Source: Mytilus edulis
Taxonomy: Eukaryota
Length of the DNA stretch: 47,732 bases
Reading direction: 5' to 3'
NCBI RefSeq assembly: GCF_963676685.1
Contig: NC_092353.1
Coordinates: 20,195,575 to 20,243,306 of the forward strand
This document shows positions 1 to 47,732 of this stretch, piece after piece (within the stretch, counting starts at the first letter, position 1; every line of letters starts with the position of its first letter). Both the position numbers and the translations under genes were made by a program. The notes beneath the pieces were generated by a model. It had not been told where the DNA came from. It saw nothing but the letters and a program-made list of their open reading frames with translations, and searched no databases.

Positions 1-564
1 GTCGGAACTGAACCAATATGTGAGGCGGGGTTGACGATGGCGTACACGTTTATCCGGTTGGTCCCATATATGTTCAATAGATGTTAATTCCGGTGATGCG
101 GGAAAGCCAAGTAAGAGGATGATCTAAAACGCGGAAGTAAAATATTGGTATATTCTAATTTATATCTCTGTGTCTGCTTAAGATGGATTAATATTGTACA
201 CGGTTGAATAGCCTATGTAATAGTCTATCAGATAGAATATAAAAAAAAAATATTCAGATAAACGTTTTTACCGAGAAGTTGACTTAAAACCCTTGCTAAG
301 CGTGACTCTGGCAATCACTTTTTGAACCTTAAAACAAAATTTCACGAAAAAGCATACAATCCGGTCAAAATCTGTAAAATGATTCTTAAAGGTAACTCAA
401 TGGCAAACAATATGGTTTAAAAAAATATAAATACATTACGTAAAAAGTCTCAAAACTTGACCGGAAATCTCCCTTGTATATATATAGCCATTGCCAAAAA
501 AATACAATTCACATACAGACAAACAAAACTTGGAGAGCTTTTATATATTTTATATGACAATGAT

Positions 565-1060
565 AATGCGCATGATGGTCGTAGTATGAACGTAGACAGG
601 TCGTAAGAAGAGCTTTATGATGACGGCATAGGCGTGCTACAATCGTATTATGGTCTTAAAGAGCGAGGTATAAACGTGGTATTGTCGTAGTAGAAGCGTG
701 GTCGGGTCGCAGCAAGAACGTGACGGCCGTAGAGAGGTCAAAGTAACGTTGCTTTGAGATCGTAGCGCAGTTTCCTAGATTAGTATCGCGCTGTCGCGAC
801 GATGGTACAGTGACATTTGCGATCTTACCACAACCTTATTGCGCTCTCGCTACGTTTTTACCCTGACCACACTGCGATTGTTTTAACATTTTTTTTAAAG
901 TTTTAAAACCACGCTCATCACGACTATAAAGACCTCACCACGACCGTACTAAAACCTAACTTCGATCTGCACGATAGCACTACGATAGTCACAATTTGCA
1001 CTTTTTTCACAGATCGCAGTACGATCGTGGTCTAGTGTGATTGCAATATTAACAACATAA
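565..1060. repeat. Degenerate large palindromic block: the left half is rich in GTCGTAG-type words and the right half in the complementary CTACGA/CACGAC-type words
   Basis: A GC-richer island in an AT-rich context. For example, gtcgtagtagaagcgtgg (~690) matches the reverse complement of ccacgctcatcacgac (~905). The arms are ~240 bp at roughly 70 percent identity, centred near 800-810. Confidence 0.3.
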
Positions 1061-2164
1061 GTTAGTGTCTCTGTCTTGCGGCTAAATCGTTATACTCCGG
1101 CCACTGGGAAGTCAAAAAAAAGAAATCAAATATTCACTTTAAAGTCCATGTATTTAATGAAACGAATAACTTCTTTAAAGTTCATATGAAGGAAAAAATC
1201 TACTGAACAGTCTCAATCACAAATTATAATGTCCATTGTAGAATCTTTAATTTGGCCTCTTTCTTTGATCGGCGGAATTTGGTAGCATCTTCGTTGATAA
1301 ATATTCAGCGGAAACTTCGATTGGATATAATTTTTCAATCAGGGGATTAGTAAATCCATGTTTTTGTCGTAGATTATCGGTTCTGACTATTTATCGTTTC
1401 CATGTATTAATTTATCACCGACAGCTAATTTTCACATAATTATCGGTGACTCATCATGAATTTGAACTTCATATCCCACTTGAATTGTCTGATTGTTGTG
1501 ACCTAATGTTCTATGATATTCCCGTAATAAAGTTAAATGTTCGTTTGTACATCTTTTTTGAAAGTAACCAATTATTTCATGCTGAATTTTCAAACATTTA
1601 TTTAACTTGCATTATTTAGCGGTTCACAATGTTCTCAAGTTTTACAATAAGTTAGAGGGTACGGTAGACAAATATTCATTCGACCATTCAGAAGATGACA
1701 CGGGGTTAACGGATCTGGGTATATAGAATCTGAAGATATGTAGGTCAACGGTATATTGTTTTAGGTAGCCTCCATTTTAGAAATAACTGTCTTTACAGTT
1801 TCTAAGTATTTGCAAGTTCTCCCTAGCACTTTTTAAAGACTTTCGAGACCAATCATATGTTCCCAAAATCCAACAAACCAGGGCTTTAGAAACAATTCCA
1901 CTTAGTTCCATAAGTACTGATATTCTAGTGAAGAAAAGTTGATTTGGTCAAATTTCCATTAACGATATATGCATATGCGCCATATGCTCTTTGGCGTGCA
2001 TCCATCAAGTCGGAAATCGCAGACTACTTTAACTCTTCTGATAAGAATTGGTACACTTGAAAGTTTTTCTTCCACAGTGTATTCGTCAAATTTTAGCAGC
2101 ACAGACTGTTAGCGGACTTAGTATCCCAAGCCGAAAAAATGATATTATAAGTTATATTGTTCGC

Positions 2165-2264
2165 TACTGACCCCCTACGGATCCATAGAGGGTTAGTAAA
2201 ATTCATAGGGGGTGATTCCCCTGTGGATTTTACTAACCCTCTATGGATCTGTAGGGGTCAGTAG
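2165..2264. repeat. 100-bp near-perfect palindrome (~48-bp arms, 5-nt loop tgatt)
   Basis: ctactgaccccctacggatccatagagggttagtaaaattcataggggg / cccctgtggattttactaaccctctatggatctgtaggggtcagtag are reverse complements with few mismatches. They share the words tttactaacc and cataggggg with the element terminal repeats. Confidence 0.85.
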
Positions 2265-2380
2265 TTAACCGTATAACGAATTTATCGCAGGCTAGACTTT
2301 TTCTGCTGCGTTTTGTTGAAAAAATAAACAACGAAACACAACAACATTAATAGATGACGTCACCATTAACGCGTCATGAA

Positions 2381-2427
2381 CCCCCTATGAAATTTACTAA
2401 CCCCATACGGTCTCATAGGGGGTCACC
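2381..2427 (+). repeat. Terminal direct repeat copy L of the candidate element; it contains an internal dyad (ccccctatga ... tcataggggg)
   Basis: The 39-nt word tatgaaatttactaaccccatacggtctcatagggggtc is identical at 2386-2424 and 8986-9024. Confidence 0.8.
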
Positions 2428-2480
2428 AGGTATGATGGTCTCCACTGTTTGTGTAGTTTAAATAACCAGTACTATTTGTG

Positions 2481-2617
2481 ATATCAGGAGATTCCGGAGG
2501 AATTGAATATCAGGAGATTGAGGAAGAAATTGAATATCAGGAGATTGAGGAAGAAATTGAATATCAGAAGATTGAGAAGAAATTGAATATCAGAAGATTG
2601 TGGAAGACATTGAGTAT
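2481..2617. repeat. 27-bp tandem repeat x5 (atatcaggagattgaggaagaaattga) that overlaps the 3' end of the gene
   Basis: Direct reading of the sequence. On the minus strand it encodes the repeated peptide LLNLLIFNFF at the protein C-terminus. Confidence 0.85.
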
Positions 2618-3224
2618 CAAACGACACTTGTACAGGCAAACTTTGTGAAGATGTAGAAGCTGAAGTATTCTTGCAAAGAGTGCAAGAACAACCAGGACCA
2701 CAAACATTGCCTTTCCGCCTGCATAAACATCTGTTGTTTACACAGCCTGTTTTACAATTGCATCCTTTTGTTAGAAAAAGGACTGTATGTTCAACTCTAG
2801 AATAATTTTCTGGAGTATCCCATATTATTGACAAGCCATAATCTGGTTTCATTTCCCATCCATAGTGCATAGGATAAAGAAGTGTGACAGATGAATGTAG
2901 GGCTTTGTCCCACATGTCGGATACCCAGCAACCACGCATCCAGTGAAATTTTAATGCTTCAGCTGTAGGCATCATCTCATCTTCATTGATGATGCGATCC
3001 CAGATTTTTTCTCTGATCTTGTCGAGGAAATCTAAATGAGTTTGAAAGCTGTCTTTTTCATTAGATTTTAGAAGAATGAAAAGGTTTTTTGGTGAAGAAA
3101 TGTTTTCAGGAAATGCTGTTCTGTGTTTCAAGAAGTATAGTGTACCAATGAGTCTGTAAAAGGCCAAAAGACCATTGGGAGTATTTTCAGAAATTCTGTA
3201 CCTGTTACAAAATGGCAGTGTTTC
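2484..3224 (-). CDS. Segment 8 (C-terminal): tesmin/TSO1-type CXC cysteine-rich domain (CNCKTGCVNNRCLCRRKGNVCGPGCSCTLCKN, nt ~2673-2765), followed by a Ser/Gln-rich tract and the 27-bp repeat peptide
   Basis: The Cys spacing C-x-C-x3-C-x4-C-x-C-x6-C-x3-C-x-C-x2-C matches the CXC/CRC consensus. A strong acceptor tttttgacaactttag sits at 3225-3240 on the minus strand, and the frame is open from 3224. Confidence 0.45.
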   Translation of the reverse strand, partial: ETLPFCNRYRISENTPNGLLAFYRLIGTLYFLKHRTAFPENISSPKNLFILLKSNEKDSFQTHLDFLDKIREKIWDRIINEDEMMPTAEALKFHWMRGCWVSDMWDKALHSSVTLLYPMHYGWEMKPDYGLSIIWDTPENYSRVEHTVLFLTKGCNCKTGCVNNRCLCRRKGNVCGPGCSCTLCKNTSASTSSQSLPVQVSFDTQCLPQSSDIQFLLNLLIFNFFLNLLIFNFFLNLLIFNSSGIS

Positions 3225-3727
3225 CTAAAGTTGTCAAAAATTATTCTTTTAGTAAATCCTCTGAAGAAAGAGAGATAGTCACAGCCAGATAGAATGAAAA
3301 GAGTTTGTAAGCATTTATGAAGGTGTTGAATATTTTGTAACAAGAGATCAGTGGCTATCTCACAGCTTAATGCGTTCATGTCCAGGAATTTTTTTTCGAA
3401 TTTGCTGTCCTTTAGTTGAATGAAAATAGTTTTATTTTTAAGAGAATCTGCAGACATAATCAGTGGTAAACCAACAAAACAAACATCAGTATCAGGACTA
3501 TAAATCAAAATATTCAAACAAGGAGATGCGGAGGCATGCAACCATACTCTGCTGTCACTTTCTTCATGATTGCCATTAGCCTTTGAATATTCAAATATTT
3601 CTCCTTCTAGAACACAGATGGCCTTGTCCTTGTTGTTACCTTCAAAACCCCCTGCTGTTACAAAAACAAAATCATGTGTCTTTGAAAGTTCTAAAAATTT
3701 AACTGAAAGATACTGTATAAGCTTTCT
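3128..3727 (-). CDS. Segment 7 (…SPDTDVCFVGLP…ILSGCDYLSFFRGF…)
   Basis: The open frame extends upstream of the listed Met to 3727. It shares a frame with segment 6. A GTAAGA donor at 3878 and an AG at 3727/3726 could define a 153-nt intron that joins them in phase. Confidence 0.35.
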   Translation of the reverse strand, partial: RKLIQYLSVKFLELSKTHDFVFVTAGGFEGNNKDKAICVLEGEIFEYSKANGNHEESDSRVWLHASASPCLNILIYSPDTDVCFVGLPLIMSADSLKNKTIFIQLKDSKFEKKFLDMNALSCEIATDLLLQNIQHLHKCLQTLFILSGCDYLSFFRGFTKRIIFDNFRKHCHFVTGTEFLKILPMVFWPFTDSLVHYTS

Positions 3728-3874
3728 TTAGTTTTGTCTGTTGAAAAGAAACTTTTGCCAGTCAGAAGGAAGAGGGGTTGAATCAGAAATAGATATTGAG
3801 TGAAATTTCAATATGATGCTGGTGACCTAGATCTCTGCGTGCACGTTCCACATTTTTTGGGCTAGGACCATTTC

Positions 3875-4516
3875 TTACAGGATCATAAAAAAGAACATGT
3901 ATTTCAGAAGCATTGTACCGTGTATAGAAATTGAGCACCCATCTGTCGAATAAGAAACTGGCATATTGAAGAAAAAAACATGATAACCAAGTGGACGAGA
4001 ATTGATGATGAACATTCCCTCCAAAATAATACCAGTTGTATTAGAATTTGTAAAGGAAAGGCTGTCTGTGTATGAAGAAGAGTATAGAGATTTGAAGAGG
4101 TTTACAACACCAGATTTTTCACCTTTAATTGGTAGTTCATCAGCAGTACATATAGCTCGAGGCAGTTTATTTAATTGATGCAATTCTTCCACAGGCTTTT
4201 CTAATGTTTTTGAATAAGCCAATTGCTTTCTTAAACAGTGAATAACAGTTTTATTGTCTTGTAGTTCCTTTTTTTGTTGTTGGTTGTTTTTTGTAATGAT
4301 TGTAGAAAATATTTTTAGATTTCTTCTTTTTCTAGGAACTTTTTTATTTTTAAGAACTACACAATTGATAAAACTTTTAAAATCCTCCTCTCCATATTTT
4401 CTGTAGTTGAGCATGTCTGATGAAATGTTTGGTGCACATATTTCTCCGGTAAATATCTGGTGTAATTTTGTATTGGTTTCATTTGTAAATAAATACGATG
4501 TGTCTAGACTTTTCAT
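3875..4516 (-). CDS. Segment 6: contains the basic NLS-like stretch KNKKVPRKRRNLK
   Basis: It is in the same frame as segment 5 and separated from it only by a single in-frame TAA (4604-4606). This suggests a nonsense mutation rather than an indel. Confidence 0.4.
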   Translation of the reverse strand: MKSLDTSYLFTNETNTKLHQIFTGEICAPNISSDMLNYRKYGEEDFKSFINCVVLKNKKVPRKRRNLKIFSTIITKNNQQQKKELQDNKTVIHCLRKQLAYSKTLEKPVEELHQLNKLPRAICTADELPIKGEKSGVVNLFKSLYSSSYTDSLSFTNSNTTGIILEGMFIINSRPLGYHVFFFNMPVSYSTDGCSISIHGTMLLKYMFFFMIL

Positions 4517-4603
4517 GTATTCCTGGATGTTTTTCTCATCATTTTGTCTGATAGAAATTTCCCCAATGGTTGAATTTTGATGCTTAATTTTAAGCTGTTT
4601 TTT

Positions 4604-4969
4604 TTAATTTTGTAAGACTTTTGCTCTGAAAGGTAATGATAAGCATGTAGAAGCTAATGACTGTTTTGTGGTTGAATTCAGGGCTTGTTTGGCTGGCAAA
4701 TTAATTTGCATTTCATGTGCTTCACAGTTTAAATCAGTGCCAGTGATGGACACTGCAAATGCCCCTAATGAGAAGAAATCTAAAATAGGTTGGGGAAAGG
4801 TCAACAAGTCTGCTAAATGATAAGGTACAAGTTTAAGATATAGAGGTCTGTCAAAAGCATGAAAGAGAGGACATATCATTTTCAAGGACGCCATTCTTAG
4901 GTTCCAGTTCCTCGATCTAATGTAAATATACAGAGCAAAGTAGGAAAGGAAATCAGTGTGTATAAAGTT
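4604..4969 (-). CDS. Segment 5: continuation of segment 4 once the MITE and one TSD copy are removed in silico
   Basis: Reading ...ETFRFWD(N) through the TSD and straight into NFIHTDFLSYFALYIYIRSRNWNLRMASLKM... gives no stop and the same frame as ORF 4604..4894. Confidence 0.45.
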   Translation of the reverse strand, partial: NFIHTDFLSYFALYIYIRSRNWNLRMASLKMICPLFHAFDRPLYLKLVPYHLADLLTFPQPILDFFSLGAFAVSITGTDLNCEAHEMQINLPAKQALNSTTKQSLASTCLSLPFRAKVLQN

Positions 4970-4980
4970 GTCCCAAAATC

Positions 4981-5361
4981 AATCTAATTAAAAACCGATC
5001 TCTCATCGCTCCTGTTTCTGATATGTCGCGTGGGAGATCTAACGAAACCGGCTTTGAGGTCACATGTGAGTGAACTAAAAGTTATGAATTTATAAAGATA
5101 TGCAAATAAGTTGACGACCTATTAATAAGCCAATCAAAAAAGTTTATGAATTATTTTGACTGACGATTTCGTCGTAAATAAAATGAGTTACATCCCTTTG
5201 CCTAACGTTAAACTTCCAAGATCGTGTAAGACTCAATTTCATTGGTCGAAAAAGACACACCTACGAGGTCACTCACATGTGACCTCAAAGCGGGTTTCGT
5301 TAGATCTCCCACGCGACATATCAGAAACAGGAGCGATGAGAGATCGGTTTTTAATTAGATT
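4981..5361. mobile_element. Nested foldback MITE (381 bp). It has ~92-bp TIRs (AATCTAATTAAAAACCGATCTCTC...GGTCACATGTGAGTGA) around a ~190-bp core, and is flanked by the 11-bp TSD GTCCCAAAATC (4970-4980 and 5362-5372)
   Basis: The arms 4981-5075 and 5266-5361 are reverse complements with a single mismatch. The direct repeat abuts both ends perfectly. The insertion sits inside the element gene ORF. Confidence 0.8.
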
Positions 5362-6231
5362 GTCCCAAAATCTGAAAGTTTCATCGTTTTCTCTCTTTTT
5401 GGAACGCCAGAGTTTGAAATCAGAATCTGAATTAAGATGTGATGTAAATGTTTGTAATAAGGAAAAAAAGGAAGCCTCATCTAAGAACTCATTTTCATTG
5501 AAGGAAGCATTGATGTTTGAAAAAAGAGATAGGAAATCATTATGACCTTCTTGGTACATCTTAAGTTGATGTCTAGAAAGAGCCTCCCAAGCCTGCAACA
5601 AGAAATTATGAACCAGAGTAAATCTTGTACATTCTGTCAAACATTTTAATCTGGAACCAGCATGAAGAAGGTTAGCTATATCTTTTAGACCTGCCTCATA
5701 ATATATCTTCATTAATACAGGTTGGACATTTTTCAATAAATGCCAGTCACCAGGATAAATCAAAAGCCACTTTAATGCATCTCCATGCTCAAATTTTATT
5801 TTCATTAGTGTGTCATAGGATTTTCCATCGCCAACTAATACTACATGTTCAACATGTTTTCCCACTTGCATTTTTGAATGTAATAAATTTAAAACTTTTA
5901 ACACTGTATCTTTGTCATCAGACTTCTCATCTAGCACTGCAACAAAATATGTTTTGGACTTTTCAGGAGAAACACTTTCATTTGATAGAGAGAGAAAGTA
6001 TTTAATACCATGTTTAGACAACTTGTCATCTATAGTTAATGCTGTTTTGAATTGGTTCATACAGTTGAAAGTCAGCATGTCATTTTGGAATGATTCCCAA
6101 GACTTTTTTTCATCTTCTGACATTATAAAGTTATCAAAAGTTAAGTCAGAGTAAATATTTTGTTTAAGGATTGATGGTTTTCCTATATGGTCAAATGGTT
6201 CATATAAGTTCTTTAATAGTTCTGAAGACAT
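5362..6231 (-). CDS. Segment 4: central conserved-looking core (…VAVLDEKSDDKD…VVLVGDGKSYDTLMKIK…LIYPGDWHLLKN…); possibly a catalytic or nuclease domain, but unclassified
   Basis: In the track the ORF runs 5269..6231, but its last 31 codons are encoded by the inserted MITE arm. The host part ends at the TSD (5362-5372). Confidence 0.45.
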
Positions 6232-6243
6232 GTTTCTCTTACT

Positions 6244-6573
6244 TTACCTGATATGTGATGTTTCTGAATACTTTTTGTAGTGAGAATTGTCAAGATTTGG
6301 AATTGTGTCTAATATATCATTTTTAACTGGTGAACTGTCACAGCTTGAAGAAATTGAATTTGTATTTTCACCTTGTTGGATACATTTTGTAGAAATTTCT
6401 GTGTTTGAAGTTGAAATGACACTTGATGAAGTGGGAATTACATTAGAAGAAGTGAAAAATTCACTTGATGTAAGAATTTCACTGGATAAAGTGAGAATTT
6501 CCCTGGAAGAAGTGGACATTTCACTGGTGGAAGAACTATTAAGCAATGTTGTAAGTGGGTCAGTGGTTTCCAA
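6244..6573 (-). CDS. Segment 3: Ser/Thr-rich low-complexity linker with internal peptide repeats (TSSxEILT)
   Basis: 109-aa ORF immediately upstream of segment 4. The antisense ORF 6287..6643 is the mirror image of the same repeat. Confidence 0.3.
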   Translation of the reverse strand: METTDPLTTLLNSSSTSEMSTSSREILTLSSEILTSSEFFTSSNVIPTSSSVISTSNTEISTKCIQQGENTNSISSSCDSSPVKNDILDTIPNLDNSHYKKYSETSHIR

Positions 6574-6779
6574 TATAGAATTTTCAGATGATGAATTTGT
6601 AACAGAATGTAGTAGAGTTTCAGGTAGGGGCTCTACACTCTGAACAGATGTGCCATGAAACCCAGAATTTGATTTACCAGCTTTAACTGAAGAATGAACT
6701 TGGTTTTTATCAATGTTGTCATAAGATCCAATAGCAAATGATTTGAAAGGAGTTGATTCTGTAGTATTGTTTTGCTCGA

Positions 6780-7298
6780 CTACATCAGATAAAAAAAACG
6801 TTTATGTGTATCTTTTGAGACACAAATACCAAATCTAGATAAAATTGCAAGGAAGTCTGTAGAAGAGTTTGAGAATTTGTCTGCAGTGTCAGTTATAAGC
6901 ATATGTAGTGGTTGGGTGCATGCATTGTTTTGAGTATGAAATATAGAACTTAAAATAAATAACCTTTGTAGAAGTCTAGACCTGAAAAAAATGTTCTCTT
7001 CTGGATGTGGTATGAAATGAGTTTTTATTTGAAGTAAATCGATAGGCATGTCTTTTTCCTCTGCTGCTGTTGCTGTTATAAAATACATGTATACAAAATT
7101 CCACAGGACAGGGTCAATTTTTTTAATTTCTGTCACAAAGTCAAACTTTGCTATGTCTTGTTGAATATTGGTTTGTTTTAAAGAGGTGTAATCAGAAACA
7201 CTCTGTTTTAAGTCTGACACTATGTTTTCAATATTTAAATTTTTATTGTGATCCAATTTGGATTCACATTCAGTGTTTTGGTTACTTTTTTTTACCAT
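6780..7298 (-). CDS. Segment 2 of the element gene
   Basis: 172-aa ORF that is co-linear with its neighbours. The gap to segment 1 is compatible with a short intron or a frameshift. Confidence 0.3.
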   Translation of the reverse strand: MVKKSNQNTECESKLDHNKNLNIENIVSDLKQSVSDYTSLKQTNIQQDIAKFDFVTEIKKIDPVLWNFVYMYFITATAAEEKDMPIDLLQIKTHFIPHPEENIFFRSRLLQRLFILSSIFHTQNNACTQPLHMLITDTADKFSNSSTDFLAILSRFGICVSKDTHKRFFYLM

Positions 7299-7534
7299 TT
7301 GTCAGAATAGCATTATAAGCACACTTTGTCATATCCATACCTGTTTTATAAACATTCTTCCAGATTTTCTAGTTTTTTCTGAAGTATATTCAGACATTGT
7401 GTTGCCAAAACTCAGTTTTAACATGTTAAATAACCAGCGTGTGTTGTGAATAAAGATATTTTTGTTTTTGATACCTAATTGGTCTAAATGTAACAAATAG
7501 GTGGAATAAAAAGTTGATAGCATTACAGGTTTAT

Positions 7535-8128
7535 CTACTTTAAACTCATTGTGAACATGAAACATTTTTTTTTTAAACACAACATATCAGCATAACTTTC
7601 ATTACTAATGTCATGTTCAAACTGACTTAGATTATGAAGTTCATTGTCTATAGAATTTGTCACATGGCCTCTTTGTGATACTTGATTAAATTTGTTATAA
7701 CAATACATACACATGACTGGTTTTGTGGAGTTTTTAGATGTTTCATCAAATTCATCCAAAGAAGTGAGAATATTGAATTGTGTATCTGAAATATAAACCT
7801 GTCTGCCAGTAATAGTTTTATCACATGCAATGCAAATATCCTGAAACCTGCTGTCTTTTTTTATCCATTTACAATAGTGTTGATGACATAATGAAATGCT
7901 GAAATTACTGTCTGTAGATGTATCTAAATCTATGTTGAAAATTTTATAGAATAAATTAGTTTCAAAGGTTTTGATTTTTGTGTTGTGTATGCTGCTATTC
8001 CTGTAAGTACAAAAGGGCAAAAAACATGGTAAATCATATGAAACTGAACTTGTATTTAACTTGCGTTTAACTTTGGCAGGTGGACCATCTTCTGGAATCA
8101 TTTGTTGTTGTTGAAATTTTCTTTTCAT
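7535..8128 (-). CDS. Segment 1 (N-terminal) of the element gene: basic NLS-like PAKVKRKL, then Cys/His clusters (CHQHYC...CIAC, CMYC)
   Basis: 197-aa ORF in the six-frame track, first in a co-linear minus-strand series. The C-x4-C-x12-C-x2-C spacing is typical of a zinc finger. Confidence 0.4.
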   Translation of the reverse strand: MKRKFQQQQMIPEDGPPAKVKRKLNTSSVSYDLPCFLPFCTYRNSSIHNTKIKTFETNLFYKIFNIDLDTSTDSNFSISLCHQHYCKWIKKDSRFQDICIACDKTITGRQVYISDTQFNILTSLDEFDETSKNSTKPVMCMYCYNKFNQVSQRGHVTNSIDNELHNLSQFEHDISNESYADMLCLKKKCFMFTMSLK

Positions 8129-8982
8129 TTTTAATTCGCATCTTTTGCAAATGCAGTCCTTCTCTGTAATGTTGTACAGATTACATACAAATGAACAGAA
8201 CTCTGGTAAGGTTTTCTTTTTTTTGTTGGAGGTGAATGTATGTAGAGGAAGGTAATTTGTTAATACAACAAGGGCCAGGTGCTTTCTCTGGATGTACAGA
8301 CGGGCAGTGTGACGATATACCTGGCATAATTACAGTATTTACTTCCAATTTAAGCCAAAAAAGGAAAAAAATCAATATTATATATTGAGTGATGTTAATC
8401 ATGTGAATTGCTGAGTGATTTGAGGTCAAATTAGCCTACACAAATCGTATATAATTTGTTTGTAGTCTACACAGATAATGGCCTCTTACGCTAGGTGAAA
8501 CGGAAGATGACGTCACTTCGGTGGCGACACTAATAATAAATCATAACGGTAAAATGATGGGTTGAATTTTCGGAAATTTGAAAGATAAGTTTCGGGACTT
8601 TAATATCAAGTTAAAGTTATTAAGTGAAGCTTGGATACGCAAACGTCAAATTAGCAGAAATTACTCCAGATCAGAAGGTTGAAAATGTCTGTTTTGTTAC
8701 ATGGTTAGTTGGGAGTCAATTTTGATTCTTTTTTCAAAGAAAATTGACAATTGAATTATTAAAGAAGCATTATCATATATTTGACAAGAAATACACATTT
8801 TTTTCAGGTTCAAGACAAAACATAAAGTTAGTAAATATTAGTTTTCCTAAATCTTTATTTTCCCGGAATATTTTTCTGAAAGTAAACTGCAGCGCCCTCA
8901 AATTACGTCCCCCTGCTATTGTTGCTGATAGAGCTTGACGACAACGGCCGTATCGAAGGACTTGCTTTCCAACTGTATGAAA

Positions 8983-9027
8983 TTTACTAACCCCATACGG
9001 TCTCATAGGGGGTCTCCATGTGACGAC
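8983..9027 (+). repeat. Terminal direct repeat copy R of the candidate element
   Basis: Same 39-nt word as at 2386-2424, in the same orientation and 6.6 kb away. Confidence 0.8.
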
Positions 9028-9840
9028 GTTAAACCAATCACAACTTGATAATTTACCTGCGGTGCGATAATGTTGAAGATTGTTGCAAGATGTCACGTTT
9101 AGTGAAACATGCTTGTTAATCAAATGTTACACAGTCCTGAAATGATATATAGTATCAGTTGCATTGTTCCACCTCATCCCTACAATATTTACTGGGGTGT
9201 CGTTGTCTATACAACCTTCTTTAGTGGCTATTTGACACAACTTCGGACTATCTGATTAACAAGATCTCAGATTAAATCCCCCATACTAGTATACAGAAAG
9301 TTGTCGATTTACGGCAACACGATAGTTAGTCTGGAAAACTAGATAAAATGTTGTCGACGTACAAACCGTTGTATTAAATATGTGTAAAAACTATGATTCA
9401 GGTTAAAAAGTTTCAAAATTAAGGCATGTTAAATGAAGGAAGAGTAAGTGGTACCAAATAGAACTACCTTTAAATGGTTTGTCGAGAGTTGACTTGTAGG
9501 GTCGTTCGGATTCCCGAACCAAACAATCTTGTGGCATCTCTGTCATCCTCATGTTTCTCAACTTGTGAAAAATAATGTCCGCAGTTAATTGTTCTTAGGT
9601 AGTCATTCAGGCTTGGTTAATTGGTATATTAAAAATAAAGTCACAAACTGTTCTGATTGGTGTTGTAGCTGAGTCTTTTTTACGATATGGTGGGTTATAC
9701 TAGTGTACTCTGTGGTTTGCACGTACATTCATTTTCATCAACTTTTTCTTGATCGACGATTATATAGATATAAGAAGATGTGGTATGAGTGCCTTTGAAA
9801 CAACTCTTCATCCAAGTCACAGTTTATAAAAGTTAATTAA

Positions 9841-10481
9841 GGGCATACGATACAGTTACAGGGGAGGTAATGACGTTGCTAACGTAAAATGTTATTTTCG
9901 CGACGTCAAACTGTGACCTATCGGGAAAAGATGCATTTTTCGACTGATTTTTATCATTCAAACTGATTTAATTTGAAAACGATTGCATGGACCTTTTTTT
10001 AAAACGACATTTTGTTTCATTTTCCAGGGAAATTATGTGGACCAAATTTTATAAAACTGTAAATAGTGCATTTTTTTTAATTTTGATAAATGTACAGCAA
10101 AAAATGACTTTTTTTTCTCAATTCATGACCATTTGATAACTATGAGTAATTTCTGAATAAAAAATTCAGAAATTTTTAGAAGACTTAATACATATACAAA
10201 GATTACAAATTATTTAACAAAAAACAATTTGTGTTTATCTTTTAAAACAAACAAATTATGTCTTTCTTTCGAAAGGAAAAATACGGCCACAACTCCGCAT
10301 TTTGAGCAAATATACAAAATTTCGACCTCATTTAACTCAGAAAGTAGCACATGGAGGTATATATTTTTTTTATTACATATTTGATTTAATCAGGAAAAAA
10401 TAGCCTATATGGAAATTTTCATCAAACTGTAAATACAGGATCAAAACTGTATCGTATGCCCTTAACACGGAGCCTTGGCTC
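9841..10481. mobile_element. MITE of 641 bp with perfect 17-bp TIRs (GGGCATACGATACAGTT / AACTGTATCGTATGCCC), flanked by TTAA on both sides (9837-9840 and 10482-10485)
   Basis: Direct reading of the sequence. The interior is AT-rich and non-coding. A TTAA duplication is typical of piggyBac-like elements, and of some PIF-like ones. Confidence 0.7.
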
Positions 10482-10723
10482 ACACTGAACAGCAAGCTAT
10501 AAAGGGCCCCTAAAATGACTAGCGTAAACCCACTCAAACGGAAAAACCAACGCTCTAATCTAAATGAAAATCGAGAACCGCCAATTTAATTAGGTCTGTG
10601 ATTTTGTTTCTGAAGTAGAATATGTGGCAAAGTGATATATATGGTAGAAAAATCAACGACTTATTGACACTCTTAATCCTCTTGCAGCCGACCGTTTTTC
10701 AAGGTTGCATTTCATATTGAACA

Positions 10724-10860
10724 GATATATCATGTTAAGGAGGGGTATTTGCGAAAAATACCAGTCGAGAGAATGTTAAATTTCACGAGCCGTAAGGCGA
10801 GGGAAATTCATTCTCAAGACTGGTATTTTTCGCAAATACCCCTCAATAACATGATATATC
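10724..10860. repeat. Hairpin or foldback: ~52-bp inverted arms with a ~33-bp loop
   Basis: gatatatcatgttaaggaggggtatttgcgaaaaataccagtcgagagaatg is the near reverse complement of cattctcaagactggtatttttcgcaaatacccctcaataacatgatatatc. The related word ggcaaatacc recurs at 10935-10995. Confidence 0.6.
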
Positions 10861-11984
10861 TGTTTAATTACACCGAATGTTAATGTACTAAAACGCATTG
10901 ATGATCGTTACAAGCGTCCAGTCGGATAGAGTATTTTTTGGCAAATACCACGGCAGAGAGGGTAAAAAAGGCATATCCTTTTAGCAAATACCCCGGCGGC
11001 GTTAAAAATGAACGATTTTCATTTGATAACAGTAAATTGGTGAAAAATACACTGGCTATTAACCAATCAAAACCCCGGATTCTTACATAAGGTGTAATTA
11101 GACGTAAAATACGACAGCTCGACGTCTGTGACGTAAATGCTAAACAACGACGTCACGACATAATGACCGTTACATTTGGGACCCATTGAAGTAAAACATA
11201 ATGATGTTTAATCCTCGGTCTTTTAATTGAAAGAATAACAGCACTGATGAGAAGCTTGCATAAATTTAACCATGGACATATGTGTCCCTCCGGCAGCAAG
11301 AGGGTAAAGAAACTAATGTGGATATTTTCAAAGGCCTTATTTGAACATTTTATAATCAGGTTTTTGAATTCCGCCATAGCATCATCAGTTCATCACAGAA
11401 TATAAGATAACTTGGTATAACTATGTAATCGAAATTAATGGACTTAGCAGTGTGTTAACACTGTCAACTATTGATAGGATAAAACAACAATTTTAAACAT
11501 GAAAGTACAAGTTAGTGCTTATTTTGTTACAGGTACGAAAATTTAGTGATATTTTGACTATAACATTAAATAAAGGCATCGCCGGGTAGTATACCGCTGT
11601 TCGAAAGTCATAAATCGACTGATAAAAAATATCTGGGCTACAAACTAACACTGAGGTAAACACATCAACTATAAGAGGAAAACAACGAAACAACAGAAAC
11701 ACTGAGGTGCAACAAAAAAACAAACGATAATGCAACACACACAGAGAAACAAACTATGATATATAACATCTACAATTTGCCTGACTTGGTACAGGACATT
11801 CTAAGACAAACTGGTGTGTTGAACCTAGTTTTGCGGCTAGCCAAACCTTGCATTTTTATTTCAATGTTAATATAACACTAATATGACAACATTACATGAC
11901 AGGACTCAAAACAAACAAATGCAAGAACATTCTGGACAGAAAAATACACAGATATACAATACAATAGGACATTTCCAATAGTAA

Positions 11985-12083
11985 AGGTACATGTACCAGG
12001 CTTATAATTTAATATACCATACGCGCGTTTCAGATCCAGATTTGATAAAGAAAGACAAACAAGTACAAAGTTGAAGAGCATTG
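11985..12083 (-). repeat. Inverted copy of the hammerhead-bearing repeat unit, with the ribozyme core deleted
   Basis: On the minus strand it reads caatgctcttcaactttgtacttgtttgtc...tctgaaacgcgcgtatggtatattaaattataagcctggtaca. This aligns to the 30608-30745 unit, but the word agcgtcactgatgagtcttatgtagac is missing. Confidence 0.5.
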
Positions 12084-13114
12084 ATGTTACCCTGTATACC
12101 ACATTGCCTCACATTCTCATTAAGAAAAAATTCACACACCTAATTAAATGGGCATTCAAAAAATCAGAATGTGAATATATATGTTCAAACTCTGTTAGGT
12201 CATTTTTTAGTAGCAATAAAAAAAACTATGTTAATTGGACATGCTTTGATACTATATATGCCCTTGAATTTTTACTAGATAACATTTTTGTTCGCTTTGG
12301 GGATTCCGTATATCGTCAGATTATCGGAATTCCAATGGGGACTAACTGTGCACCACTTATTGCGGACCTGTTTTTGTATTGTTATGAGTTACAATTTATG
12401 ACAATAATAAGCAAACACCCATCGAAACAACATCTGATAAACAAATTTAATAATACTTTTAGATATTTGGATGATATTTTGGCTATCAATAATGACGACT
12501 TCAGTATGTATATTAATGCAATTTATCCTGTTGAACTTACTTTAAATAAAGCTAATACTAACAATGACCACTGCCCTTTTCTCGATCTTTATATCTATAT
12601 CACTAATGGAAAGCTGAATACTAAAATTTCTGATAAAAGGGATGATTTTTCATTTCCTATCGTTAATTATCCGTTTTTAGATGGTGACGTTCCCTTGTCA
12701 CCATCTTACGGTGTTTATATATCTCAACTTGTACGATTCGCTCGTGTATGTAATAATGTTTGAGATTTTAACGAGAGAAATTTATGTATTACTGAAAAAT
12801 TATTACACCAGGGTTTTCGATATCACAAACTAGTCAAAACATTTACTAAATTTTATCATCGGTATAAAGACATCATTCGTAAATATAGCTCAACATGCAG
12901 ACTTCTAATACGTTCAGGTATTTCACATCCAATTTTTTATGGAAATATTCTTTATAAAGCACAACGGTGTCAGTATTCACCTCAGAAACTTACAAAACCT
13001 TTGAATAGACTTCTTAAGAAGGGATATAATTACGATACTGTTGTCAAGTCATTAAAGATTGCATATTTTGGCGTTAATATTGAGTCACTGATAAGGTCTT
13101 TGCATCGGAACTAA
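12071..13114 (+). pseudogene. 5'-truncated reverse transcriptase fragment: RT motif B (GIPMGTNCAPLIADLFL) and motif C (YLDDIL), then a thumb-like C-terminal region. One in-frame TGA at 12761-12763
   Basis: ORF 12071..12763 continues in the same frame after the single TGA down to the TAA at 13112-13114, giving ~347 codons. The N-terminus, including motif A, is absent. The ORF starts exactly at the junction word gttgaagagcattg. Confidence 0.7.
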
Positions 13115-13392
13115 ACACATTTATTCTAAAAACAGTTGTTGGCATGATACGGGTTATGTTCTTCTCATATATGTTATGATACTAAACCCCTAACGGGAAG
13201 GATTGTGTCAACATATTCATATGTTGAAATCATAATCTTTCAGTCAGTTTAATTGAAGTCTGGAGCTGGCATGTCAGTTAACTGCTAGTAGTCTGTTGTT
13301 ATTTATGTATTATTGTCATTTTGTTTATTTTCATTGGTTACATATTCTGACATCAGACTCGGACTTCTCTTGAACTGAATTTTAATGTGCGT

Positions 13393-13740
13393 ATTGTTAT
13401 GCGTTTACTTTTCTACATTGGTTAGAGGTATAGGGGGAGGGTTGAGATCTCACAAACATGTTTAACCCCGCCGCATTTTTGCGCCTGTCCCAAGTCAGGA
13501 GCCTCTGGCCTTTGTTAGTCTTGTATTATTTTGATTTTAGTTTCTTTTGTACAATTTGGAAATTAGTATGGCGTTCATTATCACTGGACTAGTATATATT
13601 TGTGTAGGGGCCAGCTGAAGGACGCCTCCGGGTGCGGGAATTTCTCGCTACATTGAAGACCTGTTGGTGACCCTCTGCTGTTGTTTTTTTATTTGGTCGG
13701 GTTGTTGTCTCTTTGACACATTCCCCATTTCAATTCTCAA
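13393..13740 (+). mobile_element. tRNA-derived SINE-like element, copy 1
   Basis: A D-arm or A-box-like word ATTGGTTAGAGG and a B-box-like word GGGTTGAGATCTC near the 5' end. It is ~75 percent identical over ~330 bp to 31494-31830. The shared tail is ...cattccccatttc(a/c)attctcaat. Confidence 0.5.
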
Positions 13741-14019
13741 TTTTATGTCCCAAATTCCAAAAAAAAAGAAATGTGCCAAATATGGCTAAGGTTGTATATA
13801 TTTGGGATAAGAAAACCCTTAGTAAATAGAATAATTCGTACTTTTGAAAAAGCAAATGTGAAACAAATGACCATAAAGTTGATTTTCATGTCAACACCGA
13901 AGTCGTGTCTAACAAAAGAATAATAAACTGTTATCACAGAGATATGTCTCGCCTTTTTGTAATTTTGATAATGCAAATGTTGAAATTAGAATAGCAATAC
14001 TTTAACATGTAAGTTATGC

Positions 14020-14400
14020 AAATATTCAAAGTCGATGAACCATGACTGAATGAACATTGACTGAAAGTACATGGCCAAACAATCTCCATGGAATGAGATA
14101 TGCCAATGCTTATACAACTGCATACCAAATACCATTGACTCATTATAAGTTGTTCCCTTTAAACAAACCTAAACACAAACATTAACTTGTTTACGTAAAC
14201 TATGTAAAAGTTTAAAGTCAATGAACCATGATCAGGGATGGGGTTATATAATCTCCATGGAAACGATACTTTCAAATGTCAATACATTTGTATACCAAAT
14301 ATCATTGATTTAACATTAGCAGTTCCTCTTTAACTGATCTAATCACAAACTAATACATGTAAACTTAGCAAAACTGTTTTTTCCCTTTATCGGAACACTC
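14020..14400. repeat. ~190-bp tandem repeat x2 (…atctccatgga(a)…ataccaaata(t/c)cattga…)
   Basis: Two adjacent, similar units. The related sequence is at 16555-16800. Confidence 0.6.
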
Positions 14401-14574
14401 AAATAAAAAGAAAACTGATGTGAGCATTTAAGGACAGGGATTTGTACAAGTCGTTCTATACAAAATCTTGTTAATGTATAAGTGTCTGAACATGTGTAAT
14501 TGCATGTACACAGTTAGTTTTTGCAATTGGGCTGTGCAGAAAATATGAGCTTTTACGTCAAACTGTCGGGATGT

Positions 14575-15060
14575 GTTTAAAAATCTATATCCTATGTAAT
14601 TATATTTGACGACTCTACTAAATAAACTCACCATAGAAACCAGGATTGACATTTTCGTCTAAAAAAAGTCTCATCAGTGACGCTCGAATCCAAAAAAGTT
14701 AAAAAAAAAAATCAAAAAAAAATCCAAATATTGTACGAAGTTGAAGAGCATTTAGACCAAAATTCCAAAAAGTGTTGCCAAACACAGCAAAGGTAATCTA
14801 TTCCTAAGGTAGAAAAGCCTTAGAATTTCAAAAATTCAAAAGTTTTGTAAACAGTTAATTTATAAATATAACCATATCAATGATAATCTATGTCAGCACA
14901 AAAGTGCTGACCACTGGGCTGGTGGTACCCTCGAGGAAATAAATCTCCACCAGCAGTGGCATCGACCAAGGAGTTGTAAATAAACTCACCATAGAAACAG
15001 GTTTATATTTACGGCAGACACACGTTCATCTCAAAAACACTCATGAGGTTGGTAATGGGG
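14575..15060 (-). repeat. Degenerate inverted copies of the hammerhead-bearing repeat unit
   Basis: The minus strand reads gagcgtcactgatgagac...gaaaatgtcaatcctggtttctatggtgag at 14640-14700. A second copy, with its core mutated to cucaugag, lies at ~14977-15055. The junction word gttgaagagcatt occurs at 14744-14757. Confidence 0.4.
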
Positions 15061-15299
15061 GTACCGAATTTGTAATCACATAAGCAACACGACAGGTGCC
15101 AAATGTGGAGCAGGATCTGCTTACCCTTCCGGAGCACCTGAGATAACCCATAGATTTTGGTGGGTGTCGTGTTGTTTATTCCTTAGTTTTCTATGGTGTT
15201 TCATGTGTACTATTGTTTGTCTGTTTGTCTTTTTCATTTTTAGCCATGGCATTGTCAGATTATTTTAGATTTATGAGTTTGACTGTTCCTCTGGTATCT

Positions 15300-15580
15300 T
15301 TCGTCCCTCTTTCGTGACGAATCACGGTAAAAATTCTTGCCAAATGACGTTAACGGTAATTTTTTATGCATGACGATAAAATGTACACTTTCTTTTAGAC
15401 GATACGAAAATTGACTGATTTTGACGAATCAGGTAAAAATGTTCCCCGAAAATGACGGTAACGATAATTATTTGAGACCTCTGACAAATCACGGTAAAAA
15501 TTTAACCAATTTGACGCTAACGGTAGCTGAAAATTACCGTTTGACGCCTGACGGTAAACAAGTAAAGGGCATTACTAATT
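15300..15580. repeat. Minisatellite, ~58-bp unit x4-5 (tgacgaatcacggtaaaaat...gacgttaacggtaatt)
   Basis: Direct reading of the sequence. The ORF 15421..15630 is a translation artefact of this periodicity. Confidence 0.7.
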
Positions 15581-15779
15581 TACTACCCTCACTCGTCAAG
15601 TTGAAGAGCATTGGGGACCAAAATTCCTAAAAGTTTTGCAAACTACAGCTGAAGTAATCTATTTCTGAGGTAGCAAAACTTATTATTACTTAGTAATATT
15701 GTGTAAACTTCGTGTGCAAACGATTAACATGATAAAGTGAAGTGAACATGACTAACTTTTATCAAAACACGTTTCTTCA

Positions 15780-16210
15780 AACCAGAATTGCTTATCTGCC
15801 AAGTTAGGATGCAATAAGGGCATGCAGGATCCATACAATGAAGTCATGGTCAGATGAATCTTGTGGTGAAGGAAAATCGAGAAAAAGGTCGGATGAACAC
15901 TGCAAAACGGACTTGTAACCTTAATGCTCGTTCCATAGTCCAAATATATTTCATATACTGATTATAATATGTGAAAACACCTATTTCTGAAAACTTGATG
16001 TTGACTAATAAATCAGGACTAGGTCAGGTTGAACCTTGTGAGATTGACAAATATACCATACAAATATTACAAACATCAAATATAGTTGACAATATGCTTA
16101 TATTATCTGAAAAATAGACCTAACAAGAAAACACTACATTACAATGAACAGAACTATGAAAATGAGGCCTAGGTCAAGTTTACTCTGCAAGACTTCAATA
16201 ATTCCATATT
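15780..16210. repeat. Dispersed copies of the ~150-bp (a)aatgaggtcaaggtca family
   Basis: Examples are aaaatgaggcctaggtcaag at 16162 and caggactaggtcaggttgaacc at 16010. They share the words accaaatatagttgac and tatggtataagaaaa with the 22262-22736 array. Confidence 0.45.
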
Positions 16211-16554
16211 CCAAATACACGATACTGGATGCTGAAGTTGTGTATCTTTTTATCAACTGTACAGTTTTCCCTTTATTGATGTTTGTTTTATCATTTTGCT
16301 TTGTTTTTGCAGGTAGGTGTAGAGTTGTGATTAGGACCCAAGAGGTTTTTTACAATTTATGTTTTGCTTTGTTTACCCTCGTATTTAAATTTTACTTAAT
16401 CTGTACATTATCACCAAAGTGTATAGGTTATACTGTATGAACTATAACAAATAACGAATGTACTATTTAATACAAATTCTTTTTTGTTGGTATTTTTGTT
16501 TGAATTTTGAAGTCAGTTGTGTTGTCTGTAACTTGTAGTTACAAAACATATTAC

Positions 16555-16800
16555 AAACCAATCTTCATAGAAATAAGTTTAGCCAATGCTAATACCAAAT
16601 ATCATTGACCTACCACTAGAGGTTCCACATAAACTGACCTTATCAAAAACAAAAACATGTTAACTAAGCAAAAGTTTCAAAGTAAATAGGCATTGACTGA
16701 GCTAGAAATCTTCATGGAAATGAGGTGTGCCAATATTTATATAACTTCATACCAAAAATCACTGACCTACCACTAGTAGTTACCCATAAATTAGCCTAAT
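16555..16800. repeat. Two ~120-bp units related to the 14020-14400 repeat
   Basis: The shared words are gccaatgctaataccaaatatcattgacctaccact and cttcatggaaatgag. Confidence 0.5.
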
Positions 16801-17639
16801 TACAAAGTAATACATTGTTGACATCCACTGATATGATGGAAACAGCATACCAATGTCTCAGATTTCAACAATTTTTTTAAATTGATTTGGATTACCTCCC
16901 TTACACTGCTTTTAAATTGTCTCAATTGTCTTTTTACCAGAAAAACCTTTGTTTCCCCCTTTTTGCCCCTAATTTAAAAATGGTTAGAGCCATAACCCCC
17001 AAAGTCAGTTGTTGTGAAAGTACAATTTACACGACGTAACGTTATATTTATTCCCGTACTTTCACTTTCCCATTGTTGACGTCAACTTCCGCCCAGCAAT
17101 TGTATATATGGTTTTGAAGAGTGTTGTACACGTGGAAGAATAAGAAGACTGGAATTTAACTTGTTACATATTTTATAAAAGGTAAACAGCATACATTTTA
17201 CACACTATAGTATTTTACTAATCTCCGCATCAGGTTCTAAATATATACTTTGCCCTATTTATAGATTGTAGTTTCCCCTGTTAAATATAGCGCGATCGGC
17301 AATTCAAACACATTAGCGTTGGTTGTTCATTTGTTATTATTTATTCGCGTATTCCTGTGTGAATAAACTGTGTTGTATATTTATTGTGTATTATAATAAA
17401 GTATTGTATTTCCACATGTTGTTTGCATAAAAACGTAACTGCCGTATAAAGTTGTGGTAATTGTTTAATGAGATAAATACTTGTTGTGAAGCCCATGTAT
17501 GATTTTACCCGCTCGGACGTTTGTTCTATAAATAAGTAAGTTCATAAGCAGGTTCCTGACCATCCCTTTGTAGTATGAAAACTTGTAGTAAAATTTCTGA
17601 GAGATTCATACAATTCAACAAAAGTTAATGTTTAGAAAC

Positions 17640-17895
17640 TACAAAAATGCTTATTTGGGCTTTTTTTAAAGACCCTAATTCCAAACCCATAACCCCCCCC
17701 AACATCAATCCCAACCTTCCTTTAGGGGTTATAAACCTTGTGTTAAAATTTTATTGATTTCTTTTTACTTTTTATAAAATTATTATTCAGAAACAATCCA
17801 TCTTCAGACGACACTGATGATAAAGACTACGACAACAACAAAGTGATAGCAAGATACAACAAATTTTTTTAAAATTTTTGCGGTTATATAAACAT
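17640..17895 (+). repeat. Solo tail fragment of a composite satellite-carrier element: one cccaa..atcaatcccaaccttcc unit plus the (GAC)n/hairpin tail
   Basis: The tail gacgacactgatgataaagactacgacaacaacaaagtgatagcaagatacaac...tttttgcggttatataaa parallels the tails at 24466-24545, 26281-26362 and 42491-42560. Confidence 0.5.
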
Positions 17896-18689
17896 GAGAC
17901 CAAGAAAAAATCAGCTAAAAGTTAACAGGGATGGAAATTAAAGATAACAATTTTATCCTTTTCACTCCTCTATATTTATTGAACTCTACCATGTTAACTG
18001 GAAAGCAATTTCAAGAAGGCTGCTAAAGTTTGATTCCACTTTACCAAATACAGTAATTTAGATATCACCCTTAACTTCACACTGTAATACATAAACATAT
18101 ACCACAAAATACTGGTGTTTTTTCATATTAAAGTTGTTATAATGTACCTGAAATAAAATTTTTATTTTCATCTTGTTTTGAATATTTGAATAAATGTGTA
18201 TTTTAAGTGTATGATGTCCTGGATTTGAAATGAAATATTTCAAACATGTATTTCAAATGTCTTAAGAAAATAATAGGAAATAAATTAACAAAGATTTTAT
18301 ACAAATATGGCATGATTTATTGATTGTCGTATCCATAATGACCTGTGGTAAATATTTCCTACATATCCAGGACACAAACATATTCAATAATTAACAAAAG
18401 TATGTTATTTTGATGGTCACTGGTAAATCCTGATTAGGGATAGGGACTGTTTTTTAAAACTTGCAACAAGCCATACACTGATCTCTATTGCAGTAAGAGG
18501 TTTTGCATACACTGAAGAATAAACTTTTCTCAATTTTATATACATTCCTGACAGCTAACAATGTTTCTATAGTTATCCATGAAGTCACAAATATAGTACA
18601 AATTCATTAAACTGTACAAATAATTGGTAAATACATACAAAAAATAAATAAAAATTACAAAATGTAAACAAATATATCACAGACTTTAA

Positions 18690-18835
18690 AATAAATTAAT
18701 AAAAAATTATATATAAACACAATATCATAAATAATTAAACAAATATATATAAACACTATAATATAAATAATTAAACAATTATATATAAACACAATATCAT
18801 AAATAATTAAACAATTTTATATAAACATTGTACTA
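18690..18835. repeat. AT-rich ~42-bp tandem repeat x3-4 (atatataaacacaatatcataaataattaaacaa)
   Basis: Direct reading of the sequence. Confidence 0.7.
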
Positions 18836-19794
18836 TAAATGAAAAAAACTTTTTATAGTACTATGAACATTCCAAAACAATAATATTCAAAAGATTTTTC
18901 AGAAATGTCCACTTTTAATTCATCAAAACAATCCACATAATTTACGTTGGTCTTCATGAAAAAATAACCCAACAATCAAATATTGAATTTTGTGCAGCCT
19001 ACTGCACACATTTATAAATCACAAATTCCTGCAGAAAATAAGTAATTTTGCCATTTTCAGAACTAGAATTAATTTTTTTATTCTTTCTTTAATAAATTCC
19101 AATATTCAAATTTCATTACCAAAATTATGATTATTGAAGGGAGCAAAATCTTTAAAACCTTCTAAGACTTTTCAATCAGTCGCATTAAGGCAAAATTAAA
19201 TTAAATTAAGTAAAAAAAAATGTGAAATTTTATTTCTCAATATATTCTTATATATTATTTGCTATTTTGAAATGATAACAATAAATCATTAATTGACGGA
19301 GACCTTTTTTTTTAATCAATATTATTATTTTTTGTTTTTATTTTGAGTTGAAAAATAGTAAAATTGAAAAATTATATCATGTTTGTTTGACCAATATCTG
19401 CAACATATCTTTCATTTTGATCATTACATATAAGTGTATTCTACAGATATATACAACAACAGCAGTGTTTTACTACTTCTTTGGACAATATCACCTGAAC
19501 TAATTATCACATTCTTTTTATCATCAAATTGTAAATAGATAAAGAAAAACAAATGTGTAGCCTCATGTAAAACAAAGAATCAATCTCATTATAATAAATA
19601 ATCTGTTAAATGATATTAAAGTTGTATAACTGATCCCTGATCATAGATGATATGATGAAAATTAATCTTTTGTTCACAAACTCAACTTATCGCAATTACA
19701 ATTATAATGCCTAATAAGATAAAGACAATGAAGGTACAATTCTATACTATTGCATCAATTTTTATTTTGTTTTGCATAACCATGTCAAGTTAGT

Positions 19795-19985
19795 GACAAA
19801 AATCCAGTATCAAAGATGTTACAAGGCAACACCAAAGATCTTGGCTGCTACCTCACCCTAGAAGAGAGACATTATAAGTTGACACCTATAATCATGGCTG
19901 CTACCTCACTCCACGAGTGACATTACTGTGCAACACCTAACATCTTGGCTGCTACCTCACCCCATGAGTGACCTAATTCCAGCAT
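19795..19985. repeat. ~60-bp tandem repeat x3 (catcttggctgctacctcac(c/t)cc..gagtgaca)
   Basis: Direct reading of the sequence. It overlaps the 3' end of the minus-strand ORF 19923..20228. Confidence 0.6.
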
Positions 19986-21002
19986 ACTTGATGTCAATTT
20001 ATGCTCTTCCTCTTTCTGCTGATAGAAATTGACAGTTTTTATCATTCGACTATGCTTAGGAAAATGTTCATCATCAACTTGTTGCCTACCACCCTCTGTA
20101 CTTTCTGACAGCCATCTTGTCAGCTCTTTTTGCCAAAAGTTATTGCCTTTAACATGACTGGGAACCCAGTCTGGAGACTCCAATTGTATAACAACCAGCA
20201 AGGCAATACAGGTTGCCAGTAAAGTCATAATCTCATCCTGTACTTTTAATGCTGAAATAGAATATTGTACTTCGCTTGAAATTAAATAGTTACAATAAGT
20301 GTCAGCCCTCCAAGATGCTTAATTTCCATTTATTCTATGTTTTGTATACTGTTCTTTGTCTGTTTTTCCTTTTAATCATGGCATTGTAATTTTATTTTTC
20401 AACTTTTGAGTTTAAATGTTTCTTTGGTATATTTTGCCTCTCTTCTTCAACCTGCTGCATGATTTTTGTTTTGGTGACAGTTGTGCTTTAATAATTCTAA
20501 GCAAGTCCATGACAAATACTTATAGTCAAGATTTTTGATTAGTTAGCCATTTAATCATATTCATTGGCATTTTATAGCTGCAAACTTTAATCAAAGTTTA
20601 AAAATCAACTCCTGATTCTGCTAAATGGAGATAACATGAAACATATATAATATTAGGGTACAAACAAAAAATTGAACCTTTTCCTTAAGTTAATGTAAAA
20701 ACTGAATTTTCATGGAGTTTAAATTTCGTTTATTTGTGATGATACTGATCAGAAAATATCGATGAAATTAAAACTCCCATGAAAATTTAACCTTCATAAA
20801 ATATCACTTCCATTTAATGGAAACCATGAAATTAAATCCCCATGAAATCTTACATAGAGAAAAAACCACGAAAATTTGATCTCATGAAAATTAATGTTTC
20901 TAAAGTAAATGAAACTTGATATTCAAAACATGCCAATATTGAACTAAAACCTACTTAACAGGTTTTATCTGTTTGAAATAATGTTCCCAAGTTAATACTT
21001 AA

Positions 21003-21343
21003 TGTAATGCCTCGTTCACAAGTACATTTAATTCGAATTGAATTCGAATTGAATACAAATCAAATTAGCTTATTGCGTTCACACACGTTTTTTTTTTAAC
21101 TTTGAATTGATTCGAATTGGTTAATTCGAATTATCCAATTCGCATTAGAAATACGCTTTTGTTAATAGGAACTAAAAGGTAACATTGTTTGGACAGTAAA
21201 GTGAATTTGACGCGCATTGTAATTCAAATTAGAATGTAGTTAGGACGTAAAACCTTTTGAATGCGAATTAGTCCTTTTTGAATGCGAATTAAACTAATTC
21301 AAATTAGTTAATGCGAATCGAATTCCAATTATGTGTGAACTCA
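21003..21343. mobile_element. MITE-like foldback (~340 bp) with imperfect ~25-bp TIRs (taatgcctcgttcacaagtacatttaatt / aattatgtgtgaactcagcatta). The interior is rich in ttcgaattg motifs
   Basis: The terminal inverted similarity was found by eye. No clear TSD was seen. Confidence 0.45.
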
Positions 21344-21458
21344 GCATTAGTACAGTGTAACCTGTCTTATCTGACACCAGAGTATTCTGACACTCTGCTT
21401 AATCCAACATTTTTTTCTGGTCCTTTAGTGTGTAGGATTACACAGGTTACACTGTAAT
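21344..21458. mobile_element. Miniature foldback element (115 bp) with perfect 15-bp TIRs tacagtgtaacctgt / acaggttacactgta
   Basis: Direct reading of the sequence. The CAGTG TIR start resembles hAT-type ends, but no matching TSD was found. Confidence 0.5.
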
Positions 21459-32318: not shown

Positions 32319-33740
32319 TGTCATCGCAACTCCTCTCAAACCACACAACAGAATTTCACGAAACCTTTTCAGATATTAAGGACATACTCTGTAGTTGTGC
32401 ATATCGACGGGAAATTGCGATTCAATTTTTTTTCTAGGAGTTACGCCCCTTTGAACTTATTTACTTTAATGTACTACTGCAACAGTTTGTCATCGCAACT
32501 CCTCTGAAACTACACAACAGAATTTCACGAAACCTTTTCAGATAATAAGGACATATTCTGTAGTTGTGCATATCGACGGGAAATTGCGATTCAATTTTTT
32601 TTCTAGGAGTTACGCCCCTTTGAACTTATTTACTTTAATGTACTACTGCAACAGTTTGTCATCGCAACTCCTCTCAAACCACACAACAGAATTTCACGAA
32701 ACCTTTTCAGATAATAAGGACATATTCTGTAGTTGTGCATATCGATGGGAAATTGCGATTCAATTTTTTTTCTAGGAGTTACGCCCCTTTGAACTTATTT
32801 ACTTTAATGTACTACTGCAACAGTTTGTCATCGCAACTCCTCTCAAACCACAAAACAGAATTTCACGAAATCTTTTCAGATAATAAGGACATACTCTGTA
32901 GTTGTGCATATCGACGGGAAATTGCGATTCAATTTTTTTTTCTAGGAGTTACGCCCCTTTGAACTTATTTACTTTAATGTACTACTGCAACAGTTTGTCA
33001 TCGCAACTCCTCTCAAACCACACAACAGAATTTCACGAAACCTTTTCAGATAATAAGGACATACTCTGTAGTTGTGCATATCGACGGGAAATTGCGATTC
33101 AATTTATTTTCTAGGAGTTACGTCCTTTTGAACTTATTATACCCCACGCAACGAAGTTCCGGAGGGTATAATTTTTTGACCCGTCCGTCCGTCCGTCCGT
33201 CAGTCCGTCCGTCCGTCCGTCCGTCCGTCAGTCCGTCCGTCCGTCCGTCAGTCCGTCCGTCAGTCCTGTTTCTTGTCATCGCAACTCCTCTCAAACCACA
33301 CAACAGAATTTCACGAAACCTTTTTAGATGAAAAGGACATACTATGTAGTTGTGCATATCGACAGGAAATTACGATTCAATTTTTTTTATAAGAGTTACG
33401 CCCCTTTGAACTTATTTGCTTAATGTACTACTGCAACAGTTTGTCATCGCAACTCCTCTGAAACTACACAACAGAATTTCACGAAACCTTTTTAGATAAT
33501 AAGGACATACTATGTAGATGTGCATTTCGACAGGAAATTACGATTCAATTTTTTTTCTAGGAGTTACCCCCCTTTGAACTTATTTACTTTATTGTACTAC
33601 TGCAACAGTTTGTCATCGCAACTCCTCTGAAACTACACAACAGAATTTCATGTAATTTTGTAGATAATAAGGACATACTATGTTGATGTGCATATTGACA
33701 GGAAATTATTATTCAATATTTTTTCTTATACAATTTTTTT
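32319..33740 (+). repeat. 169-bp satellite array of ~8 units, interrupted at 33139-33275 by a second head
   Basis: The tcatcgcaac word recurs at 32321, 32490, 32659, 32828, 32998, 33276, 33444 and 33612, at periods of 168-170. The ORFs 32271..33331 are periodic artefacts. Confidence 0.85.
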
Positions 33741-34199
33741 TTCTTACACTTATTTAATTTCTGCAATGACAATGTGGGGACGTGGGGTATGTGAGCGTGC
33801 TCACTAAGGTTCTTTAATTAAAACTGGAATGTTGATCAAGTAATCTATATACTGCATAGACATCAACTATTACAGTAGTAATTTCAAACTGTATTGGGAA
33901 CCGAATGAAATTTTACTACAGAGTCATTTCCTATTGGTCAATCTAATAAAATTTTTGTCAGTTTTATTGTTTCATTGAGTAAATACAATAGCTATTGTTC
34001 TCTGTAAAGTTAATTTACTGGGACCCTTTTACTAGAAATCCATAACTCATTGATTAGTTTGCCTGAGTAAAAGTATTATCTTTTAAATAATGAAAATACA
34101 TGTTTGAACTCACAAAACGGCATGTAGTGTTGGATTTATTGAATATCAATGTTATGTTTTCAATCTGTTCAACACTGATTTTATCATAAGAATGTTTCC

Positions 34200-34440
34200 A
34201 TAATACAATTCTGACCCACTCACACTATCATTTTCTATGTTTAGTGGACTGTGACATTGGGGTCAAAACTTTAATTTGGCATTGAAATCAGAAGGACCAT
34301 ATCATAGAGAACATGTGAACTAAGCATTGATTGGACCTTAACTTCCTCAAAAACTACCATGACCCAAAACTTTAAACTGAAAAACTTTAATCTGAAGCAG
34401 GACAGACTGACAAAGGAATGGATGAATAAATGAACAGATA
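34200..34440 (+). repeat. Solitary degenerate copy of the 190-bp satellite family seen at 43915-44815, with a degenerate (GGACG)-like tail
   Basis: cattttctatgtttagtggactgtgacattggggtcaaaactttaatttggcattgaaatcagaagga aligns to cattttctatgttcagtggaccgtgaaattggggtcaaaagtctaatttggcattaaaattagaaaga. Confidence 0.5.
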
Positions 34441-34689
34441 TATTATACATTGCTATTATATTTGTGTATATTATGTTGTAAATTGGAAGTTATAAATAAT
34501 AATCAAAGCGCTGTAAGCGCTGAAGGCAGTTAACCAAAAACCAAGTTCTCAAACATGTAGGGGTAGGCAGAGGATTTAGGGGGGTGCCCCCCCCCCTTTT
34601 GGGAAAAAAAATTAGTTGCTTATATAGGGAATCACTGAAGCGTGACTGGAGCGGGTCCCCTCTTAGGATGGTCAGTGGGCCCCCACTTA

Positions 34690-35800
34690 TGAAAATTTCT
34701 GGATCCGCTACTGGGGGTAGGGTGACCCTAGGGACTTCCCCTACATTTCATTTTATTTGTTATATTGTCCCATACATGAATATATATGGTTTAGGGGGGG
34801 GGGGATCTCATTGGTTTCTAAGTTCTCAAACAGGAGGGGTAGGGTGACCCCAGGGACTCCCCCTATATTTCATTTAATTAGTTATATTGGCCCATACATG
34901 AATATATATTGTATCGGGGTGGGGATCTTGACCGTTTCCAAGTTCTTAAACAGGAGGGTTGGGGTGACCACAGGGACTTCCCCTATATTTCATTTGATTT
35001 GTTATATTGTCCCATACATGAGTATATATGGTTTAGGGGTGAGGATCTTGACCATTTCCAAGTTCTCAAACAGGAGGGTGTACAGTGACCCCAGGGACGC
35101 CCCCTATCTTTCATTTGAACTGTTATATTGTCCCGTACATGAATATATATGGTTAATGGTTGGGGATCTCAACGGGTTTCAAATTCTCAAACAGGAGGGG
35201 TGGGGTGACCCAAGGGACTCCCTCTATATTTAATCTGATTTGTTATATTGTCCCATACATGAATATATATGGTTTAAGGTTGGGGATCTCGAACATTTTT
35301 AAATTCTAAAACAGGAGGGTTGGGGTGACCCCCAGCGACTCTTCCTATATTTCATTTGATTTTTCATATTGTCACAAACATGAATATACATGGTTAAAGG
35401 GTGTGGATCTCGACCGTTTCCAAGTTCTCAAACAGGAGGGTGGGGTAACTCTATGGACTCCCCCTATATTTCATTATATTGTCCTATACTTGAATATATG
35501 CAGGGGCAGATTCAGTTCGGGGGGGGGGGGGGGGGGGGGGGGCGCGTGCACCCCCCATAAATTCGCAAAGCATGGGTTGTTCTCAGCTTAAAGAATATTC
35601 CGATAATTTTACCTCAATATTTTTTTAGCCTCGCTCTGCTCGGAGAAAATTTAAGTTAGCACCCCTCCTAACCTAAAATCCTGGATCTGCTCCTCATATG
35701 GTTTAGGGGTGGGAGCTCGACCGTTTCCAAGTTATTAAACAGGAGGGGGTGGAGTGGCCCAAAGGATGCCACCTATATATCATATGATTTACTTACATTC
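34690..35800. repeat. ~120-bp satellite x9 (ggggt(a/g)gggtgaccccagggactccccctatatttcat...cccatacatgaatatatatggtttagggg...gtttccaagttctcaaacaggag). A degenerate leading copy sits at 34560-34690
   Basis: Units start at ~34705, 34836, 34957, 35078, 35199, 35318, 35436 and 35740. The ORFs 34584..35591 are periodic artefacts. Confidence 0.85.
35519..35542 (+). repeat. Homopolymer (G)24 followed by cgcgtgcacccccc
   Basis: Direct reading of the sequence. It lies inside a satellite unit; shorter G11 runs are at 34793-34803. Confidence 0.9.
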
Positions 35801-36389
35801 AGGTATATATAATATAGTTGCATTATTTGTGAAAATAAAGAAACTTTCAGCTACTTTAATTGACCCTTCAAAACTGAGATAAAAAAAATAATCCTTTGAA
35901 ATTGCAGTACTATGTTTACACTTTAAAAGCATCTCACATGCATTATCATCATTTATCACTGATAAAGAAAATTTAGACTGTGACCATGAACATGTATATT
36001 GTTAGATATACTGTTCCCAGCTGTCACGTTGTATTGGATTTTTAAATTAAAATTTGTCAAAAAGAATTTTGAGTTTCTGCATAAAATATTTTTTTGCTTT
36101 TTCTTTCTTTTATATATATCTTTTGATTTACAATTCTAGTGTTTATATTCATTTACCATGCATAGATGTATTTTTTTCACCTGCGTAATTGATCGCCAAA
36201 CCCGGAATTACCCTTATCCGCTTCCGGGATCGGATCCGATATTGTAAAATTTTGTCTTCACGGCCGCCATTGTTATGTTTTTACAATGTTGTTTTTGTCA
36301 ATCAGATACAATTTTACTCGAATTTATACAATATTTGTCGGCTATTTTCTGTATAAAGCTAGCGATTGAACAAAACGAACATCGCTGTC

Positions 36390-36458
36390 ATGAATAATAA
36401 TGATAAAAATAAGTTTTTAGCTCGTTTAATTGGAGACTTTGGTGAACATGGTGAAAAG
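36390..36458 (+). CDS. Candidate first coding exon (MNNNDKNKFLARLIGDFGEHGEK) ending at a GTAATG donor
   Basis: ATG at 36390, an open 23 codons, and a donor at 36459. Upstream there is a palindromic CCGGAA/TTCCGG ETS-like word at 36203-36232. The evidence is weak. Confidence 0.2.
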
Positions 36459-37244
36459 GTAATGGTTTGCCAAGTTAACTCTTATTTTCTTTCAAGTGGA
36501 AGGTGACTACATCGGGCATAGCTAGAAACCAACTATCCTAGGCGAAATTCCGCTTGCAAAAGTGGAAGGTTGCGGATCTCGGACCACTGCTAATTTGCAC
36601 ACCTGCCTCCAAATTGAAAAGATACGAACATTTCTTTTTCTAATTTGAAATTGCCGCCAACAGCATGAACAGTTGAACTTATTATATAATAGACTACTGA
36701 CGTAGTTGTACTACGTATTGATGACAAACAATATTCCTACGACTTTTGCCATTTGGGAAATCTAAACTACTTGTCTTAGGAGATTTTCGGCGATTAAATA
36801 TTTCATACAATTGTTCTTTGACATCTTGGCCGAAAGTACAAGTCATAATGAACTACACAAGGGTTCTTAATAAGCACTACTTCCTATGTGTAACTTTAAA
36901 ACTTTTGGATAAATCGACGATCATTTAAGGTTTTTCTGATCATATTTTTTGTAATCCAGAATAAAAAGTATTAAAAAAGTGTTCAATTAGTTATATATAA
37001 CATAGTAGCGAGCTAGATAATAACAATGGCAAGTATTTCAGCATTTATTGGGAAGAACACAAATCTAGGGTGCTCGCATAATGCAGCTTAACTGCATAAA
37101 AATACAGTTAAAAACCTATGTTAGAAAGTTAAGGACATTTTATATAGTAACACACAACCTCATACAGGCATGCGTTGGAAATCAATCCTCAAAATGTTGA
37201 TGGTATTCCATAACTGAAGAATATATATAACCCAGACAACATAC

Positions 37245-37344
37245 CTTAAGTGATGGTTCTTTGGTCTGCGCTAACATTTCACGAGTCAAGTCAACAGATA
37301 ATCTTCTTGCGTCACTTAAATAACCTTCATCAAAGGACCTGTTC
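37245..37344 (-). CDS. 100-nt exon (…Q NRSFDEGYLSDARRLSVDLTREMLAQTKEPSLK) spliced in phase to the exon at 37911-38871
   Basis: The acceptor cttgcag is at 37345-37351 on the minus strand and the donor GTATGT at 37244. CA from the upstream exon plus G completes the CAG codon, and the frame stays open. Confidence 0.4.
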
Positions 37345-37910
37345 CTGCAAGATATATACAATACATTTCACACTGATTTTAGTGATAGGAATACACAAGC
37401 AGAGCATCGAAACTCCTAAATGATTCACCAGCATAATTTTCATTAACAACTTATAGTACTTTGGATTTATTGTTATTTTTTAATTTTGTGGGTTAGGGTG
37501 AATCTAAAATTTATTTTTTCAAAGAAAATCAACTTTTGTTTACACTTGTATGCAGACTCGGGCTTTACCACGAAATTAAATATCCTAAAATTGTAAGCTT
37601 TATACCCATCCACTAAACTTGGTACACACAACAATAAATGAACCTGTAGTACCTGAAAAGATTACTTTATCGTCAAAATAAATAATGAAAATATGGTCAA
37701 GTTTTTAGATGACAGTTTTTTTTAACAATATGCACAATTTACAACGACTCTATAGATCCAATATAGCAAAAAAAATGATTAATAAAAAATTGATAATTTT
37801 CTGTTCTAATTAGTTAAGCACTAAACAATTGTTTAAAGATGCATAAATTTACTTTGTCTCACAGAACACTTTGTTCATCAGTAGAACATGAAACTCCTTG
37901 CATTACTTAC

Positions 37911-38871
37911 TGCAGTACAGAGGCTGGGGAACCCCATGATTTGGACTGAAAGCCTAAGGACCCAGACATCCGTCTGGCAGGAGCTCTAGGCCTGGGTGCT
38001 CCTGGTATCTCCTCAGCCTGTAGATGTGGTTGAGTTGGTGTTATTTTGGATCTCTGTTGCTCTGGTATTGTTAGAAAGGAGGATGGTGTTTTATTACTGG
38101 TATCTGTTTTAACAGCTGCTGGAGAGGGTGTTGGCACTGGTCTCCTTGATATCTGAGGCACCTGTGAGAGTGAAGGTGGTGTCACCCCTCCTCTAAACCT
38201 TGTATTGCCAGCTAATTGGGGTGAAGCAGTGTCCCAGTGACTTCCACTTTCTGATGAACTTGTTGTTTGTTGTCTTGGAGTTGCTGAGCCACCCATACAT
38301 ATTTTACTATCAGGTGATCCCATACAGCCAGACTTTTTTTGGTTTTCATTATACTTTGATAATGAAATTGGTTTATGCTTTTCAGGACTTGCATCAGAAA
38401 CCATTATTGCAGGAGCAGGCGACTGAATACTTTGGGTTGACGATGCTTGCATTGCCTGAGGTGATGCTCGTTGCATACTTTGGGCAAAAAAATCTTGGCG
38501 TCTCTGAGGTGATGTGGGTTGCATCATTTTTGGTAACGATGCTTGCTGTATCTGAGGAGATGCTGGTTGCATCATTGCAGGTGCCAATGCTTGCACTTGC
38601 TGAGGTGATGTTAGTTGCATACTCTGGGGATGCATTACTGGACTTCTCTGACTTACTGGTGCTGTATACCCTGTGACTAAATCTGTCTTCCTGCTAGAGG
38701 AGACTGAGGATGACTGTTTGCATTTCCTGTAGCTAGGTGTAGACTGTGGCATGTGAGCTATGCCTCCATGTACTATTGTACGGGCTGGAGCCATGTCTGT
38801 ATCACCTGTGTGTATCATATCTGATTCCAGTTGAGTTGGTTTTGATACAAAATCCTCTTTTACTATGTTTC
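37911..38871 (-). CDS. Large Gln/Ser/Pro-rich exon (~320 codons; repeated MQPxSPQ-type motifs) of an unidentified host gene
   Basis: ORF 37907..38818 in the track. The frame stays open upstream to the acceptor ttttttttag at 38872-38881 on the minus strand. The 3' end is CTGCA|GTAAGT, a donor at 37910. Composition is GC-richer than the flanks. Confidence 0.5.
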
Positions 38872-39124
38872 CTAAAAAAAATATTGTACATATTACTAAA
38901 CTGTAATAAATTGTAACACAGAAATCTTTTTACAACAAACCAAATAAAAAATATTAAATACAATCTTTCTTAGACTCATTTATTAATCCTGCTGTTACTT
39001 TGATCAAATCTTTATGACAGTTTCAATGAGACTATTTAATAAAATAACAGTGTAACAATGTTATTCCTGCCTTACTAACCATGTTTGATTTAAAAGTCAC
39101 AAAAGGTTATACTACTGGTATCAC

Positions 39125-39300
39125 ATAAACTAAACTTTATCAATGATCAGCAACATCAAGGTCAAGGTCAGATAAACCCTGGAAGACAGAAATGTACAAC
39201 TTGCAATCATTTAATACATCAAATATAGTTAACCTATTGATTATAGTATTTGAATATCAGACAAAAATAAGAAAACTTAATAGCCAATGAACCAAGAAAA
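39125..39300. repeat. Copy of the ggtcaaggtca ~150-bp family; a further partial copy is at 39630-39700
   Basis: caacatcaaggtcaaggtcagataaaccc...catcaaatatagttaacctattgattatagtatttgaatatcagacaaaaataag. Confidence 0.5.
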
Positions 39301-39989
39301 TGATGTCAATGTTAAATGGGAGGGGGGGGGAGGAGTTTTTTTCGGGACGTCAGGATCAGATGTTTTTAAGCTCAGGATTTCAGGATTGATCCTTTTGGGA
39401 TCCAGGAATTCTTTTATTGAATTTTGAATTTAAATTTCTTTAAATTTGGGACCTCAGGATGTTTTTTAAGCCCAGGATTTCTGGATAAGGACCCCTCCAG
39501 CCCCTCCTCTTAGATGAAACCTGCCAAACTGACATGTACCTCTTTCCATAACATTCCATTTTATATTTAATACACAACATCAAGTTGACCCTTTGCTTAT
39601 AGAATCTGAAAAAAAAACCTAAACACAAAACTTTAACCTTAATCACTGACTCTTGAAATGAGGTTAAGGTCAGGTGAACCATGTCTGATCTGCCTATGTA
39701 TAGTGCAGATGAGATAAATTTTTGAACATCCCCACTTTTTAACTAGTCTATAAAGACATTGCTGATATAAACCTGTATGTAAAACAAATACATTCTTGCC
39801 ACCACTATAATAATTGGAACCTATTGAATCTATATTCATGTGACTTTTAGTATGTTATAAATCAAATATGAGAATTGGAGTCTTAATCGGTGAACATGAA
39901 TTTGACTGTTTGACAGCTAATGCCCCTTTAAAGAATGAATGTGTTCTTAAACTTAAAAACTTAAATATTTTAAATTGGACATTTACCTA

Positions 39990-41235
39990 TTATGGTCCAA
40001 TATCCAAAATCTAAATACATGGTAAGATTCAGCATATCAAAGAACCCCAAGGATTCAATTTTTGTTGATATCAAACAAAGTTTAATTTTGGACCACGATT
40101 TGGACAAACTTGAAAAACTGGCCCCATAAGCAAAAATCTTAATACAAGTTTAGATTCAGCAAATCAAAAACTCCAAGGATTCAATTTTTGTTGAAATCAA
40201 ACAAAGTTTAATTTTGGACCTTGATTTGGACCAACTTGAAAACTTGGCCCATATTCAAAAATCTTAGTACATGTTTAGATTCACCATATTAAAGAACCCC
40301 AAGAATTCAATTTTTGTTGAAATCAAACAAAGTTTAATTTTGGACCCTGATTTGGACCAACTTGAAAACTGGGCCCATAATCAAAAATCTTAGTACATGT
40401 TTAGATTCAGCATATCAAAGAACCCCAAGAATTCAAATTTTGTTGAAATCAAACAAAGTTTAATTTTGGACCCTGATTTGGACCAACTTGAAAACTGGGC
40501 CCATAATCAAAAATCTAAGTACATGTCTAGATTCAGCATATCAAAGAACCCCAAGAATTCAATTTTTGTTAAAATCAAACTAAGTTTAATTTTGGACCCT
40601 TTGGACCTTAATGTAGACCAATTTGAAAACGGGACCAAAAATTAAGAATCTACATACACAGTTAGATTAGGGATATCAAAGAACCCCAATTATTCAATTT
40701 TTGATGAAATAAAACGAAGTTTCTGACCCAGAATGAATGTGTTCTTAAACTTAAAAACTTGAAAACTTGGCCCATAATCAAAATTAGATTCACCATATTA
40801 AAGAACCCCAAGAATTCAATTTTTGTTGAAATCAAACAAAGTTTAATTTTGGACCCTGATTTGGACCAACTTGAAAACTGGGCCCATAATCAAAAATCTT
40901 AGTACATGTTTAGATTCAGCATATCAAAGAACCCCAAGAATTCAAATTTTGTTGAAATTAAACAAAGTTTAATTTTGGACCCTGATTTGGACCAACTTGA
41001 AAACTAGGCCCATAATCAAAAATCTAAGTACATGTTTAGATTCAGCATATCAAAGAACCCCAAGAATTCAATTTTTGTTAAAATCAAACTAAGTTTAATT
41101 TTGGATCCATTGGACCTTAATGTAGACCAATTTGAAAACGGGACCAAAAATTAAGAATCTACATACACAGTTAGATTAGGGATATCAAAGAACCCCAATT
41201 ATTCAATTTTTGATGAAATAAAACAAAGTTTAATT
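39990..41235. repeat. ~125-bp satellite array of ~10 units (…ttagattcagcatatcaaagaaccccaagaattcaatttttgttgaaatcaaacaaagtttaattttggaccctgatttggaccaacttgaaaactgggcccataatcaaaaatct…). It has an internal ~480-bp higher-order duplication: 40260-40735 is repeated at 40760-41230
   Basis: Periods of 125-127 were measured between successive cagcatatcaaag words. This is the same family as the arrays at 23471-23990 and 25357-25810. The ORF 40397..40645 is an artefact. Confidence 0.85.
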
Positions 41236-41578
41236 TTGGACCCTTTGGGCCCCTGATTCCTAAACTGTTGGGACCAAAACTCCCAAAATCAATCCCAACC
41301 TTCCTTTTGTGGTCATAAACCTTGTGTTTAAATTTCATAGATTTCTATTTACTTAAACTTGTTTTTTTTTTACTTTTGATAGTTTGGAAAAATGTTTTAC
41401 ATTGTTTTAAATAAAATATGAGAATTTGAGTCAAATCAGTGACCATGAATTTGGCAGCTAGTGCCCCTTTAAGAAATATATATATATTAAAGTGTTTAAG
41501 CACAATATTTTCTTGATACTTGGGTCTTCTAAGTGAGGATAGAAATAAGGTGCCCAACATGATGACAGTATAATATTT

Positions 41579-42560
41579 GTTCAAACAGAACAGTTGGGGT
41601 AAGTATGGACACAACATTTAAGCTTGATTCAGCTCTGAATTTGGATTGTGATTAAATATTTGACACAGCATATGTTTCTGACACAGAATGAATGTGGTCT
41701 AAGAACTTTTTTTTTTTTAAATTTGACATTTACCTTTTGGACCCCTTTGACCTCTATGTGGACCAATATGATATCAGGGCCCAAAAATCAAAATCTAAAT
41801 ACATGGTTAGATTCAGCATATCAAAGAACCTCAATAATTCAATTTTTGATAAAATGAAACAAAGTTAAATTTTGGACCCTTTGGACCTTAATGTAGACCA
41901 AATTTGAAAACGGGACCAAAAATCAAAAATCTAAATACACAGTTATATTCAGCGTATCAATGAACCCCAATGATTTAATTTTTGATGCCATCAAATAAAG
42001 TTTAATTTCAGACCCTTTAAACCTCAATGTGAATCAATTTCAAAATGGGGCCAAAAATCCAAAACTTAATACATTGTTAAATTCAGCATATTAAAGAACC
42101 CCAAAAATTCAAAAATATAATCCCATTGAAATTGGTCAAGAAATAAGTTATTTACACAAAGTATTAGAAAAGTATTGTTTTTAGCCCCTTAATTATTCCT
42201 AATCAGTTAGGGCCATTACCCCCAAAATCGATCCCAACCTTCCTTTTTCGGTATGGAACCTTGTTGTACAATTTCAAAAAGATCCATACACTTACAAGTT
42301 ATTGTCTGAAAATTTATAAAAATGCTTATTTTGACCCGTTTAAAGGCCCTTATTTCCTAAACTGTTGGGACCATAAACCTCAAAATCAATTCCAACCTTT
42401 CTTTTGTGGTCTCAAACCTTGTGTTTAAATTTCAAAGAGATCCATTTACTTAAAAAGCAAAGTTACTGTTTGTAAACTTAATGTCTTTTCAGTCGACGCA
42501 GGCAACGACATGATACCAACATACGACCACAAAAATTTTTGGTGGTTGTATAAAAAATTA
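41579..42560 (+). mobile_element. Composite non-autonomous element, copy 3: a partial head matching 22783-22900, ~130-bp units, ~120-bp cccaaaatcgatcccaaccttcc units, and the tail cagtcgacgcaggcaacgacatgataccaacatacgaccacaaaaatttttggtggttgtataaaaaatt
   Basis: Co-linear with copies 1 and 2, but more diverged. Confidence 0.45.
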
Positions 42561-43914
42561 AGACCAATTTGACACTAAACGTATTTAAAACAGAGGTTAG
42601 ATGCTTGACAATAAAGGGCATTCCTTCTCTTCTAAATGACAATTGAGTCCTTGATGGGAGTTGCTGACTAATTTGAGGAGTAATATCTAACTCTGAAATC
42701 GCTCTCAAGCTATCAATTTTATTACATATTCATATAAACAAAATGTGGTATGAGTGCCAATAAGACACAATGTTTAAAAAGATTAATATTATTGGTCAAA
42801 GTACAGCCTTCATTTCAAACAGGAACACCAACAATTTAATCTTTATAAAAGATTAGAAATGAGAAACATATCCATAAATAAATGCACTACTTAAAATTCT
42901 AGGATAAATTGTATTATAAAAAATAAAACAAACCTGATTCTTCAAACAACATTTTGTAAACAATAGTCCCCAACCCAGAATAATATCCAGGAGTGAGATA
43001 ATAACACTGATCAATCTATCAGTCCTCTGTTGAACTGTTAAAGGTACATTATTATGGAACCCTTCACACATGAATAAACAGCCTCAGGTGTGATCTTGTT
43101 CCCGAGTAGTTTTTACAGAAATCAAAATACCTACTCAGTAAAAAAAAAGTCAGATCATAAGTAAGTGTTATAACTTCATGGATGAGCGCCTTTTTGTAGT
43201 TAAACAGATACAAGTGTGGACACACATAAATGTCTTACTAGAGTCTTTGCTTTGCCTAAATAATGATATTACTGTGAATTGACTGCATTTGTTGCTCAAC
43301 TTATAGCAGGTCATTTAAAATTGTGACCCAGTTGCAATTTGTTTTATCAAATCAGCCTTTTCAAATCGTATGAAATTTAACCCAATTCAGAATTGCCATA
43401 AAAAATAAAGTCAAGACATCAGAGTGCAAGGTGAGAATATAAAGGATACTTTCAATTCTATAAAAATTTTATTTCTTTTATCTTTAAAACTTTTTTTTAT
43501 CATTATTTATTTCTATAAAACTTTAAACTCCACTTTAATGGTCATATAAAATTGTATCTTAAAAAGTTTCTATGCAAATTGTCATTGTGAAGAGTCATTC
43601 AAAAAGGTAATGAGAATTTTAGAATTGCTATAAAAATGTCCAAACTTAGCTTTTATAACTTTTTCTTATAAAAAGTCTTCTATATTCCTAAGAATAAGAC
43701 ACCAGTTTAAATTAAAACAGATTCTATTCAGTGAAACATATGTAAAATTACAATAAGATTTTAATAAGTTTCCATGGGAGTTAATTTAAAATCCCTGATC
43801 TTTTGAAATATTGTTCTTATCTCCCCTTAAAACTTTAAGAGAAAATGTTAAAGCTTAAAGATAAACAACAAGAATGTGTCCAAAGCACACAGATGCCCAA
43901 CTTGCACTATCCTT

Positions 43915-44815
43915 TTCCATGTTCCATGGACTGAAACTCCCACTTTCATTTTCTATGTATAGTGAACCGTGAAATTGGGGTCAAAAGTCTAATTTGGCAT
44001 TAAAATTAGAAAGATCATATCATAAGCAACAAGTGTACTAAGTTTCAAGTTGATTGGAATTCAGCTTCATCAAAAACTTCCTTGACCAAAAACTTTAACC
44101 TGAAACTCCCCCTTTCATTTTCTATGTTCAGTGGACCGTGAAATTGGGGTCAAAAGTCTAACTTGACTTTAAAATTAGAAAGATCATATCATAAGCAGCA
44201 AGTGTACTAAGTTTCAAGTTGATTGGACTTCAGCTTCATCAAAAACTACCTTGACTAAGTTTCAAGTTGATTGGAATTCAGCTTCATCAAAAACTTCCTT
44301 GACCAAAAACTTTAACCTGAAACTCCCCCTTTCATTTTCTATGTTCAGTGGACCGTGAAATTGGGGTCAAAAGTCTAACTTGACTTTAAAATTAGAAAGA
44401 TCATATCATAAGCAGCAAGTGTACTAAGTTTCAAGTTGATTGGACTTCAGCTTCATCAAAAACTACCTTGACCAAAAACTTTAACCTGAAACTCCCACTT
44501 TCATTTTCTATGTTCAGTGGACCGTGAAATTTGGGTCAAAAGTCTAATTTGGCATTAAAATTAGAAAGATCTTATCATAAGCAACAAGTGTACTAAGTTT
44601 CAAGTTGATTGGACTTCAGCTTCATCAAAAACTACCTTGACCAAAAACTTTAACCTGAAACTCCCCCTTTCATTTTCTATGTTCAGTGGACCGTGAAATT
44701 GGGGTCAAAAGTCTAATTTGGCATTAAAATTAGAAAGATCATATCATAAGCAACAAGTGTACTAAGTTTGAAGTTGATTGGACTTCAGCTTCATCAAAAA
44801 CTACCTTAAAACTTT
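43915..44815 (-). repeat. 190-bp satellite x5 (…ctcccactttcattttctatgttcagtggaccgtgaaattggggtcaaaagtctaatttggcattaaaattagaaagatcatatcataagcaacaagtgtactaagtttcaagttgattgga(c/a)ttcagcttcatcaaaaact…)
   Basis: Units start at ~43915, 44095, 44285 (with a 45-bp internal duplication), 44470 and 44650. Confidence 0.85.
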
Positions 44816-44905
44816 AACCTGAACGGACGGAAGAACGGACGCACGGACGAACGGACGCACAGACCAAAAAACATAATGCTCCTCTGGGGCATAAAAAAGA
44901 AAATG
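44816..44905 (-). repeat. (GGACG)n microsatellite plus an inverted carrier head (reverse complement cttttttatgccccagaggagcattatgttttttggtc + (CGTCC)n)
   Basis: The reverse complement aligns to the heads at 32233-32318 and 33139-33275 (ggagg(g)tataatgttttt(t)g(a)c + CGTCC repeats). Confidence 0.6.
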
Positions 44906-45056
44906 TGTATGATTGCAAATGAGACAACTCTCCACCAGAGACCAAGTGAAATAGAAGTTAGATGTAATTATAAGTATTTTAGTATGAATTCAAAGTAAGC
45001 TATGTAGCATGTGCAGAAAAACACAAATTTTAGAAGAAATATTAGAAAATCTTAAA

Positions 45057-46020
45057 TTTGATTTTTTTTTAGCAACTTCATGAAAACTGCTGAAAGAACT
45101 TTTGAGTTATTGTTCAATAAGTGGAAAATTCGCACTTTTTAATGAAAAAAACCCATAACTCAGAAATGTAATATCTAAATATGAAAATCCATAAGGGAGC
45201 TCACGTCAATAGACATAAACAATAGACTACTTTTGAGTTCATCCGTCACCAGAAAAAAACTTGTCAATTAGGTGCGCCTTTGCGACGTCGTTTACCAGAT
45301 AGAGGGGATCGCCTGTATCCCTGCACTATTTATGTTCATCAAGCGTCTTAGTGATCGTCATTGTGGAGGATAAACTAGAAACAATTTTTGTTTTGTAAGT
45401 ACTTAATCACAACTCCCTAATGACAAAGTACAGCAGTGCCGATTGTCAATTATGAGAATTTAGTTTGCCGAATAATTTGTGCAGTATAGTATTATAATTT
45501 TCCAACCACTCGCTCAACATTAGAATGGAAATGATGAAGCCCCTAAACGCACAAATGATGTTCACTAAAACCAGAGTTTTTGACGGAACTGCATCAAACT
45601 CGAAAGTTGTCTATTCACCCAAGTTTCATGAAAACAGCTCAAACCATTTTTGAGTTAATGTCTGAAAAACTAGAAAATCCCCTTTTTTTGATGAAATAAA
45701 ACCCATAACTCAAAATGTAAAATCCAAAATTTATAAAAATATAAAGGGAACTAACATTAATAGATATAAACAATTCATTAAAGTTTCATGAAAACTTCTC
45801 CAAGCATTTTAAGGTAATTGTCCGAAAAAAAACTAGAAAAATCCCCCTTTTTTGATGAAATTGTAGCCCCATAATTTTGAAACATAAAATCCAAAATTTA
45901 TGAAAATCATAAGGGAGCTCACATCAATAGATATAAACAATTCACCAAAGTTTCATGCAAATTGGTGAAAGAGTTTTTGAGTTAATGTCCGACATGTTGA
46001 CGACGGATGAACAACAGGTT
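45057..46020. repeat. ~185-bp repeat family: one unit at 45057-45240, and tandem units at 45615-46020 (…tttcatgaaaacagctcaaaccatttttgagttaatgtc(c/t)gaaaaactagaaaatcccc…cataactcaaaatgtaaaatccaaaatttataaaaat…)
   Basis: Direct reading of the sequence. Inverted 11-bp words gttcatccgtc (45237) and gacggatgaac (46003) bracket the block. Confidence 0.6.
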
Positions 46021-46087
46021 TCCTATATAATATGTCCTGTAAAGGGGCCTATAAAAAACTTTGAAAATATTCTATGTTAATCTTACC

Positions 46088-46212
46088 AGCATCAAATAAG
46101 CCTAAACCTAAGTCATCATCCTCACTTTCACTTTCCTCATAATACTCAAGTTTAGGAGTTGGCTTTGCTTTTGAACTTTCTTTAAATGGCATCATGTCAA
46201 ATGGAGCTGGTT
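46088..46212 (-). CDS. Exon encoding the same kind of acidic tail (…DMMPFKESSKAKPTPKLEYYEESESEDDDLGLGLFDAG), paralogue B
   Basis: The acceptor tcttattgcag is at 46213-46223 on the minus strand and the donor G|GTAAG at 46087. It has an open 41-codon frame, with phase 2 at its start and phase 1 at its end. It carries the same SE(S/D)DD(M/L)G(F/L)xLF(D/E) motif as paralogue A. Confidence 0.35.
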
Positions 46213-46537
46213 CTGCAATAAGATTTTTAAATGCATTTTGTTGTCATGCATCATGCCCCCAATGTAATACTTCAGAAAATATATATCAGTAAACAGAAGT
46301 AAAAGTCTGAAATATCCCCAAAAAATCCTCAAATGTTTAAATTACTGTCAATCTATTATGAAGTCTATTTGTGATGAGAATTTAAAAAAATCAATACTTT
46401 TCCAATTTTTCATTTTTTTTTTACTGAATTCACCTAAACCTGTAACCAGATGTTGTTACTCCAAAAGTGTATCTAAATTTTGAAACTGTCAGTAGATTGT
46501 TCTCATTTTAGCAATTTCCAGACTTTTATACTGCATT

Positions 46538-46720
46538 GGGCAGCAGAAATGGGAGGTCTTCACCTTCAGATTTGCCTTTTTCCCCCCAGATTCCATTTTG
46601 GGCAGCAGAAATGGGAGGTCTTCACCTTCAGATTTGCCTTTTTCCCCCCAGATTCCATTTTGGGAGGTCTTCACCTTCAGATTTGCCTTTTTCCCCCAAG
46701 ATTCCATTTTTGGGCTGAAA
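46538..46720. repeat. 72-bp tandem repeat x2.6 (gggcagcagaaatgggaggtcttcaccttcagatttgcctttttccccccagattccattttg) in the intron between the two P-like exons
   Basis: Direct reading of the sequence. The ORFs 46480..46731 are artefacts. Confidence 0.8.
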
Positions 46721-46790
46721 CTGCAACTTAAATCTGAGAAACATAATATGCCTTAAGCCTTAAGTAGAGTCAACATGAATTAATTTCGAA

Positions 46791-46898
46791 ATCAATATCA
46801 AATAGATAAATCAATATCAAATAGATAAATCAATATCAAATAGATAAATCAATATCAAATAGATAAATCAATATCAAATAGATAAATCAATATCAATA
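46791..46898. repeat. 19-bp microsatellite x5.5 (atcaatatcaaatagataa)
   Basis: Direct reading of the sequence. Confidence 0.85.
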
Positions 46899-46906
46899 AG
46901 ACTTAC

Positions 46907-47017
46907 CACCTTCAAATAAATTAAAACCCATGTCTGTATCACTTTCACTTTCTTCCCTTTCCAGAATAGATGTATTTCTTGCGTTATATGCATATTTTTC
47001 CAGCAGTACCGGTTTCT
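46907..47017 (-). CDS. Exon encoding a ribosomal-stalk-P-protein-like acidic tail (…LLEKYAYNARNTSILEREESESDTDMGFNLFEGG), paralogue A
   Basis: The acceptor ctctttacag is at 47018-47027 on the minus strand and the donor G|GTAAG at 46906. ORF 46893..47093 in the track. Phase 1 at both ends. Confidence 0.35.
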
Positions 47018-47732
47018 CTGTAAAGAGTGACAACAATATTTGTTGAACAAACAGATGAATGCCGGGACCAATGGACAGACAAGGTGAATGCAATATAGCT
47101 CTATTCCCAGAGTAATAATTTCATATTTGATACTATATTCAATTTAAAGTTTTATTGCCATATAAACTTTACAGTTTGTGACATAATGTAACAACAACAA
47201 AAACAAATAAAGACAATAACTAAGTAACTCAATATATATACACAAATTCAGGTAAATATTAAAGGGTCCCCTGTCCTCAGTTCCATTGACTTTTTTATAA
47301 AGGATCCTAGTTTATTCACTTGTGTTGGTGTTGATGGGTTAAGTATATATATAACTTTGTCATTGTCAGTGAGATTAGCAAATGAATTACTTTCTCTGTT
47401 AATGCAATCAAAATATGTTAATCTAATATTTGAATTATGAGAACATATTATAAATAGTAAATTGATCCAGGCAACACATGACATGAGTAATAAGTGACAT
47501 GTGAATTTTAGTAAAATGATGCAATATACAGTATTATAAGTGACTAATATATACTAGTAATCAGCTTATAACAATTGTAACTTTAATCAATAGGTTATTT
47601 CCATTGAAGTAAACAAGGTGTCAGTTACTTCCCTTTGTTGTTATGGTAGAGGGGAAATTTCATTACTGGTTACTTGTTTATTTGACTACAATTATAACAT
47701 ATCTACTGGGTTTGTCTTTACTTTTGGTCCTC

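Follow-up and report, generated by a model that had tools for sequence, protein, structure and literature searches.

The window, the whole 47,732-nucleotide stretch of Mytilus edulis DNA that was analyzed, carries a decayed minus-strand gene bracketed by repeated sequences. We attribute this gene to a dead, 3′-truncated copy (2426-8975, minus strand) of an autonomous transposon of AcademX type, a member of the Academ superfamily, whose mussel host belongs to the Mytilus edulis complex, and give this reading a probability of about 0.9. The features are as follows:

2426-8975, minus strand: degenerate, 3′-truncated Mytilus AcademX-type copy (BLASTN, 95-98% identity to L001, L003, L004 and L005)
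8959-8975, minus strand: 5′ terminal inverted repeat, CAGTTGGAAAGCAAGTC on the minus strand, the true element end by copy comparison
2426-8327, minus strand: remains of a single large gene (TBLASTN of P0083 on the window, nine HSPs in alternating frames)
4700-6729, minus strand: Academ-type DDE transposase domain (phmmer, hhalign, aligned catalytic motifs)
6723-6709, minus strand: first catalytic Asp of the transposase (D1), in DNID
5841-5815, minus strand: second catalytic Asp (D2), in VLVGDGKSY
5754-5740, minus strand: GxxH motif of the transposase domain, in PGDWH
About 4723-4709, minus strand: catalytic E of the transposase domain, in EAHEM
4981-5361: nested 381-bp MITE with 132-nt inverted arms (inverted repeat I1)
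3275-4033, minus strand: predicted FEN1/XPG/EXO1-fold (PIN-like) 5′-nuclease domain (alignment, AF2 model, Foldseek)
2667-2765, minus strand: CXC-type Cys-rich zinc-finger-like domain, GCNCKTGCVNNRCLCRRKGNVCGPGCSCTLCKN (Pfam TCR, family profile)
2386-2424, plus strand: left copy of a 39-nt direct repeat, flank DNA, exact duplicate of 8976-9014
8976-9014, plus strand: right copy of the 39-nt direct repeat, flank DNA, beginning directly after the 5′ terminal inverted repeat
2380-2423, plus strand: hairpin-forming target unit, 11-bp stem and 22-nt loop (DNA fold -9.3 kcal/mol, z -2.6)
2151-2277: 127-nt imperfect palindrome in which a related unit is present twice in inverted orientation, in the flank and not in the element

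BLASTN alignments of the window to L001, L003, L004 and L005 all stop at 2426 and at 8975-8977, and the family to which these copies belong is multicopy, with at least seven members, 95-99% identical, at unrelated loci of M. edulis and M. galloprovincialis. The true ends of the element can be seen in L005, a full-length M. edulis copy of 15,318 bp with 17-bp terminal inverted repeats (TIRs), in which the CAGTTGGAAAGCAAGTC 17-mer recurs inverted at the opposite end, 15.3 kb away, with 16/17 positions matching. L005 also has a subterminal inverted match, and its target-site duplication (TSD) is 3 bp long, TAA/TAA. Short TIRs with a 3-bp TSD are a hallmark of AcademX (PMC7165386); for this family they are known from a single instance because only L005 shows both ends, and in L001 and L003 the 3′ boundary is hidden by variant or nested tails and the TSD is unreadable. 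The copies of the window, L001, L003 and L004 diverge directly after ...CCAACTG, where the 5′ terminus of L005 is identical, and L003/L006 have at least 14.8 kb in common with the L005 element. When intact, the element comprises the gene and then a non-coding tail of ~9 kb with 122-bp and 147-bp satellite arrays, although some of the 15.3 kb of L005 may be nested insertions. The window copy corresponds to positions 1 to ~6134 of L005; it retains 6.5 kb from the 5′ side alone, including the true 5′ end, and has lost the last 67 codons and the ~9-kb tail. The first-pass annotation of this DNA had expected a second intact copy to settle whether the locus is a mobile element, and L005 did so; the survey of genome copies and flanks that it proposed gave, besides the copies and the TAA/TAA of L005, flanks devoid of the 39-nt repeats.

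The gene remains span residues 1-1755 of P0083, an M. edulis homologue of 1822 residues, and break off at codon 1755. This interval had been predicted to be filled by one minus-strand gene, co-linear but split into many ORF pieces, and TBLASTN bears this out, except that the gene starts at 8327 and is cut at 2426 instead of running from 8128 to 2484; its tail down to 2484 lies in a shifted frame. Several of the pieces were thought to share one frame and to be separated by point stops only. Three nonsense codons are indeed present (6246-6244, 4606-4604 and about 3730-3728), but junction inspection also revealed at least seven frameshifts, several of them within homopolymer runs (A10, T8), and the transposase domain is split by the 381-bp MITE. 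The latter is flanked by an 11-bp TSD, GTCCCAAAATC, at 4970-4980 and 5362-5372, and is missing from L001, L003, L004 and L005, which have the empty site. Four codons (VALD) directly before the catalytic E are also absent from the window gene. The copies examined are all degenerate, each lacking a reading frame that is open throughout; L005 has ORFs of 372 and 1580 aa with one frameshift or intron between them. An intact element encodes one protein of ~1,820-1,930 residues, in the order N-terminal Cys/His clusters, Academ DDE transposase, FEN1/XPG-fold nuclease and CXC-type Cys-rich finger. The idea of a DNA-transposon copy with a multi-domain gene of ~1,800 residues is sustained by the copies, the transposase and the domains, and the Cys/His clusters and basic stretch at the N terminus, the motifs VAVLDEKSDDKD, VLVGDGKSYD and PGDWH, and the CXC-like Cys cluster are all present as first noted.

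Several comparisons indicate that the transposase of this family is, by its sequence, a homologue of the Academ (AcademX) enzymes. The two catalytic D, the GxxH motif and the E fall in aligned columns, with a long Ser/Thr-rich insertion between D1 and D2. Among Kojima's published Academ domains, phmmer matched Academ-1_SP at 44.9 bits (E 1e-13) and five more AcademX families at 20-36 bits, where all 260 shuffled controls scored 3.8 bits or less. The family profile matched published animal AcademX transposases by hhalign with a probability of 99.7% (E 2e-26) and red-alga AcademX with 95.8%. As to shared architecture, the coral protein P0078, a canonical AcademX (215 bits to Academ-1_SP), and P0083 give a collinear alignment of 993 columns (E 1e-28). 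Homologues of the window protein, at 48-54 bits, exceed the gathering score of Pfam DUF6589, a model that in turn matches AcademH at 183-198 bits; the window's own translation does not reach it, only intact relatives do. The Pfam search proposed at the outset gave, for the window sequence itself, a sub-threshold TCR match and no transposase match.

The nuclease is predicted to adopt the FEN1/XPG family fold. Its acidic motifs (ILEGM, HVLFxD, HEESDSR, SPDTDV and SGCDY) have invariant D/E columns in alignment A1, the nuclease region of an AF2 model of the 92%-identical protein P0021 has pLDDT values mostly of 85-97, and the top 31 Foldseek matches in the PDB are all XRN1, EXO1, FEN1, Rat1 or T5 D15 (best E 4.6e-6). 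Predicted fold and acidic-residue positions agree with the FEN1/XPG/EXO1/XRN1 (PIN-like) superfamily, whereas identity is only ~10-15%, Pfam XPG_N and XPG_I are not matched, and the domain, whose activity is putative, is fused behind a transposase.

The C-terminal domain had been called a tesmin/TSO1-type CXC domain, of which only the likeness holds: it appears CXC-like and no more, with a Pfam TCR score of 20.5 bits (E 6e-4), short of the required 23.5, and a family-profile match at E 0.008 to the CXC domain of LIN54. Its Cys spacing (CxCx3-4Cx4CxCx6Cx3CxCx2C) is similar to that of tesmin/TSO1 (LIN54) CXC domains (PF03638), to which profile matches are weak, but it is single where theirs form a tandem pair, and no relationship extends to the remainder of the protein. 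It corresponds to the AcademX ‘Cys8 zinc finger’ and also ends the canonical P0078. Homologues are named ‘Tesmin/TSO1-like CXC domain-containing protein’ by NCBI/UniProt, as would suit a single-copy or domesticated host gene with repeats flanking it by chance. However, this sub-threshold match covers only 35 of ~1,800 residues, and the sequence occurs in multiple copies, differently flanked, at unrelated loci, has TIRs and a TSD, and is degenerate in every copy, which makes a host gene very improbable. Cys-rich clusters at both protein ends and a large DDE-like core likewise recall the Kyakuja-Dileera-Zisupton (KDZ) elements, which combine large DDE transposases with Cys-rich accessory domains, or another CxC-bearing transposase, the nearest guess made earlier. 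No sequence match to the KDZ or CxC1-6 Pfam models was obtained at E<=1 with window pieces or at E<=0.1 with P0083, and the strong profile-profile matches go to Academ instead, leaving this guess with almost no probability.

The AcademX definition was published by Kojima (2020; PMC7165386), and Academ elements are expanded in bivalves (PMC10294476). Like Academ-1_SP, Academ-4_BF and Academ-1_NV, the Mytilus family joins a DDE transposase, an XPG/FEN-type nuclease and a Cys-rich finger in a single large protein. The motifs agree as well: the first Asp lies in DNxD...FHGT, GxxH comes after the second Asp, and the last motif is D(x)3E. Also in common are the 3-bp TSD, short TIRs with a pyrimidine at the start and a purine at the end, the lack of a helicase gene, and an animal (bivalve) host. 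The Mytilus family differs in its D1-D2 spacing, 297 aa because of the Ser/Thr-rich insertion versus a reported 138-192 aa (PMC7165386), in its second-Asp motif (VGDGKSY/PGDWH versus FDQxxY/LGxFH), which looks closer to AcademH and red-alga forms, in having relatives above the DUF6589 threshold where canonical AcademX sequences fall below it, and in its full length of ~15.3 kb versus a mean of ~5.6 kb for curated bivalve Academ elements (PMC10294476). With AcademH, whose published transposases score 95-198 bits on the DUF6589 model (PF20231), it shares a homologous transposase fold and catalytic motifs. However, hhalign gives only 85% (E 6e-6, 97 columns), the Mytilus family has a nuclease and CXC domain but no helicase ORF, and its TSD is 3 bp (L005) versus 9-10 bp.

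Because its transposase is homologous to published AcademX and its nuclease and Cys-rich finger reproduce the published AcademX architecture, the element belongs to a known superfamily as an ordinary member and is not the undescribed type that had been proposed. The proposal of a new superfamily with dyad-bearing 39-nt direct repeats as termini drew on an exact, non-random repeat tightly bracketing the gene, and on the lack of a Pfam transposase match for the window's own sequence. Copy comparison refutes it: six other copies have the interior without the repeats, homology to them ends at 2426 and 8975 so that the repeats are excluded and cannot be termini, the left boundary falls inside coding sequence (codon 1755 of 1822), the element truly ends in TIRs flanked by a 3-bp TSD, and the transposase is that of Academ. 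We thus hold this reading to be extremely improbable; the repeats that resembled unusual transposon ends are duplicated neighboring DNA, and the element is of a known kind common in bivalves.

The 39-nt word does occur exactly twice in direct orientation (zero expected in shuffles), extending to 46 nt at 96% identity, with the right copy at 8976-9014 and not, as first placed, at 8986-9024. The first 3 nt of that copy (TAT) occupy the expected TSD position, and the left copy adjoins the internal break point of the truncated element, beyond which L001, L002, L003 and L005 continue into element sequence missing from the window. Where the window has the right copy, other copies have unrelated flanks; the duplication is particular to the window copy. 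A dyad had been described in each repeat. The left copy does lie in a real one, with an 11-bp stem (2380-2390 and 2413-2423) of which 6 nt fall outside the 39-nt word, but the right copy has no significant dyad (fold z -0.29). Similarly, the palindrome reported as perfect over 100 bp gives a strong hairpin on folding (-48.4 kcal/mol, z -14.6), yet its arms (2172-2211 and 2218-2257) are only 93% complementary, and ~83% when extended to 2151-2277. The target unit at 2380-2423 is related to the palindrome's units (unit family D2/I3). This ~45-nt unit has four copies, at 2168-2213 (minus strand) and at 2213-2257, 2377-2425 and 8967-9021 (plus strand), and no others were found in ~170 kb of other Mytilus loci or elsewhere in the window.

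Judged from these alignments, the 39-nt repeats are duplicated flank DNA from a hairpin-forming target and not a property of the element family; an aberrant insertion or repair event is the likely cause. From family membership, the DDE transposase would bind the TIRs, excise the element and integrate it with a 3-bp stagger, and the fused nuclease has been speculated to process transposition intermediates (Kojima 2020, PMC7165386). For the window copy, we favor a single-ended integration of the TIR end into the hairpin-forming local repeat, after which the broken internal end would have been joined 39 nt away by host microhomology-mediated repair; a CCA microhomology, preceded by a mismatch, is present at the left junction. 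Alternatively, a later deletion with templated filler could have produced the duplication. It is also conceivable that nothing was duplicated, and that the element landed between two pre-existing local hairpin repeats and was later truncated; in favor of this, 300 bp of flank contain four related units, two of which make up the palindrome. This is unlikely, since the flanking copies are 39/39 identical versus 71-83% for the other units, both repeat boundaries match the element junctions exactly, and of the two copies only the left one has the left stem arm, a pattern that the splitting of one unit would produce. More doubtful still is an artefact of assembly, such as a graph or haplotype join duplicating a k-mer-sized overlap around a heterozygous insertion. 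The exact, k-mer-like 39 nt and the homopolymer-run frameshifts (A10, T8), which hint at sequencing or assembly errors, fit such a join, whereas the left junction, at which an internal point of the element meets flank DNA through a mismatch and then microhomology, looks biological, and the rest of the region has no mis-joined look. The truncated copy has since gathered its frameshifts, nonsense codons, 4-codon deletion at the catalytic E and nested MITE.

The element in the window, a decayed copy at 2426-8975 on the minus strand, belongs to a multicopy family. A search with the central 598 residues of its conceptual translation returned several M. edulis proteins encoded on different contigs (98% identity), a M. 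galloprovincialis protein (93% identity), and relatives in M. coruscus and marine assemblies (31-47% identity), while the C-terminal 524 residues retrieved further relatives in Ptychodera, Branchiostoma and a soft coral. Seven other Mytilus loci (L001-L007, with L006 overlapping L003) hold six further copies in unrelated flanks, sharing 95-99% identity with the window copy or with one another. No examined copy has a fully open reading frame, and the one that comes nearest is the full-length copy in L005, which has ORFs of 372 and 1580 residues with one frameshift or intron between them.

Comparison among the copies places the ends of the element. Homology between the window copy and the others ends at 2426 and 8975, just inside a pair of 39-nt direct repeats. 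On the right, the window, L001, L003 and L004 copies have ...GACTTGCTTTCCAACTG in common and then enter unrelated flanks, and this 5′ terminus is common to five copies when L005 is included; judged from these alignments, position 8975 is the true terminus. On the left, the copies in L001, L002, L003 and L005 do not stop at the equivalent of 2426 but continue into sequence missing from the window, namely the last 67 codons of the gene followed by several kilobases of non-coding DNA, and the window copy is therefore truncated within its own coding sequence. The 261-bp and 1.7-kb left extensions of other copies were not found in the window.

Both ends can be seen at L005, where the element (9356-24673) has the terminal inverted repeats (TIRs) CAGTTGGAAAGCAAGTC ... 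GACCTGCTTTCCAACTG, a 17-mer that recurs in inverted orientation 15.3 kb downstream with 16 of 17 positions matching, together with a further subterminal inverted match. The TAA on either side constitutes a 3-bp target-site duplication (TSD), read from this single instance, the window copy being without its 3′ end. A TSD was not readable in L001, L003 or L006, and neither TIR nor TSD was found where L001 and L003 appear to end on the 3′ side (...GCATTGAAA). This last boundary is not a terminus of the two copies but a place at which tail variants part. L003/L006 contains at least 14.8 kb of the L005 element; a search of L006 for a second full-length end did not recover the element's last ~480 bp. 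Because homology stops inside the 39-nt repeats and the true ends lie elsewhere, the repeats are flank DNA and not the transposon termini for which the first-pass annotation had taken them.

The interval between the repeats is indeed occupied, as that annotation proposed, by a co-linear minus-strand gene in many ORF pieces. TBLASTN with P0083, a 1822-residue M. edulis homologue that serves as the reference protein, covered residues 1-1755 from 8327 down to 2426 in nine HSPs with at least seven frame switches. Three stops in the window copy are point nonsense mutations relative to P0083, and four codons (VALD) beside the catalytic Glu are deleted. Small introns were considered as the cause of the in-frame stops and rejected, as the candidate GT...AG pairs are too short and the comparison with P0083 indicates nonsense mutations and frameshifts. 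The copy is further interrupted by a nested insertion, and a short tandem array lies in its coding tail:

Features inside the window copy
4981-5361: nested MITE of 381 bp with 132-nt inverted arms (86% complementary), splitting the transposase domain
4970-4980 and 5362-5372: 11-bp TSD of the MITE, GTCCCAAAATC
2481-2619: 27-bp tandem repeat, 5.2 copies, within the coding tail

The MITE is missing from the copies in L001, L003, L004 and L005. It has long TIRs and a TSD in the 9-11-bp range, which suggests that it is a non-autonomous element, either Mutator-like or derived from AcademH. The 27-bp array encodes a nine-residue repeat, SSDIQFLPQ/SPDIQFLPQ, and is shorter in L005 (3.2 versus 5.2 copies).

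The affiliation of the gene is evident from its transposase domain. As a reference set we took 13 transposase domains from Data S3 of the description of the Academ superfamily (Kojima 2020, PMC7165386). Using phmmer, the window domain matched six animal families of the AcademX lineage at 20-45 bits (best E 1e-13), and all 260 shuffled controls scored at most 3.8 bits. Alignment of the family profile by hhalign gave 99.7% for animal AcademX (E 2e-26, 298 columns), 95.8% for red-alga AcademX and 85% for the AcademH lineage. The motifs DNID...FHGT, VGDGKSY, PGDWH and LDEAHEM occupy the catalytic columns published for Academ, which are D, D, G/A/E/QxxH (here GxxH) and E. The D1-D2 spacing in P0083, 297 residues, is beyond the 138-192 of Academ (a reported range and not a formal criterion) because of a Ser/Thr-rich insertion, which is located where Academ already has an insertion domain.

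Pfam searches of the window ORF pieces and the conceptual protein gave no transposase, XPG or KDZ match, and the sole match on the window's own sequence was a sub-threshold TCR/CXC. An initial guess that the element is KDZ/Zisupton-like found no counterpart either: neither KDZ (PF18758) nor CxC1-6 was matched by the ORF pieces, by the conceptual protein or by P0083. For DUF6589 (PF20231, gathering cut-off 27 bits), the window conceptual protein gave no match at E<=1 and the near-intact P0083 none at E<=0.1; the more distant relatives P0003, P0004 and P0008 scored 48-54 bits. Published AcademH transposases reach 95-198 bits on the same model, so DUF6589 can be identified as the Academ transposase domain.

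Behind the transposase lies a region with invariant acidic motifs. A sequence-only PDB profile search yielded only weak matches, to LIN54 (E 0.008) and EXO1 (E 0.14), and structure prediction was therefore used. The AlphaFold (AF2) model of P0021, a 92%-identical protein, is confident in this region, for which the top 31 Foldseek matches in the PDB are all XRN1, EXO1, FEN1, Rat1 or T5 D15, members of the FEN/XPG 5′-nuclease fold. On the predicted structure, the same protein carries an XPG-type nuclease domain, as AcademX proteins do. With respect to the role of the fused nuclease, the literature offers speculation only (Kojima 2020, PMC7165386).

A C-terminal cluster of nine Cys residues, CXC-like in character, corresponds to the Cys8 zinc finger of AcademX and is conserved across the family and in P0078, a coral protein retrieved in the C-terminal search. 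P0078 scores 215 bits to Academ-1_SP, which makes it a canonical AcademX protein, and its alignment with P0083 is collinear and spans 993 columns. We rejected membership among the tesmin/TSO1 CXC proteins, since Pfam TCR (PF03638) detects a single domain at 16-20.5 bits (cut-off 23.5) in place of the usual tandem pair above cut-off. Several Mytilus proteins labelled 'Tesmin/TSO1-like CXC domain-containing protein' or uncharacterised are fragments of the Academ transposase-nuclease. In the gene models at L003 10001-18536 (P0002) and L004 10001-16501 (P0011), transposon fragments are fused to host-like exons for ankyrin repeats and an IIGP/IRG GTPase. These fused models and the Tesmin/TSO1 names are probably annotation chimeras or misnomers.

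AcademX elements make 3-bp TSDs in animals, and their termini have a pyrimidine at the 5′ end and a purine at the 3′ end (PMC7165386), a rule that the L005 TIRs follow. No helicase gene, the marker of AcademH, was found; outside the transposase gene, the 15.3 kb of the L005 element contain no ORF of 100 aa or longer. Based upon its domain set, motifs, TIRs, TSD and lack of a helicase, the element is a member of the AcademX lineage. It differs from AcademX in its D1-D2 spacing (297 residues, against the 138-192 reported) and in the region of the second Asp, which is more like that of AcademH and the red-alga forms. It is also very large, at ~15.3 kb, with 122-bp and 147-bp satellite arrays in its tail. 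The superfamily is reported to have undergone strong expansion in bivalves, for which 100 consensus elements have been curated (PMC10294476), and this particular Mytilus family may already be catalogued in Repbase or Dfam. No new element class is opened by these findings, and the proposal of an undescribed kind of transposon gives way to an ordinary dead copy of a known kind, its direct terminal repeats being a one-off flank duplication. What is added to this bivalve-expanded superfamily is a large AcademX family that looks recently active, with copies up to 99% identical and one near-intact.

The 39-nt word TATGAAATTTACTAACCCCATACGGTCTCATAGGGGGTC has two exact occurrences in the window, in direct orientation, where the chance expectation is 0; if a few mismatches are allowed, the repeat lengthens to 46 nt (96% identity):

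The 39-nt direct repeat
2386-2424: left copy
8976-9014: right copy, originally placed 10 nt away

An internal dyad had been ascribed to each copy. It is present in the left copy as an 11-bp stem (2380-2390 / 2413-2423), whose left arm lies partly beyond the 39-nt word, and none of significance is found in the right copy. At the right junction an intact TIR is followed by TAT, and at the left junction one mismatch and a CCA microhomology of 3 nt precede the point where the flank is joined to an internal position of the element. Reconstruction gives, as the target, one hairpin unit that was split inside its left stem.

As a member of its family, the element would move by cut-and-paste transposition, with the DDE domain cutting at a 3-bp stagger. 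If the TIR end alone underwent strand transfer, in a single-ended event, and host repair attached the broken internal end at a point 39 nt away, a long non-canonical 'TSD' would result. Alternatively, a normal insertion could later have lost its 3′ ~8.8 kb, the other flank serving as the template for filler DNA. We regard these two as the simplest readings of the junctions. It is less likely that two pre-existing tandem units surrounded the insertion, or that an assembly artefact lies behind the duplication. A long flank duplication was looked for at the copies in L001, L002, L003, L004 and L007 and none was found, the 39-nt repeats do not occur in the flanks of other family copies, and the region of the 39-nt and palindrome units has no copies in ~170 kb of other Mytilus loci.

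The duplication would be of importance only if it recurs at other truncated copies. If true, single-ended integration would offer a first glimpse of how intermediates are handled by the uncharacterised Academ transposases or by the fused FEN-like nuclease. Two modestly novel readings can thus be set out: the Mytilus lineage could be a distinct deep branch of Academ, and the duplication could record the single-ended integration of an Academ end into hairpin DNA, resolved by host repair. A branch of this kind would join the AcademX domain set and 3-bp TSD to a second-Asp region that is yet DUF6589/AcademH-like, along with the 297-residue spacing and a 15-kb body carrying and spreading satellite arrays. 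We consider these novel readings improbable.

A palindrome left of the repeats, originally described as a perfect 100-mer, is in fact imperfect: its arms (2172-2211 / 2218-2257) are 93% complementary, and it reaches 2151-2277 (127 nt) at ~83%, formed by units that are 71-83% alike. Folded as single-stranded DNA, the 127 nt give a strong hairpin (-48.4 kcal/mol, z -14.6). The palindrome consists of two inverted copies of a ~45-nt unit, the same unit as the insertion target, and could represent a small local repeat of the foldback or MITE-like kind.

The non-coding tail of the L005 element contains 122-bp and 147-bp tandem arrays (L005 16206-17098 and 21571-22183), which are 78-84% similar to satellite arrays in the window at 34713-35475 and 22168-22730 (120-bp and 148-bp periods). 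Satellite DNA is thus carried by the element family, which may also disperse it. At element position ~8130 the tail variants part, with L005 and L003 going one way and L001 and L007 another (GGAGTTTGACAACG...):

Positions of the tail split
L005: ~17485
L001: 17219
L007: 16298
L003: 23846

This split points to a nested insertion or two subfamilies. Upstream of the copy in L003/L006, ~410 bp from its 5′ end and in the same orientation, lies a segment (L006 7114-7206) with 75% similarity to the final 90 bp at the 3′ end of the element; it may be what is left of a related neighbouring element.

From 22282 to 47000 the window consists mostly of satellite-like tandem arrays, whose periods lie in the range 126-169 bp:

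Examples of satellite arrays in the window
32318-33138
40002-41244
44037-44807

The sole long non-repeat ORF in this region (37907-38818, minus strand) has a Ser/Pro/Gln-rich product with no Pfam match. A 230-residue ORF at 12071-12763 on the plus strand had no Pfam match at E<=0.01, and may be a retroelement fragment because its FRYLDDILA recalls the YxDD box of reverse transcriptases. Pfam gave no matches on four other window ORFs. Finally, an inverted repeat at 10716-10775 / 10809-10868, with 60-nt arms that are 92% complementary and 33 nt between them, looks like another MITE or hairpin repeat, and related short repeats occur at 10936-10994.

Follow-up and report, generated by a model that had tools for sequence, protein, structure and literature searches.

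Target-site duplications are 8 bp long in the hAT, P, Novosib and Zisupton superfamilies and, in the Wicker classification, 8–9 bp long in Merlin. Mutator-like elements (MULEs) generate duplications of 8–11 bp, mostly of 9 bp, and typically have long arms (PMC6446971); they are present in all mollusc genomes surveyed (PMC10294476). The locus described here lies in a 47,732-nt stretch of DNA from Mytilus edulis, which is referred to as the window. The window very probably carries a non-autonomous class II (cut-and-paste) transposon with terminal inverted repeats (a MITE) of 381–383 bp and with near-perfect arms of approximately 93 bp, which interrupts the coding sequence in one of the copies of a DUF6589-family repeat of 6.5 kb. 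The insertion is recent. The occupied and the empty site as well as a second copy of the element are all available, which makes the locus a clean worked example. The features of the element are as follows.

4981..5361, no strand: MITE/foldback element, 381 bp, symmetric ends AATCTAATT...AATTAGATT; indicated by the inverted repeat, the fold, the second copy in contig L002 and the absence from the paralogous locus L001
4980-5362: block common to the window copy and the L002 copy, 383 bp, CAATC...GATTG
4981..5073, plus strand: left terminal inverted repeat, 93 bp, one mismatch relative to the right arm, palindrome TCACATGTGA at its inner end
5269..5361, minus strand: right terminal inverted repeat, 93 bp, pairs with the left arm
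5074..5268, no strand: AT-rich core, 195 bp, non-coding (each of the six frames contains stop codons)

The original prediction of a foldback at 4981-5361 whose arms differ by one mismatch is borne out, the arms measuring 93 bp: positions 1-93 of the element match the reverse complement of 289-381 everywhere except at position 70. A repeat finder extends the inverted repeat to 4980-5111/5231-5362 (132 nt at 86%), and within the core a weaker complementarity of the arms runs on for about 40 bp inward. Folded as single-stranded DNA, the element reaches −126 kcal/mol as compared to a mean of −35 for shuffled sequences (z = −24.6). The element has no coding capacity whether it is taken as 381 or as 383 bp, all six frames holding stop codons, and peptides translated from it and used as bait against 5.8 billion predicted proteins gave no match at E ≤ 10. 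Internal tandem repeats were not found within the MITE. The only Rfam match of the element is MIR8562 with 42.5 bits versus a gathering score of 211; identity with this miRNA hairpin was rejected, the match being below threshold and of the kind given by long hairpins in general. To our knowledge, the ends CAATC/AATC fit no superfamily motif, including no recognised MULE motif, and a description of the MITE family was not found in the literature searched.

The host sequence into which the element has inserted is composed of the following features.

2426..8977, minus strand: host 6.5-kb dispersed repeat with a degraded long ORF; second copy in L001 at 6325-12490
5373..6231, minus strand: interrupted DUF6589-family ORF, upstream part (codes for residues 1-286 of the 411 aa obtained on restoration)
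4604..4969, minus strand: downstream part of the interrupted ORF, ending at the nonsense codon 4604-4606, which is Leu in the paralogue

Deletion of 4981-5372 in silico joins the minus-strand ORFs 5269..6231 and 4604..4894 into one ORF of 411 aa, in which the restored junction reads ...ETFRFWDN/FIHTDFLSYFALYIYIRSRNWNLRMASLKM... (protein ...ETFRFWDN/FIHTDFLSYF...). In the 320-aa ORF (5269..6231) residue 290 is the D of FWD, after which come 30 residues and a stop codon encoded by the MITE, and these are the final 31 codons that the original prediction had ascribed to the element. Gene models at this place are artefacts, since the tail of the 320-aa ORF is encoded by the MITE and the ORF of 96 aa represents a fragment. 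The restored junction, as read from the DNA, is backed by two independent tests, namely by the alignment of homologues and by an empty-site paralogue. The 411-aa protein has 26 relatives (best E = 8e-93), and in an alignment of 12 homologues there is not a single gap at the junction FWDN/FIHTDF in any sequence, the surrounding residues W289, D296 and Y300 being nearly invariant.

The empty site is found in L001 (GCA_905397895.1, Mytilus edulis), which was reached via protein P0019. L001 6325-12490 is a second copy of the 6.5-kb repeat, which in the window spans 8977-2426 on the minus strand, and the sequences flanking the two copies are unrelated. The window copy and the L001 copy of the host repeat are 97.7% identical in aligned columns (K2P 0.023, 34 indel events), the individual BLAST segments showing 95-97% identity, and the overlap of the two segments in L001 is precisely the 13-nt word that flanks the element in the window. 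The target word GATTTTGGAAC occurs only once in L001, at 9915-9927, where there is no element; the 13-nt word reads GATTTTGGAACAA in L001, which is one substitution. The L001 ORF 9728..11866 (712 aa) runs unbroken through the site (...ETFRFWNNFIHTDFLSYFALYISIRSRNWNLRMASLKM...). An empty-site copy, which the original prediction had proposed to look for, thus exists, with a single target word, without the element and with an unbroken ORF. The same paralogue and the gapless homologues bear out that excision restores the frame, that ORFs 5269..6231 and 4604..4894 were once continuous and that the MITE is younger than the host copy. A supposition that P0019 starts at MASLKM owing to the MITE proved wrong: its locus is L001, which has no MITE.

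With respect to the nature of the host, its ORF comprises a Cys-rich N-terminus, a DUF6589 region and a C-terminal part, the last of these showing a weak Tesmin-like CXC match. The restored window ORF itself does not reach E ≤ 1 with Pfam DUF6589 (PF20231); along its full length it shares 42% identity with the protein P0001 (E = 8e-93), and P0001 and P0005 pass PF20231 with 48.4 and 40.2 bits, respectively, the threshold being 27. Besides DUF6589 in the relatives and the weak Tesmin CXC match, Pfam gave nothing on the host. The window copy contains the nonsense codon 4604-4606 (Leu in L001) and a 12-bp deletion, and frameshifts are located at different places in the window copy and in the L001 copy. 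By their sequences the hosts are decaying copies of a dispersed repeat, which justifies the term "nested": that the MITE had inserted into a larger repeat, as was predicted, is confirmed by the second 6.5-kb copy with its unrelated flanks. A tie of the host ORF to the P transposase fold is a lead only; a structural link was found neither with Foldseek versus the PDB nor in a profile search of PDB sequences. Terminal inverted repeats of the host repeat were not found.

An identical 37-bp direct repeat, TGAAATTTACTAACCCCATACGGTCTCATAGGGGGTC, brackets the host repeat at 2389-2425 and 8978-9014. On both sides it starts exactly where the homology to L001 stops, and the L001 copy is without a flanking repeat. 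Two explanations offer themselves for the 37-bp repeat, namely a target duplication of very great length or insertion into a repeated palindromic unit. Nearby, at window 2172-2257, there is a palindrome of 40 + 40 nt (93% complementary, 6-nt loop), whose arms resemble the 37-bp word (motif GGGTTAGTAAAATTCATAGGGG), a resemblance that points to a family of small palindromic repeats.

Two copies of the element are known, one in the window and one in L002 (ENA ORXM01087750, a marine-metagenome contig of 1050 bp), the DNA searched comprising the window, 22 kb of M. edulis, 50 kb of M. coruscus, bacterial and archaeal genomes, and viral and metagenome contigs. A scan of the metagenome contigs with a 29-nt end pattern yielded one contig with both ends, L002; the end pattern had no match in the bacterial and archaeal genomes or in the viral contigs. 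Elsewhere in the window there are no other copies, and the element is absent from the 22 kb of M. edulis and the 50 kb of M. coruscus as well as from the bivalve loci sampled through homologues of the host protein. Of the sampled loci, L083 and L084 (M. coruscus) were the only two with repeats that also occur in the window, the rest being from other taxa. Six window ORFs were looked up as exact sequences in the protein collection, which contains none of them.

The L002 element (114-494, 381 bp) has the same termini as the window copy and is identical to it in 378 of 381 positions. Both copies share the arm mismatch, which must thus have been present already in their common ancestor. The flanks of the L002 element (...GTATAAAAAGC / GGATCATATTT...) are unlike those of the window copy and, therefore, the 11-mer GTCCCAAAATC, which stands on both sides of the window element (at 4970-4980 and at 5362-5372), is as a whole not element sequence, in agreement with the original prediction, and the element is mobile. 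The two element copies differ by 0.8% and the two host copies by 2.3%, as expected if the arrival of the element is more recent than the separation of the host copies. The relative order of events is that the copies of the host repeat diverged first and that the MITE inserted later. In the annotation of Mytilus genomes the MITE family should be flagged as probably recently active.

It should be noted, however, that L002 is most likely a chimeric assembly. There is no flanking direct repeat around its element. The right third contains the start of PBP2 (mrdA, from about nt 812), which is 65% identical to that of a Saprospiraceae MAG, and before it, from about nt 613, a truncated mreD, of which no more than ~45 C-terminal residues are left (125-168 of the 169 profile positions). 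At the start of the left flank, 24 nt match window 27247-27270 in 23 of 24 positions, and the junction between mussel and bacterial sequence lies within about 100 bp of the end of the element. It is the truncated bacterial gene, the mussel-like left flank, the lack of a duplication and the 4x coverage that speak for a chimera. L002 was for these reasons (no flanking repeat, probable chimera) rejected as a test of the duplication length and was used solely for the sequence and the ends of the element. If L002 were genuine, a 99%-identical mussel MITE would be located by mreD/mrdA in a Saprospiraceae-like genome, which would mean that a eukaryotic transposon has moved into, or is shared with, a bacterium; in a milder variant the family would always make 11-bp duplications by means of a transposase outside the known superfamilies. 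We consider this very improbable.

The two copies of the target-site duplication in the window are given here in the 11-bp reading.

4970..4980: left copy; minimum 4971-4979 (9 bp), maximum identity 4968-4980 (13 bp)
5362..5372: right copy; minimum 5363-5371, maximum identity 5360-5372

The original prediction put the length at exactly 11 bp. The identical flanking 11-mer is there; the exact length is another matter, since the identity really spans 13 nt (TTGTCCCAAAATC at 4968-4980 and 5360-5372), a duplication of 9-13 bp fits, and 9 bp is equally good. The TT in the right-hand 13-nt word is also the final two bases of the inverted repeat. The period of the element plus one duplication is 392 bp, from which, after subtraction of the 383-bp common block, a duplication of at least 9 bp follows. 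A C at position −1 and a G at position +1 are present in both element copies and also lengthen the inverted repeat. Three parses are thus to be considered: a 383-bp element with the 9-bp duplication TCCCAAAAT (4971-4979/5363-5371), a 381-bp element with an 11-bp duplication and symmetric ends, and a 379-bp element with a 13-bp duplication and asymmetric ends. Under every parse four chance base matches are needed (of a window flank with an element end, or of an L002 flank with the window duplication), so that the sequences at hand cannot choose among them. When symmetry of the ends is required, 9 or 11 bp remain, with which the empty site in L001 is equally compatible. Taken from these sequences, the duplication thus measures 9 to 13 bp, or 9 or 11 bp with symmetric ends, the estimate resting on a single insertion because L002 was left out of it. 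Similarly, the claim that the insertion boundaries can be read directly from the sequence holds to within one base per side, yet not for the exact stagger.

Of the two lengths, 9 bp is somewhat favoured over 11 bp on the prior of the modal value of MULEs. A duplication of exactly 11 bp, in which case the C(−1)/G(+1) in L002 would reflect a target preference (G-N9-C) or chance, is a serious contender that we nevertheless rate somewhat below an even chance. The 381-bp parse likewise gives perfectly symmetric ends with the same number of chance matches as the other parses, and some MULE groups make duplications of 9–11 bp; against it stand the modal MULE duplication of 9 bp (PMC6446971) and the C/G pair, which prolongs the inverted repeat and occurs in both independent copies. 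That the duplication is unusually long, as had also been claimed, is not established: 9 and 11 bp are both within the 8–11 bp range of MULEs (PMC6446971).

The rest of the window (33% G+C) is packed with satellites and short ORF fragments, and the proteins encoded in it have their nearest relatives in Mytilus coruscus and M. edulis, which identifies it as nuclear DNA of a mussel. Dense satellite or tandem arrays are located at 22300-26300, 32300-33700, 34700-35800, 39100-42500, 43900-45000, 27635-27900 and 46770-46920, with periods of about 126/135, 161, 169, 120, 31 and 19 bp, and there is a segmental duplication of ~2.1 kb (22729-23028 versus 24829-25128 at 99%). A small foldback at 10716-10868 with 60-nt arms (92% complementary), a 33-nt loop and the ends ATTGAACAG...CTGTTTAAT is a candidate for a second MITE of a different family. 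An inverted pair of 68 nt at 9766-9833/30986-31053, 21 kb apart, is 88% complementary; one of its arms shows an 82% match to L001 5212-5284, which indicates a dispersed repeat family flanking this region. At 12071-12763 on the plus strand there is a fragment of an RT-like ORF (IGIPMGTNCAPL...YLDDIL), whose family is very large, 7334 of the 8000 candidates scored being at E ≤ 1e-20. Its closest relatives (79-95% identity) come from short ENA metagenome contigs that do not exceed 2 kb, those on long contigs being 56-61% identical. It thus seems that some marine metagenomes contain mussel DNA.

How the element came to its present position can be envisaged as follows. A transposase supplied in trans would have bound both arms and cleaved the two strands of the target ...AAGTT-G-TCCCAAAAT-C-TGAAAG... 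with an offset of 9 or 11 bp, the element ends would have been joined to the target, and gap repair would have duplicated the target. The insertion truncates the ORF after residue 290 and adds 30 element-encoded residues and a stop codon. Mobilisation in trans, like the superfamily and the exact stagger, is something we infer, in this case from the fact that the element is non-coding and that with Pfam no transposase was found within the window. An autonomous element with the ends of the MITE (CAATCTAATTAAAAACC...) was not found within the DNA searched. From the analogy of the 9–11 bp duplication and the long arms, the mobilising enzyme is probably a Mutator-like (MULE) transposase. That a different enzyme mobilised the same MITE appears unlikely, albeit worth considering; with a duplication of 9 bp it could be Merlin, or else it could come from an undescribed family making 11-bp duplications. 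The 9-bp parse is within the Merlin range of 8–9 bp, the partner transposase was not found, the terminal bases fit no known MULE motif, and bivalves do have Merlin elements (PMC10294476). But arms of 93 bp together with a duplication of 9–11 bp are the classic MULE combination (PMC6446971), and several superfamilies are excluded: hAT, P, Novosib and Zisupton were rejected because they need an 8-bp duplication where here there are at least 9 bp, and the same holds for every superfamily whose duplications do not exceed 6 bp.

There is also the explanation that does without transposition, namely that a palindrome was inserted locally during repair or template switching, the junctions having microhomology, or that the assembly is at fault. 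Only a single insertion with a duplication has been seen, which would fit, but the complete, 99.2%-identical copy with identical termini and unrelated flanks in L002 effectively refutes it, and the 13-bp flanking repeat is perfect and the excision precise when compared with the empty site. We regard this explanation as practically negligible and return to the insertion of a MITE, probably by a MULE transposase.

As such the MITE is a further case of a known kind and leaves the knowledge of transposition unchanged. Compared with Merlin-derived MITEs it fits in the 9-bp parse, the 11-bp parse being excluded for Merlin, and the Merlin end motif (GGAAGG...) is absent from it. The duplication, if it is 11 bp, is at the upper edge of the MULE range. 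Unlike in MULEs, the ends CAATC/AATC of the MITE are not a recognised motif, and a MURA-type partner with matching ends was not found; in spite of this, the MITE resembles non-autonomous MULEs (MULE-derived MITEs, Foldback-type) in its long near-perfect terminal inverted repeats, in a duplication in the 8–11 bp range, in being non-coding and in its genic insertion (PMC6446971). From the tandem-repeat-containing DTC84 of Donax and pearl-like elements the mussel MITE differs in that it has no internal tandem repeats and much longer arms, whereas it is like these bivalve MITEs in belonging to the small non-autonomous DNA elements that are abundant in bivalve genomes (PMC3879986).

Follow-up and report, generated by a model that had tools for sequence, protein, structure and literature searches.

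The stretch of DNA analysed here, 47,732 nucleotides long and referred to below as the window, is AT-rich (30-40% GC) and full of repeats. The program-made ORF list of the window includes a plus-strand ORF of 230 amino acids with a TTG start (12071..12763), whose frame continues to a TAA at 13112-13114 with a sole internal stop, the TGA at 12761-12763. The frame contains the motifs GIPMGTNCAPLIADLFL and RYLDDIL, both at columns that are invariant in an alignment of 28 family proteins, in agreement with the sequence-only reading, which had described a reverse transcriptase (RT) frame from 12071 to 13114 that is broken by a single TGA and encodes RT motifs B and C. The same reading had the ORF starting exactly at the word caatgctcttcaac. 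This coincidence is an artefact of the TTG start convention: the frame is already open from ~12009, and homology of the RT to near-identical copies begins at 12088. From this position, a 5'-truncated element extends on the plus strand to 13746, and retrozyme sequence lies on the minus strand on both of its sides. The left flank (11977..12087) is the 3' part of a retrozyme, running from tcaatgctcttcaac to ...ctttactatt with its hammerhead core deleted, and the right flank (13747..~13915) is a retrozyme body that joins 12087..11977 once the element is excised. We conclude with high confidence that the locus is a dead, 5'-truncated copy of a Naiad element (12088..13746, plus strand) inserted antisense into an older mussel hammerhead retrozyme.

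The coding remnant of this copy (12088..13114, plus strand) comprises the C-terminal ~342 RT codons of a Naiad-clade Penelope-like element (PLE), beginning at motif A 'TLYTTLPH' and extending up to the stop. On the 1,002-aa conceptual ORF of contig L002, it covers residues ~661-1001; the first ~660 codons are missing, and the last third of the ORF and the 3' UTR are retained. A search with the conceptual protein of the window gave 4,728 homologues, the closest of which, P0001, has 95% protein identity (tblastn aligns the coding remnant with its residues 94-435 at 95%). At the nucleotide level, the window copy is 97.4% identical to contig L001 and 97.5% identical to contig L009 of the same family, with homology extending from 12088 through the 3' UTR. 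The 3' UTR and 3' terminus (13115..13746, plus strand; 632 bp, ending in ...ccccatttcaattctcaattttat) are colinear with L001 and L009 at 97% and with L002 and L003 at 67-69%, and alignment to L009 sets the family 3' end at 13746.

Longer relatives of the window protein reach further in the N-terminal direction and include PTMYWLPKLHK, PADKAANNIIVVC, and GPKY. The contigs encoding them have a single frame of ~1,000 codons, in which a CX4CxxC finger is followed by a GIY-YIG core, a KR-rich block, CxC, GPKY, DKA, and the RT, and the TAA that terminates the window frame terminates all relatives as well. In L002, L004, and L005, the sequence IIYLIT-C-x-C-GIQYVGETG ... WIKKLQ..PLGLN lies in frame upstream of the RT, and the GIY/YVG, R, H, E, and N nuclease motifs are all found there; homologues of this nuclease region carry PF01541 (E 1e-22 to 1e-7). 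CNC/UNC/CEC, GPKY, and PADKAANN are present in L001-L005 and L008, in regions that are gone from the window copy, and the relatives have a conserved Cys 8 residues after DKA (PADKAANN...C). The diagnostic features of Naiads are the N-terminal GIY-YIG, the KR-rich block, CxC, GxKY, DKA in place of DKG, and the Cys after DKA (Craig et al. 2021, PMC8557442); they have a unit of 3.4-4.4 kb and lack canonical hammerhead ribozymes (HHRs) (PMC8557442). L002 contains a 55-bp direct repeat with a spacing of 4,029 bp, which is within this published unit size; judged by sequence, it resembles a tandem junction and is consistent with a tandem/pLTR arrangement. Based on the diagnostic motifs of its relatives, the fold described below, and homology, the window RT belongs to the Naiad clade of PLEs. 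The nuclease is missing from the window copy owing to the 5' truncation. The sequence-only reading had suggested looking for a GIY-YIG domain downstream of the RT; it is N-terminal in the relatives, all of which end at the same TAA after the RT, and no ORF with nuclease motifs was found downstream of the RT ORF in the window.

Domain models and sequence profiles recognised neither domain. Neither RVT_1 nor GIY-YIG was matched in Pfam searches of the window ORF, eight relatives, and the conceptual L002 protein of 1,002 aa, and the search with RVT_1 (PF00078) that had been proposed as a check yielded zero matches at E<=1 for the window ORF and the eight relatives. PDB sequence-profile searches gave no relevant match for the RT alignment or the nuclease alignment, and an NCBIfam search with the nuclease domain found nothing. 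The domain calls therefore rest on the fold search, the motifs, and the PF01541-carrying homologues. For the fold search, we used an AlphaFold (AF2) model of the relative P0002 (mean pLDDT 77.5), a protein with ~83 residues between D246 and G329 in the spacer of motifs A and B, which may represent the IFD-like longer spacer of Naiads. In the Foldseek comparison of this model with the PDB, ranks 1-17 were all telomerase RTs (E 2e-10 to 1e-6), and the DRT2, retron, and group II RTs ranked lower, as did LINE-1 ORF2p (3e-5) and R2 (4.5e-4). Such a telomerase-first ranking of the predicted structure is the one that a PLE should give and speaks against descent from LINE or LTR elements. The lack of an RVT_1 match is not counted against the RT, because the fold search finds an RT with telomerase RTs at the top; given this modelled fold, it reflects low sensitivity of the Pfam model. 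The proposed identity of the ORF, an RT remnant of a PLE truncated at its 5' end, is thereby supported by the homologues, the motifs of the relatives, and the telomerase-like fold.

The window copy has several lesions. Near 12218, it has a 3-nt in-frame deletion, and an 8-nt deletion at 13174 falls in a degenerate SECIS region of its 3' UTR (~13165-13235, plus strand), the 5' arm of which is short of 8 nt (TATGATGG) and the 3' 'GA' of which is also missing; a SECIS search of the window gave no match. The in-frame TGA (12761..12763) is a Leu codon turned nonsense. L001 has a Leu codon (TTA) at this position, other relatives encode N, S, D, T, or I, and the family consensus has 'x' (variable) in this column, so that the sequence-only reading was right to suspect a young nonsense mutation, P0001/L001 being the closest relative. 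It might be argued that this TGA is a selenocysteine codon within a recoded and still functional ORF, since the family of the window copy uses TGA at conserved cysteines and has a SECIS-like hairpin after the stop. We dropped this explanation and give it practically no credence: the site, which is none of the Cys positions, is Leu in 97%-identical relatives and variable in the family, the first ~660 codons are absent, and the SECIS is broken. The ~2.5% divergence of the window copy from the copies of its family accrued after the insertion, and the TTA-to-TGA change, the 3-nt deletion, and the SECIS-breaking 8-nt deletion have arisen since then. Any remaining function of the Naiad/retrozyme region is not likely.

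In the relatives, the use of TGA follows a different pattern. Their long ORFs are interrupted by TGA only, with no TAA or TAG in 950-1,006 codons (L002, L004, and L005), and the TGAs are always at conserved cysteines. L005 has five of them, located at CX4-U-xxC, the Cys before GIY, the first Cys of CCHH, U-x-C, and DKA+8; four are present in each of L002 and L004 and at least two in L003, and the family of the window copy itself (L001, L008, L009, and L010, from four samples) has a TGA at DKA+8. At three Cys columns of the nuclease, the database proteins P0121-P0123 show W in place of the C of non-recoded homologues, because TGA was read as Trp. In five families, an ATGA-N12-AAA...N12-GA hairpin is located 54-143 nt after the TAA stop. 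This SECIS-like hairpin is present in the minimum-free-energy folds of L001-L003 and was recognised in L004 and L005 from anchored motifs, compensatory changes occur in its helix 2, and Rfam SECIS_1 scores 28-32.3 bits at the hairpin coordinates in five loci, vs a gathering score of 35. When the five SECIS segments were aligned with MAFFT/RNAalifold, the two with longer loops were misaligned, and the anchored pair table is the better evidence. At the sequence level, the recoding pattern and the hairpin match the selenoprotein Naiads known from two clams and two spiders. We lean towards the view that the mussel Naiad family of the window copy is a selenoprotein-encoding transposon, with up to five Sec codons in sister families, which would extend Sec-encoding transposable elements, so far known solely from clams and spiders, to mussels. 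Selenocysteine recoding is the context of the family and not a property of the window copy, which retains no recoded Cys codons and has a broken hairpin.

The repeat that abuts the RT belongs to an element type with several copies in the window. The word caatgctcttcaac occurs on the minus strand at 12070-12083 and 15600 and on the plus strand at 30612 and 31828, with a one-mismatch copy on the minus strand at 14740; counting the latter, there are 5 matches in the window compared with 0.6 expected by chance. Type I hammerheads follow the words at 30.6 and 31.8 kb (30663-30706, 24.8 bits, and 31879-31922, 31.5 bits); neither reaches the Rfam gathering cut-off for the hammerhead, 34 bits, and a search of the entire window at the gathering threshold gave no Rfam matches. 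The first of these hammerheads is part of an intact reference retrozyme (30341..30743, plus strand) that starts at the predicted self-cleavage site and is 83% identical to the published Mytilus galloprovincialis consensus; the second is in an HHR-bearing retrozyme 3' part (31826-31960, plus strand). Overall, the retrozyme units of the window, caatgctcttcaac and the ribozyme included, have 78-85% identity to this consensus. The M. galloprovincialis genome contains retrozyme repeats of 350-390 bp and about 5,000 hammerheads (Cervera & de la Pena 2020, PMC7229834). Judged by these alignments, the unit abutting the RT is an M. galloprovincialis non-LTR retrozyme. The hammerhead-less minus-strand unit had been noticed from the sequence alone and is real, although its extent is from ~12087 to 11977 and its missing core is 28 nt long: in the alignment to 30341-30743 and 31826-31960, the 28 nt (gagcgtcactgatgagtcttatgtagac) with the ribozyme core are absent from it, and Rfam gives no hammerhead match in 11977..12087. 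The interpretation of caatgctcttcaac as a junction preceding the ribozymes is correct in one respect only. The word does precede the hammerheads at 30.6 and 31.8 kb, but it marks no natural junction, being internal to the published retrozyme consensus, which contains ...GGAATTTTGGTCCTCAATGCTCTTCAACTTCGTA...CTGATGAGTCTTTTGTAGACGAAACGCGCGTC and runs unbroken through the word (PMC7229834 supplement). It is likewise internal to two further public retrozyme copies that have the retrozyme body upstream; these ordinary retrozymes were on the only two contigs found in a metagenome scan with a 28-nt word of the unit.

The body of the interrupted retrozyme is located on the other side of the Naiad copy, where 13749-13911 matches 30606-30446 at 71% (blastn). 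Both flanks are old, being 70-84% identical to other retrozyme copies, and the 5' part past ~13915 is unrecognisable. When the reverse complements of 13747-13930 and 11977-12084 are put together, they align straight across the junction with the intact units of the window and with the published consensus, and the flanks also rejoin colinearly with two public copies. As the halves rejoin colinearly without the Naiad copy, the latter was therefore inserted into a pre-existing retrozyme, and the HHR-less half-unit lies 'head-to-head' with the ORF because the Naiad copy split the retrozyme. At the 5' junction, the flank shares TTGAT microhomology with the RT sequence (12081-12085). The TGT at 12085..12087 and the (T)GT at 13746-13748 may be a target-site duplication of 2-3 bp; this candidate duplication, seen in the sequence and the L009 alignment, is too short to be significant alone, and the insertion call therefore rests on the colinearity of the flanks. 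A longer target-site duplication of 8-9 bp, ATTGATGT/ATTTTATGT, was rejected, since L009 shows that ATTTTAT belongs to the 3' end of the element. Weak RT matches on the minus strand at 10.4-11.5 kb were also tried as an 'inverted partner copy' and discarded, being far more diverged and separated by unrelated DNA.

The sequence-only reading had proposed another arrangement, in which the RT is part of a canonical hammerhead-bearing PLE and the HHR-less unit represents an inverted piece of the element's own ribozyme-carrying pseudo-LTR. There are precedents for it, as PLEs, including Naiads, often show an inverted 5'-truncated copy beside an upstream pLTR (PMC8557442), and at 31.83 kb of the window an HHR-bearing unit stands directly after a Naiad 3' end. 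We nevertheless consider this explanation very improbable on several grounds. Rfam searches at E<=1 found no hammerhead in seven Naiad loci, full-length and same-family copies combined, in line with the published absence of canonical HHRs from Naiads, and Rfam gave none in the Naiad 3' UTR of the window. A blastn comparison of the retrozyme with the Naiad loci was also negative, so that the outcome is the one that the sequence-only reading had itself named as refuting its proposal. L002, L003, and L009 share one 3' terminus with unrelated DNA beyond it, and the tandem junction of L002 is devoid of the retrozyme unit. The supposed inverted terminal-repeat fragment has its missing half across the RT copy, on the 3' side of the element (13747..~13915), and the two rejoin on the published consensus, which is uninterrupted at the 'junction' word. 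With family copies lacking an HHR and an ORF that ends after the RT, the element is also not of the Penelope/Neptune type, and insertion of a Naiad into a retrozyme remains the preferred reading of the locus.

This reading accounts fully for the junctions at 12-13.7 kb, and the window has one more contact between the two element types. A second, heavily 5'-truncated Naiad 3'-UTR fragment (31445..31833, plus strand; 75% identical to 13362-13741) ends in ...ccattctcaat and is joined to the retrozyme at 31826-31960 where the retrozyme reads cctcaatgctc. CTCAAT is common to both partners at this 31.83 kb junction, where the Naiad lacks its final 5 nt. Thereby, both Naiad 3' ends in the window meet a retrozyme within ~8 nt of one site, which hints at a cause other than chance, be it microhomology, site preference, or co-mobilisation. 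The association might thus be mechanistic, with the site (c)tcaat/attga(g) preferred through pairing with the 3' end of the Naiad RNA (...CUCAAUUUUAU), or with retrozymes being mobilised by the Naiad RT, which would give rise to chimeras by template switching. The shared CTCAAT and the absence of a retrozyme body upstream of the Naiad fragment at 31.4 kb, as a chimera predicts, would fit this idea, and retrozymes have been proposed to depend on PLEs (PMC7229834; bioRxiv 10.64898/2026.07.22.740005). However, there are two cases only, their break points are ~8 nt apart and their orientations opposite, the first of them needs nothing beyond a simple insertion, nothing unusual is seen in the two further public retrozyme copies, and the retrozyme and Naiad 3' ends show no similarity; we regard a mechanistic association as improbable. 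Microhomology-guided priming, template switching, and chance are possible causes of the paired junctions, between which n=2 is too few to decide. If the pairing is more than coincidental, Naiads, which have no HHR, may favour hammerhead retrozymes as integration sites or recombine with them via the shared CTCAAT.

For the insertion at 12-13.7 kb, we infer the integration mechanism by analogy with PLEs. A full element would encode one protein of ~1,000 aa, with an N-terminal GIY-YIG nickase, the KR-rich block, CxC, GxKY, DKA, and the telomerase-like RT. The nickase would open the target site, here an older mussel hammerhead retrozyme on the opposite strand that is now split into the halves at 11977..12087 and 13747..~13915, and the RT would copy the element RNA starting from its 3' end. 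Synthesis or joining would have halted about two-thirds along the ORF, and the new 5' end would have been joined at the TTGAT microhomology. The loss of the 28-nt ribozyme core and the Naiad insertion would be two separate events, either of which may have been the first.

The feature in the window is routine transposon debris, and both of its element types have been described before. It is of value chiefly as a correction, and the family-level selenocysteine recoding alone merits follow-up. A hammerhead repeat beside an RT is insufficient to call a hammerhead-bearing PLE. For genome annotation, Naiads are entirely missed by the Pfam RVT_1 and GIY-YIG models, and gene callers split their ORFs at TGA or take TGA as Trp. 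If the recoding is confirmed, Sec-encoding Naiads are distributed more widely, and recoded to a greater extent, than is apparent from the four known families, and thousands of 5'-truncated Naiad copies would scatter SECIS-bearing 3' ends genome-wide.

Comparison with known systems places each part of the locus. The canonical EN+ PLEs (Penelope/Poseidon, Neptune, and Nematis) have in common with the present element the telomerase-like RT, the GIY-YIG nuclease, and 5'-truncated, tandem, or inverted insertions; they differ in having a C-terminal nuclease, DKG, and pLTR hammerheads, whereas the relatives described here have an N-terminal nuclease, DKA, and no hammerhead. The M. galloprovincialis retrozymes (PMC7229834) agree with the window units in their length of ~360 nt and their type I hammerhead, and one of the units starts at the self-cleavage site; the RT-adjacent copy differs in lacking the 28-nt ribozyme core and in being split by a Naiad. 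The Naiad clade (PMC8557442) shares with the relatives of the window copy the single ORF of ~1,000 aa with N-terminal GIY-YIG, KR-rich block, CxC, GxKY, DKA, and Cys/Sec at +8, a putatively long A-B spacer, the tandem unit of ~4 kb, and the lack of a canonical hammerhead, as well as copies that are often 5'-truncated and abundant in bivalves. The window copy departs from the reported Naiad bias towards (TA)n microsatellites, being inserted in a retrozyme. The selenoprotein Naiads described so far, Naiad_Scon and Naiad_Mmer from clams and Naiad_Sdum and Naiad_Smim from spiders, have three or four Sec codons (PMC8557442). As in these families, the relatives have TGA at the Cys before GIY-YIG, the first CCHH Cys, the CX2-5CxxC Cys, and DKA+8, and a SECIS-like hairpin after the TAA stop. 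They differ in having up to five TGAs per ORF (L005) rather than three or four, in a TGA at the first Cys of CxC, which is not among the reported positions, in a SECIS-like hairpin located 54-143 nt rather than 1-21 nt after the stop, and in a host that is apparently a mussel and not a clam.

Among relatives of the window reverse transcriptase (RT), ORFs of about 1,000 codons are interrupted solely by TGA, up to five times per ORF and each time at a conserved cysteine. These relatives include the window copy's own 97%-identical family, with in-frame TGA codons at 335-337, 1178, 559 and 180 in contigs L001, L008, L009 and L010, respectively. In contigs of the sister families, such codons lie at 613, 706, 739 and 1603 (L002), at 8582, 8675, 8708 and 9980 (L004), and at 166, 259, 292, 1153 and 1567 (L005). 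The TGA-at-cysteine pattern is the signature of selenoprotein-encoding Naiads.

The Naiad 3' UTR contains a SECIS-like hairpin of the form ATGA-N12-AAA...N12-GA, whose helix 2 shows compensatory changes and which is matched by the Rfam model SECIS_1 at a score slightly below the gathering score. The hairpin is located at L001 1832-1896, L009 2056-2120 and L008 2675-2739 in the window copy's own family, and at L003 2563-2630 and L002 3514-3578 in sister families, while in the window copy (approximately 13165-13235) the deletion of 8 nt and the missing 3' GA have destroyed it. The 3' UTR of about 600 bp (window 13115-13746, compared with L002 3472-4069 and L003 2522-3130) is 67-69% conserved between families that share only 70-79% protein identity, and it includes near-invariant blocks such as gtctggagctggcatgtcagttaactgctagtagtc and ggttgttgtctctttgacacattccccatttc, which together suggest that functional constraint extends past the SECIS.

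At 31445-31960, a second Naiad 3'-UTR fragment with heavy 5' truncation is fused to the hammerhead-bearing 3' part of a retrozyme, the mussel hammerhead repeat, at a CTCAAT common to both; upstream of this fragment in the window the retrozyme body is absent. Along the retrozyme, this junction and the site interrupted at 12.08/13.75 kb are no more than about 8 nt apart. Much older, weak Naiad-like RT fragments occur on the minus strand at 10412-10654 and 11306-11476 (tblastn to homologue P0001, aa 91-161 and 19-64, E 3e-4 and 5e-5), inverted relative to the studied copy and separated from each other by about 570 bp of extra DNA; 10580-10646 is 80.6% identical in nucleotides to 12088-12153. Self-comparison of the window also revealed further unclassified dispersed repeats, 10464-10577 versus 30846-30958 (inverted, 83%) and 14292-14373 versus 16592-16673 (80%).

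In the retrozyme copy at 30341-30743, the first nucleotide is the one that follows the predicted site of hammerhead self-cleavage (gtc^tggc...). The copy extends to about 40 nt beyond the next cleavage site and shares its 3' end (...gataactatt) with the copies at 31.9 kb, 12.0 kb and in contig L006. Such termini are consistent with an RNA intermediate whose 5' end is set by the ribozyme. A partial minus-strand copy at 15598-15687 breaks just 8 nt downstream of the retrozyme-internal word also present at 12070-12083 (-), 30612 (+) and 31828 (+), where the sequence reads caatgctcttcaactt|gacgag..., and is followed at 15330-15597 by short 'taccgt(c/t)a'-like repeats.

The Naiad family represents a blind spot for annotation. 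Neither the Pfam model RVT_1 nor that for GIY-YIG detects this abundant family (proteins P0001-P0120 and P0121-P0123), and gene callers either start many of its proteins at MKVPTMYW or MYW (435 or 430 aa), immediately past a TGA, or render TGA as Trp. One homologue carries the label of a bacterial MAG (Candidatus Thiodiazotropha), probably reflecting host contamination. To date, selenoprotein-encoding Naiads have been reported from two clams and two spiders only (PMC8557442).

Follow-up and report, generated by a model that had tools for sequence, protein, structure and literature searches.

The window, the whole stretch of DNA analysed, comprises 47,732 nt of the Mytilus edulis genome (GCF_963676685.1 NC_092353.1:20195575-20243306), and its flagged part extends from 17640 to 42560. 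It contains two near-complete copies of a repeat element, c1 and c2, inserted in an array of a 148-bp host repeat, together with three older, truncated relatives (Table 1). The original prediction had listed four tails (17806-17895, 24466-24545, 26281-26362 and 42491-42560), and all of them are present, can be aligned with one another and comprise a GAC-rich tract, an imperfect hairpin and an A-run. The head described as common to several copies was likewise recovered: it spans 531 bp with 98.9% identity (22726-23255 versus 24825-25355), and a piece of 122-136 bp recurs at 41588-41718.

Table 1. Positions of the element copies, their modules, the older relatives and the host repeat in the window
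Feature	Position	Strand	Remarks
Host 148-bp repeat array, carrying c1 and c2, outside the element	22283..22728	+	nhmmer
Host 148-bp repeat, resumed	24544-24828; 26362-26463		
HINE copy c1, near complete, 1815 bp	22729..24543	-	5' end 24543, 3' end 22729; ends fixed by junction tables
c1 5' terminus, T5 and 14-nt subTIR (TTTTTATACGACCGCA)	24528..24543	-	identical in 9/9 young copies
c1 IR CGTCGTAT, complementary to 5' subTIR, 18 nt downstream	24503..24510	-	folding
c1 (GTC)n microsatellite, left module	24471..24491	-	length varies among copies
c1 159-161-bp repeat array, 2.7 units	24023..24455	-	TRF; GGGCCC sites in each unit
c1 126/135-bp repeat array, about 3.9 units	23483..24011	-	TRF; 261-bp higher-order period
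c1 long right module, unique sequence (the earlier 'head') and internal repeats	22768..23482	-	
c1 35/83-bp internal repeats of right module	23246-23454		
c1 3' subTIR TGCGGTCGTATAAA, core of the 'inverted tail fragment'	22754..22767	-	exact inverted copy of 5' subTIR
c1 3' palindrome GCTACGCCCTGCGGAGC (22737-22753) and terminal ATCTGGTT (22729-22736)	22729..22753	-	kept in 7 copies with unrelated flanks
HINE copy c2, 1533 bp	24829..26361	-	98.7% identical to L004, 98.2% to c1; own deletions
c2 3' palindrome	24837-24853	-	
c2 3' subTIR	24854-24867	-	
c2 126-bp array	25353-25841	-	
c2 161-bp array	25852-26271	-	
c2 microsatellite	26280-26309	-	
c2 IR	26321-26328	-	
c2 5' subTIR and T5	26346-26361	-	
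Old 3'-truncated relative	17554..17892	-	degenerate 5' module; tail at 17892 retains only about 1.4 units of 161-bp type; 68-79% identity
Further fragment	16939-17007		
5'-truncated relative 3a	39932..41359	-	
3a 161-type unit, one	41235-41359		
3a 126-bp array, expanded to 9.8 units	39993-41251		
3a right-module remnant, weak	39932-40021		
Diverged relative 3b	41588..42557	-	5' module with T6 and extended hairpin; 3' subTIR and palindrome missing
3b 161-type repeats	42178-42477		
3b 126/136-type repeats	41735-42112		
3b right-module piece	41588-41718		

Modular architecture of the element

The full element measures 2007 bp in the best-preserved copy, the master-like metagenome copy L004. Read 5' to 3' on the minus strand, it consists of T5, a 14-nt subTIR, an IR that can pair with it, a (GTC)n microsatellite, the 161-bp array, the 126/135-bp array, a right module of ~700 bp, the inverted subTIR, a 17-nt palindrome and the terminal octanucleotide. 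Copy c1 is 99.3% identical to L004 and has lost one 161-bp unit from an array that comprises 3.7 units in L004. The stretch 23256-23522 of c1 is deleted in c2, and the short variants L005-L010 lack the whole right-module region. The copies vary in the number of repeat units and in microsatellite length, (GTC)n ranging from about 3 to about 14 units.

Both satellites lie upstream of three of the tails, as had been predicted, but the 'cccaaaatcaa...' unit, previously put at ~120 bp, was found with TRF to be 159-161 bp long. In the other satellite, units of 126/135 bp show a higher-order period of 261 bp. When the minus strand is read, the 161-bp array comes first and the 126/135-bp array second, and order, orientation, phase and junctions are identical in every copy. 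All 126-bp or 161-bp arrays of the window sit inside HINE elements or their remnants, which bears out, at the scale of the window, the proposal that the elements carry the satellites.

The ORFs of the element are only short or represent repeat read-through, and neither a tRNA gene (ARAGORN) nor an Rfam family was detected. The hallmarks of a SINE or retroposon, namely a Pol III head (tRNA/5S/7SL), a variable A-rich or simple-repeat tail and a variable TSD, were thus not found: the A-run is fixed at 5 and there is no TSD. Among the window ORFs compared with Pfam (the 15 of at least 110 aa minus three inside tandem-repeat arrays, plus some shorter ones), no match to Helitron_like_N, PIF1 or an endonuclease family was found, and searches of viral and prokaryote collections for a partner with these termini returned nothing or chance matches only.

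Termini, insertion sites and copy relationships

The 14-nt 5' subTIR (TTTATACGACCGCA on the minus strand, after T5, with the complementary IR 18 nt downstream and then (GTC)n) corresponds to TGCGGTCGTATAAA as an inverted match at 14/14 positions in c1, c2, L001 and L004. On the plus strand, perfect matches to TGCGGTCGTATAAA lie at 24528-24541 and 26346-26359, and imperfect ones at 17879-17892 (2 mismatches) and 42541-42554 (3 mismatches); exact inverted copies of the 14-mer are found at 22754-22767 and 24854-24867, just where inverted tail fragments had been reported to adjoin the head. Four exact 14-mers are far beyond chance. The subTIR lies 2 nt from the terminus at the 5' end and 25 nt from it at the 3' end.

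The elements end at 24543 and 26361 (A5 on the plus strand) and at 22729 and 24829. The 5' end, TT plus the subTIR with T5 in all, is identical in 9/9 young copies, where nine different and unrelated upstream flanks precede TTTTTATACGACCGCA; seven different flanks come after the 3' end ...CATCTGGTT, which is fixed in 7/7 copies. No direct repeat that could represent a TSD was found across the flanks of the five complete copies (c1, c2, L001, L004 and L006). By these fixed termini and the missing TSD, the original assignment to Helitron/Helentron-like satellite carriers is supported in its Helentron (HINE) part, whereas the canonical Helitron hallmarks were not found.

In c1, the IR folds with the 5' subTIR as an 8-bp bulged stem, and fuller subTIR complements (GGTCGTAT, GTGGTCGTAT and TTGCGGTCGTAT) are IR variants of other subfamilies. 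The imperfect 17-nt palindrome directly follows the 3' subTIR, 8 nt from the minus-strand 3' end, a location compatible with either Helitrons (16-20-nt palindrome about 11 bp from the 3' end) or Helentrons; it folds as a 3+3-bp stem with pairing kept in 92% of cells, and its covariation was not significant. The hairpins have modest thermodynamic stability (z-scores between -0.6 and -2.2).

The hairpin tail had been taken for the 3' end. Since the HINE/DINE-1 convention (PMC7492417, section 7; PMC4067079) defines the end with subTIR, IR and microsatellite as the 5' module, the tail would instead be the 5' end on the minus strand, a polarity that we infer from the match to the published HINE module order. 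The inverted fragment, whose position next to the head had been likened to that of rolling-circle elements, is the element's own 3' subTIR and 3' palindrome and not the end of a neighbour, and therefore offers no evidence for insertion of these elements at each other's termini.

Copies L001, L003 and L004 came from a metagenome pattern scan, and L005-L010 from contigs of the ENA assembly ERZ6864376. The copies on metagenome contigs are 96-99% identical and have unrelated flanks. Eight substitutions are private to c1 and 15 to c2, and only 2 are common to both. Judging by the sequences, the relationships among the copies are those of a star-like burst from one master.

Both c1 and c2 occupy the same position within the host 148-bp unit, with 285 bp of that repeat between them, and L001, L003-L008 and L010 have no such host repeat in their flanks. 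Uninterrupted neighbouring units (paralogous empty sites) read GTTAAG-TTATT-GTGTTTTGG, and in the unit that contains c1 the sequence is GTTAAG-[element]-GTATTTTGG. The junctions are all compatible with T|TTTT...GGT|T, the paralogous empty sites being GTTAAG-TT(A)TT-GT, and by these paralogous sites the Ts may belong to the host or equally to the element. It is conceivable, though rather unlikely, that the HINE integrates at a defined site of the host satellite. On that reading, two units of the array, with a third between them, would each have been hit independently at GTTAAG|TT to give c1 and c2, and element and satellite would grow together into a 2.1-kb composite higher-order repeat. If true, this would represent sequence-specific Helentron integration coupling two unrelated repeat families.

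Origin of the elements

The architecture of the family agrees point by point with the published definition of HINE (PMC7492417, section 7; PMC4067079). We consider it probable, at roughly 85%, that the flagged repeats are non-coding, non-autonomous Helentron copies (HINE, DINE-1-like) that belong to one family and all lie on the minus strand. Since no Rep/helicase partner was found among the window ORFs tested, we infer mobilization by a Helentron from the architecture. The enzyme would be a Helentron Rep/helicase(-endonuclease) produced at another genomic locus, for which the subTIRs and hairpins at the two ends would serve as recognition signals. The element would be copied into T-rich sites through an intermediate of the single-stranded, rolling-circle type, and the target would not be duplicated. 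The internal arrays would be carried along, with unit number shifting by slippage or unequal exchange, and new loci would in this way acquire short satellite arrays; in the window, one array has grown to about 10 units.

Inverted repeats near both ends would also suit a MITE with internal tandem repeats that a DDE transposase mobilizes by cut-and-paste, in which case the terminal TT (AA on the plus strand) would be a 2-bp TSD; pearl and DTC84 were first interpreted as MITEs with such a TT duplication (PMC3879986). The T-runs that bound every copy on both sides are formally compatible with this reading. However, the inverted repeats are subterminal and asymmetric, the ends are not mutual inverted copies (TTTTTATAC... 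versus ...CATCTGGTT), there is no TSD beyond the possible Ts, and the 5' T-run is exactly 5 in 9/9 copies, as expected if these Ts belong to the element and not to a duplicated target. The combination of IR, microsatellite and 3' palindrome is the HINE signature, and pearl-type elements have been re-assigned to Helentrons in the literature (PMC7492417; PMC4067079). Inverted repeats, proposed earlier as a mark against a rolling-circle origin, are a defining Helentron feature and are present here without a TSD. We regard a MITE origin as very unlikely. A canonical Helitron-type non-autonomous element on the plus strand, with the hairpin and the A-run as its 3' end, is highly improbable. It would start with AACCAGATG and end with TATAAAAA, and thus have neither 5'-TC nor 3'-CTRR. 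The hairpin near one end and the absent TSD would suit it, and a CTGG that fits CTRR precedes the terminal TT on the minus strand, yet the ends of that strand are TTTTTATAC... and ...CATCTGGTT, with an invariant TT after the CTGG. Its hairpin is made of subTIR and IR and is followed by the microsatellite, as in the published HINE/DINE-1 5' module, and the flanking bases do not fit the predicted A^T insertion, the minus-strand 5' flank ending in A in only 5/9 copies.

The same orientation of c1 and c2, their spacing of 2.1 kb, their common position in the host unit and an identical 27-nt block in their 5' flanks would be expected if they were two periods of a 2.1-kb higher-order repeat, that is, ordinary satellite DNA or a locally duplicated segment with no mobile carrier. 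Against this, the same exact ends occur in unrelated flanks on at least 7 other contigs, c1 and c2 are each nearer to L004 than to each other, with only those 2 derived substitutions shared, and outside the conserved core of the 148-bp unit their flanks agree at only about 55-65%. This explanation is extremely improbable, and for the family as a whole the no-carrier reading is already contradicted.

Relation to known satellite-carrying elements

The HINE family of the window is real, sharply bounded and ordinary, and satellite-carrying HINEs have been well documented before in oysters, clams and flies. Its closest parallels in layout include the oyster Cg_HINE (2020, PMC7492417), in which the 5' subTIR, a complementary IR and a microsatellite form the left module, the central repeats are satellite-like, keep a fixed orientation and have units of about 150-180 bp (two consecutive arrays in some families), and the 3' subTIR and a palindrome form the right module; its insertion sites are T-rich and show no TSD. 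The microsatellite of Cg_HINE is mostly a tetranucleotide (GTCY/GTCC; motifs of 3 to 8 nt are reported), whereas it is the trinucleotide (GTC)n here; the IR spacer is 1-12 bp there and 18 nt here; and the variable spacer of Cg_HINE lies between microsatellite and arrays, in contrast to the long unique segment found here between the arrays and the right module. In the legible part of the supplement text of PMC7492417, the Mytilus subTIR strings are absent, and no sequence similarity to Cg_HINE was seen.

The DINE-1/HINE elements of Drosophila and mites (Thomas et al. 2014, PMC4067079) likewise have subTIRs of 12-15 bp, the 5' one 2-4 nt from the end, an IR 3-22 bp from the 5' subTIR, a microsatellite and central repeats, a short 3' stem-loop, T strings at the boundaries and an unmodified target site. 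Their palindrome is 5-10 bp long, compared with 17 nt here, and the 3' subTIR of mite HINEs lies 38-60 bp from the end, compared with 25 nt. Helentron partners are known for them, whereas an autonomous partner was not found among the window ORFs tested.

A similar modular structure has been described for pearl (CvA/CvE/CvG), DTC84 of Donax trunculus and MgE of Mytilus galloprovincialis (PMC3879986; cited in PMC7492417). Between their two flanking modules come 1-6 core repeats, each about 160 bp long, and then a microsatellite; the ends carry short inverted repeats and AA/TT. As drawn in those papers, the repeats precede the microsatellite, which is also the order on the plus strand of the window. 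The microsatellites of pearl and DTC84 are ACGG/ACTG-type tetranucleotides and MgE has none (PMC3879986), in contrast to (GTC)n here, and these elements have one array, unlike the two of the M. edulis family. Two other families in the window (32236-33811 and about 43865-44898) have an ACGG/CCGT microsatellite type and 169-bp units, and look closer to pearl/MgE than the flagged HINE family does.

Because both the phenomenon and the architecture were already described, existing knowledge is unchanged. The analysis yields an exactly bounded, recently active HINE family with two different satellite arrays and, in L004, a master-like reference copy of 2007 bp, which can help to annotate repeats in the M. 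edulis genome; its practical value lies in the corrected polarity and ends, which are needed to seek the autonomous partner and polymorphic insertions. Outside oysters and flies, it is a further documented example of satellite DNA that Helentron-type elements have seeded.

Architecture and probable polarity of the element

The window is AT-rich (G+C 31-39%) and dense in short satellite-like arrays (46 TRF rows). The four hairpin tails reported in the original prediction are real and can be aligned with one another over ~230 nt. The sequence TGCGGTCGTATAAA occurs exactly at 24528-24541 and 26346-26359, with two mismatches at 17879-17892 and with three at 42541-42554; it recurs without mismatch in inverted orientation at 22754-22767 and 24854-24867. 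Self-comparison of the window revealed two long near-identical units (22726-23255 and 24825-25355, 98.9% identity; 23523-24550 and 25353-26369, 94% identity) and weaker matches at 17559-17784 and 39993-42454. The two near-complete copies are referred to here as c1 and c2. The tail-adjacent satellite has a period of 159-161 bp, not ~120 bp as predicted, and the other type consists of 126/135-bp units (TRF). Local alignment of the 161-bp and 126-bp units gave a borderline score (20, versus 12.9 ± 2.2 with a maximum of 21 for shuffles), and the two were kept as distinct. The 161-bp unit, with its GGGCCC sites and 161-bp period, may resemble the Mytilus ApaI satellites. Judging by the repertoire of repeats, the host is likely a bivalve.

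Read on the minus strand, the modules follow the order published for Helentron-associated interspersed elements (HINEs), as defined in PMC7492417 (section 7) and PMC4067079. Because of this order, the 'hairpin tail', previously regarded as a 3' end, is the 5' subterminal inverted repeat (subTIR) of the left module paired with its complementary repeat (IR), and the same element's own 3' subTIR accounts for the 'inverted tail fragment' next to the head. The class originally proposed was right, but the polarity and the head/tail relationship were wrong. The orientation used there is that of older bivalve papers, where such elements are drawn the opposite way, so that the microsatellite comes behind the repeats and 'AA' figures as a putative TSD (PMC3879986).

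In single-stranded DNA folding, c1 and c2 each form the expected stem of subTIR and IR and the expected fold of the 3' palindrome, with modest energies (z-scores -0.6 to -2.2); the LF stem is present in the copy ending at 42557 and absent from the one ending at 17892. Among six distinct palindrome sequences, covariation was not significant and was indistinguishable from shuffles; the variants stay paired by way of G-T or a single A-T double change, all of them CpG transitions.

The element shows every testable structural feature of a HINE. A canonical Helitron was rejected for the missing 5'-TC and A^T insertion, a cut-and-paste MITE for the missing terminal TIR plus TSD, and the features of a SINE were likewise lacking. 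In contrast to the described bivalve families, the microsatellite is a trinucleotide, (GTC)n, and the long right module is placed after the arrays; the presence of a microsatellite is itself a difference from MgE, which was reported without one (PMC3879986). A further difference is the presence of two arrays per element; two are known for Cg_HINE_10_13 and Cg_HINE_11_12.

Among the tested window ORFs, Pfam searches gave no match to Rep, PIF1-type helicase or endonuclease families, only sub-threshold noise. An autonomous partner, and with it the enzymology and polarity, is presumed by architectural homology to DINE-1 and Cg_HINE. There was no tRNA and no Rfam family. The terminal 22-mer had no match in viral contigs or prokaryote genome contigs. 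The terminal 18-mer had none in viral contigs and 17 bacterial matches in prokaryote contigs, the number expected by chance; no match extends past the seed.

Fixed termini, insertion sites and the origin of c1 and c2

A metagenome scan with the hairpin pattern returned three true copies (L001, L003 and L004) and L002, which was rejected as a chance match in a bacterial, coding-dense contig. A spurious ORF through the 126-bp array, used as a query, retrieved six further contigs from the ENA assembly ERZ6864376, all shorter deletion variants of the element. In the junction tables the ends are fixed: 9/9 young copies have TTTTTATACGACCGCA as the 5' end, behind nine sequences unrelated to each other, and the 3' end is ...GGAGCATCTGGTT in 7/7 copies, followed by seven unrelated sequences. 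Direct repeats across the flanks are lacking in all five complete copies.

In the longest copy, L004 (2007 bp), the 161-bp repeat has 3.7 units and the microsatellite ~14 GTC units. Pairwise identity is 99.3% for c1-L004, 98.7% for c2-L004 and 98.2% for c1-c2, and 96-97% between L001 and the others. The deletions differ between c1 and c2, which have 8 and 15 private substitutions, respectively, and only 2 in common. Such identities and substitutions are the signature of a recent burst that started from a master similar to L004. Since the 5' flank of L001 (1-85) corresponds to the 83-bp-repeat interior of another family copy (94% identity to window 23394-23311), L001 is one HINE nested within another.

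The 148-bp repeat surrounding c1 and c2 was ruled out as a part of the element: the flanks of L001, L003-L008 and L010 lack it, and uninterrupted neighbouring units provide empty sites. On the element's strand, three such nearby unit junctions read GTTAAG-TTATT-GTGTTTTGG, GTTTAG-TTTTTTGA-TTTTTGG and GTTAAG-TTTTGGTGG, and the filled sites GTTAAG-[element]-GTATTTTGG and GTTAAGA-[element]-(T)GTAATG. These paralogous empty sites support the element boundaries, a T-rich target and the lack of a TSD. All members of the 148-bp family (core CATGAAAATGAGGTCAAGG) are on the plus strand, and arrays lie upstream of or around each of the three HINE loci; a G-run/CAGGAT-rich 200-bp insert splits one of them at ~39300-39510.

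A recent tandem duplication is a less likely source of c1 and c2, given their pairwise identities and their dissimilar flanks (~55-65% alike); these flanks, together with the star-like substitution pattern, favour two independent insertions. Both copies occupy the identical position within the 148-bp unit and a 27-nt identical block lies in its most conserved part, which suggests an early duplication or a target preference. Whichever origin holds, the tail-next-to-head arrangement does not demonstrate that elements insert at each other's termini, as had been proposed.

Repeat features of the window (c2 has the same parts as c1)
Feature	Position	Strand
c1, whole	22729-24543	-
c1: T5 + 14-nt 5' subTIR (TTTTTATACGACCGCA)	24543-24528	-
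c1: 18-nt spacer between 5' subTIR and IR		-
c1: IR, complement of subTIR	24510-24503	-
c1: (GTC)n microsatellite	24491-24471	-
c1: 161-bp repeat, 2.7 units	24455-24023	-
c1: 126/135-bp repeat, ~3.9 units	24011-23483	-
c1: right module, ~700 bp, internal 35/83-bp repeats		-
c1: 3' subTIR TGCGGTCGTATAAA	22767-22754	-
c1: 17-nt palindrome GCTACGCCCTGCGGAGC	22753-22737	-
c1: terminal ATCTGGTT	22736-22729	-
c2	24829-26361	-
148-bp array around c1/c2, unrelated to element	22283-22728, 24544-24828, 26362-26463	+
148-bp family, remaining loci	15829-16219, 39128-39695	+
Degenerate left module + ~1.4 units of 161-bp type, 68-79% identity	17554-17892	-
5'-truncated copy, 126-bp array grown to 9.8 units	39932-41359	-
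Diverged copy without 3' signals	41588-42557	-
Second family, 3'-truncated copy: left module, short (CCGT)n, 4.9 units of 169 bp	32236-33138	+
Second family, full copy: TATACCCCACGC...GGAGGGTATAA		+
Second family, full copy: (CCGT)21	33181-33266	+
Second family, full copy: repeats	33273-33726	+
Second family, full copy: 3' GTGGGGTAT	33782-33790	+
Second family, full copy: palindrome GTGAGCGTGCTCAC	33791-33804	+
Third HINE-like family	~43865-44898	-
Third family: T6 + ATGCCCCAGAGGAGCAT		-
Third family: GTCC/GTGC-type microsatellite	44864-44823	-
Third family: 169-bp repeats	44807-43931	-
Third family: 3' TTGGGCAT + palindrome		-
Single unit related to third family	34218-34382	
Short array, 31 bp x6.3	27666-27859	
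Short array, 120/241 bp x6.3	34715-35475	
Short array, 167 bp x2.3	45613-45992	
Short arrays, 62/49/19 bp	46536-46918	

Other elements and ORFs in the window

A second HINE-like family, unrelated to the one described here, occupies 32236-33811 (+). Its full copy directly follows the 3'-truncated one, so that the two stand head to tail with the inner copy truncated, an arrangement reported for Helitrons. The long-ORF cluster at 2484-9126 (-) has no Pfam match except a weak CXC/TCR, and database homologues of its 320-aa ORF (5269-6231) carry PF20231 (DUF6589); it probably represents a large gene, either transposon-related or an orphan, and is not Rep/helicase. The ORF at 12008-13111 (+), in which a reverse-transcriptase-like motif (GIPMG...YLDDIL) was recognized by eye without a Pfam match, is likely a decayed retroelement fragment. 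An S/P/Q-rich 303-aa ORF at 37907-38818 (-), part of which coincides with a tandem repeat of 48 bp (38427-38628), may be either a chance ORF or a coding exon of low complexity.

Older relatives and the proposed spread of satellite repeats

Three older relatives of c1 and c2 are present in the window, one with an enlarged 126-bp array. The elements described here form a real, sharply bounded and recently active HINE family. Because all 126-bp and 161-bp arrays of the window sit within such elements or their remnants, the data support the predicted role of the element as the vehicle for these repeats, as well as possible expansion of the arrays after insertion.

What the first reader, a model, noticed from the sequence alone, without database searches (positions are those of the whole stretch)
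46078..47027. Two paralogous minus-strand exons encoding an acidic tail like that of ribosomal stalk P proteins (EESESDxDMGFxLF[DE]), each followed by a conserved G|GTAAG donor
ESESDTDMGFNLFEGG at 46907-47017 and ESESEDDDLGLGLFDAG at 46088-46212 both resemble the universally conserved C-terminal tail of eukaryotic P0/P1/P2 stalk proteins (EESDDDMGFGLFD-COOH), which is the docking site for translation GTPases and for ribosome-inactivating toxins. In bona fide P proteins the motif is the extreme C-terminus. Here both copies run into a strong, identical-context donor, with read-through stops after 4 and 15 codons. Their reading phases differ (A is phase 1 at both ends; B starts in phase 2), so A cannot splice directly to B in frame. 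Possible explanations are (i) two tandem P1/P2-like gene copies whose last exon ends with a short read-through tail, (ii) mutually exclusive or alternative terminal exons, or (iii) a non-ribosomal gene carrying P-tail mimics. The intervening intron contains a 72-bp and a 19-bp tandem repeat.
Basis: partly seen in the sequence, partly recalled or inferred. Interest (0 to 1): 0.6.

Follow-up and report, generated by a model that had tools for sequence, protein, structure and literature searches.

The report
Stalk-tail mimics inside a PARP4 gene
Two small coding exons of an invertebrate (probably molluscan) vault-PARP (PARP4-like) gene each encode a copy of the acidic tail that ribosomes use to dock translation factors, and the same mimic sits at the same place in PARP4 genes of scallop, pearl oyster, sea spider, amphioxus and catfish, which points to a docking motif I could not find described, in an enzyme whose job is still unclear.

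Summary
Two minus-strand exons, A (47017-46907) and B (46212-46087), encode EESESDTDMGFNLFE and EESESEDDDLGLGLFD, each ending in TG|GTAAG. The motif occurs nowhere else in the six frames and never in 300 random windows.

Both exons are phase 1-1 and join in frame to each other and to eight downstream exons. Seven of those eight junctions are confirmed by a spliced transcript of a related species.

The 743-aa product ends in the MVP-interacting domain of PARP4, the vault PARP (human PARP4 1574-1636, E 1.6e-5). So these are not P1/P2 gene copies, pseudogenes or terminal exons. They are internal exons of the disordered linker of a PARP4-like gene.

The same mimic lies in the linker upstream of the MVP-interacting domain (after the VWA region where the model includes it) in PARP4-like proteins of Argopecten, Pinctada, Branchiostoma, Pycnogonum and Clarias. 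It is usually followed closely by a phase-1 donor. It is degenerate in a primate and a unionid.

No paper in the searchable library links PARP4 to the stalk tail. The likely role is a tethered bait for proteins that normally bind the stalk tail; this is inferred, not shown. There is no transcript evidence for exons A and B themselves.

The parts
46907..47017 (-). Exon A, 111 nt, phase 1-1. Encodes (x)KPVLLEKYAYNARNTSILEREESESDTDMGFNLFEG(G), the first P-stalk-tail mimic.
   Evidence: Acceptor cactctttacAG, donor TG|GTAAGT. There is no cross-species or transcript support yet.
46087..46212 (-). Exon B, 126 nt, phase 1-1. Encodes (E)PAPFDMMPFKESSKAKPTPKLEYYEESESEDDDLGLGLFDA(G), the second P-stalk-tail mimic.
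   Evidence: It is conserved in related-species genomic contig L001: 114/126 nt identical, no indel, AG/GT kept, motif DDDLGFGLFD. Flanking introns are ~80% identical with many indels.
46789..46896 (.). Perfect 19-bp x5.7 tandem repeat in the A-B intron, starting 10 nt after the exon A donor.
   Evidence: It is a single copy in L001.
46536..46710 (.).
37911..38871 (-). Exon C, 961 nt, phase 1 to 2. This is the large Ser/Pro/Gln-rich disordered linker exon.
   Evidence: Its 3' half is matched by spliced transcript L002. The acceptor and the codons upstream of the first ATG are conserved in L008, whereas the intron is not.
37245..37344 (-). Exon D, 100 nt.
   Evidence: Spliced transcript L002, 95% nt identity.
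32041..32157 (-). Exon E, 117 nt, acidic.
   Evidence: L002, 94% nt identity.
27471..27518 (-). Exon F, 48 nt. It is shorter than in the related transcript.
26905..27121 (-). Exon G, 217 nt.
   Evidence: L002, 85% nt identity.
22019..22143 (-). Exon H, 125 nt. Start of the MVP-interacting domain region.
21478..21577 (-). Exon I, 100 nt (DGSWCLTERLCNLLGI...). Core of the MVP-interacting domain.
19923..20251 (-). Exon J, the last coding exon including the stop codon. End of the MVP-interacting domain. The 3' UTR continues to about 19628.

Best explanation
What it is. Exons A and B are two consecutive, in-frame, phase 1-1 internal coding exons of a PARP4-like (vault PARP) gene. The gene runs on the minus strand from beyond 47732 to about 19923. 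The two exons lie in the disordered linker just upstream of the large Ser/Pro/Gln-rich linker exon and the C-terminal MVP-interacting domain. That domain anchors PARP4 inside the vault cage.

Each exon encodes a short linear motif that copies the C-terminal tail of ribosomal stalk proteins P0/P1/P2: an acidic Ser/Asp/Glu run followed by [ML]-G-[FL]-x-L-F-[DE]. The motif is an old, conserved feature of PARP4 linkers in bilaterians. This species carries two copies, probably through partial duplication of the motif-encoding end of the exon.

How it most likely works (inferred, not shown). The motif sits on a long flexible leash. It acts as a bait for proteins whose hydrophobic groove normally grasps the stalk tail. 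These are the translational GTPases eEF2 and eEF1A, GCN2, or ribosome-inactivating toxins. Binding would bring them next to a vault-tethered ADP-ribosyltransferase or into the vault lumen.

Approximate confidence by step:
- Internal exons of a PARP4-like gene: 0.9 for B, 0.7 for A.
- Conserved functional linear motif: 0.8.
- Binds stalk-tail partners: 0.35.
For: Gene identity:
- The 10-exon, 743-aa model is in frame with canonical AG/GT at every junction.
- Exons C to J match a spliced transcript of a related species piece by piece at 85-95% nt identity.
- The C-terminus matches human PARP4 residues 1574-1636 (PDB 9bw6, 9bw7, 11jf; E 1.6e-5).
- The orthologous transcript product carries a precomputed PF26156 PARP4_MVP-ID hit.
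- The closest named relatives are PARP4-like or MVP-ID proteins of molluscs.
- Verified exons show dN/dS of 0.21-0.64.

Exons A and B:
- A, B and C are phase compatible.
- The conserved phase-1 acceptor of exon C requires an upstream phase-1 donor.
- Exon B keeps its ORF, length and splice sites in L001 and is more conserved than its introns.

Motif:
- Pfam Ribosomal_60s is the only hit.
- Chance expectation is about 0.
- The same mimic occurs internally in Argopecten PARP4-like (all 8 isoforms), Pinctada, Branchiostoma parp4, Pycnogonum PARP4, Clarias PARP4 and UPI0005AE4C7E.
- Five of six of these peptides tested, plus the L001 copy of exon B, have the Ribosomal_60s C-terminal end as their best Pfam match.
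- A phase-1 donor follows within 0-7 codons of LF in the window (twice), Pinctada, Pycnogonum and amphioxus.
- In catfish the motif opens the big linker exon, the same order as B then C here.

Functional plausibility:
- The residues critical for ricin binding to P2 (F111, L113, F114 and the D115 side chain) are largely kept. The DDDM stretch is dispensable, and D115 bonds through its side chain (PMC5122897).
- The PARP4 linker extends into the vault lumen, and PARP4 depletion alters the vault interactome (PMC12280208).
Against: - No transcript covers exons A or B in this or a related species. L002 starts inside exon C.
- Exon A was not found in the 230 nt of L001 upstream of the single 19-bp repeat unit.
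- Codon-level selection on exon B is inconclusive: 10.5 nonsynonymous against 1.5 synonymous changes.
- Each motif alone is below the Pfam gathering score.
- The local Pfam copy gave no MVP-ID hit.
- The BRCT, PARP, VIT and VWA parts lie outside the window, so orthology to full PARP4 is unproven.
- The motif is internal, whereas every known functional stalk tail is C-terminal.
- B has Leu for F111 and A has Asn for G112.
- The motif is degenerate in a primate and a unionid, and absent from the chiton and gastropod models.
- No binding data exist.
Confidence: 0.55

Rival explanations
1. The motif is a conserved acidic-hydrophobic linear motif of PARP4 whose likeness to the stalk tail is convergent. 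It would bind something unrelated to stalk-tail partners, for example the acidic-lined vault interior, another vault component, or a generic acidic/hydrophobic motif reader. It could also act within PARP4 itself.
For: - Only ~15-25 residues are similar, and each copy is below the Pfam gathering score.
- The catfish, primate and unionid versions do not hit Ribosomal_60s at all.
- The motif is internal rather than C-terminal.
- Acidic runs followed by bulky hydrophobic residues are a common motif grammar (established knowledge).
Against: - The specific G-[FL]-x-L-F-[DE] core, including both glycines in B and in most orthologues, is shared with the stalk tail.
- Ribosomal_60s is the top or only hit among 24,736 Pfam families for exon A, exon B and six of the nine further motif peptides tested.
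- The SESE/acidic preface is also shared.
Confidence: 0.27
2. Integrated decoy. The P-tail mimic is a bait for ribosome-inactivating toxins or other pathogen factors that target the stalk. It diverts them to, or reports them through, a vault-tethered ADP-ribosyltransferase.
For: - RIPs dock on exactly this tail (PMC3280276, PMC5122897).
- The primate PARP4 linker evolves under positive selection and has been proposed to meet viral factors (PMC10450202).
- Other PARP4-like linkers carry fragments of ubiquitin, 14-3-3, Hsp70 and actin.
- Exon B has an excess of nonsynonymous changes.
Against: - The other host-protein fragments are each seen in one or two gene models, some from non-curated annotations, and may be artefacts.
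- There is no functional data.
- The motif core is conserved rather than diversifying.
Confidence: 0.12
3. A and B are alternative or mutually exclusive cassette exons, or terminal exons that end in a short read-through tail.
For: Both exons are symmetric (phase 1-1), so skipping either keeps the frame. Read-through stops follow after 4 and 12 codons. The Pycnogonum gene model actually ends by such a read-through.
Against: - The premise that A and B cannot join in frame is false.
- The donors are strong, and the B donor is conserved.
- Exon C needs a phase-1 upstream donor.
- All eight Argopecten isoforms keep the motif internally.
- The Pycnogonum end looks like a truncated annotation at a GTACGT donor.
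Confidence: 0.04
4. These are tandem P1/P2-like genes, or decayed or exonised fragments of RPLP retrocopies with no function.
For: The Pfam Ribosomal_60s hit. Ribosomal protein genes spawn many retrocopies (established knowledge). The motif exon may originally have come from an RPLP last coding exon (inference).
Against: - No N-terminal P-protein domain is present; the match is limited to profile positions 63-88.
- Splice sites are canonical and the exons continue in frame into a PARP4-like gene.
- The motif is kept at the same gene position in molluscs, an arthropod, amphioxus and a fish. This is incompatible with neutral debris.
Confidence: 0.02

Closest known systems
C-terminal tail of eukaryotic ribosomal stalk proteins P0/P1/P2 (Pfam PF00428; consensus EESEESDDDMGFGLFD-COOH)
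   Same: Both have an acidic Ser/Asp/Glu run followed by [ML]-G-[FL]-x-L-F-[DE]. Both sit on a long flexible, low-complexity tether. Both come in more than one copy (two here, five on the stalk). The residues critical for ricin binding are mostly kept.
   Different: Here the motif is internal, encoded by its own phase 1-1 exons, and followed by more than 660 further residues. There is no N-terminal dimerisation domain. The host protein is a PARP4-like vault component, not a ribosomal protein. B has L for F111 and A has N for G112.
Human/vertebrate PARP4 (vPARP; PDB 9bw6, 9bw7, 11jf)
   Same: Both have a C-terminal MVP-interacting domain (E 1.6e-5) preceded by a long Pro/Ser-rich disordered linker. 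Catfish PARP4 has a recognisable motif, DSESEQSDFMGYCMFD, ~70 residues after FVAIEERD.
   Different: In the primate sequence the corresponding site is degenerate (FEDVEEDGLDVLPAF), and no such motif is annotated in the literature read. The window gene has two strong copies. Its catalytic, VIT and VWA parts are outside the window. The 2025 structure paper treats PARP4 as a vertebrate vault component, whereas invertebrate PARP4-like proteins clearly exist.
Bivalve PARP4-like proteins (Argopecten irradians XP_069141939 and isoforms; Pinctada imbricata KAK3096544.1)
   Same: The P-tail mimic lies in the linker upstream of the MVP-ID. The Pinctada motif exon ends LFD G|GTAAGT in phase 1, as exons A and B do.
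   Different: They have a single copy. The Argopecten exon is phase 0 to 2 and continues 17 codons beyond the motif. The Pinctada model also contains an Hsp70 substrate-binding-domain fragment. MVP-ID identity to the window protein is only ~30%.
Integrated decoy domains of plant NLR immune receptors (concept only)
   Same: A copy of a pathogen-targeted host element is embedded in a protein suspected of an immune role.
   Different: There is no homology, no evidence of pathogen binding, and a different protein class. This is an analogy for the speculative reading only.

Membership tests
Ribosomal P1/P2 (Pfam PF00428 Ribosomal_60s) | N-terminal helical dimerisation domain (about profile positions 1-60) | tested here: not met
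   Matches cover only profile positions 63-88 and 72-88. Nothing P-like is found in the 700 nt upstream within the window.
Ribosomal P1/P2 (Pfam PF00428 Ribosomal_60s) | Conserved acidic/hydrophobic tail (E/S/D run followed by MGFGLFD) | tested here: met
   EESESDTDMGFNLFE and EESESEDDDLGLGLFD align to the P2, P1 and P0 tails.
Ribosomal P1/P2 (Pfam PF00428 Ribosomal_60s) | Tail is the extreme C-terminus, followed by a stop codon | tested here: not met
   Both copies end in a phase-1 GTAAG donor and continue in frame for more than 660 residues. The motif is internal in the orthologues.
Ribosomal P1/P2 (Pfam PF00428 Ribosomal_60s) | Score above the Pfam gathering threshold (28.1 bits) | tested here: inconclusive
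   31.7 bits for the isolated A+B peptide (two stretches summed). 24.4 bits within the 743-aa model. 17.5 and 18.5 bits for each exon alone.
PARP4 / vault PARP | C-terminal MVP-interacting domain (MVP-ID/MINT; PF26156) | tested here: met
   phmmer against PDB finds human PARP4 1574-1636, E 1.6e-5. There is a precomputed PF26156 hit on the orthologous transcript product P0003. The local Pfam copy returned no hit.
PARP4 / vault PARP | Long disordered Pro/Ser-rich linker between the ITIH-like region and the MVP-ID | tested here: met
   Exon C encodes a 320-aa Ser/Pro/Gln-rich stretch with no Pfam domain. The layout is the same in catfish, scallop and amphioxus PARP4.
PARP4 / vault PARP | VIT and VWA (ITIH-like) region | not testable with these tools
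   It would lie upstream of 47732, outside the window. Exact-ORF look-ups for this species found nothing.
PARP4 / vault PARP | BRCT and PARP catalytic domains | not testable with these tools
   They are outside the window. They are present in relatives P0007, P0017 and P0030.
PARP4 / vault PARP | Physical association with MVP/vault particles | not testable with these tools
   This needs biochemistry.
PARP4-linker P-tail-like motif (group proposed here) | Acidic run followed by [ML][GAE][FLMY]x[LM]F[DEGNQ], in the linker upstream of the MVP-ID (after the VWA region and before the large linker exon where the model allows this to be seen), often closing an exon with a phase-1 donor | tested here: met
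   Window exons A and B. Argopecten, Pinctada, Branchiostoma, Pycnogonum, Clarias and UPI0005AE4C7E.

The most novel reading that the evidence does not exclude
The disordered linker of PARP4 is a leash carrying modular copies of host elements that pathogens attack. These are the ribosomal P-stalk tail (conserved across bilaterians) and, in particular lineages, a ubiquitin-like domain ending RLRGG, the 14-3-3 C-terminal helix, the Hsp70 substrate-binding domain and the actin N-terminus. On this reading, the vault-tethered ADP-ribosyltransferase works as an integrated-decoy sensor or trap for toxins and effectors such as ribosome-inactivating proteins. That would give the vault and PARP4 a concrete innate-immune mechanism.
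Probability: 0.12. Interest if true: 0.9.

Novelty: new variant of a known kind. Interest (0 to 1): 0.68.

Why it matters
PARP4 and the vault particle were discovered decades ago, yet their molecular function is still open (PMC12280208). A conserved copy of the ribosomal stalk tail, sitting on the flexible linker that hangs into the vault lumen, yields a specific and cheap experiment: test whether PARP4 linker peptides bind eEF2, eEF1A, GCN2 or ribosome-inactivating toxins. It would also be the first case known to me of a non-ribosomal protein displaying the stalk tail. That matters for how translation GTPases, GCN2 and toxins such as ricin and Shiga toxin are distributed in the cell. For annotation, it explains why gene models can end falsely at such exons, as the Pycnogonum model does. 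It also shows that PARP4-like genes with an MVP-interacting domain exist well outside vertebrates.

Tried and rejected
1. I first guessed a terminal exon at 27121-26882. This was wrong: the related transcript uses a donor after ...ASTG.
2. I considered P1/P2 gene copies or processed pseudogenes and rejected them (see the rivals).
3. From memory I considered MDC1-type SDTD repeats, clathrin-box or gamma-ear motifs, LIR, FFAT and acidic activation domains. None fits both copies as well as the stalk tail. None was formally tested.
4. Pfam scans of the downstream exons and of P0003 gave no MVP-ID hit in the local library. A PDB sequence search was used instead.
5. The search for homologous proteins with the A+B peptide found only one genomic fragment. 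The third search returned only short PARP4 fragments.
6. Exact-ORF look-ups to extend the window upstream or identify the species found nothing.
7. A small motif HMM searched locally missed known positives in long acidic proteins. Regular expressions were used instead.
8. Pfam on the long ORFs at 2484-8329 and 12071-12763 gave nothing usable.
9. The first literature search was too broad and yielded nothing relevant.
Full report
**1. The observation**

The window is AT-rich (~33% GC) eukaryotic DNA with many transposon-like ORFs.

On the minus strand there are two short open stretches flanked by canonical splice signals.
- Exon A is 47017-46907: 111 nt, acceptor ctttacAG|, donor TG|GTAAGT.
- Exon B is 46212-46087: 126 nt, acceptor ttattgcAG|, donor TG|GTAAGA.

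They encode KPVLLEKYAYNARNTSILEREESESDTDMGFNLFEG and PAPFDMMPFKESSKAKPTPKLEYYEESESEDDDLGLGLFDA.

The likeness to the stalk tail is real.
- Pfam Ribosomal_60s (PF00428) is the only family hit. It scores 31.7 bits (E 2.3e-7) for A+B, and 17.5 and 18.5 bits for each exon alone.
- The match always falls on the last 17-26 positions of the 88-position profile.
- The best PDB matches are the tails of P2, P1 and P0.
- A motif pattern hits only these two places in all six frames, and never in 300 first-order Markov random windows.
- At DNA level A and B resemble each other only over the last ~55 nt and the donor.

Three details of the finding are wrong.
- Both exons are phase 1-1, so A joins B in frame, giving ...FEG-E-PAPFD.
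- The read-through stop after B comes after 12 codons, not 15.
- The second intronic repeat has a period of 62 or 49 bp, not 72. The 19-bp x5.7 repeat is confirmed.

**2. What gene this is**

Following reading phases downstream gave a chain of phase-compatible exons.

A word-indexed protein search with the assembled product returned P0003. This is the 493-aa product of a 1770-nt spliced Logan contig (L002) from a related species, and it carries a precomputed PF26156 PARP4_MVP-ID hit.

L002 maps onto the window in eight blocks at 85-95% nt identity, and the blocks end at AG/GT sites. This corrected my first guess of a terminal exon at 27121-26882.

The resulting model has ten exons:
- A 47017-46907
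- B 46212-46087
- C 38871-37911
- D 37344-37245
- E 32157-32041
- F 27518-27471
- G 27121-26905
- H 22143-22019
- I 21577-21478
- J 20251-19923

It is in frame throughout, encodes 743 aa and ends at a stop codon.

The last ~180 residues match the MVP-interacting domain of human PARP4 (residues 1574-1636; PDB 9bw6, 9bw7, 11jf; E 1.6e-5). The local Pfam copy did not report PF26156 for either protein, so the domain call rests.

An exhaustive HMMER search with exons D-J found 27 relatives. The named ones are PARP4-like or MVP-ID proteins, mostly molluscan.

Verified exons C-J show dN/dS of 0.21-0.64 against L002. The value is lowest in the MVP-ID and highest in the linker.

The BRCT, PARP, VIT and VWA parts, if present, lie beyond 47732. 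Attempts to extend the sequence failed.

**3. Are A and B really part of that gene?**

No transcript covers them, because L002 begins inside exon C. The case is indirect.
- A, B and C all share intron phase 1.
- In a related species (L008) conservation starts sharply at the polypyrimidine tract and AG of exon C. It covers 17 codons upstream of the first ATG. Exon C is therefore an internal exon that needs an upstream phase-1 donor.
- In another related genomic contig (L001) exon B keeps its length, ORF, AG and GTAAGA. It is 114/126 identical with no indel. The flanking introns are ~80% identical in aligned columns and full of indels. There the motif reads DDDLGFGLFD, even closer to the stalk tail.
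- Homologous motif exons exist in annotated PARP4-like genes elsewhere (section 4).

Two weaknesses remain.
- Exon A has no counterpart in the 230 nt of L001 upstream of the single 19-bp unit. That stretch looks like unrelated repeat DNA.
- The substitutions in exon B are 10.5 nonsynonymous against 1.5 synonymous. This fits a fast-evolving linker but gives no codon-level proof of coding.

**4. The motif is a conserved feature of PARP4 linkers**

Among the relatives retrieved, internal P-tail-like motifs occur in:

| Source | Motif |
|---|---|
| Argopecten irradians PARP4-like (all eight RefSeq isoforms) | EEESDEEEEMGFGLFEDD |
| Pinctada imbricata KAK3096544.1 | DEEDDDMAFSLFDD |
| Branchiostoma belcheri parp4 | EESESDEDMEFGLFDQ |
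| Pycnogonum litorale PARP4 | CDDDDMGMGLF |
| UPI0005AE4C7E | DDDMGFGLFDG |
| Clarias magur PARP4, which has the full PARP/VIT/VWA/MVP-ID set | DSESEQSDFMGYCMFD |

In every case the motif lies upstream of the MVP-ID. Where the model includes the conserved FVAVEKR element that ends the ITIH-like region (Argopecten, Branchiostoma, Clarias), the motif follows it and precedes the Pro/Ser-rich region.

Tested as isolated peptides, five of these six, plus the L001 copy of exon B, have the C-terminal end of Ribosomal_60s as their best Pfam match.

The gene structure is shared.
- A phase-1 donor follows within 0-7 codons of LF in window A and B, in Pinctada (LFD G|GTAAGT), in Pycnogonum (LF G|GTACGT) and in amphioxus, where the exon is also phase 1-1.
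- In catfish the motif opens the large linker exon, the same order as B then C here.
- Argopecten differs: its exon is phase 0 to 2.

The site is degenerate in a primate (FEDVEEDGLDVLPAF) and a unionid mussel (ESMGFGDGDE). It was not seen in the chiton or gastropod models.

The simplest reading is an ancestral bilaterian PARP4 motif, duplicated in this lineage. Its ultimate origin from an RPLP last coding exon is plausible but untested.

**5. How it probably works**

What is shown: the motif, its position in the gene and its conservation.

What is known from the literature:
- The stalk tail docks translational GTPases, GCN2 and ribosome-inactivating toxins (PMC6421407, PMC3280276).
- For ricin A chain the key contacts are F111, L113, F114 and the side chain of D115. 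G110 and G112 permit the required backbone angles, and DDDM is dispensable (PMC5122897).
- Exon A keeps F, L and F with E in place of D. Exon B keeps both glycines, L, F and D, with L in place of F111.
- The D115 contact described in that paper is made by the side chain, so I see no obvious bar to binding from an internal position. This is my inference, not a tested result.
- The PARP4 chain leaves its MVP-bound domain and extends into the vault lumen through long disordered regions. PARP4 depletion changes the vault interactome (PMC12280208).

The inference: the motif is a tethered bait that brings stalk-tail-binding proteins to a vault-bound ADP-ribosyltransferase or into the cage. I give this about 0.35. 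The main rival (0.27) is a convergent motif with an unrelated partner.

**6. Comparison with what is known, and novelty**

This is not a P-protein. The N-terminal domain and the C-terminal position were both tested and not met. It is a PARP4-like gene by its MVP-ID and linker, while its catalytic half could not be tested.

No paper in the searchable library combines PARP4 with P-stalk or with GFGLF. The PARP4 structure and domain-annotation papers read describe the linker only as disordered and, in primates, as positively selected.

I therefore rate it as a new variant of a known kind: a known protein family with an unrecognised, conserved stalk-tail mimic.

**7. Seen in passing**

Other PARP4-like models carry fragments of 14-3-3, Hsp70, a ubiquitin-like domain ending RLRGG, and actin in the same linker. 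Together with the known positive selection, this suggests an integrated-decoy reading. I rate it at about 0.12, because each fragment is seen in only one or two models, some of them uncurated.

**Verdict**

Options (i) and (ii) and the phase argument are wrong. Interest is 0.68.

Noticed in passing
Related proteins P0028 (aa 284-318; L005 about 9066-9419), P0005 (aa 403-544; L004 about 9324-9560 onward), P0043, P0027 and P0040: PARP4-like gene models of other animals carry in-frame fragments of abundant host proteins in the same linker. These are the 14-3-3 C-terminal helix (amphioxus), the Hsp70 substrate-binding domain (Pinctada, split by introns), a ubiquitin-like domain ending RLRGG (Bulinus; also UPI0005AE4C7E) and the actin N-terminus (a JGI sequence). 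They could be real modules, exonised retrocopies or annotation chimeras.
   Followed up: partly
L006 13543-13776 (Pycnogonum litorale, protein P0054): The deposited 'PARP4 (predicted)' model ends ...DDDDMGMGLFGT* by reading through a GTACGT phase-1 donor directly after the P-tail-like motif. The model is probably truncated there.
   Followed up: partly
window 2484-8329 (-): A string of long ORFs (up to 324 aa stop-free) lies downstream of the PARP4-like gene. They have no Pfam match except a weak Tesmin/TSO1 CXC hit (E 6e-4). This looks like an unidentified mobile element.
   Followed up: partly
window 12071-12763 (+): A 230-aa ORF resembles a reverse-transcriptase fragment by eye (FLDL..., YLDDIL...) but had no Pfam hit at E<=0.01.
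   Followed up: partly
window 23480-23908, 25343-25738 and 40397-40645 (+); 45613-45992: A repeated ORF/repeat family (...ISKNPKISIFVKIRLSLILDPLD...) occurs three times inside introns of the gene. There is also a 167-bp x2.3 tandem repeat in the B-C intron.
   Followed up: no
window 46087-46212 compared with L001 951-1076: Exon B differs from its orthologue by 10.5 nonsynonymous and 1.5 synonymous changes (pN 0.106, pS 0.064). The verified exons C-J have dN/dS of 0.21-0.64. The numbers are too small to call positive selection, but the pattern recalls the fast-evolving primate PARP4 linker.
   Followed up: partly
L003 21846-23007 (Argopecten irradians PARP4-like): A tandem duplication of about 780 bp carries two small exons (SMEPSFMKSQWHI and RVSEGESIPSSLLVTEK) just upstream of the scallop motif exon. 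This may underlie some of the eight annotated isoforms.
   Followed up: no
window 27471-27518 compared with L002 690-772: Exon F is 48 nt here. The related transcript has 81 nt at this position, with an extra basic stretch (SRKKKWKKKAVFD). No counterpart of that stretch was located in the window.
   Followed up: no
window 33118-33357: A (TDGR)n / (PSVR)n-coding microsatellite-like repeat, with neighbouring ~165-bp repeats at 32271-33114, lies in an intron.
   Followed up: no
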